Virus genome (UHGV): UHGV-0186582
DNA from: a virus
DNA: 39,992 nt
Direction: 5' to 3' (one strand)
In this document: positions 1 to 39,992 of the stretch, in pieces
How positions within the stretch are numbered: position 1 is the first letter of the stretch
How the letters are laid out: each line of letters opens with the position of its first letter
Position numbers and translations under genes: made by a program
The notes under the pieces: generated by a model
Database searches by the model: none
The model's input: only the letters and a program-made list of their open reading frames with translations
What the model was told of the DNA's origin: nothing

Positions 1-2
1 AG

Positions 3-119
3 CTGACGCAGCCAGAAAACACCCGACTTAACGCTGTGCTGGATTATATTGACGCGGTGACGGCAACAGATACCAGCACCGCACCGGATGTCATCTGGCC
101 TGAACTGCCGGAGGCGTAG
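3..119 (+). CDS. Partial CDS, C-terminal 38 codons of a second tail fibre assembly protein (Tfa'), convergent with tfa
   Basis: Frame 3 reads ...NAVLDYIDAVTATDTSTAPDVIWPELPEA then TAG at 117-119; this mirrors the C-terminus of the minus-strand Tfa (NAWLDYLDALELVDTSSAPDIEWPTPP); 5' end outside window. Confidence 0.5.
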   Translation: MTQPENTRLNAVLDYIDAVTATDTSTAPDVIWPELPEA

Positions 120-534
120 GCCATTCAATATCTGGAGCACTGGAGGTATCAACCAGTTCCAGGGCGTCCAGATAATCCAGCCACGCATTAAACTCCGATT
201 TTTCAGCATCATTAAGGCGTCCAAGTGCCAGCTTTGATGGCCACTGTTTGCCATCAATATAGCCGTTAGCTGCGCTAATACGGGACTGTTTCTCCCTCTC
301 GGCGTTGGTTAATTCTTCCTCCTTCGTTGGCGGTGGCAGTTTTTCCCATGCCGGTAGGCCGTCGCTCCCAGCAACTCGCCGCAACCATTCGGAATTACGG
401 TCCTGTGTGAACTCAAAAAACAAATCATCGGAGACATCAACAATGTCCGATAAATCCCATCCAGCCTTTTCATACAATGGCAGTTCAGGCTTAAAGAAAA
501 ACGCATTGTTTTTGGCGCTATACACATAAGACAT
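91..534 (-). CDS. tfa: Tail fibre assembly protein (Tfa family)
   Basis: 147-aa ORF directly downstream of the tail fibre gene; Tfa-like C-terminal motif. Confidence 0.7.
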   Translation of the reverse strand: MSYVYSAKNNAFFFKPELPLYEKAGWDLSDIVDVSDDLFFEFTQDRNSEWLRRVAGSDGLPAWEKLPPPTKEEELTNAEREKQSRISAANGYIDGKQWPSKLALGRLNDAEKSEFNAWLDYLDALELVDTSSAPDIEWPTPPAVQAR

Positions 535-536
535 GA

Positions 537-1343
537 TTAGTTACCTATCGCAATGTAAAAAACTCTTTCGCTTGCATTGTTTCCGGAATCACCAGAATTG
601 CCAGACCATGCAATATCCATGAAAGTAAAACCGTTTTTGTTGACGCTGTTTTCTCGAAACATTGGCCCAAAAAGCCAGTAGTTTTGAACGTAAGTTTGAC
701 CAAATACGATACCGAAACACTGATTTGGAAACGGTGTAGAAAATACTTTGTCGCCGGTCATAGTTACATAACCGTAACGGAAGTGTATTCCGTTAGGCAT
801 TCCAACGCCGCCTGATGGCAGGCTCCAGGCGCTCATGTCTGGAATTTGGCCCGCCCCAGTGCCCACATCCCTTTTCGCCGCTTCTCCTAAACCAAGGTAT
901 GTGAGAATGTCGGCAATAGTGCTTTTACCGATAATGTCTCGGCCAACAGAAGTTAAATCAGTCTGCGCTGCTTTATCAGTTCCAGTGAAATACGGGAGTT
1001 TATTTGCACCTGTTGCGAGCCCAGCTAATGCCGACAGCGTGGCATCAAGTGCCTGGAAATCCTTCCCAAAAGCGGTTCCCATTTTGGAGATAAAGCCGTT
1101 CAGGTCACCATCATCAAGCACGTCCAGCCCACTTTTGTTGGCTGTGTACTGCGCAAGCGCTGCCGCGATAAAGCTGGCTTGCCGAATAGCTTTGTTGACC
1201 TGTGCGCTGGATGCTTTACCTGCCGTAAACCCTGAAAGCAGAGCCGGAAGTGCTTCCCAGTCAGCTTGTGAGGTGACGTTAGCGTTCGGATCAAGCGCGA
1301 AAGGTTTAAAGTTGTTTATTGCCATTAGAGTATTGTCCCCCAT
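537..1343 (-). CDS. Side tail fibre protein (P2 gpH-like distal part)
   Basis: 268 aa; MAINNFKPFALDPNANV N-terminus and LSALAGLATGANKLPYFTGTD...VGRDIIGKSTIADILTYLGL motif as recalled from P2 H / Stf fibres. Confidence 0.7.
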   Translation of the reverse strand: MGDNTLMAINNFKPFALDPNANVTSQADWEALPALLSGFTAGKASSAQVNKAIRQASFIAAALAQYTANKSGLDVLDDGDLNGFISKMGTAFGKDFQALDATLSALAGLATGANKLPYFTGTDKAAQTDLTSVGRDIIGKSTIADILTYLGLGEAAKRDVGTGAGQIPDMSAWSLPSGGVGMPNGIHFRYGYVTMTGDKVFSTPFPNQCFGIVFGQTYVQNYWLFGPMFRENSVNKNGFTFMDIAWSGNSGDSGNNASERVFYIAIGN

Positions 1344-2005
1344 GCTCCAACATCGAACCCGCCGATGTATTCGTTATCCATATCAAACCCAAAGAATTTA
1401 GAGCCCTCGGATGGTGCTTCTACCGAAGGCGTTTCAACATCACCGGCCCATACGCCAGCTGCTTTAACGGTGAGATAGCCCTGTTTGATAGCGGCAATCA
1501 GTTCAAGAGACACATCAGAAATATCAGTCTCGGGGAATACCCAAACCGATATCGTCATGTCCTGGTTGTCGACGATCTGCATTCGCAGCCCGGAGCCTGC
1601 TGTTGCCGCGTCAAGAATTGCCGGAAGCGAATCATTCCGTCCGTCCCAGTTATTAATCGCAATCTTCGCTTTAAGAATGACACGATAAGTTTTATCGCTG
1701 AGATACATGTATCCTGAATCAGGATCGTATGGTCCCTGCCATACCCCCTGATCATATCCAAGCCCGTCGGTATCCCAGCTGAAATAGACACCTGATATAG
1801 GCTGGCTGACAACACGGCTACGCCCGATCCACAATCCCAGAATGTCAAGTTGCACACCAACCGCAGAGTCAATATCAAATGCAGTAATCAGCCCTCTGGT
1901 GGCAGCCGCAACATCAATAAGCGGCCGGGTCATCAGATCAACATGTGCAAGAAATTTAGGTTTGGTGACGTGGTAGTTCGTGATTAGTTCGGTGTATTTG
2001 CTCAT
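1325..2005 (-). CDS. Tail/baseplate protein (Mu gp48 / YmfQ-like)
   Basis: 226-aa ORF between baseplate J-like gene and tail fibre; assignment by position and family recall. Confidence 0.5.
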   Translation of the reverse strand: MSKYTELITNYHVTKPKFLAHVDLMTRPLIDVAAATRGLITAFDIDSAVGVQLDILGLWIGRSRVVSQPISGVYFSWDTDGLGYDQGVWQGPYDPDSGYMYLSDKTYRVILKAKIAINNWDGRNDSLPAILDAATAGSGLRMQIVDNQDMTISVWVFPETDISDVSLELIAAIKQGYLTVKAAGVWAGDVETPSVEAPSEGSKFFGFDMDNEYIGGFDVGAWGTIL

Positions 2006-3201
2006 GACTCCACCGTTATAACGATATTTTCCGGGGTACAGGACGCAGATTCGTTGTATCTGATATCAATGTTTGATGACGACAAAGCCCCCGGGGATTT
2101 CCCAATCGTCAGTTCCTGAATATCGTAATAGCGTGCATTCCCGCCACTCACCACGCCAAGATTCGCCGGTGAGTAAATGCGACTTAAAAGGACCGAATCA
2201 CCAATCGTCAGACTATTGATATAGTCGGAAATAGCCTGCTGGATCTGCTGCCCTATCTGTGAGGTATAACCCGTAAAAACTTTTAATTTAATCCGGGCAT
2301 AAACAGGCACATCACTGGAACGCGAGAATTTGATTACATGGGGATTGCCGTATTTATCCGGAACCGTAACGGATGTTGTACCGTGAGTGGCTGTCCCCTG
2401 GCCTTTATTCCCTCTGATAGCCTGAGCAATATCCGTCACATCACCGCCATCCACAATTACAGCAACAGAGTGTGGCGGTAACCCGTTGCCGTCCTCCGAA
2501 CCAGTATCGTTTTCATAGAGTTTGTGGCGGGTTACACCGGTAATATTAGAAACAGCACCATCCAGTGCTTCAAATGGGGTTATTGATGGCAACGCAACAC
2601 TTTGCGACTGGCGGATACGTAACTCCGAATCAGTTTCTGCCGGAGTGCCCACAGTGGCTGCAGCAGGATTGGTTACCGAAACCCAGCCACGGGTTGGCGT
2701 ATTAATTTCAGTGATAGTTCCAGCCAGCGCCGCCACTGCGCCACTGACGGAACATGTTGCGGTCACCATCACTGTACCATCCACTCCGACCACCACTGAA
2801 GCAGGCAAACGCCATATCACATTATTACTGTCTTTCACGCTGCCATTAATGATGGTTGTTCCGGTAGTTCCTGTAAGAAGCAAATCAACCGTAGAGTTCG
2901 TCGCGCCTTTACGTGAAATACCATTTATTTTCACGTTACTGGTCAGTGCAGCCCCATAGCCGGTTGCCGGTGAAAAACAGTTGTAGACAGTTATCGCCGT
3001 ATTATTGGCATCATGAATCGCCAGCGCCATCAGAGCCACCATCTGGCCGTCTTTGCTGTCCGGTTCGAGGTAGGCATCACTGCCATAAATCTGCTGAAAA
3101 TAGCTAATCAGGGTGCTGAGTATCGTCTGATAATCAGGCGCACTGATCCCCTCCGCGGTTACCTTTGCAGATAAACCGAGAGAATCAAGGTTCAGAGCCA
3201 T
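2002..3201 (-). CDS. Baseplate J-like protein (Mu gp47-like)
   Basis: 399-aa ORF, overlapping starts/stops with neighbours; position in Mu-like baseplate order. Confidence 0.6.
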   Translation of the reverse strand: MALNLDSLGLSAKVTAEGISAPDYQTILSTLISYFQQIYGSDAYLEPDSKDGQMVALMALAIHDANNTAITVYNCFSPATGYGAALTSNVKINGISRKGATNSTVDLLLTGTTGTTIINGSVKDSNNVIWRLPASVVVGVDGTVMVTATCSVSGAVAALAGTITEINTPTRGWVSVTNPAAATVGTPAETDSELRIRQSQSVALPSITPFEALDGAVSNITGVTRHKLYENDTGSEDGNGLPPHSVAVIVDGGDVTDIAQAIRGNKGQGTATHGTTSVTVPDKYGNPHVIKFSRSSDVPVYARIKLKVFTGYTSQIGQQIQQAISDYINSLTIGDSVLLSRIYSPANLGVVSGGNARYYDIQELTIGKSPGALSSSNIDIRYNESASCTPENIVITVES

Positions 3202-3554
3202 TACGCCTCCGATGTAACAGTCGTTATTCCATAAAGAGTGTCGATTTCAGCGGAAAACATGACACGTCGGGTCGTGGTATCCACCGTCGTATTGAAAGAG
3301 AGGATTGATTTAACGCCCCGCGTTTCGAGGATGCGCTTACGGATCGCCAGGTTGTAGGTTTCCGGCTTCTGCTTACCGAGTACGGACTGGATCCACGGAG
3401 TCCCCTCGGTGGTGTCGAGAAACCATTGCCCATACCACAATTCGAATCGCGTTTTTACCGCCTGCGCCACGGCCTCCGGTGAGTTAATCAGCCAGGTGTC
3501 ATCACCGCTGCCAAAGGTATAATCGCCATCGGCGTCTTCACGTCTGTATCGCAT
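3201..3554 (-). CDS. Baseplate wedge protein (gp25/GPW-like, Mu gp46-like)
   Basis: 117 aa; size and position between spike and J-like gene. Confidence 0.5.
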   Translation of the reverse strand: MRYRREDADGDYTFGSGDDTWLINSPEAVAQAVKTRFELWYGQWFLDTTEGTPWIQSVLGKQKPETYNLAIRKRILETRGVKSILSFNTTVDTTTRRVMFSAEIDTLYGITTVTSEA

Positions 3555-4306
3555 CAGTTCACCCCGTCTGTGTTGCTTCCGCCTCGCTGAACCCCGCCGT
3601 GCGTGTGAGTATCATCAATTGACTTGCCGTTAGCTTTAACGGTACCGATAAACTCGACAGCGCCGGTGATTTTGGATGCAACTCCAGAAGCAACAGACCC
3701 CACCATTCCACCCAGCCAGGACAGTAGCCCGTGAATGGTTACTTTCGCCGAGAAGTCGGCCAGCGGGGTAACTACATCCAGACCGCCAGGCGCTACGATT
3801 TTAATTTTCTGCGTATCCGGATTAAGGTCGATGTACGTACTTCCATCAACACTTCGAAGCTGCGCCGACGTGGTGCTGACATTCTTAATTTTGTTGGGCT
3901 GAGATATTTGACCCACTGAGCAGGTGGCGTCGGACAGGTCATGTATGCGGTCGTCGACAGGTTCCTGCACTCCACCGTTTTGCCAGAAGAAATCAATACA
4001 GCGGTCTTGAAACTTAAGTTCGCACTCATCGCCGGGGCTCACCGGCAACGTTAAAGTAACTCCCCCGGCCGTTGGGAATACCACGGGAACATCCACCAGC
4101 AGCGGGTAAGGTTTTGTCACCCGGTTACCATCGTTATCGATCTCAACGTAACGGATAGCAGGCTGCACAACCGCCGTAACCGCGTCAGAATCGAATGACT
4201 GAATAATGCCAGGCAAAGCGACTCGGATCTGGTTCTTTGTTGTTTCCCGTTCAGATTTGAATGTTTCAGCAAGGTCGCCGCTGCGGGTCTGGTCAGATAC
4301 TGCCAT
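3554..4306 (-). CDS. Baseplate spike / assembly protein V-like (Mu gp45-like)
   Basis: 250 aa; ATG at 4304-4306 with GGAG RBS upstream; position in baseplate cluster. Confidence 0.5.
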   Translation of the reverse strand: MAVSDQTRSGDLAETFKSERETTKNQIRVALPGIIQSFDSDAVTAVVQPAIRYVEIDNDGNRVTKPYPLLVDVPVVFPTAGGVTLTLPVSPGDECELKFQDRCIDFFWQNGGVQEPVDDRIHDLSDATCSVGQISQPNKIKNVSTTSAQLRSVDGSTYIDLNPDTQKIKIVAPGGLDVVTPLADFSAKVTIHGLLSWLGGMVGSVASGVASKITGAVEFIGTVKANGKSIDDTHTHGGVQRGGSNTDGVN

Positions 4307-4320
4307 TTAGTAGGCTCCAG

Positions 4321-4348
4321 AAAGCAAAAAACCCGCCGGGTGGCGGGT
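4321..4348 (-). terminator. Rho-independent terminator closing the inserted cassette
   Basis: Minus strand reads AAACCCGCC-ACCC-GGCGGGTTTTTTGC immediately after the TAA stop (4349-4351) of the 138-aa gene. Confidence 0.6.
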
Positions 4349-4765
4349 TTATGAATCGTAGGTTTTCAATTTTTCGAGTTCATCAGGAGGAAGTTCTATG
4401 AAGGTTTCCTCTGCTAATTTTATCAGCCTGGGAAGCATCGAATCAGCTTGCTGATGAGCGTTTGGGCTGATGATTGCCAATATCTGATAGTGTTCATCGA
4501 TATAAAGATGCTGAGCATATACCAAAAAATTATCACATGTCCGTTCACTCAGAGATGCTTCTGGAGGCCAGGGTTTATCGCCAGGTAGCTTTAAGTGAAT
4601 TTTCCTGATGTTGGCAGCCATCGCATCATAGTTACGTTCAAAACCGCCTAACGAACCAAAACACCAGAACTGGGAACCCTTTGAAATATAATCGGCAAGC
4701 ATTTGAGCATACTTATGTGCTGCAGCTAAATGACGCAATTCTCCCGTTATACTGACTTTTGCCAT
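4349..4765 (-). CDS. YafO-like toxin domain protein (putative mRNA interferase-type toxin)
   Basis: 138 aa; motifs LADYISKG, KIHLKLPGDKPWPP, SERTCDNFLVYAQH, YQILAIISPNAH, LIKLAEETF align with recalled E. coli YafO (TADFISYKRDG, HIHLANENNPFPP, SRTNDEAHLVYCQG, WLLIAILKPEPH, KIGKMAEAF); from memory, not an HMM search. G+C about 40 percent, below flanking tail genes. Confidence 0.5.
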   Translation of the reverse strand: MAKVSITGELRHLAAAHKYAQMLADYISKGSQFWCFGSLGGFERNYDAMAANIRKIHLKLPGDKPWPPEASLSERTCDNFLVYAQHLYIDEHYQILAIISPNAHQQADSMLPRLIKLAEETFIELPPDELEKLKTYDS

Positions 4766-4766
4766 G

Positions 4767-5339
4767 TCACATCCATTTAGGGGCGTCGGCTCCCAGCATC
4801 TTATGCGATGTAGAGATCAGTTCAATAGCCTCTTCACGGGTAACATTATCTGACAAGAGTTCAGCCAGGAAAGGCTGCGATTGCCTAACTTCAGCGGCCA
4901 ACTGAGTTGCAGTGTTCTCGACGGCGGTCAACGCACGAACATATTTGCGTTTTAATGGGCGCAACATTTGCAGATGGCCTTGCCACATAGGGGACCTTTC
5001 CGCTTCAGAGAACATATCCACTAAATGTCCTTTAGCATTTCGGCATGCCTTGGCAAGACCTTCGAGATGGGATAAAAACCCGTCCGGAAGCTCATCAACA
5101 ATGATTCTTCCATTTCGAAAAGCTTCGAGATGAGACATGCCTTCCTTCGCGGTATTTTCGATTTCTTGAGCGCGTGCAGCAATCGCGGTACAACGACGAA
5201 ATGCCTCTTCAGCATCTAATCGTTGTGGCAGTTCACAAGCATTAGAGATCAGGGGTTTGAAAGCACCGTTAACAGCTTCCTGAACCTGATTCATTTGTTG
5301 TGTAATTGTTGCCAGCGCAAATGCGTAGCTAATCGCCAT
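4767..5339 (-). CDS. Hypothetical ~190-aa protein, upstream partner of the YafO-like gene (candidate antitoxin/immunity); no recognised family
   Basis: Stop TGA is 1 nt from the downstream ATG (TGA-C-ATG); likely start is the ATG at 5339 with GAGGG RBS (ORF track starts at TTG 5345); no resemblance to YafN/Phd-type antitoxins that I can see. Confidence 0.5.
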   Translation of the reverse strand: MAISYAFALATITQQMNQVQEAVNGAFKPLISNACELPQRLDAEEAFRRCTAIAARAQEIENTAKEGMSHLEAFRNGRIIVDELPDGFLSHLEGLAKACRNAKGHLVDMFSEAERSPMWQGHLQMLRPLKRKYVRALTAVENTATQLAAEVRQSQPFLAELLSDNVTREEAIELISTSHKMLGADAPKWM

Positions 5340-5352
5340 ACCCAATCCCTCT

Positions 5353-5367
5353 GTCGTTTTAAACGAC
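5353..5367. promoter_or_regulatory. Perfect 15-bp palindrome GTCGTTTTAAACGAC in the AT-rich region upstream of the cassette; candidate operator
   Basis: Read directly; lies just upstream of the RBS of the 190-aa gene inside a 162-bp AT-rich intergenic region (5346-5507). Confidence 0.3.
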
Positions 5368-5507
5368 TATACACCACTTATTCAAAGTTAGCTGAGCGCT
5401 AAAAGTTCGCAAAGTTTAGTGATCATGCAACCACCTAGCAAGCGATAAAAAATCATTATTTAGTGAATGTGAACAAACTCAACACTATGCAGAAATGTAA
5501 CTTTTGG

Positions 5508-5861
5508 TTAACCATCAACCTTTTTACACGGGAAAGAACCGATGATTTTCGGCGCGTCCATGCTGTTCTGCAGTAGCTGAACGTTCAGAAAGCGCGTTTC
5601 GGTACCAGGGCGACGAATGTATTCAAAGCCGTAGTTGTTACCGTCTTTGGCAGGCATGAGGCCCATGTCTGCCTTCATACCGTTGCCGCTACCGAGCGTT
5701 TTAATTTTCTGGGAGGTAACAGTCTCACCATTAATCCTGAACAATGAATCAGGAACCAACTCTAATTTATAACCACCACACTGAAGCGTGACGCCGCCAG
5801 GATTCGCGGCAAATGCCGAACCTGAAAGAAAACAGAGTCCGATAACAATCCACTTTTTCAT
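5508..5861 (-). CDS. Small secreted protein with Sec-type signal peptide; unknown function
   Basis: 117 aa; N-terminus MKKWIVIGLCFLSGSAFA-ANPGG; two Cys in mature part; 2-nt gap to upstream baseplate gene. Confidence 0.5.
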   Translation of the reverse strand: MKKWIVIGLCFLSGSAFAANPGGVTLQCGGYKLELVPDSLFRINGETVTSQKIKTLGSGNGMKADMGLMPAKDGNNYGFEYIRRPGTETRFLNVQLLQNSMDAPKIIGSFPCKKVDG

Positions 5862-5863
5862 TC

Positions 5864-6928
5864 TTATCCTTCCCTCTGCAGAGACGAAGTAGAGCGGAGA
5901 TCCGCCGCGCCGCGCGCTTCACACATCATGTCCATGTACCACGCCTGGCCCCTTGTGTCGCCAGTGTACATAATCCCGCGCACAATATAAACGCCATCTG
6001 TTGCGATGCTGGCAGGCTGCGCCGTGGTGCCGCTGAGCGTGATATTTCCGTCCGTGTTCTGGTCGGTGATCTTCCCACCAGCCATCGCGATATCATTGTT
6101 CGACAGCGCGGTGCGGTACACGGAAGCCTGATCCAGCTGAATAAGCCCGTTAACCCGGATGTTCGGATTAATGAGCGCACGGACGTTTACGCCGTTACCG
6201 ATGGTCTGCTGCGGCATGCCAATAAGCCCGGTAGCACTGTTGAGCACAATCGCTTCGTGAACATATTCGTTATTCGCCACCATCTGGCGCTGACCGTCCA
6301 CGAATTGCCATGTTGCGCCACATTGCCCGGCTACGTTATCCATTAGATGCCGCGTCATGCCAAAGAGCACCCGCCCCCGGGGGAATACAGTAGCAGGCAT
6401 TTCAGGCGTCAGGCCTTCGGTCGCGCCTTTGGCTTCGAAGTCTTTCATCAGCGCACGGTTCACATCAGCGACCGTGTAACCGGCAGCCAGCGTCTGTGAG
6501 GTTATACTGGTGGCAAATGCCAGATCCGTATCTGCTGCCTGAATCAGGACATAGGAATCAATAGGGCTGTCTTTTCCTGTGACCGAGTAGCGAATTTCTC
6601 CGCTGAAAATCAGCCCGTAGTTGCGGCCATCACTCTGGCCCACATCTGCCGCGTCGACTTCGCGCACGGTCCCGACGTCGCTTGCCGCCACCTCAGGCGC
6701 GATACCGTCGTAACCGGCAATCAGCCGCACTTTCGAAAACTCCTGCCCGGTAATTCGGTTCACAGTATCTGCCGAAAGGTTATAAATTTTGATAGTCCCT
6801 ACCCGGGACGCGCTGCTGATGTTGAACCAGTCGATCGTAAAGGTGACTTTGAAATCACTTAGCTCAATTCCCTGACCATTCCCGTCCACAAGCTGCAGCT
6901 CGAAATGTCTCATCCAGTTCTGTGACAT
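5864..6928 (-). CDS. Tail/baseplate hub-like protein (Mu gp44-like position)
   Basis: 354-aa ORF in tail cluster; assignment by position. Confidence 0.45.
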   Translation of the reverse strand: MSQNWMRHFELQLVDGNGQGIELSDFKVTFTIDWFNISSASRVGTIKIYNLSADTVNRITGQEFSKVRLIAGYDGIAPEVAASDVGTVREVDAADVGQSDGRNYGLIFSGEIRYSVTGKDSPIDSYVLIQAADTDLAFATSITSQTLAAGYTVADVNRALMKDFEAKGATEGLTPEMPATVFPRGRVLFGMTRHLMDNVAGQCGATWQFVDGQRQMVANNEYVHEAIVLNSATGLIGMPQQTIGNGVNVRALINPNIRVNGLIQLDQASVYRTALSNNDIAMAGGKITDQNTDGNITLSGTTAQPASIATDGVYIVRGIMYTGDTRGQAWYMDMMCEARGAADLRSTSSLQREG

Positions 6929-6930
6929 GC

Positions 6931-7233
6931 TTACTCCGTTGATACCAGTAAATGACTGCGGCCGCCCAGATCAGTTTTCGTGGGATAATCCTGTGTGTTG
7001 TCATCGCAGACCACCACCAGCTTAAAACCAAGTCCCATACAGGCGTACTGCGCCAGCAGATCAGCGCCAGTGACGAGAGGAATACCGGAGATTACCGGCT
7101 CCCCTCTGTCGTTCTGCAGGTCCATAATCCAGTAAAGATCGCGCCATATGATGCTAATCTGCCAAGTGACACCACCCAGGACGATGCTGAACTGCTGGTT
7201 GTCCGCTGTCAGCGGAATTTCCTGAATTATCAT
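6931..7233 (-). CDS. Hypothetical tail protein
   Basis: 100-aa ORF tightly packed between tail genes. Confidence 0.4.
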   Translation of the reverse strand: MIIQEIPLTADNQQFSIVLGGVTWQISIIWRDLYWIMDLQNDRGEPVISGIPLVTGADLLAQYACMGLGFKLVVVCDDNTQDYPTKTDLGGRSHLLVSTE

Positions 7234-7820
7234 TAGCCGCCTCCCAGTAATGACGCCACGTTACCAGTGATGCTTTTCAGCAGTGAAGTATCTGGAGGCT
7301 TTGTGGTTTTGTTGCCGCTGTTCTGTACCGCCGACGTGCTGGCCCCTTCCTTCATGTTGGTTTTATCCGCGACGGTAATCTGCTGTGTCCGGGAGATAAT
7401 GACCTCCCTCAGGGTGAGGACGGCGGACAGGACGTTTTCGGTTGTCTTGTCCGTCGTCACTTCCAGCGCCCGGATCAACATGTTGCTGTACAGCCGTTTA
7501 CCGGTTACCACATCGAAGGGGATACGGATTTCCTGCAGATCCAGTAGCTCCTGATACGTCTGCTGAGGACTCAGGCCGAGCATGCTGGTAGCCGTCAGAT
7601 TACTGGCAAAATCCAGCAATGCACCGCCACCGGCGAAACCAACCTCCATCACCACTTCTGACGGTTTTTTATAGGCATGATCAGCGACAGCGGCCCCGAC
7701 CTCTACCGGATGCTCTGTTATTTCAAGCATATCTGTATGCTTCTCTGAAATAACAACACTGGGAACAATCATTCCTATTTTTCTGCTCTGCTGATGAAAA
7801 AGTGTAGAGAGAATATCCAC
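7233..7820 (-). CDS. Hypothetical tail protein
   Basis: 195-aa ORF immediately downstream of tape measure gene. Confidence 0.4.
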   Translation of the reverse strand: MDILSTLFHQQSRKIGMIVPSVVISEKHTDMLEITEHPVEVGAAVADHAYKKPSEVVMEVGFAGGGALLDFASNLTATSMLGLSPQQTYQELLDLQEIRIPFDVVTGKRLYSNMLIRALEVTTDKTTENVLSAVLTLREVIISRTQQITVADKTNMKEGASTSAVQNSGNKTTKPPDTSLLKSITGNVASLLGGG

Positions 7821-9829
7821 TAACCCACCCTCACCTGATTACTTCGCATGACCTGAGCATTTGCAGACTGTTGCCGACGTGCAACCTCATTACCGACAGC
7901 GTGCGGATCTCCGCCACCGTAAATGTGGTAAGTATTTTGCTGGTTAACCTCTGTCACTTTGCCACTAATTCCTGCCACGGCAGCCTTATTAATCAGCTCT
8001 CGAGAATAGATATTTCTTCCATTTTCATGCTGGATAATACTGCTCATCAATGCTGACATGGTTTGCGGATCGCTCATATTCAGGGTAGCCCGGGGATCCA
8101 CTCCCAGACGTTGCGATACAGCCCTGATATACGCAGTTGTGTTGTTATTATCAGACGCAGGTGCCCAGGTAGAGATAATTTTCTCCACGCTGTTTATTCC
8201 ACGTCCGGCGTACAACATTAACTGACGAGCAAGAGCCCGTAATCCATCAAAAGCAGTTTCAAATCTGGCAAATCGCCCGCCCGGGCGTTCAAGAGAAGCC
8301 CCTGCCTGACCAGCAAAATTAAGGTTTCCCGGATTGTTATTCCGTTCTCCTCGTTTCGTAGCCTGTGCATATTGTTCCGGCTCATCATCACCAAACCAGC
8401 CGCGTACCGTCCGGCCCACGCTGCGAGGATCGAATCCCCAGTGCTCTTTAATCCAGTCGGCAGTACTGTTAGCGCTGTCTGTAACCATCGGCATCGCTGA
8501 CGGATTTTCGCTGCCCTGATTAAGTATCTGTTTGCTGATGCTGACGGCATCAGCCCAGCGGCCATCTTTGATAGCGTTGAGCAGGTCGGCGATCATGTTC
8601 AGCATTTTGCTGAATTCGCCCATCTGGTCGATGAAGTTGCTGAAATCCCACTTCAGGGACCATGATTTGGGGTCAATATTGAGCAGTTTCGCCAGCGCTT
8701 TCGCCAGTTCATTAACAGACCCTTTCAGGTCACGAACCATCTTCAGCGCGGCATCGACCTCCGGCTTCCACTTACCCCAGTCAATCAGGCTGTCGCCGCC
8801 TTCCTTCCAGGTCTGATAGTCCTCCCACAGAAGGGCAATCCCCGCCGCCAACGCGGTAATGAGGCCAATCGGCGACATCCAGAACGTACTGTTCAGAATG
8901 CGCAGTGCAATCGTCAGCGCGCCAAACAGCGAGATGAGCTCCCGCGTTTGCTTATCCAGCGATTGCCACCAGGTGATAAGGCCTGATGTCCCCTCAATCA
9001 GTCTGAAGAACAACCGCCCGATAATATCCCCGAGCGCCAGAATGCCTTTTATGGCTTTCGTCAGGGTCTGCTCGATACGCGGGAAGTTGTCCAGGATATG
9101 GCGGCGCAGAGTGTCCAGCGAACCCGCAAGCCCACCCGCAAGATTAGAGCCGATTTTGTCACGGGCCATGCCTGCCATCGCGCCAAACTCACGCAGGGAG
9201 GTCATAAATTTGTTGGAGCTTCTGGCCGCCTCGTCAGCATTGAAGCCGATAGCTTTCGCCATTGCGCTGTACTGCCCGGAGAAGCCACCCACACCCCGGC
9301 GCATCGCCATAAGGGTATTTTCGTCAATGCCCAGCATCTGCGCATACTGGTTAGCCCGGTAATACGGCATGCCGCTGAGCTTCTGGCCTACACCTGTAAA
9401 AATAGCGGCCATGTCACGCATGTTACCGCTGGCATCACGGGTCTGTACGCCCAGGCGATTCAGAAAACCTTCTGCACCGGGATTGTTACGAATAAACCGG
9501 GAGAGGCTTTCCAGAGAAGATCGCGCAGCGTCCACGCTGCCGCCAACCTGCGAAACCGCATAGCCAATAGACTGAATTCCCTGGACTGTCGCGCCGGTGC
9601 GCTGTGACGCCCAGTAAAGATTATCCAGGCCGGAGGCAATCTTAGCCGTAAAGGCCACCACAGACAGTGCAGCTCCTTCAACGGACACCCCCATTTTGAT
9701 GACATTTGCAGTTGTACCGGCGAGGACAGAACCGAACTTTTTCGCGCCTGCCTCATCCACACTGAAGCCAAGCGAGACGAGGAAATCTTTAATAGTTTCA
9801 GCGTTCATTATCCTCTCTCCATTTCTCAA
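7820..9829 (-). CDS. Tail tape measure protein
   Basis: 669 aa, long helical/Gly-Ala-rich protein following tail chaperone; ATG overlaps upstream frame stop (ATGA). Confidence 0.75.
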   Translation of the reverse strand: MRNGERIMNAETIKDFLVSLGFSVDEAGAKKFGSVLAGTTANVIKMGVSVEGAALSVVAFTAKIASGLDNLYWASQRTGATVQGIQSIGYAVSQVGGSVDAARSSLESLSRFIRNNPGAEGFLNRLGVQTRDASGNMRDMAAIFTGVGQKLSGMPYYRANQYAQMLGIDENTLMAMRRGVGGFSGQYSAMAKAIGFNADEAARSSNKFMTSLREFGAMAGMARDKIGSNLAGGLAGSLDTLRRHILDNFPRIEQTLTKAIKGILALGDIIGRLFFRLIEGTSGLITWWQSLDKQTRELISLFGALTIALRILNSTFWMSPIGLITALAAGIALLWEDYQTWKEGGDSLIDWGKWKPEVDAALKMVRDLKGSVNELAKALAKLLNIDPKSWSLKWDFSNFIDQMGEFSKMLNMIADLLNAIKDGRWADAVSISKQILNQGSENPSAMPMVTDSANSTADWIKEHWGFDPRSVGRTVRGWFGDDEPEQYAQATKRGERNNNPGNLNFAGQAGASLERPGGRFARFETAFDGLRALARQLMLYAGRGINSVEKIISTWAPASDNNNTTAYIRAVSQRLGVDPRATLNMSDPQTMSALMSSIIQHENGRNIYSRELINKAAVAGISGKVTEVNQQNTYHIYGGGDPHAVGNEVARRQQSANAQVMRSNQVRVG

Positions 9830-10040
9830 TGCGCCGCTGGTTATCCGCTTTTACCGCCAGATGGTCATTCAAGAGAGCAATGTCATACAAATCGACAGAG
9901 CCATCTTTAAGTGCTGTATAGGGAATTAACCCGGCGTCAACCGGATTGAGAAGGTAGGACAGCCCGTCCGGCAGGCTGTTAAACGTCAGCCCTGTTGCAG
10001 GCTCTGTGTCGTGCTGGTAAGGGGTGTAGGCAAAAAATTT
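9826..10040 (-). CDS. -1 frame extension of the tail assembly chaperone (G/GT-like programmed frameshift product)
   Basis: Slippery heptamer A-AAT-TTT (minus strand, plus 10034-10040) about 17 codons before the chaperone stop; the -1 frame stays open ~70 codons to a TGA overlapping the tape measure ATG. Confidence 0.45.
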
Positions 10041-10438
10041 CCCAGTGAATCGGCGACCACCCGCGCCACCAACTGCAGCATGGTTAGCAGGTCGATATCA
10101 TCGAACATCAGCTGACCGCTGTTGAATACCGGCGTCCATCCGTCCATGTGCTTACGTGACACTACGGCCAGGCAAGGATGAATAATCGCGTTGGTATCTT
10201 CTTCAGTCAGGGAAGACAGTTCCTCAGCGATACGCGGGAGCATGGTTTCAAACACCGGTTTTAACTGCTCGAATTTCACGGTGTCGATTTTGCCGTCAGC
10301 AGGCAAACATGAGCGAATGCTCCCGAAATCTGACATCATTCCCGCCAGTACCGGCAGAAGTTTGCGGGTCACTTTCAGCTGGTCAAAAACGCTGAGTTTT
10401 GCCACGCGATATTTCATGCCTTTGATTTCGAATTCCAT
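9986..10438 (-). CDS. Tail assembly chaperone
   Basis: 150-aa ORF between tube and tape measure; slippery site near 3' end. Confidence 0.55.
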   Translation of the reverse strand: MEFEIKGMKYRVAKLSVFDQLKVTRKLLPVLAGMMSDFGSIRSCLPADGKIDTVKFEQLKPVFETMLPRIAEELSSLTEEDTNAIIHPCLAVVSRKHMDGWTPVFNSGQLMFDDIDLLTMLQLVARVVADSLGNFLPTPLTSTTQSLQQG

Positions 10439-10441
10439 GTA

Positions 10442-10882
10442 TTAAAACTCCCCGAGAACCTGGTCAATCTTGCCGCAGTCAAACACCCACGGCATCGTAT
10501 TACCGGTTTTAGCGTTGGCATTATCCGGTTGTTTCTGGAACGCAACACTACGTGCCGTGATGATGTCGCCGCTGACCTTGTTTCGGATCACAATAACGTT
10601 ATTCCCCCATGTGGCAGAAGACTGGCTCTGTGCGTTATACGCCAGCGACAATTTTTTATTTGTCGGTGATGTCTTCAGAAGGTTAACGGTAATCGTCCCG
10701 CTTTTATCTGCATGGAGACTGTGCATCACTTCGCCATCAGCACCGATGGTCATGGTGTTTTTAGGACCGCCCATCGCAACCACAATCCCCTCTTCAGAAC
10801 TTGCAGAACCGTACCCGAGGTCAATCGAACCGGTCGGGCCGGTCAGCGTCGCAGTGACATCCATAAAAGAATAGGTAGACAT
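10442..10882 (-). CDS. Tail tube protein
   Basis: 146 aa, directly after sheath gene. Confidence 0.55.
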   Translation of the reverse strand: MSTYSFMDVTATLTGPTGSIDLGYGSASSEEGIVVAMGGPKNTMTIGADGEVMHSLHADKSGTITVNLLKTSPTNKKLSLAYNAQSQSSATWGNNVIVIRNKVSGDIITARSVAFQKQPDNANAKTGNTMPWVFDCGKIDQVLGEF

Positions 10883-10892
10883 TCACTTCCCC

Positions 10893-12038
10893 TTAGCGAA
10901 CAACGTTAATCTGTACGTCAGCGTAATGAACCGCACCTGCAAGTTTTATTGCAGCCTGAATCACCGGAGCCTTACGGGCTTCACGTTCTGATTGTGCCTG
11001 TTCATCCAGCGGCTGGGCGTATACGTAATAACCTTTGGGCAGTGTGTCACCTGATGACAACTGACCAAGGTCGCCCCCGTTCCATACGCCCGGAGCAATC
11101 AGTCCATTCTGAACGGCCTGATCCAGTGATTTTTCAACACTTGATAACAGTCGGGTAATACCGGCTTCAGTCTGGGGTACTTTCGTGGTGCTGGTATAAA
11201 GCAGGTTATAGAGGTTGGTCTGCACATAATTCTGTAACCAGTCCAGGCCGTGGCGTTCATCAAAGAAATCGCCGTTAGCCATCACTCCCTGCTGGAGGAT
11301 AGCCGTATCATTTTGGTAGTACACGAATACATTGCAGTTTTTTGCATCAAGTGCCGATGCCTGGCTGACTGTCAGTGTTTCATACCCGACACCCGGCTCC
11401 TGCTTAAACTTGAGCGTAATCGCGGTATTACTGCCATTGAAATTAACCGTGAATGCCCGGCCAAATGCAGATAACGCAGCGTATTTATTACCCGATGAAT
11501 ACTGAATAAAACTGCGTGAATATCCGGCGGTTTTCAGTTTTGATGCCAAATCATCGCTGGATGCAGTCTGTAGGCATTTCTCATCGCTTGTCGTAATCGC
11601 CAGAATACGGCTTACAGAAGAGGATTCGATCGCCGCAGCCACTTTCAGCCAGTCTGCATCCGGAATATCTTCATCGCCTGCAATCCCCAGCCCATACCAT
11701 GAAGTATAATCGAGCATGGCATTCACAGCCTGCTCCAGCGTCTCAGGCGTGGCCTGTTCGCTGTCTCCCTTCGTTTTCACCCAACGACCAACAAAAACCT
11801 CCTGAGGTTTCGGTGATTGTGAGAAAAACACCTGCGCAGCTTTATATTCTGGTGATTCCACGCCAAAATCTTTTCCAATATCTTCCGCGGCAGAATAACG
11901 ACGAATGCGCTCACTTACCGGAATGATTGTGGACGGGCCGAGAATGAGTAATGCACCAAAATTTCGCCCTGATGCTGCACGCGGCGACATGATCACATCA
12001 ACATTAACAACGTTTGATACAGGCAAGCCCTGTGCCAT
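10893..12038 (-). CDS. Tail sheath protein
   Basis: 381 aa preceding tube gene; contractile-tail gene order. Confidence 0.6.
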
Positions 12039-12041
12039 AGC

Positions 12042-12608
12042 TTAATCTCCGAAAAAGATGACTGGTGCTTCCACCAGCGATTTAATACCGTACTCGCGCA
12101 CAACCTTCCGGCGCAGACGCACCGTCATATCGTAGCGGCGGACCCATTGCTGATTAATAAGTTCAGGGAAGGGAGTCAGACCTGTGTAATCGCCAAGAGA
12201 CAGCCCCAGCGCATTCAGTGCTGCGTTGTTCTGCGGTACAGATATACCGTCACGAAACCGGGACGCATACACCATCCCAGCCGGACCATAAAACGAAGCC
12301 ATACACTCAATCGTTTCATGCCGCCAGAGCTGAGAGCCATCATCGGTCTGTCTGGTGAATGCCGGACTGTCATCACCTGACCATCCGATAACCCCAAACG
12401 CACACCAGTTCGTTTCAACCGGTAGCAGTGGCGGCTGCTCTTTCTGCCAGCGCGGACGAACCATCCCGGCAGACAGACCGGAAACGTTACGCATCCACTG
12501 GCTTAACAGCCTGTCGAGCGCTTCGTCATAATCCGGATCGCCACTGGTTGGTATTAACCATCCGCGCTCTGTACTGGTGTTATTGCTCAACCGGAGTTCC
12601 CCCATCAA
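12042..12608 (-). CDS. Hypothetical head-tail joining/neck protein
   Basis: 188-aa ORF between head and tail modules. Confidence 0.4.
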   Translation of the reverse strand: MMGELRLSNNTSTERGWLIPTSGDPDYDEALDRLLSQWMRNVSGLSAGMVRPRWQKEQPPLLPVETNWCAFGVIGWSGDDSPAFTRQTDDGSQLWRHETIECMASFYGPAGMVYASRFRDGISVPQNNAALNALGLSLGDYTGLTPFPELINQQWVRRYDMTVRLRRKVVREYGIKSLVEAPVIFFGD

Positions 12609-12969
12609 ACGGCATCAACTCACAATGCGCCTGAACGAATCCGGCCCCATAAGCTGTATACGGGTCGACGAAGGTCACACGATAATCACGGCCCTGATAC
12701 GTCACGATATCGGCATCACGGCCAGTCTGTCCCTGCGTCAGTCGCTCAGTCGTCACAATCAGAATTGCACCACTGATTACCTGCCCTGCCTGCATACGGC
12801 GGTTTTCCAGAGAGCGATCAACAGTTACGACTCCGGCAAACTGCTTTTTAACTTTACTGTCGCTGCCGATCCCGTCCTCATCCACCGTTTGCACTCGGCG
12901 TGTTACCCACAAATTGAAGTCGCAAAAATCGGGGTCAAAAAGCACATCTGTTACATCAAGAGTCGGCAT
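12580..12969 (-). CDS. Hypothetical head-tail adaptor protein
   Basis: 129-aa ORF, overlaps neighbours by short distances. Confidence 0.4.
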   Translation of the reverse strand: MPTLDVTDVLFDPDFCDFNLWVTRRVQTVDEDGIGSDSKVKKQFAGVVTVDRSLENRRMQAGQVISGAILIVTTERLTQGQTGRDADIVTYQGRDYRVTFVDPYTAYGAGFVQAHCELMPFDGGTPVEQ

Positions 12970-13510
12970 TTTTATCCCTCACAACATGGGTAATCGCTCT
13001 GCGATATTGCCCGGTGTCGATTAGCGGTTTCACCAGATCGGTTCCAGGAGACTCACCAGCAGCTCGCCGCGCAAGTTCCGCTTTTGCCCCTTTGCGCCAT
13101 CGACGTGCACGGGCTTCAACAGTGCTGTCAGCAAGCGGCGTAAAGCCGGTAATAGTCATGTAACGCCTGACGCCATTAGCGGCCAGCGTTCCGGCGCGGT
13201 TGAGCGCTCTTTCCGCCCCCGCCGCATTTCCATCAAGCGCAGCCTGCGCCGCTGCTTTGAGCTGCGGCACTGTCTGTCCCTCTACCGATTTAACGCCGGG
13301 GGTCAGGTGCGGGCGTGGGGGGATGTTTTGCGCTGGCGAGCCGTATTCGTTGACGTAACCGATCCCGGCATTACCAAACGGAACATCCTCACGCTCGCTG
13401 TCTGCTTCCGGGATACCCACCAGCACTTCTTTTTTACTGATGGATTTGAGCGCATCCAGAATGGCCTGAGCGTTATCCACCCTCGTTGTTACACCGCTTT
13501 TGAAGCTCAT
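12956..13510 (-). CDS. Hypothetical head completion protein
   Basis: 184-aa ORF in head-tail connector region. Confidence 0.4.
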
Positions 13511-13914
13511 AGCTGGCGACCGCCTGCGCCAAACATCGTGATCAACTGATAAAATTCAGCGCCATATCGGGTGTTATTCCAGAAACCTGCATCAGGATTC
13601 AGCGTCGCGCTGGTGTCATAGCTGACGCTTACCTTGTCAACAGACTTAGAGGATTGAACACCATTGGTTGAACCGCCCGGGCCGCCAACCAGCATTGCCC
13701 GGCTGTCTGCCGCCCATAGCGTCATGTAGTGAGCCACGAACAACCCGGCAAAGTACGGAAACAACTTTTTGCCGGTGACGTTTTCGCTCAGCAGTTCATC
13801 GGCCAGATTCAGACGAAACTGGATTTGCGCTTCGGGATATTTGGCAGGGTCAGCAAACTGCGGGAAGTCGCGGCGAAAATCACTTACCGCTGGCAGACTT
13901 TGATTCTTTGGCAT
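13507..13914 (-). CDS. Hypothetical head protein
   Basis: 135-aa ORF downstream of capsid gene. Confidence 0.4.
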
Positions 13915-14101
13915 TTTTTACCTCGTTACGCGCGTCTGTGGCTTTGCCAACGGATACTTCCGCGTGCGCACGAGTGAACCAGTGCGTGGCAACGTCTTCC
14001 TCCACTGCATGACGGCCTTTAACAAACTCGCGCCGAGAACCGTCGGGAAGCGTGAGCACAAACGGGGTATGTACGTGTATTACTGCATTATTTTTTGCCA
14101 T
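13880..14101 (-). CDS. Small hypothetical head protein
   Basis: Internal ATG ([10 protein letters not shown]...) with AAGGA RBS between capsid stop and next gene; the longer 150-aa track ORF would overlap the capsid gene. Confidence 0.35.
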
Positions 14102-14141
14102 CGGGTCATCCTTAATGGCCCCGCCAGGGGCCATGTGGCTG

Positions 14142-15083
14142 TTAAATGCCATCAACGTACGAAATGGTTTCTTTGTACACTGGCTCGACTGCACCCAGCT
14201 TGCCGTAGTAAGTGACGATCTGATACAGACCGCGATACTGCACCGGCACGCTCTGAAGCGGAACCAGCGGGTAGCGGACGTATTTTTTATCGTTGGTGTA
14301 CGCAACCATGCGATCCTTATCCCCCACACCACGGCCTTTCAGCCATTTAACCGCGCGGATATTCAGCGGAACACCGTTCTGGTGATAGCTGATGGTGTTG
14401 GTCTGAAGGTACGTCAACAGGGACTGGTTACCAGCAGATGAAACGATGATGCTGGACAACAGAGCAAACTGCTCAGGTGGGATCAGCAAATCACTCGGAA
14501 CCACAGAGTAACCGGAAGCGGCCCACGCATCAGACAGCACCTGGTTAATGCTTGCGCGGATTTCGTCCGGTGTTGAGGTTGCCCACGTTTTGGCAGCGTT
14601 GTTGACAGGAACACCGTTCAGGGTAACAAGGCCTTTCAGGTTTAATGCGGAATCGCCAACATACACCTGTTCATCGTTATCCATCTGCCATTTCAGTTGC
14701 ATCCCGTCATACTTCTGCGTATCAATCGGGCGTCCGACCTGCTGAGCAGCCTGCAATTCTATGACCGTCCAGCCAAGCTCCATCCCCCACAGGTTCAGCG
14801 GGTTACCGGATTTGCCGATATCCACGTTCACGCCAGCAATAGCGGTTGAGTCTTTGCCTACCCAGTTTTTGCCATTCGGATTTGCACCAGTACCCGCAGC
14901 GGCGAAGCTGGTATTCGTCCAGCTGGAAATGTCATCTGCGATAGAGACATCTTCACGCAACTGAATATCGCGGGTCCAGGTGTACCCCACCAGTGGCAGG
15001 TTCAGCGTCTGGTCGAGTCGCTCCAGCTCCCCGATGAGAAAGGCACCAGAGCTGTCAACGGTTGCCTGATCAAAAGTAATCAT
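14142..15083 (-). CDS. Major capsid protein
   Basis: 313 aa, position after scaffold/decoration genes. Confidence 0.6.
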   Translation of the reverse strand: MITFDQATVDSSGAFLIGELERLDQTLNLPLVGYTWTRDIQLREDVSIADDISSWTNTSFAAAGTGANPNGKNWVGKDSTAIAGVNVDIGKSGNPLNLWGMELGWTVIELQAAQQVGRPIDTQKYDGMQLKWQMDNDEQVYVGDSALNLKGLVTLNGVPVNNAAKTWATSTPDEIRASINQVLSDAWAASGYSVVPSDLLIPPEQFALLSSIIVSSAGNQSLLTYLQTNTISYHQNGVPLNIRAVKWLKGRGVGDKDRMVAYTNDKKYVRYPLVPLQSVPVQYRGLYQIVTYYGKLGAVEPVYKETISYVDGI

Positions 15084-15094
15084 TCGTCTGTTCC

Positions 15095-15601
15095 TTAAAT
15101 CTTCCAGGAAATTTCTGCATTGCCGTCAGCATCACCGGCACCTGTGAATTCAGCGTTGGTCAGCACCACGTTTTTGCCACTGACTGACGTGGACATGAAT
15201 CCACCCAGCGGCACTTTGATGGATTCATCAGTGGAGACGACAACGTATACCGGGTCGCCTTTTTTGATGGTGCTGGCATCAAAATCAGAACCGAGATTAA
15301 CGGTCACGTAGCCACGCTTCATGGCGTCGCCCGGGAAGTTCTTGCCAGTCCCCACCTGGCGAACCATGTCCGGCTGCGAAGTGGTCGGATAAGGGCGCAC
15401 GTAGATCCCCTTCACCTTGTCTGCGGTATCACCATCTGCCAGCGGCACGAAAAAACCGTCATCATCGTATTTACCAGCCAGGCCATAGGCAGCGAAGGCG
15501 TTATCGGATTTAAGGACCACCGGTTCGACGGTTAAGTCCTGCGGGCGAGAGACAGCCCCGGCAATGCCAACAGGCATCCGGTACAGAAATACATTATTCA
15601 T
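15095..15601 (-). CDS. Head structural protein (possible decoration/cement)
   Basis: 168-aa ORF between scaffold-like and capsid genes. Confidence 0.4.
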   Translation of the reverse strand: MNNVFLYRMPVGIAGAVSRPQDLTVEPVVLKSDNAFAAYGLAGKYDDDGFFVPLADGDTADKVKGIYVRPYPTTSQPDMVRQVGTGKNFPGDAMKRGYVTVNLGSDFDASTIKKGDPVYVVVSTDESIKVPLGGFMSTSVSGKNVVLTNAEFTGAGDADGNAEISWKI

Positions 15602-15604
15602 TTT

Positions 15605-16825
15605 TTACCCTTTACGGTTTGCCCAGAATTCAGCGTTTTGTTTGTTCAGGGAAGCGATACTGGTCATGCCCATGTTTAGGCGCTGTGCATCGCCGGTGGT
15701 GGCGCGGGTGTTTCGCCCTTTGGCAATCTCAGACACGGCATTAAACGCCATGTCGACCGATTGTTTCGGCAATTTGCGGATATCCGCATCACCGACTATC
15801 TGGCGAACCAGCGTTTTGTCAGCAGAAGCCAGAACCTCGCGTTTGAACGCGGTCGGTTTCATCTTACGGCTCAGATCGATACCCGGAACGATAACTTCGG
15901 CACGCCAGGCTGAGTCACCAGTAATCGTGGTTTCCTCTTCATCGTCCTCGCCGTCACCGGTTGGATTATCGTCAGGCTTATTATCGTTATCGCCCGTCGC
16001 ATTTCCTTCCAGCTTAGCCAGCAGGGATTTCAGTAATGTTTTGAGGTCATCATCACTGTCGCCGGTAGGACCTCCGCCCATCTCTGGTGCTTTGTCCGGT
16101 AGTGGTTGCTGCGGGGATAGGTTGATGTTGAGATTAACGCCCTGCGGCAAATCCCCCTCATCTCCTGTAACCGATGCGGGAGCCGACTCCACCAGTTCGT
16201 TCATGGTGTCGGCATCTCCTGTCTTGATGGCTGCACGCATGCGGTTCCACCAGTTTTTCTTTTGATTTGCCATTGTGTCTCTGTCTCCAATTGCACAACG
16301 ATTTCCGGCTCTGCCTTTGGGGACAAGAGCCACATGGTTTCCGGTAATATCGACCTGCTCGGCTTTACCTGGCTCGGTCTGCTCATACTCCGCGTCATAG
16401 CCGCACGACACTTCGCGCAGGCCATCTTCGATAAGCTGAATGGCGCTTTCGTCTTTGACGATAAGGTCAGCCAGCATCAAATCAGACTGCTCACCCGTCC
16501 CGCGCCGGACATTCTGGAGGTGCCCGACAGCAAGCTCTTTCCAGTTCTCGGGATTTACCAGCCGCACATTCCCGTTTTCATCTTCAGGATGCAGGATCGT
16601 GATGCTCATCCCTTCGAATGAGGCAAGCGTGGCCGGATGGAATACCTGCTCAGGAGAACGTGTGACGACTATTTCACCGAACTTATCGGGTTTCAGTTTT
16701 GGCAGGTCATCAGCACCATAGAGCTGCTTACCTGTTCGTCCTATCGGCACGTCTTTGCACAGCAACGAGCCGTCAGCCAGCTGATAGCGGGTTTCCCCCA
16801 GCCGGGTATTGAAAAAATATTTCAT
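15605..16825 (-). CDS. Scaffold / prohead protease-like protein
   Basis: 406 aa with acidic low-complexity C-terminal half (DSDDDL...GDGEDDEEE) typical of scaffolds; position. Confidence 0.5.
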   Translation of the reverse strand: MKYFFNTRLGETRYQLADGSLLCKDVPIGRTGKQLYGADDLPKLKPDKFGEIVVTRSPEQVFHPATLASFEGMSITILHPEDENGNVRLVNPENWKELAVGHLQNVRRGTGEQSDLMLADLIVKDESAIQLIEDGLREVSCGYDAEYEQTEPGKAEQVDITGNHVALVPKGRAGNRCAIGDRDTMANQKKNWWNRMRAAIKTGDADTMNELVESAPASVTGDEGDLPQGVNLNINLSPQQPLPDKAPEMGGGPTGDSDDDLKTLLKSLLAKLEGNATGDNDNKPDDNPTGDGEDDEEETTITGDSAWRAEVIVPGIDLSRKMKPTAFKREVLASADKTLVRQIVGDADIRKLPKQSVDMAFNAVSEIAKGRNTRATTGDAQRLNMGMTSIASLNKQNAEFWANRKG

Positions 16826-16839
16826 GTGTTACCTGCGAT

Positions 16840-17613
16840 TCAGGCGGGATAAGAATGGGAGGAGGGAAAAACGATTTCTTTATAACAGCGACAATTCGGG
16901 AGCTCGCCAGCGTGACCGGTCATGCCATCAAGCGTTGGAGGTTTGCCCCATTCGACAAATTTACCTTCCATTTCCCGATGAGAATGCCTGACGTCACCAT
17001 CTTCGGCTGTACGCCAGATATAACCATTCGAACCAATTGACAGCGCACGTGCCTGATCCAGCGCGCCGGTTGCACGTCCAAGTTCAGTACGGGCAATCAG
17101 GTCAGCTCTGGACTTTGCTATATCACCCGATGCTGCAATTTCTTTAGCAAAATGTTCTGCTCTCCCACCGGTCACAACAGCTTCTATCGCCCGATTCTGG
17201 ATGTCGTACACCCTGTCAGCCGCCTCGAGGGGGAGCGATTTGATGTACTTGACCTGTTCGGCGATGATGGATTGCATCACCTGCCCTGGCGGGGCACTGT
17301 TTACCAGATTGCGTAGCTCACGGCTGATGGTTTTGCTGTGTTTACGCCACTGCTCATCATTCTTGCGCACAATATCGGCGGTAAAGTTTTCCGCGACCTT
17401 TGTCGCCCAGGGGGTGATGATTTCACTGTAGCGTTCCAGCGCCTCAATAATTTCCGTGATACTGTCATTTGAACCATCGTAGTGACCATTTACGATGTCC
17501 CCGACCGCCCGCGCTATCCTGCGTAGGCTGGTTCGATACCGGATTTCCGCCTGACGGTTCCTGCGGTTCGTCATCAGGTTCGCCGATGCCGGGCGGCGCT
17601 TCATCTTCGGCAT
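16840..17613 (-). CDS. Head morphogenesis protein (Mu F / SPP1 gp7-like)
   Basis: 257-aa ORF after portal; 5' end overlaps portal 3' end by ~149 nt, true start uncertain. Confidence 0.5.
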   Translation of the reverse strand: MPKMKRRPASANLMTNRRNRQAEIRYRTSLRRIARAVGDIVNGHYDGSNDSITEIIEALERYSEIITPWATKVAENFTADIVRKNDEQWRKHSKTISRELRNLVNSAPPGQVMQSIIAEQVKYIKSLPLEAADRVYDIQNRAIEAVVTGGRAEHFAKEIAASGDIAKSRADLIARTELGRATGALDQARALSIGSNGYIWRTAEDGDVRHSHREMEGKFVEWGKPPTLDGMTGHAGELPNCRCYKEIVFPSSHSYPA

Positions 17614-18931
17614 TCTCGATGTCCTCGTCGGTAATGGATGCCCCGATGCCGGTTACGTCAGAATTTTCTCGCAAATCAGTCATAGCGGCTTTCAGTGTCA
17701 TCAGACCATCACCCAGCGCTGTACTGATTGCGTTGGTAGTGTTTAACGCCACCGTTGAGCGATCGACATCAGACATTTGCCAGAGCGGGTTAAACTCAAA
17801 CGTGAAATCGTCCGGTAGCGGCTTGCCAAGTTCCGAACGATGCATGATGTCCAGTATCCGCCGCACCGGAAGACGTAAACGTCTCTCCTGCAGCGAGCTT
17901 ACCCGATCGTAATAGTTGGCAAGGTCTGCATCGCCGGTAGAAAATCCTTTCGGGGACTGTCCGAACAACCGCACCAGTGGGATACCAACAGCGCCACTAA
18001 TCTGTTCTGCAAACTGCGAAAGGATGTCATCCAGACCACTGAAGCTGTACTGATGGGTTTCAAACTTATCCCGCGAGTCCATGAGCGTCATGCCTTCATT
18101 GCTCTGGAACTGTCGAATCAGGTCGATATTCTTCAGCAACGCTTCATACGCAGGACCACCAAGTGCGATAAGCTCGCGTAGCTTCTCCACGCTGTAGGTG
18201 CGCAGATGCGCCTTGTAGACCAGCTGCGCCGCGCCGACAGTAGCGCTGTCGAACGCGGTAAGACGATCCCAGATACGCTCTACAACCGACATTCCCCATT
18301 CGTTCTCGGTCATCTTCTGCTGGAATGGCAGCGTGACGCCATCAAAGCGAATCAGACGACTGTGATGAATGCGCCAGGCAGGAATTCCCGTTGCTGTGGT
18401 CACCACATCGTAAAACTCAGGTTTACCCAGGTCCGGCCCCATATCTTTAATGCGGCGGGTCAGCACTGGGTTAATCATCCAGCGGTCGAGCGGGAGAATG
18501 CCCTTAAACTTGCCTTCTCCAATGGTTTCGAGCCGCAGCGGGGTCATTGGTGCCTGCCCCTCGATCATGATGAAGCCGACCGCGCCGCCGTAGAGGCGAG
18601 ACCATTTCAGCACGTCGTTCAGCGCATCCCAGATCTGCAACTCATCAAGTTGTGATTCGAGAATGCCGCGATCTTTTGCATCAATTTCCGAAGTGATGCG
18701 AATGCCTTTGCGGGTCATATCATCCGGGATAGCGTCGACCGCTTCGCCGATGATCCAGGACGAGCGATAGGACCATTCCACCAGCATGCGGTTGCGGCTG
18801 GTGAAGTTAGCCCGGTAGGTCGATGCTGAGTGCTGGTTAGGCGTCTGCATCCCTACGCGGGCGACAAAGTTCTCATAGCCATCAGCGGTGGCCTGCGCAG
18901 TTCTCCGCAGGGCTTGTTTGTTTCGTGCCAT
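17465..18931 (-). CDS. Portal protein
   Basis: 488 aa immediately downstream of large terminase; acidic C-terminus. Confidence 0.7.
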   Translation of the reverse strand: MARNKQALRRTAQATADGYENFVARVGMQTPNQHSASTYRANFTSRNRMLVEWSYRSSWIIGEAVDAIPDDMTRKGIRITSEIDAKDRGILESQLDELQIWDALNDVLKWSRLYGGAVGFIMIEGQAPMTPLRLETIGEGKFKGILPLDRWMINPVLTRRIKDMGPDLGKPEFYDVVTTATGIPAWRIHHSRLIRFDGVTLPFQQKMTENEWGMSVVERIWDRLTAFDSATVGAAQLVYKAHLRTYSVEKLRELIALGGPAYEALLKNIDLIRQFQSNEGMTLMDSRDKFETHQYSFSGLDDILSQFAEQISGAVGIPLVRLFGQSPKGFSTGDADLANYYDRVSSLQERRLRLPVRRILDIMHRSELGKPLPDDFTFEFNPLWQMSDVDRSTVALNTTNAISTALGDGLMTLKAAMTDLRENSDVTGIGASITDEDIENAEDEAPPGIGEPDDEPQEPSGGNPVSNQPTQDSAGGRGHRKWSLRWFK

Positions 18932-20553
18932 CAGGCCTGTCTCCCTAGCAGCTCCCAGATGTTCAGGGCTGAATTCATTGGCGCGTAGCTGATCATCACC
19001 GAGTCGGCGAGGTTCGGCGACTTGGTGCCATCAGGCTGTTTATCAACAACGATTTTCCCCACGCCGTTAATGGAGTAGGTCGGCTGCGACAGCTCGATGA
19101 TGAGTTTGTCTTTGCTCGCCATGGCGCTGCTGATTGAGATGATTTCGTCCGGGTTGTAGGCCATGCCCTCAACCACGGCGCGATAGGTGTTCTGGAAAAG
19201 CTTGCGTAACCACCACCAGCTCTGGGCCTTGGCGTTGGCGAAGAAGTCCTTGTTCAGGCGTGCGGCCTGTCCGTTGTCCCCGCGCACCGCTTCATCGTCC
19301 GGATCAAATACCGCGCCGCTACCACGAAACGGTGTGGCGAGTATTGACGGTCGGCGCGCAGCGTTACGCAGTTCGTTGATGGCGCGTGCATCGCCGCGAA
19401 CGCCAGCGCCCAGGCCGTCCTCGTCGAAGCGAAATTCTTCGAGGTTGTCCTGTTCGCAAAAGCCGAAGACCTTCTCAACGGACTGGTAAATGTCGCTGCC
19501 CACGCCGGACCATTCACGCACGTTCTCCAGAAGGAAGCCGTGACGGGTCGAAAAGGCATTTTTGTCCCGGCCTTCGTCGGCGACGTCCATCGCGCCCAGT
19601 CGCTTGCCCGTTGGCTGAATACCAAGTTTGATATGCGCGTCGACGGCAGCCTGTACCCAGTCGGACGGGATCAGGACGCCTTCCGCAGATGCGCTGTAGT
19701 TCAGGTCAAGTTCCTGCGCCACCACCACCGGATTGTCGATTTTCTCGCACTCCCTGCGATACCACTCTTCATCCTTGCGCGGGTCATCTCGCCAGTGGAA
19801 CGTGAATACTGGTATTTTTCCGCCGTGGCGCTTCTGCGCGAACGGGTTCGCCATGCCATTAACCGAGCTCAGGTCAATACGGCAACGGGTGGTTTGCGAC
19901 AGCGCCGCATCAATCAACAGAGGACGCTGGAGGAATGCAGCTTCATCCACCAGGTAGAGCGTGGTACGGTCACCACGACCGATATTGTCGCCAGCCTCGC
20001 CTTTGATGACCGCGCCAGTATCGGGAAACTCAACGCGCATATACGGCGCATGCTTCTTCTCGTCCCACGAACCACGAAACTCGATGGGCAGTGTTTCCAC
20101 GAACTTTCGCGCCTTCCAGAACAGCGCCTTCGGGTCACCGGTGCTGTCGACGTATTCCTCTTTACGGGAGCCGAAACCGATAACCATTTCTTTGTTGAAG
20201 AGACAAAGCGAGCAGGCCAGTCCGATCGCGGTCCAACTGAGCCCCATTTCACGGGATTTTTCGGTAATACCATTCTCCCGATTACCCCAGCGTTCCATAA
20301 TCCAGTGGATCCACTCCTCCTGCTTAGGGAAGAGTAAAAACGGGATGGTCACCGGCAGGCCATAATCAATATTACGCGGGTCCGTTGTCATGCCCCAGTC
20401 GATGATGAACTGAGCCGGATTGGTTCGGTAAAACTGTTTTAGTGCTGGCAATATTTCAGGATTCTGGCGAATGCGCTGTAGGCGTTCCATCCGCCATTCA
20501 AAAACCATCTGGTAATCAGGATGTTTAAAATCGAAGGGGAATGGTAACGGCAT
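18931..20553 (-). CDS. Terminase large subunit
   Basis: 540 aa; Walker B-like LYLVDEAAF; follows small subunit. Confidence 0.75.
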
Positions 20554-20555
20554 AC

Positions 20556-21110
20556 TTAGCCCATCATTTTTCTATACGCCTCTGCAGCCTGCTCCGGCGT
20601 TAAGTTGGTAATTTCTGTTCTGACTGGTCCTCCATCAGCGCCAGTCACTTCATTTTTGACGTTGTCTTTAAACGCCTGAACAGAAACATGGCGCCCAAGT
20701 AACTCAAGGTTTTTAACCTTATCAGGCCATTTGATTTTCTTCAGAAGTGCGGCGCTATCTGCAGATACCATCTCGACGACATCCATACCCGATAGAGTCG
20801 TTCTCCATACTTTGGGCCAGTCTTTAATCGGCTTCAGTTCGCCATTGGCAAGCAGAATGTCAAGCACGTCCATCTGATCGATTTCAGTCAGCCGTCGCAA
20901 TACATAGGCAGCGTCTATACCTACCTCTTCATTGCGTTCAGCCTTTAGCTCAGCAATGCGATCTGCTATGTCAGGTTTTGACAGGTTCTCGCTACCAGTG
21001 GCGCGAGCAGTTTTCTCGCTGTAACCCGCCCTGATAGCTGCCTGAGTGGCGTTTAAATCTTTCAGGTACTCACGGGCAAACAGCTCTTGTTTGTCTGTGA
21101 GCTTTGCCAT
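20556..21110 (-). CDS. Terminase small subunit
   Basis: 184 aa, N-terminal HTH-like region, directly upstream of TerL. Confidence 0.65.
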
Positions 21111-21405
21111 TGTTGGCTCCGTTTATCCGTTAAAAGGGATATCAGTTAAGTTATCCCGTGTAGGGTATAAGGCATTGTCGAGACCACTCATTGAATGGCC
21201 TCTGCAATAACCGATGTCTTTCCATCAGTCCGCCACCACAAAGAATCTTTTTTGCCATCAGGCAGGAGGTTCATCTTTCAGTGGCTGCCAGTGTTATTTC
21301 CCCACTTACTGGCTTGGGTTGTTTCGCTGTACTGCCGTTAATTAGTGACCAGAAATTAACTCCGGTTTCATTATCAAGCCCACCCGTAGATGGGCTTTGG
21401 AATGG

Positions 21406-21924
21406 TCACTTTGGCAGTCCGGGGATCGATATTTGCGCCTGCTGCTCAAGCCTTTTGATTCTTGCTATGAGTTGCGGTTTTTTGATCCTGCCCCAGCGGT
21501 TCAGCAAGCGTCCTGACATACTGGCAACATCCTTTTCCTTCATGAACTCCAGCATTAACTCGTTGTGCTCTCTTTGGTATGAGTGAGCCATCTCCATCAG
21601 CCTGTCACGCATCCAATTAAATGCTTTGATAAACGCCTCTTTGATGGCGGCAGCTTTTTTGCCGGTAAACGACATGATGATGTACATCGCACCGTCTTTG
21701 GAAATTTCATATTCAACATACTGATTACCCTTGTGTTCATAGGTAACCCGCGAAAAGTTGCTGGTTAGAAATTCATCCGAACAGTCTAGCTTTTCGATTT
21801 TCTGAATGATGTGGTGATGCTGCTTGTCGAAGTAAGCTGCTACCTTGCGGGAGGTTGTGATCACGCGATCACCAGAAACAACCACCATGTCCCGGAAATC
21901 GAGATTAGCCAATTGATGATTCAT
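21406..21924 (-). CDS. rha: Rha-family phage regulatory protein
   Basis: N-terminal motif VVVSGDRVITTSRKVAAYFDKQHHHIIQKIEKL matches recalled Rha signature; lies between lysis and terminase as in P22-like phages. Confidence 0.5.
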   Translation of the reverse strand: MNHQLANLDFRDMVVVSGDRVITTSRKVAAYFDKQHHHIIQKIEKLDCSDEFLTSNFSRVTYEHKGNQYVEYEISKDGAMYIIMSFTGKKAAAIKEAFIKAFNWMRDRLMEMAHSYQREHNELMLEFMKEKDVASMSGRLLNRWGRIKKPQLIARIKRLEQQAQISIPGLPK

Positions 21925-22071
21925 AGCGTCTTACCTTTTAGAAAGATGAGCCTGTTCGCACAGAAAAGCCGTCCCCGAGATGGTCGCCACCATATACGGC
22001 AATTCTCAGGCTCAGCTTTCTGAAAGACTCGGGATTGTTACGCGCTGCGATGCGCTGTTTACTGCAGATGT

Positions 22072-22094
22072 AAAAAAGCCCCGCGAATGCGAGG
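22072..22094 (-). terminator. Rho-independent terminator downstream of the lysis cassette
   Basis: Minus strand CCTCGC-ATTC-GCGGGG followed by CTTTTTTAC. Confidence 0.45.
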
Positions 22095-22269
22095 CTAAAT
22101 CCTGGTGTTTGTGATGACTGGCTCTTATCTCAACGCAGCCCCTTACCGCGCGCCATATGCTTAACTTCAAGCATCAGCAATGAGATGTTTAATCTGGATT
22201 CACTCCAGAAGTGATCACCACCCTGTCTACAGAGCCAGATGTGAAGGATGATGAATAGAATTATCGCTA

Positions 22270-22737
22270 TCATCGAAGGCATTGCGTCCTGATGTATTCC
22301 TGAAGCGTTCTCAGTGCTGTTTGGTCGCGGATAATTCCGTCCCGGATACCGAGAACGTTTCGTCCAGCAACTGGAGAGAGTTCGACGGTGGCATCATTGC
22401 CCATGCCGGAGGCGCTGGAGGCTTCGGCTGAGGATGGCACAGGGCATTTTCCTTTGACGAGCACCCTGCCACCATTATCAAGCTTGCGACGAAGAGCATC
22501 ATTTTCAGCTTTCGCATCAGCTAACTCCTTCGTGTATTTTGCATCGAGCGCAGCAACATCACGCTGACGCATCTGCATGTCAGTAATTGCCGCGTTCGCC
22601 AGCTTCAGTTCTCTGACATTTTTGTCGCGCTGGGCTTTGTAGGTAATGGCATTATCACGGTAATGATTAACAGCCCATGAAAGGCAGACAATGATGCAGA
22701 TAACCAGAGCGGAGATAATCGCGGTGACCCTGCTCAT
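22270..22737 (-). CDS. Rz: Spanin inner-membrane subunit Rz
   Basis: N-terminal half near-identical to lambda Rz ([40 protein letters not shown]...); C-terminal half diverges. Confidence 0.8.
22311..22517 (-). CDS. Rz1: Spanin outer-membrane lipoprotein Rz1 (embedded in Rz, +1 frame)
   Basis: [19 protein letters not shown] lipobox and proline-rich [11 protein letters not shown]; embedded in Rz as in lambda. Confidence 0.7.
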
Positions 22738-23210
22738 ACCTCAATCTCTCTGACCGTTCCGCCTGCTTCTTTGAATTTTGCTATCAGGCTGTCAGCCTTA
22801 TGCTCGAACTGACCATAACCAGCGCCAGGCAGTGAAGCCCAGATATTGCTGCAACGGTCGATAGCCTGACGAATATCACCGCGATCAATCATCGGTAAAG
22901 CGCCACGTTCTTTAATCTGTTGCAGTGCCACGGCGTCCTGGCTTTTCGGAGAGAAGTCTTTCAGGCCAAGCTGCTTGCGGTAGGCATCCCACCAACGGGA
23001 AAGAAGCTGGTAGCGTCCTGCTGCTGTTGATTTGAGTTTGGGGTTTAGCGTGACAAGTTTGCGAGGGTGATCGGAGTAATCAGTGAACAGTTCGCCACCG
23101 ACAATAACATCATAACCATGATTTCTGGTTTTCTGCCGTCCGTTATCAGTTCCCTCCGACCACGCCAGCATATCGAGGAACGCCTTACGTTGATTATTGA
23201 TTTCCACCAT
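22734..23210 (-). CDS. R: Endolysin R (lytic transglycosylase)
   Basis: 158 aa, essentially lambda R sequence ([42 protein letters not shown]...). Confidence 0.9.
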
Positions 23211-23517
23211 CTTCTACTCCGGCTTTTTTAGCAGCGAAGCGTTTGATAAGCGAACCAATCGAGTCAGTACCGATGTAGCCGATGAAAACGCTCGTTATAT
23301 AAGCGAGATTGCTACTTAGTCCGGCGAAGTCGAGAAGGTCACGAATGAACCAGGCGATAATGGCGCACATCGTTGCGTCGATTACTGTTTTTGTAAACGC
23401 ACCGCCATTATATCTGCCGCGAAGGTACGCCATTGCAAACGCAAGGATTGCCCCGATGCCTTGTTCCTTTGCCGCGAGAATGGCGGCTAACAGGTCATGT
23501 TTTTCTGGCATCTTCAT
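23194..23517 (-). CDS. S: Holin/antiholin S (S107/S105 dual start)
   Basis: 107 aa, near-identical to lambda S including MKM dual-start N-terminus; upstream DNA also matches lambda. Confidence 0.9.
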
Positions 23518-23953
23518 GTCTTACCCCCAATAAGGGGATTTGCTCTATTTAATTAGGAATAAGGTCGATTACTGATAGAACAAATCCAGGCTACTGTGTT
23601 TAGTAATCAGATTTGTTCGTGACCGATATGCACGAGCAAAACGGCAGGAGGTTGTTAGCGCAACCTCTTGCTACCCGCTTTCACGAAGGTCATGTGTAGA
23701 AGTCCGCAGCGTAACTATCACCGATGAATTCATGATAGCCAGTGGCTACGGCTCAGTTTGGATTGTGGCGACCGGTGCTGATCTCCGGTTTGCTGCAACT
23801 GCCTACAGCGGGCTACGTGGCCACACCGAATCCAGCGAAAGATTCTTGCCCTTACACATCAGCCTGTGCATTCACCACAACGATAAGAGCACTGCGCGGC
23901 ACCTTTCACCAATTCCGCGAGGTCTGCGGGTTCAATGCTCTTACCTGTTGTGC

Positions 23954-23998
23954 AAATAAAAAAGCCACCGTTGCAACTTAAGAGTCACTAACGGCAGC
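23954..23998 (-). terminator. tR'-like rho-independent terminator of the short late leader transcript
   Basis: Minus strand GCTGCCGTT...AACGGTGGC stem (with G-U pairs) followed by TTTTTTATTT; downstream sequence recalled as matching lambda tR' flank. Confidence 0.45.
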
Positions 23999-24008
23999 TT
24001 ACCTTCTA

Positions 24009-24038
24009 ATTATGGCTAAATGGCTAATTGCATGTCAA
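24009..24038 (-). promoter_or_regulatory. Late promoter pR' candidate (TTGACA-18 bp-CATAAT) overlapping the 3' end of the Q-like gene
   Basis: -35 TTGACA (rc of 24033-24038) and -10 CATAAT (rc of 24009-24014) read on minus strand; stop of upstream gene at 24016-24018. Confidence 0.45.
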
Positions 24039-24534
24039 GGCTTTTAACAGCAACATGCTTAACTTTCTCAACACGTTTACGCATTTTGAAAGCATTTTGC
24101 ATCGGCTGGTATAAAACAAATAATGACGCTTTCAGGATGTCGTCAATTTCGTTTCTACAGGTTGCCAGTGAAGGTTTTCTCCATCCCTCGCCACCACGTC
24201 CACACATCTTGCGTGGCTTTGCAGTCGCGTGATAGTAGGATGCAATTGCTCGCTTAGATGAACCATGAGCGTAGTAGCTGAGGAGGATGCTAAAGGCTTT
24301 CTTGTCAATGTACATGACGGAATCGACGACCTGAGAAATCAACATTCCATCATCATCATTACACATTGGCCTTGTCATAACTCTTCCCGGCTCTACGCTC
24401 TCCATGAACTTCGCTATTACGCTGCTCATGCGCTTTTCCAGGCGGCCTGAATAAACCCATGCGCCCCACAGTTCAAGCCAGCCATTCAGCCAATCGTGCT
24501 GTTCTTTGGTGAGGTTTAGTTCTCTTATGCTCAT
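24016..24534 (-). CDS. Late-gene antiterminator Q-like protein (non-lambda type)
   Basis: 172-aa ORF between ninH and the pR'/lysis region; not similar to lambda Q as recalled; assignment by position and promoter context. Confidence 0.5.
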   Translation of the reverse strand: MSIRELNLTKEQHDWLNGWLELWGAWVYSGRLEKRMSSVIAKFMESVEPGRVMTRPMCNDDDGMLISQVVDSVMYIDKKAFSILLSYYAHGSSKRAIASYYHATAKPRKMCGRGGEGWRKPSLATCRNEIDDILKASLFVLYQPMQNAFKMRKRVEKVKHVAVKSLDMQLAI

Positions 24535-24719
24535 CGTCTTCCCCTCTTGCCCTGTTTGACCATCAGGACGCCGTTAACTATTACGTGACGCTCGCCTTTG
24601 CTGTCTCGTTTGTACTTGAGCACTGTTCCTCTTGCGCAGGAAAGCATCCTTGCCACTTCGGTCTGATTGCCTCGTGTCTGGATAAGAAGCTCTGGTATCG
24701 TTTGAATTGTGGCGTTCAT
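24531..24719 (-). CDS. ninH: NinH
   Basis: 62 aa; IPELLIQTRGNQTEVARMLSCARGTVLKY resembles lambda NinH (IPDMLVEAYGNQTEVARRLKCSRGTVRKY). Confidence 0.7.
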   Translation of the reverse strand: MNATIQTIPELLIQTRGNQTEVARMLSCARGTVLKYKRDSKGERHVIVNGVLMVKQGKRGRR

Positions 24720-25078
24720 ACGCTCTCCAGTTCGGTGATTTTTATTCCAAGCCTTCCGCCTGGTACTTTCACGCCACGAATTACGCGAATGTCATCGAAT
24801 TGCTCGTCGTCTTCCGCAAATCCGGCGTGGATAAGGGAGTCGAGTAAACCTTTCAGGATGTTGTCGAGGTCGCGGCGGCGGGAGTCTGGAACGTCTGCGA
24901 TGACTTTGATGCGGAGTCGTGATTTGGTGAAAATGTCTAACTTAAGTTGGCGGATGATTTGCTGAACGTCTTTTCGGTATTTCTGGCCTTTATCGCTGAT
25001 GTAGTATTGACTCCCCCGTCTTCGCCAGTAGGTATTCAGCGACGGCGGGTATGGAAGCACAAACTGATATTCGTTCAT
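24716..25078 (-). CDS. rusA: Holliday junction resolvase RusA
   Basis: 120 aa; LPYPPSLNTYW...DRRRRDLDNI...GGRL motifs as in RusA. Confidence 0.75.
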   Translation of the reverse strand: MNEYQFVLPYPPSLNTYWRRRGSQYYISDKGQKYRKDVQQIIRQLKLDIFTKSRLRIKVIADVPDSRRRDLDNILKGLLDSLIHAGFAEDDEQFDDIRVIRGVKVPGGRLGIKITELESV

Positions 25079-25353
25079 TGGACAAACACCCTCCCATTGT
25101 TAACCAATTTTTTAAGGGTAAGCACAATGGCCCGATCCATTTCAGCCCTTCGCTCTTCCCTGCTCATATCTCTCCCATTATCAATTCTTGAATGACAATC
25201 AACACATAGCGCAGCAGTAAGGCAATCATCTACTTTAATCCCAACCCCCTTCCCTTCATTTCTGTGAGCGGCCTGAACTCCGTATCTTCCGCAAAGAACG
25301 CAAAATTCAATATCCCTGACTGCCTGAAGCCATTTTTTGCTTCTAAACATCAA
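25075..25353 (-). CDS. YbcO-like (DUF1364) Cys/His-motif protein, putative nuclease
   Basis: 92 aa with CVLCGRYGVQAAHRN ... CVDCHSRID pattern. Confidence 0.45.
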   Translation of the reverse strand: MMFRSKKWLQAVRDIEFCVLCGRYGVQAAHRNEGKGVGIKVDDCLTAALCVDCHSRIDNGRDMSREERRAEMDRAIVLTLKKLVNNGRVFVQ

Positions 25354-25852
25354 TCCCCTCCAAAAAACGTCGGTACGCTGATTTGTTTTTTATGTTGCAC
25401 ACTGTCTGCGCACAAACACCAAATTCTTTGGCTATATCTCTGTATTTGCCTTTTGATTTATATATTGATTTCACTTGTTCTGGCGTTAGTTTGCAGAAGT
25501 GATGATTAAACCCATGAACAAGCAATCCGGAATCAAATCCATGTTTCGCATTTTCTGTTCGCGTTACCCACTCAAGATTTTCAACTTTATTATTAAGTTT
25601 ATTTCCATCCTTGTGATTAACTTCCGGTTTGCCATCTGGGTTATCAATAAATACTTCTGCAACAATTCTGTGAACCATTTTATATGATGGTCTTTTCCCG
25701 CCACCTGGATACAGACCGACAAATGCATATCCTCCTGGTTTAATGCCATGAGATAATTTTTTTGATTTACGGCATGAAATGATGTCTCCATTTTCATTTA
25801 CTTTATATATACCCTCAAAGCCGGGGATATCTTTTTCTTTAACATCACTCAT
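25343..25852 (-). CDS. Free-standing HNH homing endonuclease (NUMOD4 + HNH_3 motifs)
   Basis: 169 aa; GFEGIYKVNENGDI (NUMOD4-like) and HKDGNKLNNKVENLEW (HNH); gene is visibly AT-rich; start overlaps ninF stop (ATGAGTGA). Confidence 0.75.
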   Translation of the reverse strand: MSDVKEKDIPGFEGIYKVNENGDIISCRKSKKLSHGIKPGGYAFVGLYPGGGKRPSYKMVHRIVAEVFIDNPDGKPEVNHKDGNKLNNKVENLEWVTRTENAKHGFDSGLLVHGFNHHFCKLTPEQVKSIYKSKGKYRDIAKEFGVCAQTVCNIKNKSAYRRFLEGIDV

Positions 25853-26015
25853 CGTCTTCTTCCTCGTACATTGAGCTATTCGGATCGCTCATCAGTTCTG
25901 CGCAGCAGTGCTCACACACGTTAACTTCCAGCACATGCAGCTTTTGACCGCAATTAGCGCACGTTAAAGCCCGCTCGACGCTTTCTTGTTCGTAACTTCG
26001 ATTTGGGTCAATCAC
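25845..26015 (-). CDS. ninF: NinF
   Basis: 56 aa below ORF-track cutoff; GTG start; (V)[55 protein letters not shown] near-identical to recalled lambda NinF. Confidence 0.7.
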
Positions 26016-26194
26016 CTTGTTTTCCTCGCACGTTCTCTAAGCCACCGGATATCCCACAGGTGAGCCGTGTAGTTGAAGGTTTTTACGTCAGATTCTTTTG
26101 GGATTGGCTTGCGTTTATTTCTGGAGCGTTTCGTTGGAAGGTATTTGCAGTTTTCGCAGATTATGTCGGTAATACTTCGTCGCTGTCGTCTCAT
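26012..26194 (-). CDS. ninE: NinE
   Basis: 60 aa from internal ATG overlapping methyltransferase stop (ATGA); [52 protein letters not shown] matches recalled lambda NinE. Confidence 0.75.
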
Positions 26195-26720
26195 GCCGCC
26201 CTCCTGACGCCCTGCCCGATCGCCATCAATGCCGCTTTGGATACGGTAGTAAACATCCGTCGAGGACTGATGAACGGTCGCCAAATCAGCAGCATGGAAC
26301 CTTTGCTGTTTCCCTTCTTCTCCAGCCCTGTCGATGGTTCGATAAAATTAATCCGTCCATCAGTGATAATACGAACTTCGTCAACACTCTCCAGAGCCTT
26401 GCTGAACCATCCGACAGACATATCCTCTGGCACAAGCATCACTACCGTCTGTCGCTGTTGTATGCACTGCTCAGCGGCTTTTTCCACCCACGGCCTGATA
26501 TTGCTGTACGGTGGGTTATTCCAGATTGCACCGTGGCTTACCCACTCAGAATTGAGCGCGTCGTCGGCCTCAGTTAGCCAGTGAGCGCACAGAGCATTTT
26601 TGTCGCTCGCTGCCGAATCCAGCCAGAATCCAAACTCAATATCCAGTGCATCAAAAAGCCAAAGCGGCGTTCGCCAGCAGTCCTTGTCGTGTGCTGGCGT
26701 ATTTGATTTGATAGTCACTC
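26191..26720 (-). CDS. Phage N6-adenine DNA methyltransferase (Dam-like, NPPY motif)
   Basis: [13 protein letters not shown]...WNNPPYSN motifs; probable start is GTG at 26720 overlapping ninB stop with AAGGAG RBS (track ORF extends to TTG 26754). Confidence 0.7.
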
Positions 26721-27140
26721 TACTTGCCTCTCCTTTAGATCCCGGTACTCGCAATTATCAGGAATGGTTAGTCGTAATCCCTTCTGATGCGCCCACTGGT
26801 CAATATCGGTCAGATATTTGTGCATATCTCCAATATCAAGCTGACGTGTTGATTTAACGCATCGTGTAATATTAAAAATCGTCACCCTTTTAGCCGGACA
26901 AAATATATCTTTCAGCCACTCATGAACCTCTTCAGGCGTGAAGTTTTCAGCAGAAGCAGCAGATAACTGTGCGGCTATTTCTGCATTCCACATCCACAGC
27001 AGATTGTTTTGTGACAATGTACGCTTTTCACGGTACTCAGATATTTTGATTCGCCAGCGTTTGCCAGTAGAGAGGATTTGTTTCAGAACTAACCAGAATT
27101 GTGATTTATTGGTTTCGTGCAGAATGAAATCATTCATCAT
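26715..27140 (-). CDS. ninB: NinB-family recombination protein (Orf-like)
   Basis: 141 aa; RTLSQNNLLWMW motif resembles lambda NinB RSLDQNRKLWACL; first gene after tR2-like terminator. Confidence 0.55.
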   Translation of the reverse strand: MMNDFILHETNKSQFWLVLKQILSTGKRWRIKISEYREKRTLSQNNLLWMWNAEIAAQLSAASAENFTPEEVHEWLKDIFCPAKRVTIFNITRCVKSTRQLDIGDMHKYLTDIDQWAHQKGLRLTIPDNCEYRDLKERQVE

Positions 27141-27357
27141 CAGTCATCAAATCTAATTGCTGGATAATTCTGTCACACTGAAAATCATTATCGATTTTAA
27201 CCAACCGGCGAAGAACGCGGTCACGCGGATAGATACGTGGCTTAGGGGCGTTTTTCTGTCTCTCGCCAGTCGGAAGTCTGGAAGCAGACCAGTACCGCTT
27301 TGCACGACCAATGTTCTCCTGAAAGTCGGCGCGGACAAGCTCAGTCATCGAACTCAT
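27130..27357 (-). CDS. Hypothetical small protein
   Basis: 75-aa ORF just downstream of tR2-like terminator. Confidence 0.35.
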   Translation of the reverse strand: MSSMTELVRADFQENIGRAKRYWSASRLPTGERQKNAPKPRIYPRDRVLRRLVKIDNDFQCDRIIQQLDLMTDDE

Positions 27358-27384
27358 TTCTTAAAGCCTCCAATTACCCTCCCC

Positions 27385-27417
27385 CAAATAAAAAGGCCTG
27401 CGATTACCAGCAGGCCT
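27385..27417 (-). terminator. tR2-like rho-independent terminator between ren and nin region
   Basis: Minus strand AGGCCTGC-TGGTAATC-GCAGGCCT followed by TTTTTATTT; 8-bp perfect stem. Confidence 0.6.
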
Positions 27418-27442
27418 GTTATTAGCTCAGTGATGTAGATGG

Positions 27443-27733
27443 TCATTGCCTTACCTCCATAAGCGCCCTATTAATAAACGCCGTCATTGGATTTGCACAT
27501 CCCCACCCCGTACCATCTGGATTTCTTTTAATTGGCTCCTTCTTCACTTTGCGTTTTGCATAAATAACCGTCTTCCACTTACGCTCAACAACACTCAAAT
27601 ACCCTTGTTTCACCATATGCCTTGCTGCTTGAGCGATTCTGTTATTTGGTATTCCGGTAATCAGAGCTAATTCATGTGGGGAGAATTGTTCATGAGTTTT
27701 CAGATATTCCAGGATGATTTCTTTTCCAGTCAC
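27443..27733 (-). CDS. ren: Ren-like protein
   Basis: 96 aa; MTGKEIILEYLKTHEQFSPHELALITG resembles lambda Ren MTGKEAIIHYLGTHNSF... Confidence 0.6.
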   Translation of the reverse strand: MTGKEIILEYLKTHEQFSPHELALITGIPNNRIAQAARHMVKQGYLSVVERKWKTVIYAKRKVKKEPIKRNPDGTGWGCANPMTAFINRALMEVRQ

Positions 27734-28575
27734 GATCTGCTCCTGTAACTATCCCATGTAAACGCAAGGGTGCATCCGCCGCCATCATTCATCCTGTCAA
27801 TAACACGCTCACCAATGAATGCAGACAGTTCATCTTTGCTCTGGTTGCTAATCAGGATTGTTGGCTTCATGCGCTCGTAGCGGGTGTTGATGATTTCGAA
27901 CATGATCATCTTTTCCGCCTCGCTTCCAAACTGCACACCAACCTCATCGATAATTAGCAGGTCAGGTTTAGTGAACTGTCGGATCACTTCATCCTCTGTG
28001 CGGGTGGAGTTTTTCGACCATGTTGATTTATATTCTCTGGCAATTTTCAGCGCCGTTGTGAAAATAGCTGAGCTTTGATGTTCCGTAATTGCGTGCCGGG
28101 CGATAGCCAGTGCAAGATGATTCTTTCCAGTACCAGGCTTTCCACACATAACCAGCCCACCGCCTTTCTGTAACCTCTCAGGCCATTTGCTGGCGTATGC
28201 CTGACACACCCTGAGCACTCTCTTTGCATCGTCGTTGACTGGCTCGTAGTTCTGTAGTGTGCAACCCTTGAATCGTTCAGGAATATCAAGATTATTCAAC
28301 AGAAACTCGACATTGCGCTTACGTGATTCCTCGTCGCTTTTACTCTTCTCCGCCTGTAGCAGAATAAGCTCATCTCTCATGCATTCCGGGCATTCGCTAG
28401 GTCTTGAGGCAAACTTAATTGGCCCAGTCGAGTAACGGTTACGCTGCTCAAACTCACCATGTTTTTCACAGATGCCAGTGCCAATTTCTACAGCTGTATG
28501 CTCGATAGCAATTGGCGGAGAACTCAATTCTGCAAGTTTTTTCTCCAGTTGGGAGATCTTTTCATCCAGCGTCAT
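27730..28575 (-). CDS. Replication helicase loader, DnaC-like AAA+ ATPase (P-function analogue)
   Basis: Walker A GKPGTGKNHLA and Walker B LLIIDEVG; start taken as ATG 28575 with AGGAG RBS overlapping O stop. Confidence 0.75.
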   Translation of the reverse strand: MTLDEKISQLEKKLAELSSPPIAIEHTAVEIGTGICEKHGEFEQRNRYSTGPIKFASRPSECPECMRDELILLQAEKSKSDEESRKRNVEFLLNNLDIPERFKGCTLQNYEPVNDDAKRVLRVCQAYASKWPERLQKGGGLVMCGKPGTGKNHLALAIARHAITEHQSSAIFTTALKIAREYKSTWSKNSTRTEDEVIRQFTKPDLLIIDEVGVQFGSEAEKMIMFEIINTRYERMKPTILISNQSKDELSAFIGERVIDRMNDGGGCTLAFTWDSYRSRS

Positions 28576-28577
28576 GT

Positions 28578-29423
28578 TCACTCCTGCGCCCATGAAGGCA
28601 TTTCAGTTTGCCCGTAATCTTTGGCGGCAAAGTTTTCCTGCATAGCTCGCTGCTGCGGCCTCGGTTGAGATTTCCCCTTTGGAGTCTTGGGCTCAAAAAT
28701 CCCCTGCCAACCACTGGCGATGCTCTGGTTTATAATTTCTTCAGGTGTATATCCCTTCTCCAGACTTCTGCTTAGAACGTTGATAGCCTGAGTAATACTT
28801 TGCTTAGACTTGATCGACTTACCTATCTCCTTGCGATAGGTAACCCACGACAACCATGTTTCTGCTGATAACCAATCAGGCAACTCTGTTTCTAGCGGGT
28901 CGAACTTCTGAGAAACTTTTTTGGGGGATATAGGGGGTTTATTAATATTTTCTTTTGTCTTTAAAGAATGTCTTTTGTGTGTCTCTAACTTCGAGACATT
29001 GAGTGTCTCTAATTTGGAGACATTTTTTGTCTCTAACTTCGAGACAAAGTTGCTAACTTGGAGACACTTGCTGAATTGCCACGCAGATACCTCACTGTTT
29101 ACACCGATTTGATTTCCATCCATAAACAGGCAATTCATTGAAATCAGTTCTTTTTTAGCCTTGTTAACATTCTGCCTTGACAGTCCTGTTAACTGAGCAA
29201 TTTGCTCATCGGCTATTCGATCTGTTTTCTTATTGAACCCATATGTTTTCCGGACGTAGGCCAGCATAACTTTCAACTGGCGAGCGGTTAAATCGGCACT
29301 TGCGATAGCTTCCAGCAGCTCGTTAGCGAATCTGGTGTAACCATCATCGATATCAGCCACTCTTAGCTCCTGTTCGGCAAAGTTACCTCTGCCGAAGTTG
29401 AGTATTTTTGCTGTATTTGTCAT
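28578..29423 (-). CDS. Replication initiator O-like protein (contains ori iterons)
   Basis: 281 aa; N-terminal HTH-like region; repeated VSKLET peptide units encoded by the iterons. Confidence 0.75.
   Translation of the reverse strand: MTNTAKILNFGRGNFAEQELRVADIDDGYTRFANELLEAIASADLTARQLKVMLAYVRKTYGFNKKTDRIADEQIAQLTGLSRQNVNKAKKELISMNCLFMDGNQIGVNSEVSAWQFSKCLQVSNFVSKLETKNVSKLETLNVSKLETHKRHSLKTKENINKPPISPKKVSQKFDPLETELPDWLSAETWLSWVTYRKEIGKSIKSKQSITQAINVLSRSLEKGYTPEEIINQSIASGWQGIFEPKTPKGKSQPRPQQRAMQENFAAKDYGQTEMPSWAQE
28980..29066. repeat. Origin iterons: ~4 copies of TGTCTC-N7-GAGACA at 24-bp periodicity, flanked by AT-rich DNA
   Basis: TGTCTCTAACTTCGAGACA at 28980 and 29028, TGTCTCTAATTTGGAGACA at 29004, degenerate copy near 29050; AT-rich stretch 28925-28978. 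Confidence 0.7.
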
Positions 29424-29457
29424 AATGACTCCTGTGGATTGATCCAGTCTTTCTACA

Positions 29458-29736
29458 TCAGGCCTCGAAGAATTCGCCGTTCTTCGGGGCTTTTTCTTTT
29501 GTCAGCATTCTGGCTACTTTCTTAGCCAGTTCCGCCAACTCCTCGTCTTCAACACCCCATTCAAGAACAGCCAGAAGCATGGCCATCTTTGGGATAAAGC
29601 TGTCTTTCCATCGCGAAATTTGCGATTCATTAATCCCTAACGCGTCGGCAACCTTTCGCTGACCACGTACAGCAATTCGATTCAGGATGTTGCTTGTAAT
29701 TGCATTCGCTTTCTTGCGAGTACTTGTAAGTTCCAT
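29458..29736 (-). CDS. cII: CII-like transcriptional activator
   Basis: 92 aa; ESQISRWKDSFIPKMAMLLAVLEWGV closely matches lambda CII KSQISRWKRDWIPKFSMLLAVLEWGV. Confidence 0.8.
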   Translation of the reverse strand: MELTSTRKKANAITSNILNRIAVRGQRKVADALGINESQISRWKDSFIPKMAMLLAVLEWGVEDEELAELAKKVARMLTKEKAPKNGEFFEA

Positions 29737-29784
29737 ATGTAAGTATTTCCTTAACTAATAAGAAGTTATGCGCATCAACTTATG

Positions 29785-29827
29785 CGCGTTGTATTCCCGC
29801 ATTTCGGCGGGAATGAGGACCATGACT
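29785..29827 (-). promoter_or_regulatory. nutR: boxA (GCTCTTTAACA) and boxB hairpin (TCCCGC-CGAAAT-GCGGGA) between cro and cII
   Basis: Read on minus strand; boxB 29785-29802, boxA 29817-29827. Confidence 0.5.
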
Positions 29828-29844
29828 GTTAAAGAGCAATTTGC

Positions 29845-30030
29845 TTATGCCGCTTTGCGGTAAGCGCTTTCTTGATACTTCAGGGCGCCAGCTGTAACGA
29901 CTTCCAGTCGATAGGCGTCTTTCTCTGGGATGACTTCCTTCCACTGAGAGACTGCTGCGTCGCTAATGCCTAACGCTTTAGCTACAGCACGCTGGGTTCC
30001 GAAGTGGTCGATAACATCTTTCTTGTACAT
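29845..30030 (-). CDS. cro: Cro repressor (P22 type)
   Basis: 61 aa MYKKDVIDHFGTQRAVAKALGISDAAVSQWKEVIPEKDAYRLEVVTAGALKYQ matches recalled P22 Cro. Confidence 0.85.
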   Translation of the reverse strand: MYKKDVIDHFGTQRAVAKALGISDAAVSQWKEVIPEKDAYRLEVVTAGALKYQESAYRKAA

Positions 30031-30044
30031 AGACTCGCTCCGAA

Positions 30045-30110
30045 ATTAAAGAACACTTAAATTATCAACTAAAGGAATCTTAAGTCAAGTTTATTTAAGA
30101 TGTCTTAACT
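30045..30110. promoter_or_regulatory. OR region: three P22-type 18-bp operators with divergent PR (minus) and PRM (plus)
   Basis: ATTAAAGAACACTTAAAT (30045-30062), ACTAAAGGAATCTTAAGT (30068-30085), ATTTAAGATGTCTTAACT (30093-30110) vs recalled consensus ATTTAAGATATCTTAAAT; PR -35 TTGACT / -10 GATAAT on minus strand (30061-30088). Confidence 0.6.
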
Positions 30111-30761
30111 ATGAAAACTCAATTGATGGGAGAGCGCATTCGCGCTCGGAGAAAAGAACTCAAGATCAGGCAGGCCGCACTTGGAAAGATGGTCGGCGTG
30201 TCTAATGTTGCCATATCTCAGTGGGAACGCTCTGAGACAGAGCCAAATGGAGAGAATCTTCTCGCCCTGGCTAATGCGTTGAAGTGTTCCCCTGACTATC
30301 TGATGAAAGGAGAGGAAAGTCTTTCAAACATTGCCTATCACAGTAGGCATGATCCAAGAGGGTCATTCCCTCTGATTAGCTGGGTGAGCGCAGGGTGCTG
30401 GATGGAAGCTGTAGAACCATATCATAAGCGTGCAATAGATAACTGGTACGATACAACCGTAGACTGTTCAGAAGATTCGTTTTGGTTGGACGTGAAGGGA
30501 GACTCAATGACGGCTCCAGCCGGTCTCAGTATCCCTGAAGGAATGATAATACTCGTCGATCCTGAAGTAGAGCCGCGTAACGGGAAACTTGTAGTTGCAA
30601 AGCTCGAAGGAGAAAACGAGGCAACTTTCAAGAAGTTAGTTATTGATGCAGGCAGGAAGTTTCTAAAACCACTTAACCCACAATATCCGATGATCGAGAT
30701 CAACGGAAACTGCAAAATCATCGGCGTAGTTGTCGATGCAAAACTAGCAAACCTTCCATAA
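30111..30761 (+). CDS. c2: C2 repressor (P22 type, LexA-like autocleaving)
   Basis: 216 aa; MKTQLMGERIRARRKELKIRQAALGKMVGVSNVAISQWERSETEPNGENLLAL... matches recalled P22 C2. Confidence 0.9.
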   Translation: MKTQLMGERIRARRKELKIRQAALGKMVGVSNVAISQWERSETEPNGENLLALANALKCSPDYLMKGEESLSNIAYHSRHDPRGSFPLISWVSAGCWMEAVEPYHKRAIDNWYDTTVDCSEDSFWLDVKGDSMTAPAGLSIPEGMIILVDPEVEPRNGKLVVAKLEGENEATFKKLVIDAGRKFLKPLNPQYPMIEINGNCKIIGVVVDAKLANLP

Positions 30762-30783
30762 GGGGGCATTCGCCCCTTTTTTT
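30762..30783 (+). terminator. Rho-independent terminator after c2
   Basis: GGGGC-ATTC-GCCCC followed by seven T. Confidence 0.5.
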
Positions 30784-30851
30784 ATTTCCTTTAAAAATCA
30801 AAGCTAAACTTAAGTTACGAAAGAAAATTTAAGTTTTCTTCAAAAATACTC

Positions 30852-30880
30852 TTGACCATTAATTAAAGAGATCTTAAATT
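30852..30880 (+). promoter_or_regulatory. pL candidate with overlapping OL operator
   Basis: -35 TTGACC (30852-30857), 17-bp spacer, -10 TAAATT; operator-like ATTAAAGAGATCTTAAAT (30862-30879). Confidence 0.4.
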
Positions 30881-30926
30881 TAAGCCATCAGCAGGAAGCT
30901 GGTAGCCAAACGGAACAGATTGGCAG

Positions 30927-30967
30927 GCTCTTTAACATTGATGGGATTGTCCCGCCGAAATGCGGGA
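30927..30967 (+). promoter_or_regulatory. nutL: boxA (GCTCTTTAA) and boxB hairpin identical to nutR
   Basis: boxA 30927-30935; boxB TCCCGC-CGAAAT-GCGGGA at 30950-30967. Confidence 0.5.
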
Positions 30968-31074
30968 ACCAAAGAGTAGTTGGCTTTGGGGTGATGTGAA
31001 GTGCAGCTGCACGACGGCAACCGGAAGATAAGCACCCGGCGCGTCACCGCCAAAGTCAATCATCGGAGGTCAAC

Positions 31075-31347
31075 ATGACAGTAGTCATTACATATCTGGC
31101 TGACGATAACGCCAGAAATCGCCGCAGAGCACGCAGACAGGCTCAACGTGAACAGGCAATGCAAGAGCAGCGACTGGCGCGAAAAATTGCGCTAAAGCTC
31201 TCTGGTTGCGTCAGAGCAGATAAAGCAGCATCACTCGGAAGCATTCGCTGCAAGAAGGCAGATGAATGCAGTGGAAGTATTTGCCTGCCAAACGTAGCCA
31301 TTTACGCGGCAGGCTACAGGAAATCCAAACAGCTGACAGCAAGATGA
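31075..31347 (+). CDS. N-like transcription antiterminator (P22 gene 24-like)
   Basis: 90 aa; arginine-rich motif NARNRRRARRQAQ; C-terminus LPNVAIYAAGYRKSKQLTAR resembles recalled P22 gp24; GGAGG RBS. Confidence 0.65.
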   Translation: MTVVITYLADDNARNRRRARRQAQREQAMQEQRLARKIALKLSGCVRADKAASLGSIRCKKADECSGSICLPNVAIYAAGYRKSKQLTAR

Positions 31348-31364
31348 CTTGTGTTGGTCGCCAG

Positions 31365-31410
31365 AAAATGAAATTAGGCAGCAAACCACTTATTTGAGGT
31401 GAAATATGGA
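31365..31410. repeat. Repeat A copy 1 (~46 bp, second copy at 32505-32550, one mismatch)
   Basis: AAAATGAAATTAGGCAGCAAACCACTTATTTGAGGTGA(A/G)ATATGGA read in both places. Confidence 0.8.
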
Positions 31411-31573
31411 AATTGAAATACCAGACAGCTTCGACCCTGAATGGCAAGCAATGATGCTTCGCCAGTTAGCTGGGAACATTGAGGCACTTAAAAATCGAGA
31501 AGATGAACCTGACGAACTACTTATCGACTGCGAGGAAATTATCGAATCTCTTCGCGAATATTCAGGATTTTAA
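31406..31573 (+). CDS. Small acidic hypothetical protein (55 aa)
   Basis: ATG inside repeat A copy 1; MEIEIPDSFDPEWQAMMLRQLAGNIEALKNREDEPDELLIDCEEIIESLREYSGF; below ORF-track cutoff. Confidence 0.3.
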   Translation: MEIEIPDSFDPEWQAMMLRQLAGNIEALKNREDEPDELLIDCEEIIESLREYSGF

Positions 31574-31598
31574 GGCCGAATAGTCGGCCTTTATTTTT
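31574..31598 (+). terminator. Rho-independent terminator (tL1-like)
   Basis: GGCCGA-ATAG-TCGGCC followed by TTTATTTTT. Confidence 0.5.
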
Positions 31599-31615
31599 GG
31601 CATAAACAACAGAGG
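31586..31615. repeat. Repeat B copy 1 (30 bp exact, second copy 32821-32850)
   Basis: GGCCTTTATTTTTGGCATAAACAACAGAGG identical at both sites, each ending in the AGAGG RBS of a paralogous gene. Confidence 0.85.
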
Positions 31616-31620
31616 TGGAT

Positions 31621-31881
31621 ATGACCGTAGAAAGAATGAAAAGGCCGTGGAGTGTTGTTGGCACTGGATTCAACGATGATGGTGTTTATGTCACGTTTGA
31701 CGATACAACCATACATCGAGGTGATTTGAGATTGATGGAGGCAGCTCCTGATTTGCTTGAAGCTCTGCAAGCGATGCTAAACAAGGCATACAAGCAAAGC
31801 TGGAATGACCATTATCCTGATGAAGTATCGAAAGCACTGTCAGCAATTAGCAAAGCTATTGGTGAAGATTATTACGATTGA
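31621..31881 (+). CDS. Hypothetical protein, paralogue of 32856-33152
   Basis: Shares AAPDLLEALQ...AISKA.G motif with second copy; ATG 31621 after repeat-B RBS. Confidence 0.5.
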   Translation: MTVERMKRPWSVVGTGFNDDGVYVTFDDTTIHRGDLRLMEAAPDLLEALQAMLNKAYKQSWNDHYPDEVSKALSAISKAIGEDYYD

Positions 31882-31886
31882 GGTTA

Positions 31887-32156
31887 ATGATGAAATTCAA
31901 ATTGAACGATGAAGTTAAATGGTCAAGCTCATCAAACGGTGTAACGAAGGTAAAAATCGGGTTTATCGTCGAGGTGATTCCTCCTGGTGTCAACGTAAAA
32001 AAATTCGAACTAGGCCGTCTGCTAGATGCACCTGGCCTTCCGAGGAAAGAAGAGAGCTATATAGTTTGTGTAGGTCCAAGACCCGGATCTCGTGCCAAGC
32101 CAAAATATTACTGGCCGCGAGTTAATAACCTGCGTCACTTACACGATGACAAATAG
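31887..32156 (+). CDS. Hypothetical protein
   Basis: ATGATG start with GAGG RBS; ~90 aa. Confidence 0.45.
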   Translation: MMKFKLNDEVKWSSSSNGVTKVKIGFIVEVIPPGVNVKKFELGRLLDAPGLPRKEESYIVCVGPRPGSRAKPKYYWPRVNNLRHLHDDK

Positions 32157-32504
32157 AAGTGAGTATCCTTGTTTTACTTTTCCAGCTTATTACGATTGAG
32201 GAGAGACGGAAATGATAGATGGGAAATCTGTGAAGATATTTGACGAGCAAGCTACACTGCCTTGATTTTATGTTAGGGATATTTCTTCGTTCTATGACGA
32301 ACCAACATTTGATATTTTATTTGTCGATGATGATGGTATATGTCGGTATTCGAACGATATTTTTAATTCAGAGTAAGAAGCCATCAATTACGCAGAGAAA
32401 TGCAATGCCAAAACAGCCGACTATGAACGCTGGGATTACTGCAAACATAATCGCTGGATTCTGACTCAACACATTGAAGCCAAATCCTCCTAGCTCGCAA
32501 TCAC

Positions 32505-32550
32505 AAAATGAAATTAGGCAGCAAACCACTTATTTGAGGTGAGATATGGA
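32505..32550. repeat. Repeat A copy 2
   Basis: See copy 1. Confidence 0.8.
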
Positions 32551-32615
32551 AGAAGAATTTGAAGAGTTCGAAGAGCATCCGCAGGATGTGATGGAACAAT
32601 ACCAGGACTATCCGT

Positions 32616-32816
32616 ATGACTACGACTATTGATACAAATCAATGGTGTGGACAATTCAAGCGATGCAATGGATGCAAGCTGCAATCGGAATACATGGTTA
32701 AGCCTGAAGAAATATTTCCTGTAATGGAAGATGGGAAATATGTCGATAAATGGGCAATACGAACGACGGCAATGATTGCCAGAGAACTTGGTAAACAGAA
32801 TAACAAGGCTGCCTGA
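32616..32816 (+). CDS. Hypothetical small protein (Cys-motif CGQFKRCNGC)
   Basis: 66-aa ORF; its start overlaps a 28-codon acidic mini-ORF (32546-32632) so the true coding unit is uncertain. Confidence 0.35.
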   Translation: MTTTIDTNQWCGQFKRCNGCKLQSEYMVKPEEIFPVMEDGKYVDKWAIRTTAMIARELGKQNNKAA

Positions 32817-32820
32817 TGGT

Positions 32821-32850
32821 GGCCTTTATTTTTGGCATAAACAACAGAGG
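32821..32850. repeat. Repeat B copy 2
   Basis: See copy 1. Confidence 0.85.
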
Positions 32851-32855
32851 ATAAC

Positions 32856-33152
32856 ATGGAATTTAAAGGTACTGAAGGCAAGTGGGAAATAATGATGGAT
32901 GGCGATGAGATTAAAATAATCCAGGCAGACTCACTTGAAAATGGCGCAGGCTGGCGTTCGTATATTGCAATCTGTGAGGAAGTTCAATGTATTGAAGATG
33001 CCAATCTAATAGCGGCAGCACCTGACCTTCTCGAAGCACTTCAGTTATTACTTAAGCAATCCAAAAATAGAACAACGACAACATATCCAGAATGGTATGG
33101 AGCTGTTAATAAAGGTCTTGCAGCAATCAGCAAGGCTCTGGGAGGTGAATGA
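32856..33152 (+). CDS. Hypothetical protein, paralogue of 31621-31881
   Basis: 98 aa; IAAAPDLLEALQLL...AAISKALGGE. Confidence 0.5.
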   Translation: MEFKGTEGKWEIMMDGDEIKIIQADSLENGAGWRSYIAICEEVQCIEDANLIAAAPDLLEALQLLLKQSKNRTTTTYPEWYGAVNKGLAAISKALGGE

Positions 33153-33352
33153 TGTGCGAGTTTTATGAAGCAGATATCAAACGCCCAGAAATGGCAAGTG
33201 ATGCGACATTACGTGATTACTTCGCGGCAAAGGCTATGCAAGCAATGATTAGCAATCCATCGATTATCGATAATGATTCTGATGGAGTTGTTAATTATGC
33301 AGCAAGCGCTGCATATAAGTTTGCAGACGCAATGCTCAAAGCTCGCGAATAA
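33149..33352 (+). CDS. Hypothetical protein
   Basis: 67 aa, ATGA overlap with upstream stop. Confidence 0.45.
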   Translation: MMCEFYEADIKRPEMASDATLRDYFAAKAMQAMISNPSIIDNDSDGVVNYAASAAYKFADAMLKARE

Positions 33353-33451
33353 GCACTGTGTATTCATTCCAACGAGTGAATACACGGAGCAATGTCGCTC
33401 GTAACTAAACAGGAGCCGACTTGTTCTGATTATTGGAAATCTTCTTTGCCC

Positions 33452-33478
33452 TCCGATGTGGGGGGCCTTTTTATATGC
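33452..33478 (+). terminator. Possible terminator-like hairpin
   Basis: CCCTCC-GATGT-GGGGGG followed by CCTTTTTAT. Confidence 0.3.
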
Positions 33479-33538
33479 ATACCAATAACGCTTCACTCGA
33501 GGCGTTTTCGTTATGCAATCAAACAGAAGGAGCATCCT

Positions 33539-33709
33539 ATGCAACAGTTCGCTATTGCAGGGGCGGCATCGGTTCGCCCTTTCAACCCGATTTTATCGGT
33601 ACAGCATTCACGAAAAAACATTTTAACCGGAGCAGACTTTAAACAACCAAGAATGAAAAGTTTGCTCGAAAAGCTTTGGGATATTTTGAAACAACAAGGC
33701 CGTCCATGA
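33539..33709 (+). CDS. CIII-like protein (FtsH inhibitor family)
   Basis: 56 aa; MQQFAIAG... and ...LWDILKQQGRP resemble lambda CIII MQYAIAG...LIDILNQPGVP; AGGAG RBS. Confidence 0.45.
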   Translation: MQQFAIAGAASVRPFNPILSVQHSRKNILTGADFKQPRMKSLLEKLWDILKQQGRP

Positions 33710-33864
33710 GTTTTACAGATAACTGGTCAGACGAAGAATTCATTCGTCAGATGAAAGAATTAATCGGTAACGAAGGAGATATTCATGTCACTTGCAACCA
33801 CAGTGAAGGAGAGCAAGTTACAGAGACGCATGTACACGCAGAAAGCTCTCTGGTATCGCCATAA
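33706..33864 (+). CDS. Hypothetical small protein (kil position)
   Basis: 52 aa from ATG overlapping cIII-like stop. Confidence 0.3.
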   Translation: MSFTDNWSDEEFIRQMKELIGNEGDIHVTCNHSEGEQVTETHVHAESSLVSP

Positions 33865-33965
33865 TGGCGACCGCGAAGGAATGCGGGTATGCCTTAATTT
33901 GTCCCGAGTCGAAGTATTAAATCAGCGTTATTTCCTTGGGTCATGTCCATTCTGAGAACAATCAT

Positions 33966-34571
33966 ATGAGCAAAGAATTTTACGCAAGACTGGCAGTTAT
34001 TCAGGAAAATCTGAACGCGCCCAAGAATCAGTACAACTCATTCGGTAAATATAAATACAGAAGCTGCGAAGACATTCTTGAAGGCGTTAAGCCGTTACTG
34101 AATGGTCTGTTTTTATCAATCAGCGATGAAGTTGTGTTGATTGGTGATCGGTATTACGTGAAAGCCACGGCAACTATTACCGATGGCGAAAACAGTCATA
34201 CGGCAACCGCTCTTGCACGAGAGGAAGAAAGCAAGAAAGGAATGGATTCTGCACAAGTTACTGGAGCTACAAGCTCTTATGCACGCAAGTATTGCCTCAA
34301 TGGTTTGTTCGGCATTGATGATGCGAAAGATGCAGATACAGACGAGCATAAACATCAGCAGAACGCAGCAGCAAAGCAATCAAAACCATCACCTACATCT
34401 GAACAGGTTCTAAAAGCATTCACTGACGCAGCAATGCAGAAAAACACCGTAGAAGAGCTTAAACAGGCGTTCGCCAAAGCGTGGAAGATGCTCGAAGGCA
34501 CACCGGAGCAGCACAAAGCGCAGGACGTTTACAACATCAGACGAGATGAATTAGAAGGAGCGGCTGCTTAA
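33966..34571 (+). CDS. erf: Erf single-strand annealing recombinase (P22 Erf-like)
   Basis: MSKEFYARLAVIQENLNAPKNQYNSFGKYKYRSCEDILEGVKPLL... matches recalled P22 Erf; start taken at ATG 33966. Confidence 0.8.
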   Translation: MSKEFYARLAVIQENLNAPKNQYNSFGKYKYRSCEDILEGVKPLLNGLFLSISDEVVLIGDRYYVKATATITDGENSHTATALAREEESKKGMDSAQVTGATSSYARKYCLNGLFGIDDAKDADTDEHKHQQNAAAKQSKPSPTSEQVLKAFTDAAMQKNTVEELKQAFAKAWKMLEGTPEQHKAQDVYNIRRDELEGAAA

Positions 34572-34951
34572 TGGCACATTCGATTACTGTAAGACTAAAC
34601 AAGCCCGTAAGAGAGTTTCAGGCCGGGGAAAATATCGGATTCAACATCCGTGCTGGCGTTCAGTATTACGATCGCCAGACAAAAAAGAAAGAATGGACAA
34701 ACTACAGCGCCGTTGTATTTGCCAAGCCGGGAGCGCAAGCGGATTACTACCGTAGTGTTCTTGTTGAAGGTGGAATTGTGGAAATTACCGGAGAAAACAT
34801 CAGGGTTGATGTTTATCAGGGGCAAAATGGTCAATCAATCACTCTTGAATTACTGAATGCAAAGATTGGATTTGCAGCTTCAGGAAATGGCCAGCAGCAA
34901 AGTAGCAATCATCAAAATCATCCTGAATACGACGATTCAATTCCCTTCTAG
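34571..34951 (+). CDS. Single-stranded DNA-binding protein (SSB-like)
   Basis: 126 aa ending YDDSIPF, like the E. coli SSB acidic tip DDDIPF. Confidence 0.6.
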   Translation: MAHSITVRLNKPVREFQAGENIGFNIRAGVQYYDRQTKKKEWTNYSAVVFAKPGAQADYYRSVLVEGGIVEITGENIRVDVYQGQNGQSITLELLNAKIGFAASGNGQQQSSNHQNHPEYDDSIPF

Positions 34952-34974
34952 ATTAGCAAAATAAGGCTCCCATT

Positions 34975-35271
34975 ATGCCAGCGCCTCTGTATGGTGCGGA
35001 TGACCCGCGCAACTGCTCCGGTAGCTCCAAGGCGGAGGTGCTGGAAAATATCAAAAACAATTTCGACACGTTTATCGATCTGCCACCAGAAACAAAAGCA
35101 GAACGGATGTACCGACGCGATATACAACTCGCGTTAAAAGATGAGAAGGACCGAACAAACGAAACAGCAATGAGACCGTTGCGAAAAGCGACAATAGACA
35201 AATTCCCTGAATATATCGACCCGCGCCTGCGTAATTACCGCTCACGCTATGGCGCTATCAGTAATGACTGA
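34975..35271 (+). CDS. Hypothetical protein; possible Abc2-like anti-RecBCD (size/position only)
   Basis: 98 aa directly downstream of erf/ssb. Confidence 0.35.
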
Positions 35272-35281
35272 GGAATTTACC

Positions 35282-35446
35282 ATGAGAGGACTTGCATACA
35301 ATCCCGGCATTCTTCCGGCAGAAATGATTATTCGCCAACGCGTAAAGCCAATGCCATCGAGAGAGGAATTGCTTAAGAGAAAGAGTTTCGGTTCTGTTAA
35401 TGACAACAAATATCTGAATGCGATGTGGCGGAGTGGGAAGAAATGA
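35282..35446 (+). CDS. Hypothetical small protein
   Basis: 54 aa from ATG 35282 with GAGGAA RBS. Confidence 0.35.
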
Positions 35447-35880
35447 AACAAATATCACTAATTGAGATGGATGGTTTTCTGAAAGGTAAATGCATCCCAC
35501 GAGATTTAAAGGTTAACGAAACAAATGCTGAATATCTGGTGCGTAAATTTGCTGAAGCTGAGGCCAAGTGCGCGGCACTGGCGGTGGAGAATGCGGGAAT
35601 AAAGTCTGCAATTCCTCAACTACGGGATATTGATGCTGACAATGACAATATGGATGACGTATCTCTTGCTGAAGACTTCGGATTCAATCATGCAATAGAA
35701 CGGATGAGGAGACAGATACCTGAAACCCCAGCCACCGATGCTTTTCTGGCTGAAGTACGGGCGCAGGGCGTGGAGATGGCTATGGAGCATATGCAGTCGA
35801 GCGGTTCGTTAACATTTGGAGATTGCTACATATCACTTAACGAGTTCGCCGCCCAGCTTCGTAAAGGAGGCAACCAGTGA
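35443..35880 (+). CDS. Hypothetical protein
   Basis: ATG 35443 overlaps upstream stop (ATGA). Confidence 0.45.
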
Positions 35881-36422
35881 GTGTAACGGTTGAAAAGATT
35901 GATGTGTTGTCATTCGTTATAACCGGTGCAGAGCGACTAGATCCGGTTCGAGTGATGATTGAAAACTACGAACCTGGTAAGGGAAGAATCACCATCACCT
36001 GCTACGGAAAAGCGTGGACTGCGGCTTGGTTTGCTATGGGCGGTGATGATGTGCAGACGTTCATTAAGCGGGTCAGCAACGAGTATCTAATCGGCTATTT
36101 CGACCCTCAACTGCGAAGCACGGTCGACGATGACAACGATGCAAATCTGCTTTTCGTGAAGTCAGAAATCATAAAGTTACGAAGAGAGAGAGAAATCGAC
36201 GCGGTACAGGCTCGCGAAATGTGGGACGAGGCGGAAAACGCCGATGACGTAAAAGAAAGCTGCTGTTGTTTCGGTGTCGGTAACAAACTGCTGAATCTCT
36301 TTGGTGATGATCCGTGGTATGCAGACTGGCCAACGGCACCAAACCCGAAATACCAGTATCTGGAACGCGTACTTAATGCAGTGAGAGACGGTCTTAAGCA
36401 AATAGAGAAGGTGGAACTATGA
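35877..36422 (+). CDS. Hypothetical protein
   Basis: 181 aa, GTG start overlapping upstream stop. Confidence 0.45.
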   Translation: MSVTVEKIDVLSFVITGAERLDPVRVMIENYEPGKGRITITCYGKAWTAAWFAMGGDDVQTFIKRVSNEYLIGYFDPQLRSTVDDDNDANLLFVKSEIIKLRREREIDAVQAREMWDEAENADDVKESCCCFGVGNKLLNLFGDDPWYADWPTAPNPKYQYLERVLNAVRDGLKQIEKVEL

Positions 36423-36718
36423 CTGTATGTCTTATTGATAAACGTCGACGTGGGCAACAAATACCATCTGTTGAAATGCCGAATCACACATGGTTTTGCG
36501 TACTTGATATCGATGGTATGGATACGTTGGTTGACACTCGTCATTACTGCGATACCGCAACAGCTACTCCGGCGAAAGCAAAGAAAATGGCTGCTCTGAT
36601 AGAAAACTGGACTCCACCTGATGGTTGGTGCAATGGGAATGATCGGGATTGGCACGAAAAAATGAAGGGCTATATCTGCGATTTTTTACGTAAATGCAAC
36701 GGATTCAGGGTGATGTGA
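36419..36718 (+). CDS. Hypothetical Cys-rich protein
   Basis: 99 aa, ATGA overlap. Confidence 0.4.
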   Translation: MTVCLIDKRRRGQQIPSVEMPNHTWFCVLDIDGMDTLVDTRHYCDTATATPAKAKKMAALIENWTPPDGWCNGNDRDWHEKMKGYICDFLRKCNGFRVM

Positions 36719-36719
36719 C

Positions 36720-37319
36720 ATGAGCAAGATTGACTATCAGGCACTGCGTGAGGCGGCGCAGAACGCGAAAGATTTAGGTGGGATTAAGAATTACAAGCGA
36801 GGCGAGCAAGCTGTTGCCGAATTTGAGTCCTTGATAACGCCACACATTGTGCTGGCGCTTCTGGATGAACGGGAAAGGAACCAGCAATACATCAAATCAC
36901 GCGACCAGGAGAACGAGGATATTGCGCTTACGGTTGGGAGGCTGCGCGTTAAGCTGGAAGGCAAAGACAGCAAAATAGCCAATCTTACCGCCGAACGCGA
37001 TGCTCTTCGTGAAGGTGAGATGGGCGACGCTAGGCATAGCAACACACGGGCCGCAGCTGATATCTACTTCCAACTGGTCGAGGAGTGCGAAATTCCTGCT
37101 GGCGGATCTCTGGTCGAGTACGTTGACGATATGCGCGAGAAGCTGGAAGCCGCAGAGAAGCGAATCGCTGAACTGGAAGCGAAGCTCGATAGCGCAGATA
37201 AATTGCAAGATAGCGCATTTCGTCATGGTCTTCAGCATGGCTTCAGTTTAGGTCAAACGGATAATCAGGCTGGATTTGAAGAGTGCTTATCTGCCTATGG
37301 CACCGGTAAAGGAGAGTGA
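36720..37319 (+). CDS. Ead/Ea22-like coiled-coil protein
   Basis: 199 aa with heptad-like central region; family recalled from lambdoid ea regions. Confidence 0.45.
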   Translation: MSKIDYQALREAAQNAKDLGGIKNYKRGEQAVAEFESLITPHIVLALLDERERNQQYIKSRDQENEDIALTVGRLRVKLEGKDSKIANLTAERDALREGEMGDARHSNTRAAADIYFQLVEECEIPAGGSLVEYVDDMREKLEAAEKRIAELEAKLDSADKLQDSAFRHGLQHGFSLGQTDNQAGFEECLSAYGTGKGE

Positions 37320-37594
37320 ATGTGAAAAATTATCTCAGCAATTTAGCCAGCATGCTTCAGGGGATTGCAGGTGTCATTTCAGACGGCGAGCGGGTGCAGA
37401 AAGAGTGCCCTGCGCACTTAAAGTCAGCACTACTCGAGGCTTCTCACGCGCTAGATGGTCAATCGGTCAGGGTCAATTATCCGCCTAATGGAAAGCCTGA
37501 AATTGTTAATGCCCGCGGACACCATCGACCGCTTACCTTCCGGGAACGAGTGGCAATCCGCTTACTTGGTGGCAGGACGGAGATTCGCCCATGA
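37316..37594 (+). CDS. Hypothetical protein
   Basis: 92 aa, GTG start with AGGAG RBS. Confidence 0.4.
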   Translation: MNVKNYLSNLASMLQGIAGVISDGERVQKECPAHLKSALLEASHALDGQSVRVNYPPNGKPEIVNARGHHRPLTFRERVAIRLLGGRTEIRP

Positions 37595-38418
37595 GCACTA
37601 TTACCAGAGAACTGGCAAAGCTGTTCAGAAAAATTACGAATTCTGAAATTGATGCGGAGGGTAACGCTCATGTTGTTTTATCTCCTGCTGATAGCCTCCT
37701 GATTAATAATGCGCGTATCGCGCTGGCATCGCTCGAAGCGGAGCCTGTGGCGTGGGCGCACAGATTAATCAACAAGCGTAACGGAGTCGTTCACCCTTGG
37801 GTTTACGGTAGCGCAGAGGCGTGTCCAAGCGAGGGGGATATCTTCAATATTGAGGTAATGCCGCTTTACACCGCCCCGCCAGCGCCGGTATCTGTGCCCG
37901 CTGCGATGGAAATTGATGATGACTTTGACAGCGCGTTTGAACACGGAAAAGCTGTCGGCTGGAACGCCTATCGCGCCGCCATGCTTCAGGCCGAACCTGC
38001 AAGTAATCATGAAGAGTTGCCGCTTGATTATCTCCAAGGTCAAAAAGATGGTCTTGAATGGGCTGCGCAGCTTGCAGAAGCAAATCACCCACAAACTGGC
38101 GACTGGCTTTACGATGACCCGCTGGAGCTGGCTAAAGCTATCAGAAAAGGTCCTGACATGCCCGAATTCGATGGACCAACTCCGGTAACTCCGGATGGTT
38201 GGATAAGCTGTAGTGAGCGAATGCCAGAAATGGGCCAGAACGTGCTTATTTCGGTGAATTTCGATAGCTCTCTGGTTGAACCGCTAATATGCTCCGCACG
38301 CTATACCGGAAGCACATTTCGGCGCGGAGATGCAACGATTAAGCCGGGTAATGGTATTGAGCAAGCAACTCACTGGATGCCGCTACCGGAACCGCCGCAG
38401 GAGGTAAACCGTGGCTAA
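37591..38418 (+). CDS. DUF551-domain protein
   Basis: C-terminal ...ATHWMPLPEPP motif typical of DUF551. Confidence 0.5.
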   Translation: MSTITRELAKLFRKITNSEIDAEGNAHVVLSPADSLLINNARIALASLEAEPVAWAHRLINKRNGVVHPWVYGSAEACPSEGDIFNIEVMPLYTAPPAPVSVPAAMEIDDDFDSAFEHGKAVGWNAYRAAMLQAEPASNHEELPLDYLQGQKDGLEWAAQLAEANHPQTGDWLYDDPLELAKAIRKGPDMPEFDGPTPVTPDGWISCSERMPEMGQNVLISVNFDSSLVEPLICSARYTGSTFRRGDATIKPGNGIEQATHWMPLPEPPQEVNRG

Positions 38419-38518
38419 CCTGCAACTTGCCGTTAAAGGTGAATAACAATCCTCGCATTCGCGGGGATTTCTTTTATCTGAACTCGCTACGGCGGGTTTT
38501 GTTTTATGGAGATGATAA

Positions 38519-38686
38519 ATGCACTTTCGAGTCACAGGTGAATGGAATGGAGAACCATTCAACAGGGTTATCGAAGCAGAGGACTTCAACGACTGCTATG
38601 ACCACTGGATGATATGGGCGCAGATAGCGCATGCAGACGTAACCAATATTCGAATTGAAGAACTGAAAGAACACAAAACCGCCTGA
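38519..38686 (+). CDS. Hypothetical small protein (55 aa)
   Basis: ATG with GGAG RBS; below ORF-track cutoff. Confidence 0.3.
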   Translation: MHFRVTGEWNGEPFNRVIEAEDFNDCYDHWMIWAQIAHADVTNIRIEELKEHKTA

Positions 38687-38698
38687 TGGCGGTTTTTT
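38675..38698. terminator. Symmetric (potentially bidirectional) rho-independent terminator before xis
   Basis: AAAACCGCC-TGAT-GGCGGTTTTTT. Confidence 0.5.
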
Positions 38699-38725
38699 CT
38701 TGCGTGTAATTGCGGAGACTTTGCG

Positions 38726-38944
38726 ATGTACTTGACACTTCAGGAGTGGAACGCACGCCAGCGGCGCCCAAGAAGCCTTGAAACAGTGCGTCGATGGGTA
38801 CGCGAATGCAGGATATTCCCTCCTCCGGTTAAGGATGGAAGAGAGTATCTGTTCCACGAATCAGCGGTAAAGGTTGACTTAAATCGACCAGTAACAGGTA
38901 GCCTTTTGAAGAGGATCAGAAATGGGAAGAAGGCGAAGTCATGA
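38726..38944 (+). CDS. xis: Excisionase Xis (lambda type)
   Basis: 72 aa MYLTLQEWNARQRRPRSLETVRRWVRECRIFPPPVKDGREYLFHESAVKVDL... matches recalled lambda Xis. Confidence 0.9.
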   Translation: MYLTLQEWNARQRRPRSLETVRRWVRECRIFPPPVKDGREYLFHESAVKVDLNRPVTGSLLKRIRNGKKAKS

Positions 38945-39992
38945 GCGCCGGGATTTACCCCCTAACCTTTATATAAGAAACAATGGATATTACTGCTACA
39001 GGGACCCAAGGACGGGTAAAGAGTTCGGATTAGGCAGAGACAGGAGGATAGCAATTACTGAAGCAATACAGGCAAACATTGAGTTATTTTCAGGACACAA
39101 ACACAAGCCTCTGACAGCGAGAATCAACAGTGATAATTCCGTTACGTTACATTCATGGCTTGATCGCTACGAAAAAATCCTCGCCAGCAGAGGAATCAAG
39201 CAGAAGACACTCATAAATTACATGAGCAAAATTAAAGCAATAAGGAGGGGGCTGCCTGATGCTCCACTTGAAGACATCACCACAAAAGAAATTGCGGCAA
39301 TGCTCAATGGATACATAGACGAGGGCAAGGCGGCATCAGCCAAGTTAATCAGATCAACACTGAGCGATGCATTCCGAGAGGCAATAGCTGAAGGCCATAT
39401 AACAACAAACCCTGTCGCTGCCACTCGCGCAGCAAAATCAGAGGTAAGGAGATCAAGACTTACGGCTGACGAATACCTGAAAATTTATCAAGCAGCAGAA
39501 TCATCACCATGTTGGCTCAGACTTGCAATGGAACTGGCTGTTGTTACCGGGCAACGAGTTGGTGATTTATGCGAAATGAAGTGGTCTGATATCGTAGATG
39601 GATATCTTTATGTCGAGCAAAGCAAAACAGGCGTAAAAATTGCCATCCCTACAACATTGCATGTTGATGCTCTCGGGATATCAATGAAGGAAACACTTGA
39701 TAAATGCAAAGAGATTCTTGGCGGAGAAACCATAATTGCATCTACTCGTCGTGAACCGCTTTCATCCGGCACAGTATCAAGGTATTTTATGCGCGCACGA
39801 AAAGCATCAGGTCTTTCCTTCGAAGGGGATCCGCCTACCTTTCACGAGTTGCGCAGTTTGTCTGCAAGACTCTATGAGAAGCAGATAAGCGATAAGTTTG
39901 CTCAACATCTTCTCGGGCATAAGTCGGACACCATGGCATCACAGTATCGTGATGACAGAGGCAGGGAGTGGGACAAAATTGAAATCAAATAA
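38922..39992 (+). CDS. int: Tyrosine integrase Int (lambda type)
   Basis: 356 aa, near-identical to recalled lambda Int, C-terminal catalytic region with HELRSL...HLLGH...Y. Confidence 0.95.
   Translation: MGRRRSHERRDLPPNLYIRNNGYYCYRDPRTGKEFGLGRDRRIAITEAIQANIELFSGHKHKPLTARINSDNSVTLHSWLDRYEKILASRGIKQKTLINYMSKIKAIRRGLPDAPLEDITTKEIAAMLNGYIDEGKAASAKLIRSTLSDAFREAIAEGHITTNPVAATRAAKSEVRRSRLTADEYLKIYQAAESSPCWLRLAMELAVVTGQRVGDLCEMKWSDIVDGYLYVEQSKTGVKIAIPTTLHVDALGISMKETLDKCKEILGGETIIASTRREPLSSGTVSRYFMRARKASGLSFEGDPPTFHELRSLSARLYEKQISDKFAQHLLGHKSDTMASQYRDDRGREWDKIEIK

Follow-up and report, generated by a model that had tools for sequence, protein, structure and literature searches.

A free-standing I-HmuI-like HNH gene in the nin region of a lambdoid phage is probably a selfish, optional passenger

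Free-standing homing endonucleases have been well studied in virulent T-even and SPO1-like phages, but have hardly been examined in temperate lambdoid phages, in which mosaicism is usually ascribed to generic recombination. I-HmuI of Bacillus phage SPO1 is a homing/nicking endonuclease, in which Asp74 is a metal ligand and in which we take His75 to be the general base and Asn96 a metal ligand. The T-even phages carry free-standing homing endonucleases, for example SegF/SegG and MobE, which spread by ‘intronless homing’, and for the T4 enzymes cleavage of the neighboring gene’s allele is documented. Among lambdoid phages, gene 31 of epsilon34 consists of the N-terminus of a resident gene fused in frame to an HNH homing endonuclease (PMC2629481). 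Our literature search for homing endonucleases, the nin region and HNH returned only this epsilon34 paper, in which the gene described below does not appear, and a search for NUMOD4 and lambdoid phages found no paper.

Here, we analyzed an HNH gene in the nin region of the virus genome UHGV-0186582, of which the whole stretch of 39,992 nt is referred to as the window. The gene is already known by generic annotation, in RefSeq and in the records of phages Dewey and Louie. The PGAP/RefSeq name is ‘NUMOD4 motif-containing HNH endonuclease’ of E. coli (e.g. WP_001000608.1), and the RefSeq E. coli proteins, Dewey_CDS0060 and the Louie homologue are 98–99.8% identical to the product of the window ORF and occupy the same position between ninF and a gene for a 91-aa protein. 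We found no paper that discusses these entries, and the announcement of phages Huey, Dewey and Louie does not mention the HNH gene.

The genes of this region lie on the minus strand in the order ninB, dam (a Dam-type methylase), ninE, ninF, HNH, the 91-aa YbcO-like gene, rusA, ninH and Q; thus, the surrounding genes follow an HK97/P22-type nin order rather than, in the strict sense, the lambda order given in a preliminary description of this DNA. The HNH ORF is uninterrupted (169 codons, with an ATG start) and is coupled to both of its neighbors. The overlap of its start with the stop of ninF, which had been described before, measures 8 nt: ATGAGTGA holds both the HNH ATG (25852–25850) and the ninF stop (25847–25845). 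Similarly, the ATG of the 91-aa gene overlaps the HNH stop within ATGTTTAG. The AT-richness that had set this ORF apart from the nin genes around it is confirmed by calculation; its G+C content is 36.5% (GC3 27.6%), compared to 49.3% for the window and 49–52% for the flanking ninF, ninE, dam and rusA, with an intermediate value of 43.8% for the 91-aa gene. Among stretches of 510 nt, it is the richest in A+T of the whole window, and G+C is this low in just 0.08% of all 510-nt windows. The second lowest patch (∼38% in 510-nt windows) is found in the early-left region at ∼32121–32660, among short ORFs.

Because no Rfam family matched at E ≤1 in positions 24500–26500, and because each end of the ORF is marked by a start and a stop codon that overlap and belong to separate genes, we consider the HNH gene to be free-standing and reject an intron- or intein-encoded homing endonuclease. 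No signal for a promoter or terminator of its own was found above shuffled expectation in or beside the ORF, and the direct or inverted terminal repeats at the cassette borders were just matches of 10–17 nt, which is the chance level. The coordinates of the relevant features are collected in Table 1.

Table 1. Features of the HNH locus and of related alleles (window coordinates unless another locus is named)
Feature	Coordinates	Strand	Evidence
NUMOD4-HNH_3-HTH endonuclease gene, I-HmuI-like, free-standing, 169 aa	25343..25852	-	ORF, Pfam, PHROG, 1U3E match, AF2 model, G+C
Codons for N79-H80-K81, start of the beta-beta-alpha-metal motif	25609..25617	-	1U3E alignment
HNH start / ninF stop overlap, 8-nt ATGAGTGA	25845..25852	-	alignment; blastn
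HNH stop / 91-aa gene start overlap, 8-nt ATGTTTAG	25343..25350	-	right breakpoint versus HNH-free RM8082 allele
ninF, upstream flank	25845..26015	-	PF05810, E 1.8e-10
rusA, downstream flank where HK97 homology resumes	24716..25078	-	PF05866, E 2.4e-16; blastn
91-aa zinc-finger gene, distant YbcO/DUF968-like (HNH-superfamily), constant partner downstream of HNH	25075..25350	-	weak Pfam; PHROG 131 E 6e-31
Decayed HNH copy, 59-aa ‘NUMOD4 domain-containing protein’	L005 2213-2392 (E. coli AH19B041)		
Ectopic HNH copy	L006 2713-3260 (E. coli QML220601)		
ybcO-stub N-terminal extension, ~15 codons, MANLRKEARGRECQV and variants	L007 4001-4045, L008 4001-4045, L019 1465-1509		

The NUMOD4-like and HNH motifs initially noted in the protein both correspond to Pfam domains that score above their cut-offs. 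HNH_3 (PF13392) covers residues 58–102 (E = 6.2e-11, 42.2 bits, cut-off 24.8), and NUMOD4 (PF07463) lies N-terminal to this nuclease domain at residues 7–48 (E = 1e-5, 26.1 bits, cut-off 23.4). PHROG 59, ‘HNH endonuclease’, matches the protein with E = 1.6e-50, while no NCBIfam model matches either the HNH protein or the 91-aa protein. The sole significant solved relative by sequence is I-HmuI (PDB 1U3E; E = 9.3e-19, residues 6–121). Likewise, when the PDB was searched by Foldseek with an AF2 model built on 55 homologues (mean pLDDT 94.5), the sole significant match was 1u3e, with a probability of 1.00. Since this alignment spans 165 of 169 columns, the model predicts the entire I-HmuI architecture: an N-terminal beta-sheet module for DNA binding (NUMOD4), a beta-beta-alpha-metal HNH core and a C-terminal helical/HTH part. 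The protein thus matches I-HmuI both by sequence and by predicted fold.

We examined the catalytic motif in the alignment to 1U3E, in which H80 aligns with I-HmuI His75 and N101 aligns with Asn96. These residues, together with N79, N92 and H104, are invariant in 55 of 55 homologues, down to 35% identity, so that the HNH catalytic residues are intact and conserved in a protein with the I-HmuI fold. The position of I-HmuI Asp74 is occupied by Asn79, and because Asn79 is itself invariant in this family of 55 sequences, the substitution is probably a family-typical variant. We rejected a role as a component of a defense system, as PADLOC matched the HNH protein to generic ‘HEase’ homing-endonuclease models alone and the 91-aa protein to none.

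We think it fairly likely that this free-standing gene is a homing-endonuclease-type gene of the I-HmuI / HNH_3 kind, an optional passenger of lambdoid prophages that spreads horizontally by homing with co-conversion. That it is a selfish mobile gene, as had been proposed in the preliminary description, is supported by its family, fold and intact motif, by its sporadic distribution, its breakpoints and its linkage to the 91-aa gene, and by a diversity lower than that of its flanks, as well as by its presence in diverse backbones, its foreign composition and the decay of one copy. The evidence on distribution is as follows. Of 425 phage records having the same flanking nin DNA, only Dewey and Louie have the HNH ORF (99.8% identity), and the next phage relatives have ∼40% protein identity. 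The ORF is found in 34 of 5,426 complete E. coli genomes, every time in a prophage nin region. The number of ninF flank carriers among these genomes is ∼1,712, based on matches to the ninF half of a test query, and thus ∼2% of comparable regions carry the HNH gene; it is not a feature of all related nin regions. Moreover, the carriers have very different backbones, from the window, the HK97-like prophage of E. coli 042 and STEC299 to the rexAB-bearing Nord1 and to Dewey and Louie, which are P22-like podoviruses (PMC12243541).

The HNH gene and the 91-aa gene differ from the genes around them in the extent of their diversity. Over 13 carrier loci, the mean identity to the window is 99.4% for HNH and 99.7% for the 91-aa gene, but is 95.4% for ninF, 97.1% for ninE, 97.3% for rusA and 97.6% for ninH. 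The cassette is therefore younger than the diversity around it.

The preliminary description had the HNH gene inserted between ninF and the ybcO-like gene. The position is correct, but a clean insertion between residents is not what we found when the junction was compared in related lambdoid phages, a comparison that yielded both HNH-bearing and HNH-free nin regions. The homology with HK97/mEp043 in blastn stops at window position 25839, at the ninF stop, and restarts at the start of rusA, 25078, such that the segment with the HNH and 91-aa genes (25079–25838, 760 nt) is found in place of the 999-nt roi + gp66 (ybcO) of HK97. In the alignment, the ATG embedded in the ninF stop is the common start of the HNH gene, of HK97 roi and of mEp043 gp60. 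Since roi and gp60 start at the identical ATG, the slot that follows ninF is a mosaic boundary or hot spot of a general kind, and since this left breakpoint is common to the unrelated roi and gp60 cassettes, ordinary lambdoid recombination could explain the arrival of the HNH gene.

These observations fit an ordinary mosaic module, an explanation that we consider rather unlikely. By this explanation, the HNH and 91-aa genes form one of several cassettes that replace each other between ninF and rusA in lambdoid phages, through recombination, homologous or illegitimate, at the borders of genes; the nuclease would contribute nothing to its own spread, and might be inactive or have a different function. 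In addition to the ATG at which roi, gp60 and HNH all start and the exact restart of homology at rusA, many different occupants of this slot are found in the 425 phage records, and no clean empty site was found (see below). However, generic swapping of cassettes leaves unexplained the fusion to ybcO at one codon (∼15) in several lineages, the sharp delimitation of the HNH ORF alone in the comparison to RM8082, the strict conservation of the catalytic residues, and the lower diversity of the cassette than of both flanks in 13 of 13 loci.

The comparison to RM8082 relies on an HNH-free allele of the 91-aa gene, 98.9% identical, which is found in three E. coli genomes (RM8082, DETEC-S565 and NCTC9104), in each case directly after a diverged ninF. 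Relative to the window, the homology of this allele sets in at 25341, which is 2 nt after the HNH stop codon, and continues on through rusA. Taken jointly, the HK97 and RM8082 comparisons reduce the segment that carriers alone possess to the HNH ORF. We also constructed a synthetic empty site, in which the window ninF allele is joined to the window 91-aa allele; no single-piece match to this query was found in the 5,426 E. coli genomes, and all full-coverage matches contain the HNH gene. We found no immunity polymorphism between the HNH-linked and HNH-free forms of the 91-aa gene, as the RM8082 allele differs by one internal residue only, and because the two alleles are nearly identical, no target can be inferred inside the 91-aa gene.

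Two E. coli genomes contain altered copies of the gene. In AH19B041, an in-frame deletion of 330 nt took out the HNH core and the HTH, and the remnant has kept its overlaps with the stop of ninF and with the 91-aa start. The copy in QML220601 is ectopic: the order is ninF, roi, the first ∼29 nt of ybcO, a 29-nt duplicate of the ninF 3′ end, HNH, the 91-aa gene and rusA, with a short ORF, MANLRKEARGGRRWMM*, ahead of the HNH start. Thus, the unit moved into an HK97-type region together with a scrap of its former ninF neighbor.

A piece of ybcO is also found within the coding sequence of some HNH relatives. The proteins P0002, P0004, P0009 and P0021–P0023 carry an in-frame N-terminal extension, the ybcO stub, and in L007 and L008 the first 45 nt of the HNH ORF are 89–93% identical to the first 45 nt of HK97/mEp043 ybcO, while the remainder of the stub-bearing genes is unrelated to ybcO. 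We conclude from this identity that ybcO was interrupted after codon 15 and that its start was captured by the endonuclease ORF. A peptide of the form ‘..L.K.ARGREC(Q)V’ heads most proteins of the HNH clade. The joint ∼29 nt into ybcO in QML220601 is a second, independent joint, and these two joints, at nt ∼29 and nt 45, suggest a break or nick at these positions, so that a break site is predicted in the 5′ end of ybcO.

To describe the neighborhood of the gene in other genera, we consider relatives at increasing distance. Those with 59–76% identity are found in prophages of E. coli, Salmonella, Klebsiella aerogenes, Citrobacter koseri and Superficieibacter, where the upstream neighbor varies (ninF, an 81-aa ORF, a 100-aa ORF, a 658-aa cytosine methylase or DUF1367) and the HNH + 91-aa pair is followed by rusA or Q. 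A homologue of the 91-aa gene lies directly downstream, with its start overlapping the HNH stop, in all 18 of the 18 loci in which HNH is at least 60% identical. The HNH and 91-aa genes co-diverge into matching three clades, and every 91-aa clade also has HNH-free members (RM8082, SEN22 and HK225). The more distant full-length relatives (46–58% identity) have an invariant C-terminal ‘GVCAQTVCNIK’. In Haemophilus, the HNH relative adjoins a YbcO gene (YbcO-HNH-RusA); in Neisseria it adjoins a gene for a Ref-like RecA-dependent nuclease/DUF968 protein (RusA-Ref-HNH-NinB), and in an IMG/VR contig a Ref-like gene (HNH-Ref-Q). Overall, a small HNH-superfamily nuclease gene (YbcO, 91-aa or Ref-like) is found within 300 nt of 25 of 25 full-length relatives, in a pairing that spans Enterobacteriaceae, Pasteurellaceae and Neisseriaceae, but is found at none of 118 distant HNH_3 loci (<45% identity bin). 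The adjacency in all 25 cases and the ybcO stub point to the 5′ end of the small nuclease gene as a candidate entry or target site.

We noted two further features of these related nin regions. In the Salmonella prophages L010–L013, which have the order methylase, HNH, 91-aa gene, Q, the gene for the 658-aa DNA cytosine methylase (PF00145; 2028–4004) is directly upstream of, and overlaps, the HNH homologue. A second HNH_3 or ‘HNH endonuclease’ gene lies between ninB and ninD/ninF in L008 (2996–3544) and in L017 (2717–3298; Salmonella phage SEN22 gene 45), and the nin region may therefore host several homing-endonuclease-like passengers.

The 91-aa protein, for which the PGAP name is ‘hypothetical protein’, carries the zinc-finger pattern CxxC...H...CxxCH. 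Its Pfam scores are below the cut-offs for both YbcO (PF07102; 18.9 versus 29.9 bits) and DUF968 (19.3 versus 27.8 bits). HK97 gp66, in contrast, is a genuine Pfam YbcO (147 bits, E = 1e-43), to which the 91-aa protein is 27% identical. Judged by these comparisons, the 91-aa protein is to be regarded as a distant YbcO relative, not as a Pfam YbcO member by gathering threshold. The slot of this gene is filled by the bona fide YbcO of HK97 in related phages, and the 91-aa gene looks like an undescribed sister family of YbcO.

The constant presence of this neighbor raises the possibility, which we consider quite unlikely, of a two-gene module, with the NUMOD4-HNH enzyme (which probably nicks DNA as I-HmuI does) acting jointly with the small nuclease of the HNH superfamily encoded next to it. 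Nicks might, for instance, be turned by the small nuclease into breaks that provoke recombination, or the two enzymes together might be directed against the DNA of competing phages or of the host. A module of this type would fit the 18 of 18 overlapping pairs, the 25 of 25 full-length relatives (Haemophilus and Neisseria included) compared to 0 of 118 distant loci, and the co-divergence of the two genes. On the other hand, the HNH gene is absent beside the small nuclease in ∼12 of 14 phages with the 91-aa family and in most YbcO-bearing phages, and PADLOC matched generic homing-endonuclease models only. Furthermore, both the partner family and the gene order change between clades, and thus a positional or target association fits better than a protein-protein partnership. 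We are similarly doubtful of a specific form of this idea, that constant adjacency reflects a functional partnership in which the I-HmuI-like, site-specific nickase marks a site and the neighboring P1 Ref-like or YbcO-like nuclease, with host RecA and NinB/RusA, makes a recombinogenic break; if true, the partnership would be a two-component homing or recombination-targeting system in temperate phages.

A phage nuclease domesticated to serve the life cycle of the phage, in the way that the HNH protein gp74 of HK97 assists terminase, would account for the intact, conserved catalytic motif and the coupling of the gene into an essential operon, but is barely credible given that the gene is missing from ∼98% of close relatives that have these flanks in common, lies far from the terminase genes, and tolerates deletion of the nuclease domain in one lineage. 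An HNH gene associated with terminase is present in HK97, E. coli 042 and Dewey; we looked for a second HNH gene of this kind in the window, and rejected the candidate, a 172-aa ORF at 21406–21924 (minus strand), which encodes a Rha / ORF11CD3 regulator. This regulator gene lies between the lysis cassette and the gene for the small terminase subunit, a position at which HK97-like relatives (E. coli 042, Nord1), and Dewey as well, have a gene for an HNH endonuclease. Elsewhere in the window, the early-left ORFs at 31615–31881 and 32856–33152 (plus strand; 88 and 98 aa) have in common an ‘AAPDLLEALQ...L(N/K)...’ motif and a similar C-terminal ending, ‘SKA(I/L)G(E/G)’, and appear to be diverged paralogues.

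If the gene spreads by homing, as we favor, the following sequence of events can be proposed. The HNH gene, which abuts the 5′ end of the small YbcO-like nuclease gene upstream of rusA, would be read from the early-right (pR) operon and expressed via translational coupling, as its start and stop would be coupled to the ninF stop and the 91-aa start. During lytic growth or co-infection, the enzyme would nick or cut relatives that lack the HNH gene at a specific site, most likely in the initial ∼45 nt of a ybcO-type gene or where ninF meets the ybcO-like gene. With the HNH-bearing genome as the template, recombinational repair would then transfer a copy of both the HNH gene and the adjacent 91-aa gene to the recipient, a process that would amount to intronless homing with co-conversion of a flanking marker. 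In this manner, the gene would spread among phages with common ninF and rusA homology, with the 91-aa gene dragged along. The enzymatic activity, the target site and the enzyme-driven spread are inferred. Several points count against homing: the Asn79 in place of Asp74, the lack of a perfect empty site with identical alleles on both flanks among the genomes searched, the left breakpoint in common with roi and gp60, and the 91-aa gene with no visible immunity polymorphism. In addition, the co-divergence of the HNH and 91-aa genes over long distances is also compatible with a useful two-gene module that is inherited vertically and stably.

The locus provides a tractable E. coli system in the form of the phages Dewey and Louie and of prophages (that of E. 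coli 042, for instance), with a natural set of HNH-plus, HNH-minus, decayed and ectopic alleles. Two details are new: the gene is constantly paired with YbcO/Ref-like genes, and a ybcO stub has been captured in relatives. They make the target testable, with a concrete prediction (the 5′ portion of ybcO-type genes or the junction of ninF with a YbcO-like gene). With this locus, one can address whether the exchange of nin-region modules owes something to site-specific endonucleases; should homing not be confirmed, the gene would still be an ordinary HNH passenger that has already been annotated.

Compared to the described systems, the window protein has the three-part layout of I-HmuI and conserves the general-base His and the Asn metal ligand, but overall identity is 28%, I-HmuI has Asp74 where the window protein has Asn79, and I-HmuI is encoded inside a group I intron of a DNA polymerase gene whereas the window gene stands free between protein genes. 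In this last respect it resembles the T-even enzymes: an optional endonuclease gene lies between conserved genes and is sporadic among relatives, and a neighboring allele is co-inherited, as co-conversion predicts. It differs from these in that the Seg enzymes are GIY-YIG proteins, in that its host is a temperate lambdoid phage, and in that cleavage of the neighbor’s allele, documented for the T4 enzymes, is for the window protein a prediction. Finally, epsilon34 gene 31 represents an N-terminal capture like that in the ybcO-stub::HNH relatives, but belongs to the early-left operon, and the gene captured is another one.

Follow-up and report, generated by a model that had tools for sequence, protein, structure and literature searches.

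A widespread phage N6-adenine methyltransferase gene of the small Dam family between ninB and ninE in virus genome UHGV-0186582

A 39,992-nucleotide stretch of virus genome UHGV-0186582 (hereafter the window) was found to carry dam, a gene for a 175-aa phage N6-adenine DNA methyltransferase (PF05869 / TIGR01712), on the minus strand at 26191..26718; the assignment is based on profile matches and homology. The best joint explanation of the data, in which we have high though not complete confidence, is that the product is a single-domain, SAM-dependent DNA N6-adenine methyltransferase of the "small Dam" family known from T1, HP1, and VT2, that it likely targets GATC, and that it would be expressed during lytic growth and protect GATC sites. 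The analysis itself showed the family, the motifs, the predicted fold, the gene boundaries, the context, and the prevalence. The gene is already known: among lambdoid and Shiga-toxin phages it is a widespread, routine accessory gene, and standard annotation pipelines name it.

Family assignment

The gene is an intact open reading frame of 175 codons (26718..26191, minus strand) with a GTG start and a TGA stop. The initial annotation had placed an N6-adenine methyltransferase between ninB and ninE, and this agrees with what we found: a NinB/Orf-family gene upstream, ninE downstream, and matches to both PF05869 and TIGR01712. The end coordinate given there, 26720, is two nucleotides out of frame, the in-frame GTG being at 26718..26716. 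That dam lies on the minus strand had gone unstated.

The match to the Pfam family PF05869 (Dam) has an E-value of 1.2e-64 and a score of 217.5 bits against a cut-off of 28.1, and covers profile positions 1-167 of 169. The match to the NCBIfam equivalog TIGR01712 (phage N-6-adenine-methyltransferase) has an E-value of 1e-79 and a score of 265.8 bits against a cut-off of 97.05, over profile positions 1-165 of 165. Both scores thus exceed the curated cut-offs along full-length profiles, and E-values of this size exclude a chance match to the Dam family. PHROG 111 agrees with the methyltransferase assignment, and the best PADLOC matches were to "oMTase" (orphan methyltransferase) models. All of the family-specific blocks are present: W-x-T-P, F-x-L-D-x-A after the first strand, M-L-x-P-x-D-x-S-x-x-W, and I-W-R-P. 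In the Pfam search of the protein, PF05869 was the sole family matched, and MT-A70 was not among the matches.

The last result bears on the idea that dam modifies RNA, as does the two-subunit 16S rRNA methyltransferase of Stx prophages, which consists of M.EcoPA8orf6770P and PNB-2 (PMC10810198). M.EcoPA8orf6770P resembles dam in being prophage-borne and in also having been annotated as a DNA adenine methyltransferase. We considered whether dam is this enzyme and rejected the identification: M.EcoPA8orf6770P is of the MT-A70 type with DPPW as its motif, is encoded at another place in the prophage, and depends on a partner subunit. We found neither DPPW, nor an MT-A70 domain, nor a co-transcribed winged-helix partner at dam, which has NPPY and different neighbors. 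With the known prophage rRNA methyltransferase being a different, MT-A70-type gene, an RNA substrate for dam is highly improbable. The two genes should not be confused, as the Stx-prophage MT-A70 "DNA methylase" was the one shown to be an rRNA methyltransferase.

Motifs, conservation, and predicted fold

The NPPY motif named in the initial annotation is located at residues 68-71 (26506..26517, minus strand). It corresponds to motif IV, (D/N)PPY, the catalytic loop of amino-methyltransferases, and it follows a strand predicted at residues 64-67 in the structure model. The motif is invariant in the alignment of 32 homologues used to assess conservation (the dam protein and 31 homologues at 58-98% identity), and also in T1 Dam and HP1 orf13.

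Toward the N-terminus, the conserved family motif W-R-T-P occupies residues 15-18 (26665..26676, minus strand); in the alignments W15, T17, and P18 are conserved, and position 16 varies across the family (Q, R, A, M, or S). Residues 29-38 (26605..26634, minus strand) form a motif-I-like block after the first strand, which the structure model places at residues 31-35. This block is the presumed SAM-binding loop, on account of its position in the Rossmann fold. F29, F31, L33, D34, and A36 are invariant in the homologue alignment; L33, D34, and A37 are invariant when the protein is aligned with T1 Dam and HP1 orf13.

The invariant N-terminal columns of the homologue alignment are T17 and P18, together with the nearly invariant W15, followed by E28 and the motif-I-like residues just listed. 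The central invariant columns are G63, A64, I65, N68, P69, P70, Y71, and S72, and the C-terminal ones are M94, L95, P97, D99, S101, and W104, then I145, W146, R147, and P148. Columns that stay invariant with T1 Dam and HP1 orf13 included are, among others, L33, D34, NPPYS, and M94-L95 to W104-F105.

The structure model shows a class I Rossmann-type fold made of one small domain, with no separate domain for target recognition. Its definition is poor over residues 36-62, the expected place of SAM-binding motifs II and III. When PDB sequences were searched with the single protein and with the 32-sequence profile, only chance-level matches were returned (E-value 0.24 or worse), and a solved relative in PF05869 was not detectable.

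The nucleotide differences between dam and four orthologues are mostly synonymous (3:1, 9:3, 7:1, and 13:3), a pattern that fits purifying selection.

Start codon and gene junctions

The initial annotation left the start codon ambiguous between a GTG with an AAGGAG ribosome binding site, overlapping the ninB stop, and a TTG lacking such a site. Both were found. The longest mechanically called open reading frame runs from 26754 to 26191 (minus strand), starts with TTG, and encodes 187 aa; the in-frame GTG lies twelve codons in. On the comparisons that follow, the true start of dam is the GTG at 26718, and the ambiguity is resolved.

At the GTG, the start codon (26718..26716) and the TGA that ends ninB (26717..26715) share bases in a GTGA junction (26715..26718, minus strand). 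A Shine-Dalgarno-like sequence, AAGGAGAGG, lies within the 3' end of ninB at 26727..26735 (minus strand), 8-11 nt 5' of the GTG; it includes AAGGAG at 26735..26730 and a second element, GAGG, at 26730..26727, 8 nt ahead of the GTG. Ahead of the TTG, the sequence contains nothing resembling a Shine-Dalgarno element.

Homology places the boundary at the same point. Nucleotide similarity to 236 phage records starts at nucleotide 38 of the 564-nt open reading frame, the second base of the GTG; similarity to the listed E. coli genomes starts at base 2 of the 528-nt gene, and the TIGR01712 profile aligns from residue 2 of the 175-aa form onward. All four annotated relatives examined (HK140, Dewey, VT2-Sakai, and phage 1717) have a 528-nt coding sequence at the equivalent position. 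Dewey has the identical GTG junction; in HK140, VT2-Sakai, and phage 1717 the equivalent start codon is ATG, overlapping ninB as ATGA. Three codons upstream of this ATG, an in-frame stop occurs in VT2-Sakai and phage 1717, so an N-terminal extension is not possible in these two phages.

Because homology begins at the start codon, we place there a mosaic recombination joint between dam and a different ninB allele (26715..26720 of the window, minus strand), which turns the usual ATG into GTG. The twelve extra codons (26719..26754, minus strand) are a spurious TTG extension; by homology they are an alternative-frame reading of ninB coding sequence and lie outside dam. The upstream ninB allele, tested with a 36-nt stretch, aligned with phage Dewey only among the phage records, whereas dam is common to 244 of them.

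At the other end of the gene, an ATGA junction (26191..26194, minus strand) combines the stop codon of dam (26193..26191) with the start codon of ninE (26194..26192). Overlaps of the ATGA kind are described as typical of nin regions (PMC8022706). Together, the GTGA and ATGA junctions suggest translational coupling.

Genomic context

Upstream of dam lies a gene for a divergent NinB/Orf-family recombination mediator (26715..27140, minus strand), recognized by PHROG 72 (E-value 2.7e-34) and NF007281 (E-value 4e-54); its match to Pfam NinB (E-value 0.0026) is below threshold. Downstream is ninE (26012..26194, minus strand; 60 aa; Pfam NinE E-value 9.6e-43), which at 183 nt has the same length as in lambda and HK140. 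The ninE-ninF stretch has 95.6% nucleotide identity to lambda 42097..42434. The longest open reading frame for ninE (26012..26284, minus strand, TTG, 90 aa) extends too far upstream, covering about 90 nt at the 3' end of dam; ninE itself begins with the ATG at 26194.

In lambda the gene order is ninB-ninC-ninD-ninE-ninF, and in the window it is NinB/Orf, dam, ninE-ninF; the methyltransferase does sit at the lambda ninC/ninD position, as had been proposed. Continuing downstream, ninE and ninF are followed by a homing-type HNH gene, a YbcO-like HNH gene, RusA, and then NinH and Q. Upstream are NinB, DUF7301, a MarR/Ren-like protein, and a DnaC-like loader. For Q, NinH, and the DnaC-like gene, the names come only from the annotation of the collinear phage Dewey. 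The DUF7301 (PHROG 1785) gene (75 aa, 27130..27357, minus strand) is located between a terminator-like hairpin and ninB and overlaps the ninB start.

A restriction endonuclease next to the methyltransferase had been reported absent, and the wider neighborhood bears this out: among the six downstream and four upstream genes checked, we found no cognate endonuclease that would make dam part of a Type II restriction-modification system. An endonuclease gene or remnant adjoining dam was likewise not found in the window, HK140, Dewey, VT2-Sakai, or phage 1717. The two HNH genes (25343..25852 and 25075..25353, both minus strand) occupy the interval from ninF to rusA, the place of ninG in lambda; one is of the homing-endonuclease type (HNH_3 and NUMOD4; PADLOC HEase E-value 1e-24) and the other is YbcO/DUF968-like. 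Both HNH genes recur at this place in Dewey, whose matches to the window cover five HNH endonuclease features.

A GC-rich intrinsic-terminator hairpin followed by a T run (27394..27417, minus strand) lies upstream of dam and has the same direction of transcription. The identical sequence occurs in lambda at 40596..40619, between ren and ninB, and we take it to be the terminator tR2. Flanks from 27379 to 27467 were considered for this element; it lies inside a mechanical 30-aa open reading frame (27354..27446), and Dewey has an annotated 93-nt coding sequence at the collinear position. Consensus scans for promoters and terminators gave totals no higher than in shuffled sequence, and only the hairpin identical to that of lambda was retained from them.

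The genome as a whole is a mosaic. The late, structural half (1..23200) is myovirus-like, with 94.6% identity to vB_EcoM-611R5 and 82% to Salmonella SEN34; the early half (21100..39992) is lambdoid or P22-like (N7, CUS-3, Dewey, HK629).

Prevalence

With the 564-nt query, 244 phage records matched at a nucleotide identity of at least 95%, including many Stx1- and Stx2-converting phages, HK140, Sf101, and mEp506. Among the phage matches listed, most are annotated as DNA or N-6-adenine methyltransferase and have NinB and NinE as flanking genes. The 528-nt gene was found at an identity of at least 95% in 1566 of 5426 complete E. coli genomes (29%), with up to five copies per genome; the E. coli matches listed are annotated as phage N-6-adenine-methyltransferase. 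The order ninB-dam-ninE is the same in every listed genome and in every phage region examined. A tblastn search recovered a homologue in 1941 phage records, including phages of Klebsiella, Vibrio, Lactococcus, and Gordonia. The Stx2c phage Stx2_5044 encodes a protein with 100% identity to the dam product.

This distribution also speaks to whether dam is an inactive remnant, or one half of a decayed restriction-modification system. Lambda does without dam, which is therefore not essential, and the host Dam makes it look redundant. Nonetheless, the open reading frame is intact with all the invariant residues of the family, its substitutions are mostly synonymous, it is kept in phages and E. coli genomes at the frequencies given above with the same neighbors wherever listed or examined, and adjoining endonuclease sequences are lacking in all five phage regions compared. 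We therefore regard decay as very improbable.

Comparison with characterized methyltransferases

The closest informative relative is orf32 of VT2-Sakai, annotated as "similar to DNA methylase". It is identical to the dam product at 174 of 175 residues and shares its length, its position between ninB and ninE, and both 4-nt overlaps; the sole residue difference is R16 in dam versus Q16 in orf32. The start codon is GTG in dam and ATG in orf32, because in our phage the junction with a different ninB allele falls exactly on the start codon. The phages themselves differ as well: VT2-Sakai is an Stx2 phage, whereas the phage carrying dam is without a Shiga toxin module in the part examined.

M.EcoVT2Dam was cloned by Radlinska and Bujnicki in 2001, with GATC as its target, according to a passage in PMC6602927 that cites this work. 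By elimination within the VT2-Sakai record, and not from a stated source, we infer that orf32 is M.EcoVT2Dam: it is the only VT2-Sakai open reading frame of at least 80 aa with a [DNS]PP[YFWH] motif. A second VT2-Sakai adenine methyltransferase as the real M.EcoVT2Dam was considered and rejected, as orf4 is a DUF551 protein and no other open reading frame of at least 80 aa has an amino-methyltransferase motif. With one of 175 residues differing from a protein thus equated with a GATC methylase, dam is an ordinary gene of its kind.

T1 Dam (M.EcoT1Dam; 33% identity, E-value 2e-26) and orf13 of the Haemophilus phage HP1 (35% identity), which is presumably HP1 Dam, belong to the same family, PF05869. 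The blocks W-x-T-P, L-D-x-x-A, NPPYS, M-L-x-x-x-D-x-S-x-x-W-F, and R-x-x-F-I are common to all three proteins. Compared with dam, T1 Dam is extended by 44 residues at its N-terminus and contains an insertion of 14 residues; T1 is virulent, and neither T1 Dam nor HP1 orf13 lies in the genomic context seen for dam. M.EcoT1Dam is reported as a GATC-specific orphan enzyme (PMC4996451). From the specificities reported for M.EcoVT2Dam and T1 Dam, dam most likely methylates the adenine of GATC.

The alpha-class enzymes E. coli Dam and T4 Dam belong to a different family. Their identity to dam is 8-13% in structural alignment, and the dam protein gave no sequence match to this host-type Dam family. 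Their solved chains count 243 and 241 residues, versus 175 for dam, and they carry a separate DNA-recognition domain, which is absent from dam. A relationship to the non-specific adenine methyltransferases Hia5 and Hin1523 was ruled out, as these have DPPY, a classical FxGxG motif, and a recognition-domain region.

Could the specificity of dam be relaxed, with activity on GATC and related sites making it a wide-spectrum anti-restriction device and not a copy of the host Dam specificity? At 175 aa, the protein is a single domain in the model and is without a separate target-recognition domain. The related M.Btr190III, 35% identical to T1 Dam, is reported to act on GATC with marked off-target methylation (PMC4996451), and orphan methyltransferases of mobile elements have been called "semi-specific" (PMC12707154). 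On the other side, M.EcoVT2Dam, here equated with the one-residue variant orf32, is listed as GATC-specific in PMC6602927. The STEC methylome paper predicts GATC for the homologues and assigns the one extra motif of the carrier strain to a different enzyme, which is a weak test because the prophage copies are probably not expressed in lysogens. Overall, broadly relaxed specificity appears unlikely. A reading in which dam, at lytic-cycle levels, methylates near-cognate sites along with GATC, as reported for M.Btr190III, is likewise improbable.

Discussion

The reading that we prefer is thus a small Dam-type enzyme with GATC as its predicted target. It would transfer the methyl group of SAM to N6 of the GATC adenine, with the NPPY loop holding the flipped-out base, and would act as an orphan enzyme without a partner endonuclease.

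The gene lies in the rightward early operon, downstream of the hairpin taken as tR2, and would be made only after N-dependent antitermination in lytic growth, with ribosomes passing from ninB onto dam. From its position past this hairpin and from the GTGA and ATGA overlaps, we infer that dam is most likely a delayed-early, translationally coupled gene; in the lysogen it is most likely silent.

Virion DNA of lambda and P22 is reported to be under-methylated by the host Dam, possibly since replication outruns this enzyme (PMC8022706). A phage enzyme made in the lytic phase would close the methylation gap and keep the fast-replicating DNA fully GATC-methylated when the host Dam is limiting or absent. 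The progeny or exported DNA would then be shielded from methylation-sensitive restriction enzymes that cut GATC; protection of DNA from methylation-sensitive enzymes is noted as a general strategy in PMC12707154. We suggest that phage DNA might also be shielded from MutH nicking at unmethylated GATC. Both this benefit and the timing of expression are probable.

GATC is rare in the window, with 102 sites and an observed/expected ratio of 0.46 under a Markov expectation. Together with CTAG (13 sites, 0.41), it is the most under-represented 4-base palindrome across the whole window. Clusters of GATC that might serve as a regulatory target were not found, as nowhere in the window do four sites fall within 150 bp. 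The phage thus both carries fewer GATC sites than expected and encodes a predicted GATC methylase. The low GATC content counts against a fully protective methylase, which would make such a reduction less necessary.

In practical terms, the boundary of dam is corrected to the GTG at 26718 instead of the TTG at 26754. Two general questions, how so small an enzyme of 175 residues reads GATC with no recognition domain and why a GATC methylase is carried by phages whose hosts are Dam-positive, concern the whole PF05869 family and not this locus. Should near-cognate methylation occur, lambdoid phages would be partly protected from several restriction systems simultaneously.

Follow-up and report, generated by a model that had tools for sequence, protein, structure and literature searches.

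Two gene modules lying one behind the other in the pL operon of the phage sequence analysed here (the window, 39,992 nt in full) carry the same pair of short repeats, which raises the question of whether they are recent copies of a single module, as the first-pass annotation held in its title, or units of different origin that share only their joints. We consider the second answer, taken as a whole, to be likely: the region would belong to the early-left (pL) operon, antiterminated by N, of a temperate Escherichia coli phage, the small accessory genes of this operon would be interchangeable cassettes set between short portable junction sequences, and two units of different ancestry would here be stacked head to tail. 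The stacked pair is uncommon, yet it is an ordinary outcome of phage recombination and not a recent gene duplication.

The assignment of the modules to a pL operon was borne out by the order of a cI-like repressor, a nutL-like boxA/boxB stretch and N upstream of them (Table 1). The repressor has an identical counterpart in the metagenome contig L215, for which Pfam HTH_3 and Peptidase_S24 domains are precomputed, and the cro-side region of CUS-3 and other phages has an inverted counterpart of the nutL-like stretch at 82% similarity, as expected of a nutL/nutR pair. The N protein has the arginine-rich N-terminus of its class (ARM NARNRRRARR), covers positions 13–100 of the 100 in the Pfam N_peptide profile (PF25694), that is, to the end of the profile, and is preceded by the putative boxA/boxB. 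A C-terminus of the phage 21 type lies downstream in another frame, and on this ground we suspected a frameshift relative to phage 21 N; the suspicion was rejected, the 90-aa form being complete by Pfam and of the same length as HK140 N and mEp213 N2, to which it shows about 95% protein identity. The phage as a whole combines this lambdoid early region with a structural arm resembling that of the myovirus vB_EcoM-611R5. A promoter scan returned fewer sites than in shuffled sequences and none within the modules, and an Rfam search of 30700–34000 with E values up to 1 gave nothing relevant.

Table 1. Features of the early-left region, in order along the window (SD, Shine–Dalgarno sequence).
Feature	Position	Strand	Description and evidence
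cI-like repressor	30111–30761	+	216-aa ORF; upstream of pL, same strand as the operon
nutL-like site	30927–30968	+	boxA-like GCTCTTTAACA and boxB-like hairpin CCCGCCGAAATGCGGG; read from sequence, putative
Antiterminator N, HK620/HK140 type	31075–31347	+	90 aa, intact; Pfam N_peptide E = 1.2e-15; phrog_271
Junction A, copy 1	31345–31411 (repeat core 31362–31411)	+	out-of-frame N 3' relic, stop/SD overlap, ATGGAA start
Slot-1 cassette	31406–31573	+	55-aa acidic protein, pI 4.05; phrog_7393 E = 5e-24
Hairpin 1 fused to junction B, copy 1	31572–31615 (stem 31572–31591; B 31586–31615)	+	hairpin with U-run; ends in SD AGAGG
Y8K6-family paralogue 1	31621–31881	+	86 aa; phrog_1273 E = 4e-18; PF27050 Phage_P22_Y8K6 precomputed for identical protein
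Junction C, copy 1	31869–31883	+	TTATTACGATTGAGG; 3' end of third N C-terminal type (...KSIPAYYD*) and SD
88-aa basic protein	31890–32156	+	pI 9.9; phrog_11941 E = 7e-45
Junction C, copy 2	32180–32201	+	22-nt relic of the third-type N 3' end and SD
Decayed gene	32212–32493	+	93 codons; two in-frame stops, TGA 32263 and TAA 32374
Junction A, copy 2	32502–32551	+	N 3' relic, SD and ATGGAA; mini-ORF copy 32508–32537 inside
Slot-2 part 1, lambda orf28 homologue	32546–32632	+	28 aa, pI 4.05, 12 acidic residues; phrog_16060
Slot-2 part 2, ral (restriction alleviation)	32616–32816	+	Pfam Ral (PF11058) E = 2.9e-46, residues 1–66 of 66
Hairpin 2 fused to junction B, copy 2	32805–32850 (stem 32805–32826; B 32821–32850)	+	hairpin with U-run
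Y8K6-family paralogue 2	32856–33152	+	98 aa; phrog_1273 E = 8e-32; PF27050 precomputed for identical L215 gene
67-aa ORF	33149–33352	+	coupled to paralogue 2 by ATGA overlap
Conserved non-coding block	33353–33477	+	long hairpin and counterpart of lambda PreS/LPR1 small-RNA stretch; tL2a-like terminator 33448–33466 and U-run
erf	33966–34571	+	Rad52-like single-strand annealing recombinase; PF04404 ERF precomputed for identical L215 gene

Both repeats on which the modules had been defined are real. Repeat B is identical at 30 of 30 positions, as claimed, and the 46 bp with one mismatch reported for repeat A form the inner part of a 50-nt repeat with two mismatches (48/50), in which the longest perfect run is 38 nt. 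The cores of A and B each occur exactly twice in the window when up to three mismatches are allowed; none was expected from 100 shuffles. A third short repeat, C (TTATTACGATTGAGG at 31869–31883 and 32187–32201), had been missed in the first-pass annotation.

All three repeats lie at gene boundaries: A covers an N stop codon, an SD and the next start, B a terminator arm and the next SD, and C an N-type stop codon and an SD. Junction A is the 3'-terminal part of the antiterminator gene N in a common allele (...KLGSKPLI*), the same DNA encoding the C-terminus ...VGRQK(I/M)KLGSKPLI* of N in phage 21, Sf101 and CUS-3; in copy 1 the relic amounts to the last 17 codons of an N gene of this type. SD and stop codon overlap (TGAGGTGA), and ATGGAA, where the next gene starts, comes after them, so that whatever gene stands behind the junction is provided with a ribosome-binding site and a start. 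No significant RNA structure was predicted for A (z = +0.36). Copy 1 of junction C is fused in frame to paralogue 1, whose last codons (...GEDYYD*) fall within it, and copy 2 is 100% identical to the end of an N variant present in three other loci.

The nine-codon mini-ORF MKLGSKPLI described earlier is indeed present in both copies of A (31368–31397 and 32508–32537); as a gene it does not stand, and is best read as a relic of the N 3' end. Neither of its ATG codons is preceded by an SD. Among 188 occurrences, ATG is found at the start position in 132, and ATT, ATA, CAT or TTA in nearly all others. In 79 of 181 occurrences of A the frame extends upstream without a stop for at least 80 codons, forming the end of an N-sized long ORF. 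The element shows neither a ribosome-binding site of its own nor conservation as an independent ORF and is unlikely to be a translated leader peptide.

Junction B, for its part, is made up of the right arm of a terminator-like hairpin, its U-tract and the SD of the next gene (AGAGG). In agreement with the earlier description of a terminator-like element fused to B, a hairpin with a U-run overlaps the left end of the repeat in both modules. The stems, of 8 and 9 pairs, are followed by TATTTTT, giving the GC-rich hairpin and U-tract of a terminator, and the 41-nt hairpin windows have folding energies of −15.6 and −16.8 kcal/mol (z = −4.4 and −4.2). The last codons of ral form the left arm of hairpin 2. 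Termination at these sites is predicted from this pattern, and the hairpins would attenuate transcription only where RNA polymerase is not N-modified. We found no usable literature on a named terminator at B; the named terminator of lambda, tL2a, is the downstream PreS terminator, that is, the next hairpin and not that of B.

What lies between and behind the junctions differs from one unit to the other. Unit 1 consists of A, the 55-aa ORF, B, Y8K6 allele 1, the 88-aa ORF and the decayed gene, and unit 2 of A, orf28, ral, B, Y8K6 allele 2 and the 67-aa ORF. The two modules had been described as equal in make-up, each with A, a short acidic ORF, a hairpin fused to B and a paralogous gene. These elements are present in both, including the acidic ORFs, which share a pI of 4.05, but the contents are unequal, since module 2 also holds ral, overlapping the 28-aa ORF, and module 1 the 88-aa gene and the decayed gene. 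The exact 55-aa protein recurs in 986 blocks of the assembly collection; among ten listed places a Y8K6-family gene comes directly after it in five and ral is beside it in none. In contigs that carry the paralogue 1 protein and extend past its end, the 88-aa gene always comes next. For the decayed gene, locus L220 has an intact 93-aa homologue and L218 the same two stops; a frameshift was considered and rejected, since the reading frame stays aligned with that of L220 and the two stops are nonsense substitutions.

In unit 2, the 28-aa ORF has the amino acid sequence of lambda orf28 and overlaps the start of ral by 17 nt. Its neighbour can be identified as ral with some assurance from the full-length profile match, the lambda-like position after orf28 and 96% DNA identity to lambda ral. 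By comparison with lambda, paralogue 2 and the 67-aa ORF are inserted together between B and the PreS region; the non-coding block that follows is 94.4% identical to lambda 34045–33920, and PreS is reported to be flanked by ral and ea10, its 3' end being tL2a (bioRxiv 10.1101/2024.10.31.621285). The 55-aa, 88-aa, 28-aa and 67-aa proteins had no match in Pfam or NCBIfam. A PADLOC search likewise gave no match, for the Y8K6 proteins as for the 55-aa and 88-aa ones.

The relationship between the two Y8K6 genes bears directly on the question of duplication. That they are paralogues with a common motif stands in so far as both match phrog_1273 over their full length (residues 1–82 of paralogue 1 and 1–97 of paralogue 2), but a direct BLASTP alignment is confined to the C-terminal 50 aa (48% identity, E = 2e-5). 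They are identical at 33 of 76 amino acids and at 51% of DNA positions, with a dS of about 3.4 over the C-terminal 45 aligned codons. A Pfam and NCBIfam search with the Y8K6 proteins gave no match, in a Pfam copy that perhaps did not include the PF27050 model, and a PDB sequence search with paralogue 2 returned nothing credible. AlphaFold2, run on a two-sequence alignment of the paralogues, produced four N-terminal strands and a C-terminal helical hairpin at a mean pLDDT of 60, too poor for a fold search.

A recent tandem duplication in situ of a module made of A, an ORF, B and the paralogue, followed by divergence, would account for the A-B-A-B order, the spacings of 1140 and 1235 nt, the presence of two genes of one family and the near identity of the repeats. 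It should also leave similarity throughout the unit and low synonymous divergence between the copies, and neither was found. At the DNA level the modules resemble each other in A and B alone; the genes from A to B (the 55-aa ORF as against orf28 and ral) are unrelated, and the synonymous divergence of the paralogues is saturated while A and B are 96–100% identical. Module 2, being 96% identical to lambda, has a separate ancestry of its own, and both Y8K6 alleles are found alone after B in many other phages. Moreover, the repeats turned out to be ordinary conserved ribosome-binding and terminator elements present at many unrelated genes, and with that the title of a duplicated module falls. We give recent duplication very little credence.

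The accompanying suggestion, that the repeats are recombination hot-spots which shuffle early-operon cassettes, fared better. A was found at 264 places in 260 GenBank phage records and B at 221 places in 218, nearly always in single copy per record, with phage 21, HK97 and Stx phages among the carriers; in lambda, B directly follows ral and a diverged 3' part of A precedes orf28. A and B bracket a hypervariable accessory-gene position, the 'ral slot', and a Y8K6-family gene is usually next after B. In a census of about 200 IMG/VR and GenBank loci, the ORFs starting in A fell into 12 families without detectable similarity and those ending at B into 13; the loci had been fetched by exact matches to A or B, so that conserved junctions are over-represented and the census covers phages with A or B. 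In three loci the slot is empty and 26 nt separate A from B. Three nucleotides ahead of the ATG is a polymorphic site that carries either G or T with each major cassette (34 and 41 cases for orf28, 9 and 13 for MEFHE, 9 and 6 for MEALV), and each of the seven commonest cassettes was found with both upstream contexts.

Close relatives of the window point in the same direction. Those with a core from B1 to A2 at 98–99.8% identity hold other slot genes, and the similarity breaks at the repeat edges. Loci L216 and L029 match the window at 99.2% over 31571–32181 and 97.2% over 32518–33129 and have another gene between A1 and B1. In L218, L220 and L222 the same layout is seen, with B, paralogue 1, C, the 88-aa ORF, C, the decayed gene and A in this order; L218 and L220 match 31570–32539 at 99.8% and 98.1% and then diverge. 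The similarity to L216, L029, L218 and L220 starts or stops at 31408–31411, 31570–31571, 32518 and 32539, and endpoints pile up at the repeat edges, in a sample that is biased.

We envisage that different lambdoid genomes recombined out of register, at such junctions or close to them, and so gave rise to the stack; examples would be junction C, at which the end of a Y8K6 gene is an N-type 3' end, and the joints with microhomology that follow the 88-aa ORF. Homologous recombination within A and B would later have exchanged the contents of the slots, with Rad52-like recombinases of phages, Erf among them, as the catalysts. Erf is encoded by the phage itself and could make use of short homologies. 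Recombinases of the Erf type handle short or diverged homologies no less well than Red, and the perfect runs in A and B, of 38 and 30 nt, exceed the minimal pairing segment of 23–27 bp reported for Red-beta (PMC3945230). The role of A and B as substrates for homologous recombination, and the history given here, are reconstructed from comparisons. Some joints do not lie at shared sequences, namely that of the 88-aa ORF flank with C or A and that of the HK620-type N C-terminus; these look like illegitimate or microhomology events, and homologous exchange at the junctions therefore cannot be the whole story.

Such joints lead to the alternative that A and B are conserved solely for their expression signals, that is, SD, start and terminator, as could be the case. 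According to this Hendrix/Juhala model genes enter at random by illegitimate recombination, selection retains joints at gene edges, and the doubled layout is one more illegitimate insertion. Several joints at microhomology or at no homology speak for it, as do the lack of RNA structure in A, which looks like a plain translation-initiation region, and the inner stem of the B hairpin, which is not the same in the ral type as in the other, with pairing kept; illegitimate recombination is also how most mosaic joints are generally explained (PMC2327257, PMC3029335). However, at least 12 unrelated genes lie between identical flanks that reach the start codon and begin at the stop codon, so that many independent insertions at the same two positions would be needed. 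Polymorphisms inside A also reassort freely with the cassettes, and the repeats are long enough for Red/Erf-type pairing. As an exclusive account we regard the alternative as improbable. The two models may both apply, with first capture illegitimate and later spread homologous.

An artefact of assembly, in which two co-resident lambdoid prophages or phages were joined through their shared repeats of 30–50 nt, might be suspected from the matches of the window to metagenome contigs and from the search of 5426 complete E. coli genomes, none of which has the doubled layout over at least 80% of 31300–33200 in one place; nor does any GenBank phage. Yet the sequence of 28121–35140, some 7 kb, is 100% identical in L215 and L217, which come from two different metagenome records. 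The core of paralogue 1, C and the 88-aa ORF, followed by a second A and in several cases by a second B and a Y8K6 gene, recurs in several independent assemblies, among them at least one NCBI genome assembly, and a doubled layout is found in GCA_001285485.1 (L216) and in the IMG/VR contig L029. The repeats are shorter than ordinary reads, and the isolated phage mEp213 has a comparable doubling with two N genes. A chimera is accordingly very improbable, and the doubled state appears to be rare, with two copies of each junction in one genome in about 1–2% of related loci. Capture of cassettes by a dedicated enzyme acting on A and B as sites, integron-like or homing-like, would fit the precise cassette edges, the empty slots and the stacking, but no integrase, HNH or other nuclease gene lies beside the slot in the window, the junctions have no inverted-repeat or attC-like structure, and A is simply the end of an N gene. 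We attach hardly any weight to it.

A bolder form of the cassette model, which we hold to be possible but doubtful, sees the pL operon beyond N as an 'integron without an integrase', an array of cassettes that homologous recombination drives, with portable linkers flanking every cassette and out-of-register crossovers stacking accessory genes. The linker would then be the N 3' end and SD on the left and the terminator arm and SD on the right, a phage could accumulate several accessory, probably counter-defence, genes in tandem, and the four N-end relics A1, C1, C2 and A2 would each mark one of four captures made in succession. Selection for having ral together with other accessory genes would maintain the doubled state, which would then be no passing intermediate. 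For the cassette model in its plainer form, the locus offers a clear worked example of the swapping of small early genes among lambdoid phages, with junctions readable to the nucleotide. Annotators should treat ral and orf28 as genes, the mini-ORF and the short relics as none and 32212–32493 as a pseudogene. Known counter-defence genes (Gad1, anti-RecBCD) lie nearby in related loci, and searches of prophages from A to B would yield candidate genes of this kind. The direct repeats, 38 and 30 nt long, lead one to expect deletions of 1140 bp and 1235 bp, respectively.

Among known systems, the closest are the short conserved boundary sequences of lambdoid phages, proposed as recombination sites by Clark et al. 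(2001, on phage HK620) and Susskind and Botstein (1978), as cited in PMC3029335 and PMC2327257. As described there, these sequences likewise are short, lie at gene edges, are common to phages with non-homologous neighbours, coincide with mosaic breakpoints and have been proposed as sites of module exchange. The early-left operon is among the regions concerned, and the GenBank record of CUS-3 has a feature 'bsq5; boundary sequence' beside N; we found no usable literature on the 'bsq' label, and the HK620 record has no boundary-sequence features in this region. Junctions A and B share the gene-edge location, the unrelated neighbours (12 families after A, 13 before B) and the coinciding breakpoints. 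The window differs in holding two copies of each junction and in that A and C are relics of alternative N 3' ends. The locus is a rare instance of this known mosaicism and represents no new type of element or mechanism.

In lambda, the order is N, sieB, orf28, ral, PreS/tL2a and ea10, and A2-orf28-ral-B2 of the window (32521–32848) is 96.3% identical to lambda 34381–34055. Lambda has one unit only, with sieB between N and the slot and no gene after B, whereas the window has a second unit upstream and a Y8K6 gene and the 67-aa ORF between B and the PreS region. Silas et al. (bioRxiv 10.1101/2023.04.06.535777) describe accessory regions of phages as hot-spots whose variable genes often serve in counter-defence; the one with ral is among them, and other accessory genes take the place of ral there in some phages. 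Variable small non-essential genes and conserved flanks are common to both descriptions; those regions are defined by flanking conserved genes, ours by junctions at the nucleotide level. The early-left operon of mEp213 (PV340538.1) shows a heteroallelic tandem doubling of the post-pL segment, in the order N (lambda-type ARM), A, a gene, B and a Y8K6-like gene and, further on, a second N, a gene, the 3' part of A, a gene and B. Its second N is of the HK620 type and 96.8% identical to N of the window, but the doubled unit includes N itself, whereas the window repeats only relics of the N 3' end. Integron arrays offer a functional analogy only: promoterless small genes in one orientation are served by a single promoter, and a short conserved element bounds each. 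Unlike integrons, the window has no integrase and no structured sites of the attC type; its junctions are gene ends and ribosome-binding sites, on which general or phage homologous recombination would act.

Both A and B, the short repeats that respectively open each module and precede its Y8K6-family paralogue, were recovered at the positions reported in the first-pass annotation. The core of each repeat occurs exactly twice in the window with up to three mismatches allowed, and in none of 100 shuffled sequences. The other proposed elements of a module, namely a short acidic ORF, a terminator-like element fused to B and a gene related to that of the other module, were found in both units; the hairpins and U-runs of the terminator-like elements overlap the left end of B. 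The assignment to the pL operon was also upheld, with a repressor, a nutL-like site and N upstream and homologues of kil and erf downstream. Four features had been missed: ral, which overlaps the 28-aa ORF in module 2, the 88-aa and 93-codon genes downstream of paralogue 1 in module 1, and a third short repeat, C. The 28-aa ORF is identical in amino acid sequence to lambda orf28, and window 32521-32848 shows 96.3% identity to lambda 34381-34055.

Coordinates of the repeats, module genes and operon landmarks (window positions unless a locus is named)
Feature	Position	Details
cI-like repressor	30111-30761	upstream of modules
nutL-like site	about 30927-30968	read from sequence; upstream of N
N	31075-31347	Pfam N_peptide, match reaching profile end
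Repeat A (A1, A2)	31362-31411 and 32502-32551	48/50 identical; longest perfect run 38 nt
Acidic ORF, module 1	31406-31573	55 aa, pI 4.05
Repeat B (B1, B2)	31586-31615 and 32821-32850	30/30 identical
Paralogue 1	31621-31881	related to paralogue 2
Repeat C	31869-31883 and 32187-32201	TTATTACGATTGAGG
88-aa gene, module 1	31890-32156	phrog_11941
93-codon gene, module 1	32212-32493	two in-frame stop codons
Acidic ORF, module 2	32546-32632	28 aa, pI 4.05
ral, module 2	32616-32816	Pfam Ral, E = 3e-46
Paralogue 2	32856-33152	related to paralogue 1
Erf	33966-34571	encoded in window
Empty-slot form in L221, L223, L224	about 3414-3495 or 2363-2444	
Gad1 / anti-RecBCD in related loci	L218 5334-6308; L216 6980-7261; others	

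A strong terminator-like hairpin lies directly 3' of the repressor gene (30760-30779; compare tIMM annotated in HK620), followed by a promoter-like site (30852-30880), the only one on the strand near the expected position of pL. The structural arm at 1-23200 (terminase, portal, capsid, DUF3383 domain-containing protein, baseplate J and tape measure) shares about 94.6% identity with Escherichia phages vB_EcoM-611R5/606R2 and shows a relationship to Salmonella phage SEN34. This makes the phage a myovirus whose early region is lambdoid, and so a mosaic on a large scale.

The exact repeats had been taken as a sign of recent duplication, a reading that comparison of the modules contradicts. When module 1 was searched against module 2 with BLAST, A and B were the sole similarity found, and the genes occupying the two slots (the intervals between A and B) are unrelated. 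The Y8K6 proteins are identical at 33 of 76 aligned residues; their genes share 51% nucleotide identity and agree in codon at only 14 of the 31 degenerate residues they have in common, with dS about 3.4 over 45 aligned C-terminal codons. The divergence of the paralogues is old, and in other phages each allele also follows B on its own. The family (phrog_1273) is mosaic, with at least six N-terminal and at least five C-terminal types in many combinations, invariably joined at the invariant AAPDLLEALQ motif in both window paralogues and in the fetched loci; one example carries the N-half of paralogue 2 and the C-half of paralogue 1. Such mosaicism suggests either a protein built of two domains or exchange within the gene at the motif.

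The sequence of repeat A codes, in phage 21, Sf101 and CUS-3, for the final residues of N (VGRQK(I/M)KLGSKPLI, then stop); within A, a Shine-Dalgarno sequence, TGAGGTGA, overlaps the N stop codon, and the next gene starts (ATGGAA) three bases on. The window N is of the HK620/HK140 type, having a distinct C-terminal segment whose stop codon (31347) lies at the very point where similarity to the 21 type picks up again. This segment looks like a replacement within a 21-type gene; since it brings its own stop, the 21-type end persists downstream as an untranslated, out-of-frame relic. The nine-codon mini-ORF noted in the first-pass annotation does occur in both copies of A but is best taken as this relic, and no separate Shine-Dalgarno sequence serves it. 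In 79 of 181 occurrences its frame extends open through at least 80 upstream codons, so that it forms the 3' end of an ORF of N size, and its start position does not always read ATG in other phages. Folding of A revealed no RNA structure above chance, as expected for a translation-initiation region. Repeat C is a junction of the same kind for another N C-terminal type (KSIPAYYD, then stop), and several different genes come after it in other phages. The N alleles (window 31075-31411 and loci L001-L008) are three-part mosaics, in which arginine-rich N-termini (ARMs) of lambda, 21 and HK620/CUS-3 types are combined with three C-terminal types, ending in KLGSKPLI, YRKSKQLTAR or KSIPAYYD; the central segment LARKIALKLSGCVRADKAASLGS is common to 21- and HK620/CUS-3-type alleles and absent from those with the lambda ARM.

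Repeat B consists of the right arm of a hairpin and a U-tract, then GGCATAAACAACAGAGG, which bears the Shine-Dalgarno sequence of the next gene. The upstream cassette supplies the left arm, which is formed by the final ral codons in the ral type and by a separate GGCCGCATAGTCGGCC palindrome in most non-ral cassettes. These hairpins fit the terminator pattern and are predicted terminators. In lambda the name tL2a belongs to the hairpin that follows the B counterpart downstream and forms the PreS small RNA 3' end. A conserved non-coding block at window 33353-33477 (94.4% identity to lambda 34045-33920) is kept in 180 of about 200 related loci and has no Rfam family. Within it lie a perfect 14-bp hairpin (33356-33388) and, downstream, the counterpart of the lambda stretch with the Hfq-dependent small RNA PreS/LPR1, terminating in a tL2a-like terminator (33448-33466 plus U-run).

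Among GenBank phages, A occurs at 264 places in 260 records and B at 221 places in 218, each nearly always single per genome. We collected about 200 loci by searching IMG/VR for exact matches to either core and adding examples from GenBank and E. coli. Here the ORF starting in A falls into 12 families without detectable mutual similarity and the ORF ending at B into 13, while a Y8K6-family gene is the ORF after B in 87 of 101 cases. Three loci have an empty slot, A and B lying 26 nt apart with paralogue 1 directly after. Breakpoints fall at the repeat edges. A G/T polymorphism in A, three bases before the start codon, reassorts with the cassettes, being seen with every major one, and the seven commonest cassettes are all found behind an N relic as well as behind other sequences. 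Although choosing loci that carry A or B biases the sample to that extent, it suffices to show that these repeats are portable junctions flanking a hypervariable slot. The earlier suggestion of recombination hot-spots that shuffle cassettes is thus supported.

The doubled arrangement itself is rare. Two contigs, L215 (ENA ERZ28598514) and L217 (JGI 3300055616), each from a separate metagenome record, match window 28121-35140 at 100% identity, and at least 80% of the region was found in one place in none of 5426 complete E. coli genomes and in no GenBank phage. In the initial set of loci from IMG/VR and GenBank, doubling of both repeats is confined to L029, and L023 and L064 have one of them doubled. 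The A-B-A-B order recurs in L216 (GCA_001285485.1) and L029 (IMG/VR), in which paralogue 1 and the 88-aa ORF are 99.2% identical to those of the window, another gene lies between A1 and B1, and 32182-32517 is absent. L218, L220 and L222 share the B1-to-A2 layout with other genes in both slots (identity to window 31570-32539 is 99.8% for L218 and 98.1% for L220). The 93-codon gene, well conserved apart from stops at 32263 (TGA) and 32374 (TAA), shares both stops with L218; L220 and L222 carry an intact 93-aa version, and one further locus has a distant homologue after junction A. The window copy is probably a pseudogene, a gene expressed by read-through being the less likely alternative. Single-unit forms matching the products of exchange between A1 and A2 (Sf101, phage 21) or between B1 and B2 (L214) are common.

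The most economical history that we infer, at each of its four steps, would begin with a unit ending in paralogue 1 being joined out of register, at junction C, to a unit starting with the KSIPAYYD-type N end. Microhomology would have given rise to the other joints, exchange in A and B would later have replaced the slot contents, and some lineages would have deleted the decayed 93-codon gene. For such exchange, the minimal efficient pairing segment is 23-27 bp for Red-beta and 31-34 bp for RecA, and Erf-type recombinases are as efficient as Red on short or diverged homologies (PMC3945230; PMC2327257). The perfect runs in A and B both exceed the Red-beta minimum, and that in A alone exceeds the RecA minimum. 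Because the repeats are long enough, Erf-type enzymes handle short homology and the window encodes Erf, exchange probably proceeds by homologous recombination at the junctions. The main rival explanation holds that joints arise illegitimately and that conservation is limited to expression signals. The two models are compatible, in that first capture of a cassette may be illegitimate and its later spread homologous.

Only N and ral have known roles in the region. Searches of Pfam, NCBIfam, PADLOC and the PDB were uninformative for the 55-aa, 88-aa, orf28, 67-aa and Y8K6 proteins, and AlphaFold, given a shallow alignment, modelled paralogue 2 with low confidence (pLDDT 60). Since these genes sit in a known accessory region beside ral, their position suggests roles in host interaction or counter-defence. 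In related operons, the counter-defence genes Gad1 (PF25705) and anti-RecBCD (PF11043) lie a few genes downstream of the slot, which fits a view of the whole stretch as an accessory, counter-defence region.

Silas et al. (bioRxiv 10.1101/2023.04.06.535777) describe the accessory region with ral to which the slot corresponds, and module exchange among lambdoid phages through short conserved boundary sequences is an old idea, traced to Susskind & Botstein 1978 and Clark et al. 2001 (cited in PMC3029335). The isolated, viable phage mEp213 (PV340538.1) shows a comparable doubling but one that includes two N genes, arranged in tandem in the early-left operon (3210-3542 and 4695-4967), one with a lambda-type and one with an HK620-type ARM, each followed by its own cassette unit. 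Its second copy resembles the window only from just past the nutL-like site and so may lack a nut site of its own. The feature described here can serve annotation and offers a handle with which to harvest accessory genes; it is a rare doubled case of a known lambdoid-phage phenomenon, not a new kind of element.

Follow-up and report, generated by a model that had tools for sequence, protein, structure and literature searches.

The inverted repeat in the gap upstream of the cIII-like gene of virus genome UHGV-0186582 is genuine and forms an RNA stem-loop that is widely conserved in the early-left transcript of lambda-like phages, and its 3′ foot coincides with the start of a homolog of the lambda small RNA PreS/LPR1. 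On the evidence of sequence comparison, we lean towards the view that the hairpin is a structured element of the pL RNA at cistron junctions, where it would specify or delimit the cut that makes the 5′ end of PreS. The recent description of PreS does not deal with its excision from the pL transcript (bioRxiv 10.1101/2024.10.31.621285). The covarying hairpin, present in lambda itself, is a candidate signal for PreS biogenesis; if it does direct cleavage, accessory genes upstream of it, such as ral and nun, would be affected in their stability as well. The present analysis adds the occurrence of the hairpin unit at other cistron junctions, a second sRNA (PreS2) with the common slot and leader, and mosaic breakpoints at the hairpin feet. 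Coordinates refer to the window, that is, the whole stretch of 39,992 nt that was analyzed. The hairpin is made up of the following parts:

33353–33390, + strand: extended RNA stem-loop with a lower stem, a 10-position variable stem and a loop (fold, inverted repeat, covariance model)
33358–33366, + strand: 5′ arm of the perfect 9-bp repeat, GTGTATTCA (sequence)
33367–33376, + strand: spacer or loop, TTCCAACGAG (sequence, RNA fold)
33377–33385, + strand: 3′ arm of the perfect 9-bp repeat, TGAATACAC (sequence)

The initial annotation had reported a perfect 9-bp inverted repeat with a 10-nt spacer. The repeat is present as described on the + strand, at 33358–33385 rather than at 33357–33384. As RNA, the helix reaches beyond these perfect 9 bp to 14 contiguous pairs, G-U included. 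In the RNA fold, the lower stem GCAC/GAGC comprises G33353-C33390, C33354-G33389, an A×A mismatch and C33356-G33387, and three outer positions on each side of the loop can pair (U-G, U-A, C-G), so that a CAAC tetraloop remains. The extended hairpin has a folding energy of −27.4 kcal/mol (z = −6.8), a value that 0 of 200 shuffles matched. It is the second-longest inverted repeat of the window and, despite its low G+C content, ranks about seventh by folding energy among all 44-nt windows on the + strand. A covariance model of the family has a single match in the window, which is this hairpin (49.8 bits, E 1e-7). Within a 151-nt fold, the hairpin and the next helix adjoin without a linker. A pairing between the left flank and the PreS leader (GCGA/UCGC) was not conserved across flank types and was dropped from the structure.

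The surroundings of the hairpin in the window are as follows:

30111–30761, + strand: cI-like repressor (gene search)
31075–31347, + strand: N-like antiterminator (gene search)
− strand: cro and cII
33149–33352, + strand: upstream ORF of 67 aa, phrog_2201 (ORF list, profile match)
33345–33352, + strand: linker GCGAATAA with the stop codon (33350–33352) of the 67-aa ORF (sequence)
33387–33473, + strand: PreS/LPR1 homolog, +1 at G33387 (GAGCAATGTCGCTCGTAACT) (lambda alignment; primers P810, P1103, P969 and P1104; LPR1 numbering)
33420–33436, + strand: PreS seed CTTGTTCTGATTATTGG, identical to lambda (lambda alignment)
33448–33472, + strand: intrinsic terminator of the PreS homolog, GCCCTCCGATGTGGGGGGC followed by CTTTTT, counterpart of lambda tL2a (terminator scan)
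33487–33513, + strand: a further terminator-like hairpin, AACGCTTCACTCGAGGCGTT with TTCGTT after it, immediately before cIII (terminator scan)
33539–33709, + strand: cIII-like gene (phrog_550, E 1e-22)
33966–34571: Erf-like recombinase

The layout of cI, the N-like gene, cro/cII and cIII identifies the + strand as the pL transcript, and the earlier assignment of the hairpin to that transcript is borne out by the cI-like, N-like and cIII-like genes, all three of which lie on the + strand. The hairpin sits in an intergenic gap, with its extended stem (from 33353) starting directly after the stop codon of the 67-aa ORF; the linker GCGAATAA that carries this stop codon also terminates many unrelated upstream genes in other phages. 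The initial annotation placed the hairpin before the cIII-like gene. The gap is indeed upstream of cIII, but an 87-nt PreS homolog with its own terminator lies between the two and had gone unseen. This homolog (33387–33473) is unannotated, and the loop of its terminator reads GATGTGGGGGG in the window versus AGTGTGAGGG in lambda. The terminator-like hairpin at 33487–33513 has, by alignment, a conserved counterpart upstream of cIII in lambda, and may correspond to tL2b. A small ORF that begins at 33392 is not accepted as a coding sequence: its Shine-Dalgarno spacing is only 2 nt, its frame shifts with terminator-loop indels between lambda and the window, and its in-frame fusion to cIII here is accidental. 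The 105-aa ORF at 33392–33709 that joins the PreS region in frame with cIII is probably an artefact of such a terminator-loop indel; the same long reading is annotated as "putative cIII" in mEpX1.

The initial annotation had proposed conservation in related phages as a check, and the hairpin is conserved in them. An identical 28-nt hairpin is found in lambda (J02459, 34013–34040) between ral and ea10, in HK75 downstream of nun, and in mEpX1. The block of hairpin plus PreS occurs in 2234 of 5426 complete E. coli genomes (about 40%), with up to six copies per genome; most copies of the hairpin have the same sequence, in part because of recent horizontal spread. Matches in 352 phage records mostly start at query position 253/254, the 5′ foot of the hairpin, with many unrelated genes to the left. 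The searches were anchored on the sRNA instead of the hairpin, and every genuine PreS locus found through the sRNA seed carries a hairpin. A contig scan with a PreS 20-mer added no sequence diversity; its matches included low-coverage contigs from assemblies of Pseudoxanthomonas, Shewanella, Pseudomonas, Bradyrhizobium, Neobacillus and others (loci L125–L145). Most of the contigs are lambda-like and several are about 48.4–48.5 kb long, so the matches in unrelated genera are probably lambda DNA contamination. Neither the GenBank nor the RefSeq record of lambda has anything annotated at the hairpin. A search of Rfam 15 gave no match at the gathering threshold over the window, only chance-level matches in 33250–33720, and none in the SEN22 locus. 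In the literature searched the hairpin is neither annotated nor discussed, and papers of the 1980s on lambda tL2 and pL processing may describe the dyad. An intercistronic processing or stability hairpin is a known category; this particular family, with its four covarying stems and its link to PreS, seems not to have been described.

Those four stem types, A to D, fill one and the same slot, which consists of GCAC, a 10-nt arm, a loop starting with UU, a second 10-nt arm and GAGCAAU:

Type A: 5′ arm UGUGUAUUCA, 3′ arm UGAAUACACG (this window, lambda)
Type B: 5′ arm CUAUAGCAGA, 3′ arm UCUGCUAUGU (many IMG/VR contigs)
Type C: 5′ arm UUAAUGCGGA, 3′ arm UCCGCAUUGY (Salmonella phage SEN22)
Type D: 5′ arm CUAAUGACCA, 3′ arm UGGUCAUUGU (IMG/VR contigs carrying PreS2)

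In all four types the arms are exactly 10 nt long, the loops measure 8–10 nt and the top A-U pair is invariant; U15, U16 and A21 do not vary in the family alignment. Because a MAFFT alignment of the full hairpins (A1) introduced gaps into the arms, loops were cut back to 8 nt, which gave A2, an ungapped alignment of 37 distinct sequences. In A2, 92.7% of cells are paired versus 65.3% in shuffles, a level that none of 500 shuffles reached, and sliding the registers by 1–3 columns left 21–49% of cells paired. Pairing has been kept through double-sided changes, as in a conserved RNA secondary structure, with 8 of 13 pairs changed on both sides. Each stem lineage keeps 9–10 of its 10 pairs, and since there are only four lineages, the independent covariation events behind these figures are few. 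The + strand folds more stably than the − strand in every type (−18.8 versus −13.1 kcal/mol in type A, −13.2 versus −10.2 in B, −12.6 versus −11.4 in C and −13.4 versus −8.9 in D), owing to the G-U pairs of the sense fold. A relaxed descriptor scan of all loci yielded no convincing fifth stem type, only noise from coding regions. The pattern of pairing points to a single-strand structure that has been selected in the sense of the pL RNA.

Several readings that do without such a structure can be weighed against these data. The bare repeat is unexceptional, with six perfect 9-nt repeats (spacer 3–20 nt) in the window against 2.8 ± 2.1 expected from composition-preserving block shuffles, 12.5% of which hold at least six. 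A chance repeat without function would fit this near-chance rate of perfect 9-bp repeats, but it is contradicted by the extension of the helix, by conservation and by the four covarying stem types, and its probability seems to us close to nil. The protein-binding site that the initial annotation offered as one option did not survive the comparison of stem types. A perfect 9-bp dyad in an intergenic gap is what a palindromic duplex-DNA site for a dimeric regulator would look like, but between identical flanks the half-sites are wholly unrelated among the four types, the spacer is 8, 9 or 10 nt long, and the conserved G-U positions would be G-T mismatches in duplex DNA; the type A stem is moreover found in phages with different regulators, namely N in lambda, Nun in HK75 and the N-like protein in the window. 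The hairpin is therefore better read as a selected RNA structure, and we regard a duplex operator as exceedingly improbable. Very improbable, too, is a transcription pause or termination signal acting as an atypical terminator on either strand. The hairpin is stable, lies at the end of an ORF and has intrinsic terminators nearby (32805–32826 and 33448–33466), yet both strands lack a U-tract in each of the four types, A and U prevail in the stem, the − strand fold is the weaker one, and transcription continues across the region into PreS and cIII. The earlier remark that no T-run follows the repeat, which would set it apart from a typical terminator, was correct: the sequence downstream is GGAGCAATGTCGC, and the terminator scan is silent at the hairpin. 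Assignment to the Rho-independent terminator class was accordingly rejected (A/U-rich stem, GGAGCAAUGUCG downstream, no scan call), and the same holds for types B–D. A nut site or an HK022 put site was also considered and rejected: there is no boxA CGCTCTTA, the stem has 12–14 bp versus the 5-bp boxB hairpin with its pentaloop, the hairpin lies 2.3 kb from pL and beyond N, not just downstream of pL or pR like the two-hairpin put structure, and putL of HK75 is annotated elsewhere.

The position of the hairpin relative to the sRNA is what gives the RNA structure a candidate function. In lambda, PreS/LPR1 is an Hfq-dependent sRNA encoded between ral and ea10, which is about 88 nt long on northern blots, is processed to about 68 nt, ends at the terminator tL2a and is seen only in the lytic cycle; it activates translation of dnaN, raising host DnaN and phage replication (bioRxiv 10.1101/2024.10.31.621285). 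Primers P810, P1103 and P1107, together with the base numbering, put the LPR1 +1 at the G of GAGCAATGTCGCTCGTAACT, a position that may be several bases off, as the mapping method is not given (bioRxiv 10.1101/2024.10.31.621285). This +1 (G of GAGCAATG) lies two bases past the perfect stem, and the northern size of ~88 nt agrees with it. The window thus carries the same locus as lambda, with a homolog of identical seed directly 3′ of the hairpin, but PreS/LPR1 as defined excludes the hairpin, which lies outside the 88-nt transcript (GAGCAAUG...UUUUUUA); only the GAGC of the lower stem overlaps the sRNA. The primer for the full deletion, P969, ends in ...GTGAATACACG, so that the hairpin was left intact in the lambda PreS deletion, and the preprint makes no mention of a hairpin, an RNase or a promoter (bioRxiv 10.1101/2024.10.31.621285). 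A scan of the sequence upstream of the sRNA found no promoter. Bases −12 to −7, read by eye, are AGTGAA, AGTCTG, ATTCCG and AGTGGT in types A–D, and because the bases at the −10 position differ in this way among stem types, a sigma-70 promoter for the sRNA is disfavored and was rejected. As PreS has no promoter and is made only when pL is active, its 5′ end is best explained by cleavage of the pL transcript. To our knowledge, E. coli has no 5′ exonuclease, and a promoterless 5′ end must therefore be made endonucleolytically.

Among the options named in the initial annotation, an RNA processing element is the best fit, in view of covariation in the stem, the greater stability of the sense strand and the published 5′ end of PreS at the 3′ foot of the hairpin. 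We infer that the hairpin specifies or delimits an endonucleolytic cut that would separate the message of the 67-aa ORF from the PreS homolog, possibly an RNase III-type nick at the base of the helix, about 12–13 pairs from the loop. The upstream mRNA would retain the hairpin at its 3′ end, shielded in this way from 3′ exonucleases, and nicking at the 3′ foot would provide the sRNA precursor with a 5′ monophosphate. This in turn could favor later trimming to the 68-nt form, with a 5′ end near 33405–33408.

RNase III is the candidate nuclease, and the hairpin is possibly one of its sites. Classical RNase III substrates have roughly 22 bp, and the helix of the hairpin is shorter. From the putative cut G33386|G33387 to the loop there are 12–13 stacked positions in type A and 12 in types B–D. 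Substrates of E. coli RNase III have 12 positions (A–L) on each side (PMC6212723). The 12–13 stacked positions match this substrate geometry, for which about 11–12 were taken as the mark. On the lower side of the putative cut there are only C56-G87, C54-G89 and G53-C90 (numbered by the last two digits) plus the A×A mismatch, and further pairing depends on the flank. In RNase III sites mapped in vivo, the two positions between the paired cuts are base-paired, usually with G-C (PMC6212723). The corresponding positions between the putative paired cuts are U-G and G-C in type A and a mismatch and U-G in types B–D. With such weak or unpaired positions at its base, the hairpin is reminiscent of sites at which only one strand is nicked.

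The closest parallel to the proposed processing at the hairpin foot comes from phage T7. The early RNase III sites of T7 (R0.3, R0.5, R1.1 and others), worked on by Dunn and Studier, are reportedly intercistronic hairpins in the early polycistronic transcript; they are said to be cut on the 3′ side of the helix base, with the hairpin kept on the upstream RNA as a 3′ protector. The helices at the T7 sites are longer and in two parts with a defined internal loop, and their cleavage by RNase III is proven, whereas the lambdoid hairpin is a predicted site with a lower helix of three pairs; unlike in T7, the product downstream of it is an sRNA. Lambda itself has RNase III-sensitive hairpins in the pL transcript, sib and the N-leader site, which control the fate of neighboring messages. 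The sib element needs read-through to complete its long helix and destabilizes int; the hairpin described here is shorter than the sib helix, and dependence on read-through is known for sib only. DicF, from the dicB operon of the Qin prophage, is likewise an sRNA of a lambdoid early operon that is released from a polycistronic transcript, as the title of Faubladier et al. indicates. DicF has no sequence relation to PreS, and in the present case a hairpin stands at the 5′ boundary.

The hairpin also occurs outside the PreS context. A diverged sRNA, GAGCAAUAUCGCUCGUAACCAAACGAGGACGACGACUCGUUCUGGUUAAUCG..., here named PreS2, occupies the same hairpin slot and shares the same 24-nt leader, with a different terminator. 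PreS2 follows all four hairpin types, and PreS proper follows A and B. PreS2 is absent from Rfam, and scanning behind the common leader turned up no third sRNA body. Its seed region is diverged and it has an extra segment; it was seen at locus L258 (SEN22) at 701–806, at L248 and L254, and at many of the loci L259–L376. At seven cIII loci (L246, L247, L250, L252, L253, L255 and L257), PreS and both terminators are absent, and hairpin A and GGAGCAAT run straight into the ribosome-binding site of cIII. In at least 13 loci, hairpin B is followed by a 66-aa ORF, then by hairpin A and then by PreS2, the two units being 270 nt apart. At one of the loci examined (L261, 320–625), B and then A units flank the 66-aa ORF (391–591), which gives it the look of a gene cassette. 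Across loci, the stem type reassorts against both neighbors, and mosaic breakpoints fall at the hairpin feet, at 33352/33353 in most phage records and at 33387 in SEN22. Since the hairpin is found without PreS and on both sides of a cassette, it is a general intercistronic linker that is not exclusive to PreS, and because it is retained at loci lacking PreS, it must have some role besides PreS biogenesis. In the Rac prophage of K-12, an annotated sRNA, KilS (b4833), lies at an analogous slot upstream of kilR (locus L377, 7406–7503, − strand); there is no hairpin at this slot, and KilS is unrelated to PreS by eye.

Two alternatives draw on this wider distribution. The hairpin could be a passive intercistronic stability or insulator element that does no more than stop 3′ exonucleases on the upstream cistron or keep the folding of adjacent RNAs apart, with the 5′ end of PreS made independently, for example by RNase E, where single-stranded RNA begins. 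Such an element would be expected to begin right after the upstream stop codon, to recur at other cistron junctions, to be kept where PreS is missing and to have stems that are interchangeable relative to both neighbors, all of which is observed. A barrier, however, cannot set a 5′ end in E. coli, which is not known to have a 5′ exonuclease, and the reported end (G|GAGCAAU) lies at the helix base, not in A/U-rich single-stranded RNA, with GAGC itself able to pair. Nor would a plain barrier need an arm length of exactly 10 in four types while the loop varies, and we consider a purely passive hairpin unlikely. The second alternative is a DNA-level linker at cassette boundaries that promotes modular exchange, either as a patch of homology or as a folded single-strand recombination site. 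Breakpoints placed exactly at the hairpin feet, a 66-aa gene cassette flanked by two units and the reassortment of hairpin types against both flanks are all in keeping with it, but breakpoints at conserved noncoding patches are expected from homologous recombination plus selection, and no recombinase dedicated to it is known, nor was one observed. A role in RNA is in line with the G-U bias of the sense strand and with the hairpin lying at an RNA 5′ end, although strand bias alone would be compatible with single-stranded DNA. We judge a DNA-level linker to be decidedly improbable. Integron attC sites offer a comparison, as hairpins of variable sequence and conserved structure with short conserved flanks, which mark gene-cassette boundaries and are recognized as folded single-stranded DNA by the integron integrase; there is no such integrase and no core motif (GTTRRRY) here, so the likeness is one of analogy only.

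Returning to cleavage at the hairpin foot as the preferred reading, a more general version of it can be put forward tentatively, as a possibility about which we are rather doubtful. GCAC/stem-loop/GAGCAAU could be a modular cassette that is cut at its conserved base by RNase III or another nuclease, freeing sRNAs of the PreS family and the messages of individual accessory genes from N-antiterminated transcripts, with the four mutually orthogonal stems kept so that multiple copies within a transcript or genome can coexist without mispairing or recombining. In a bolder variant, the folded unit may double as a DNA-level site of cassette exchange.

A second kind of repeated intergenic linker was observed in the window at 32805–32850, consisting of a terminator-like hairpin plus GGCATAAACAACAGA. 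In lambda, a linker of the GGCATAAACAACAGA type lies just downstream of ral (locus L003, about 1300–1250, − strand), where it is fused to the hairpin unit, and translations of − strand ORFs suggest that a related copy may lie near 31540–31600 of the window. The small ORFs at 31615–31881 and 32856–33152 are paralogous and have the motif AAPDLLEAL in common; the second of them matches phrog_1273.
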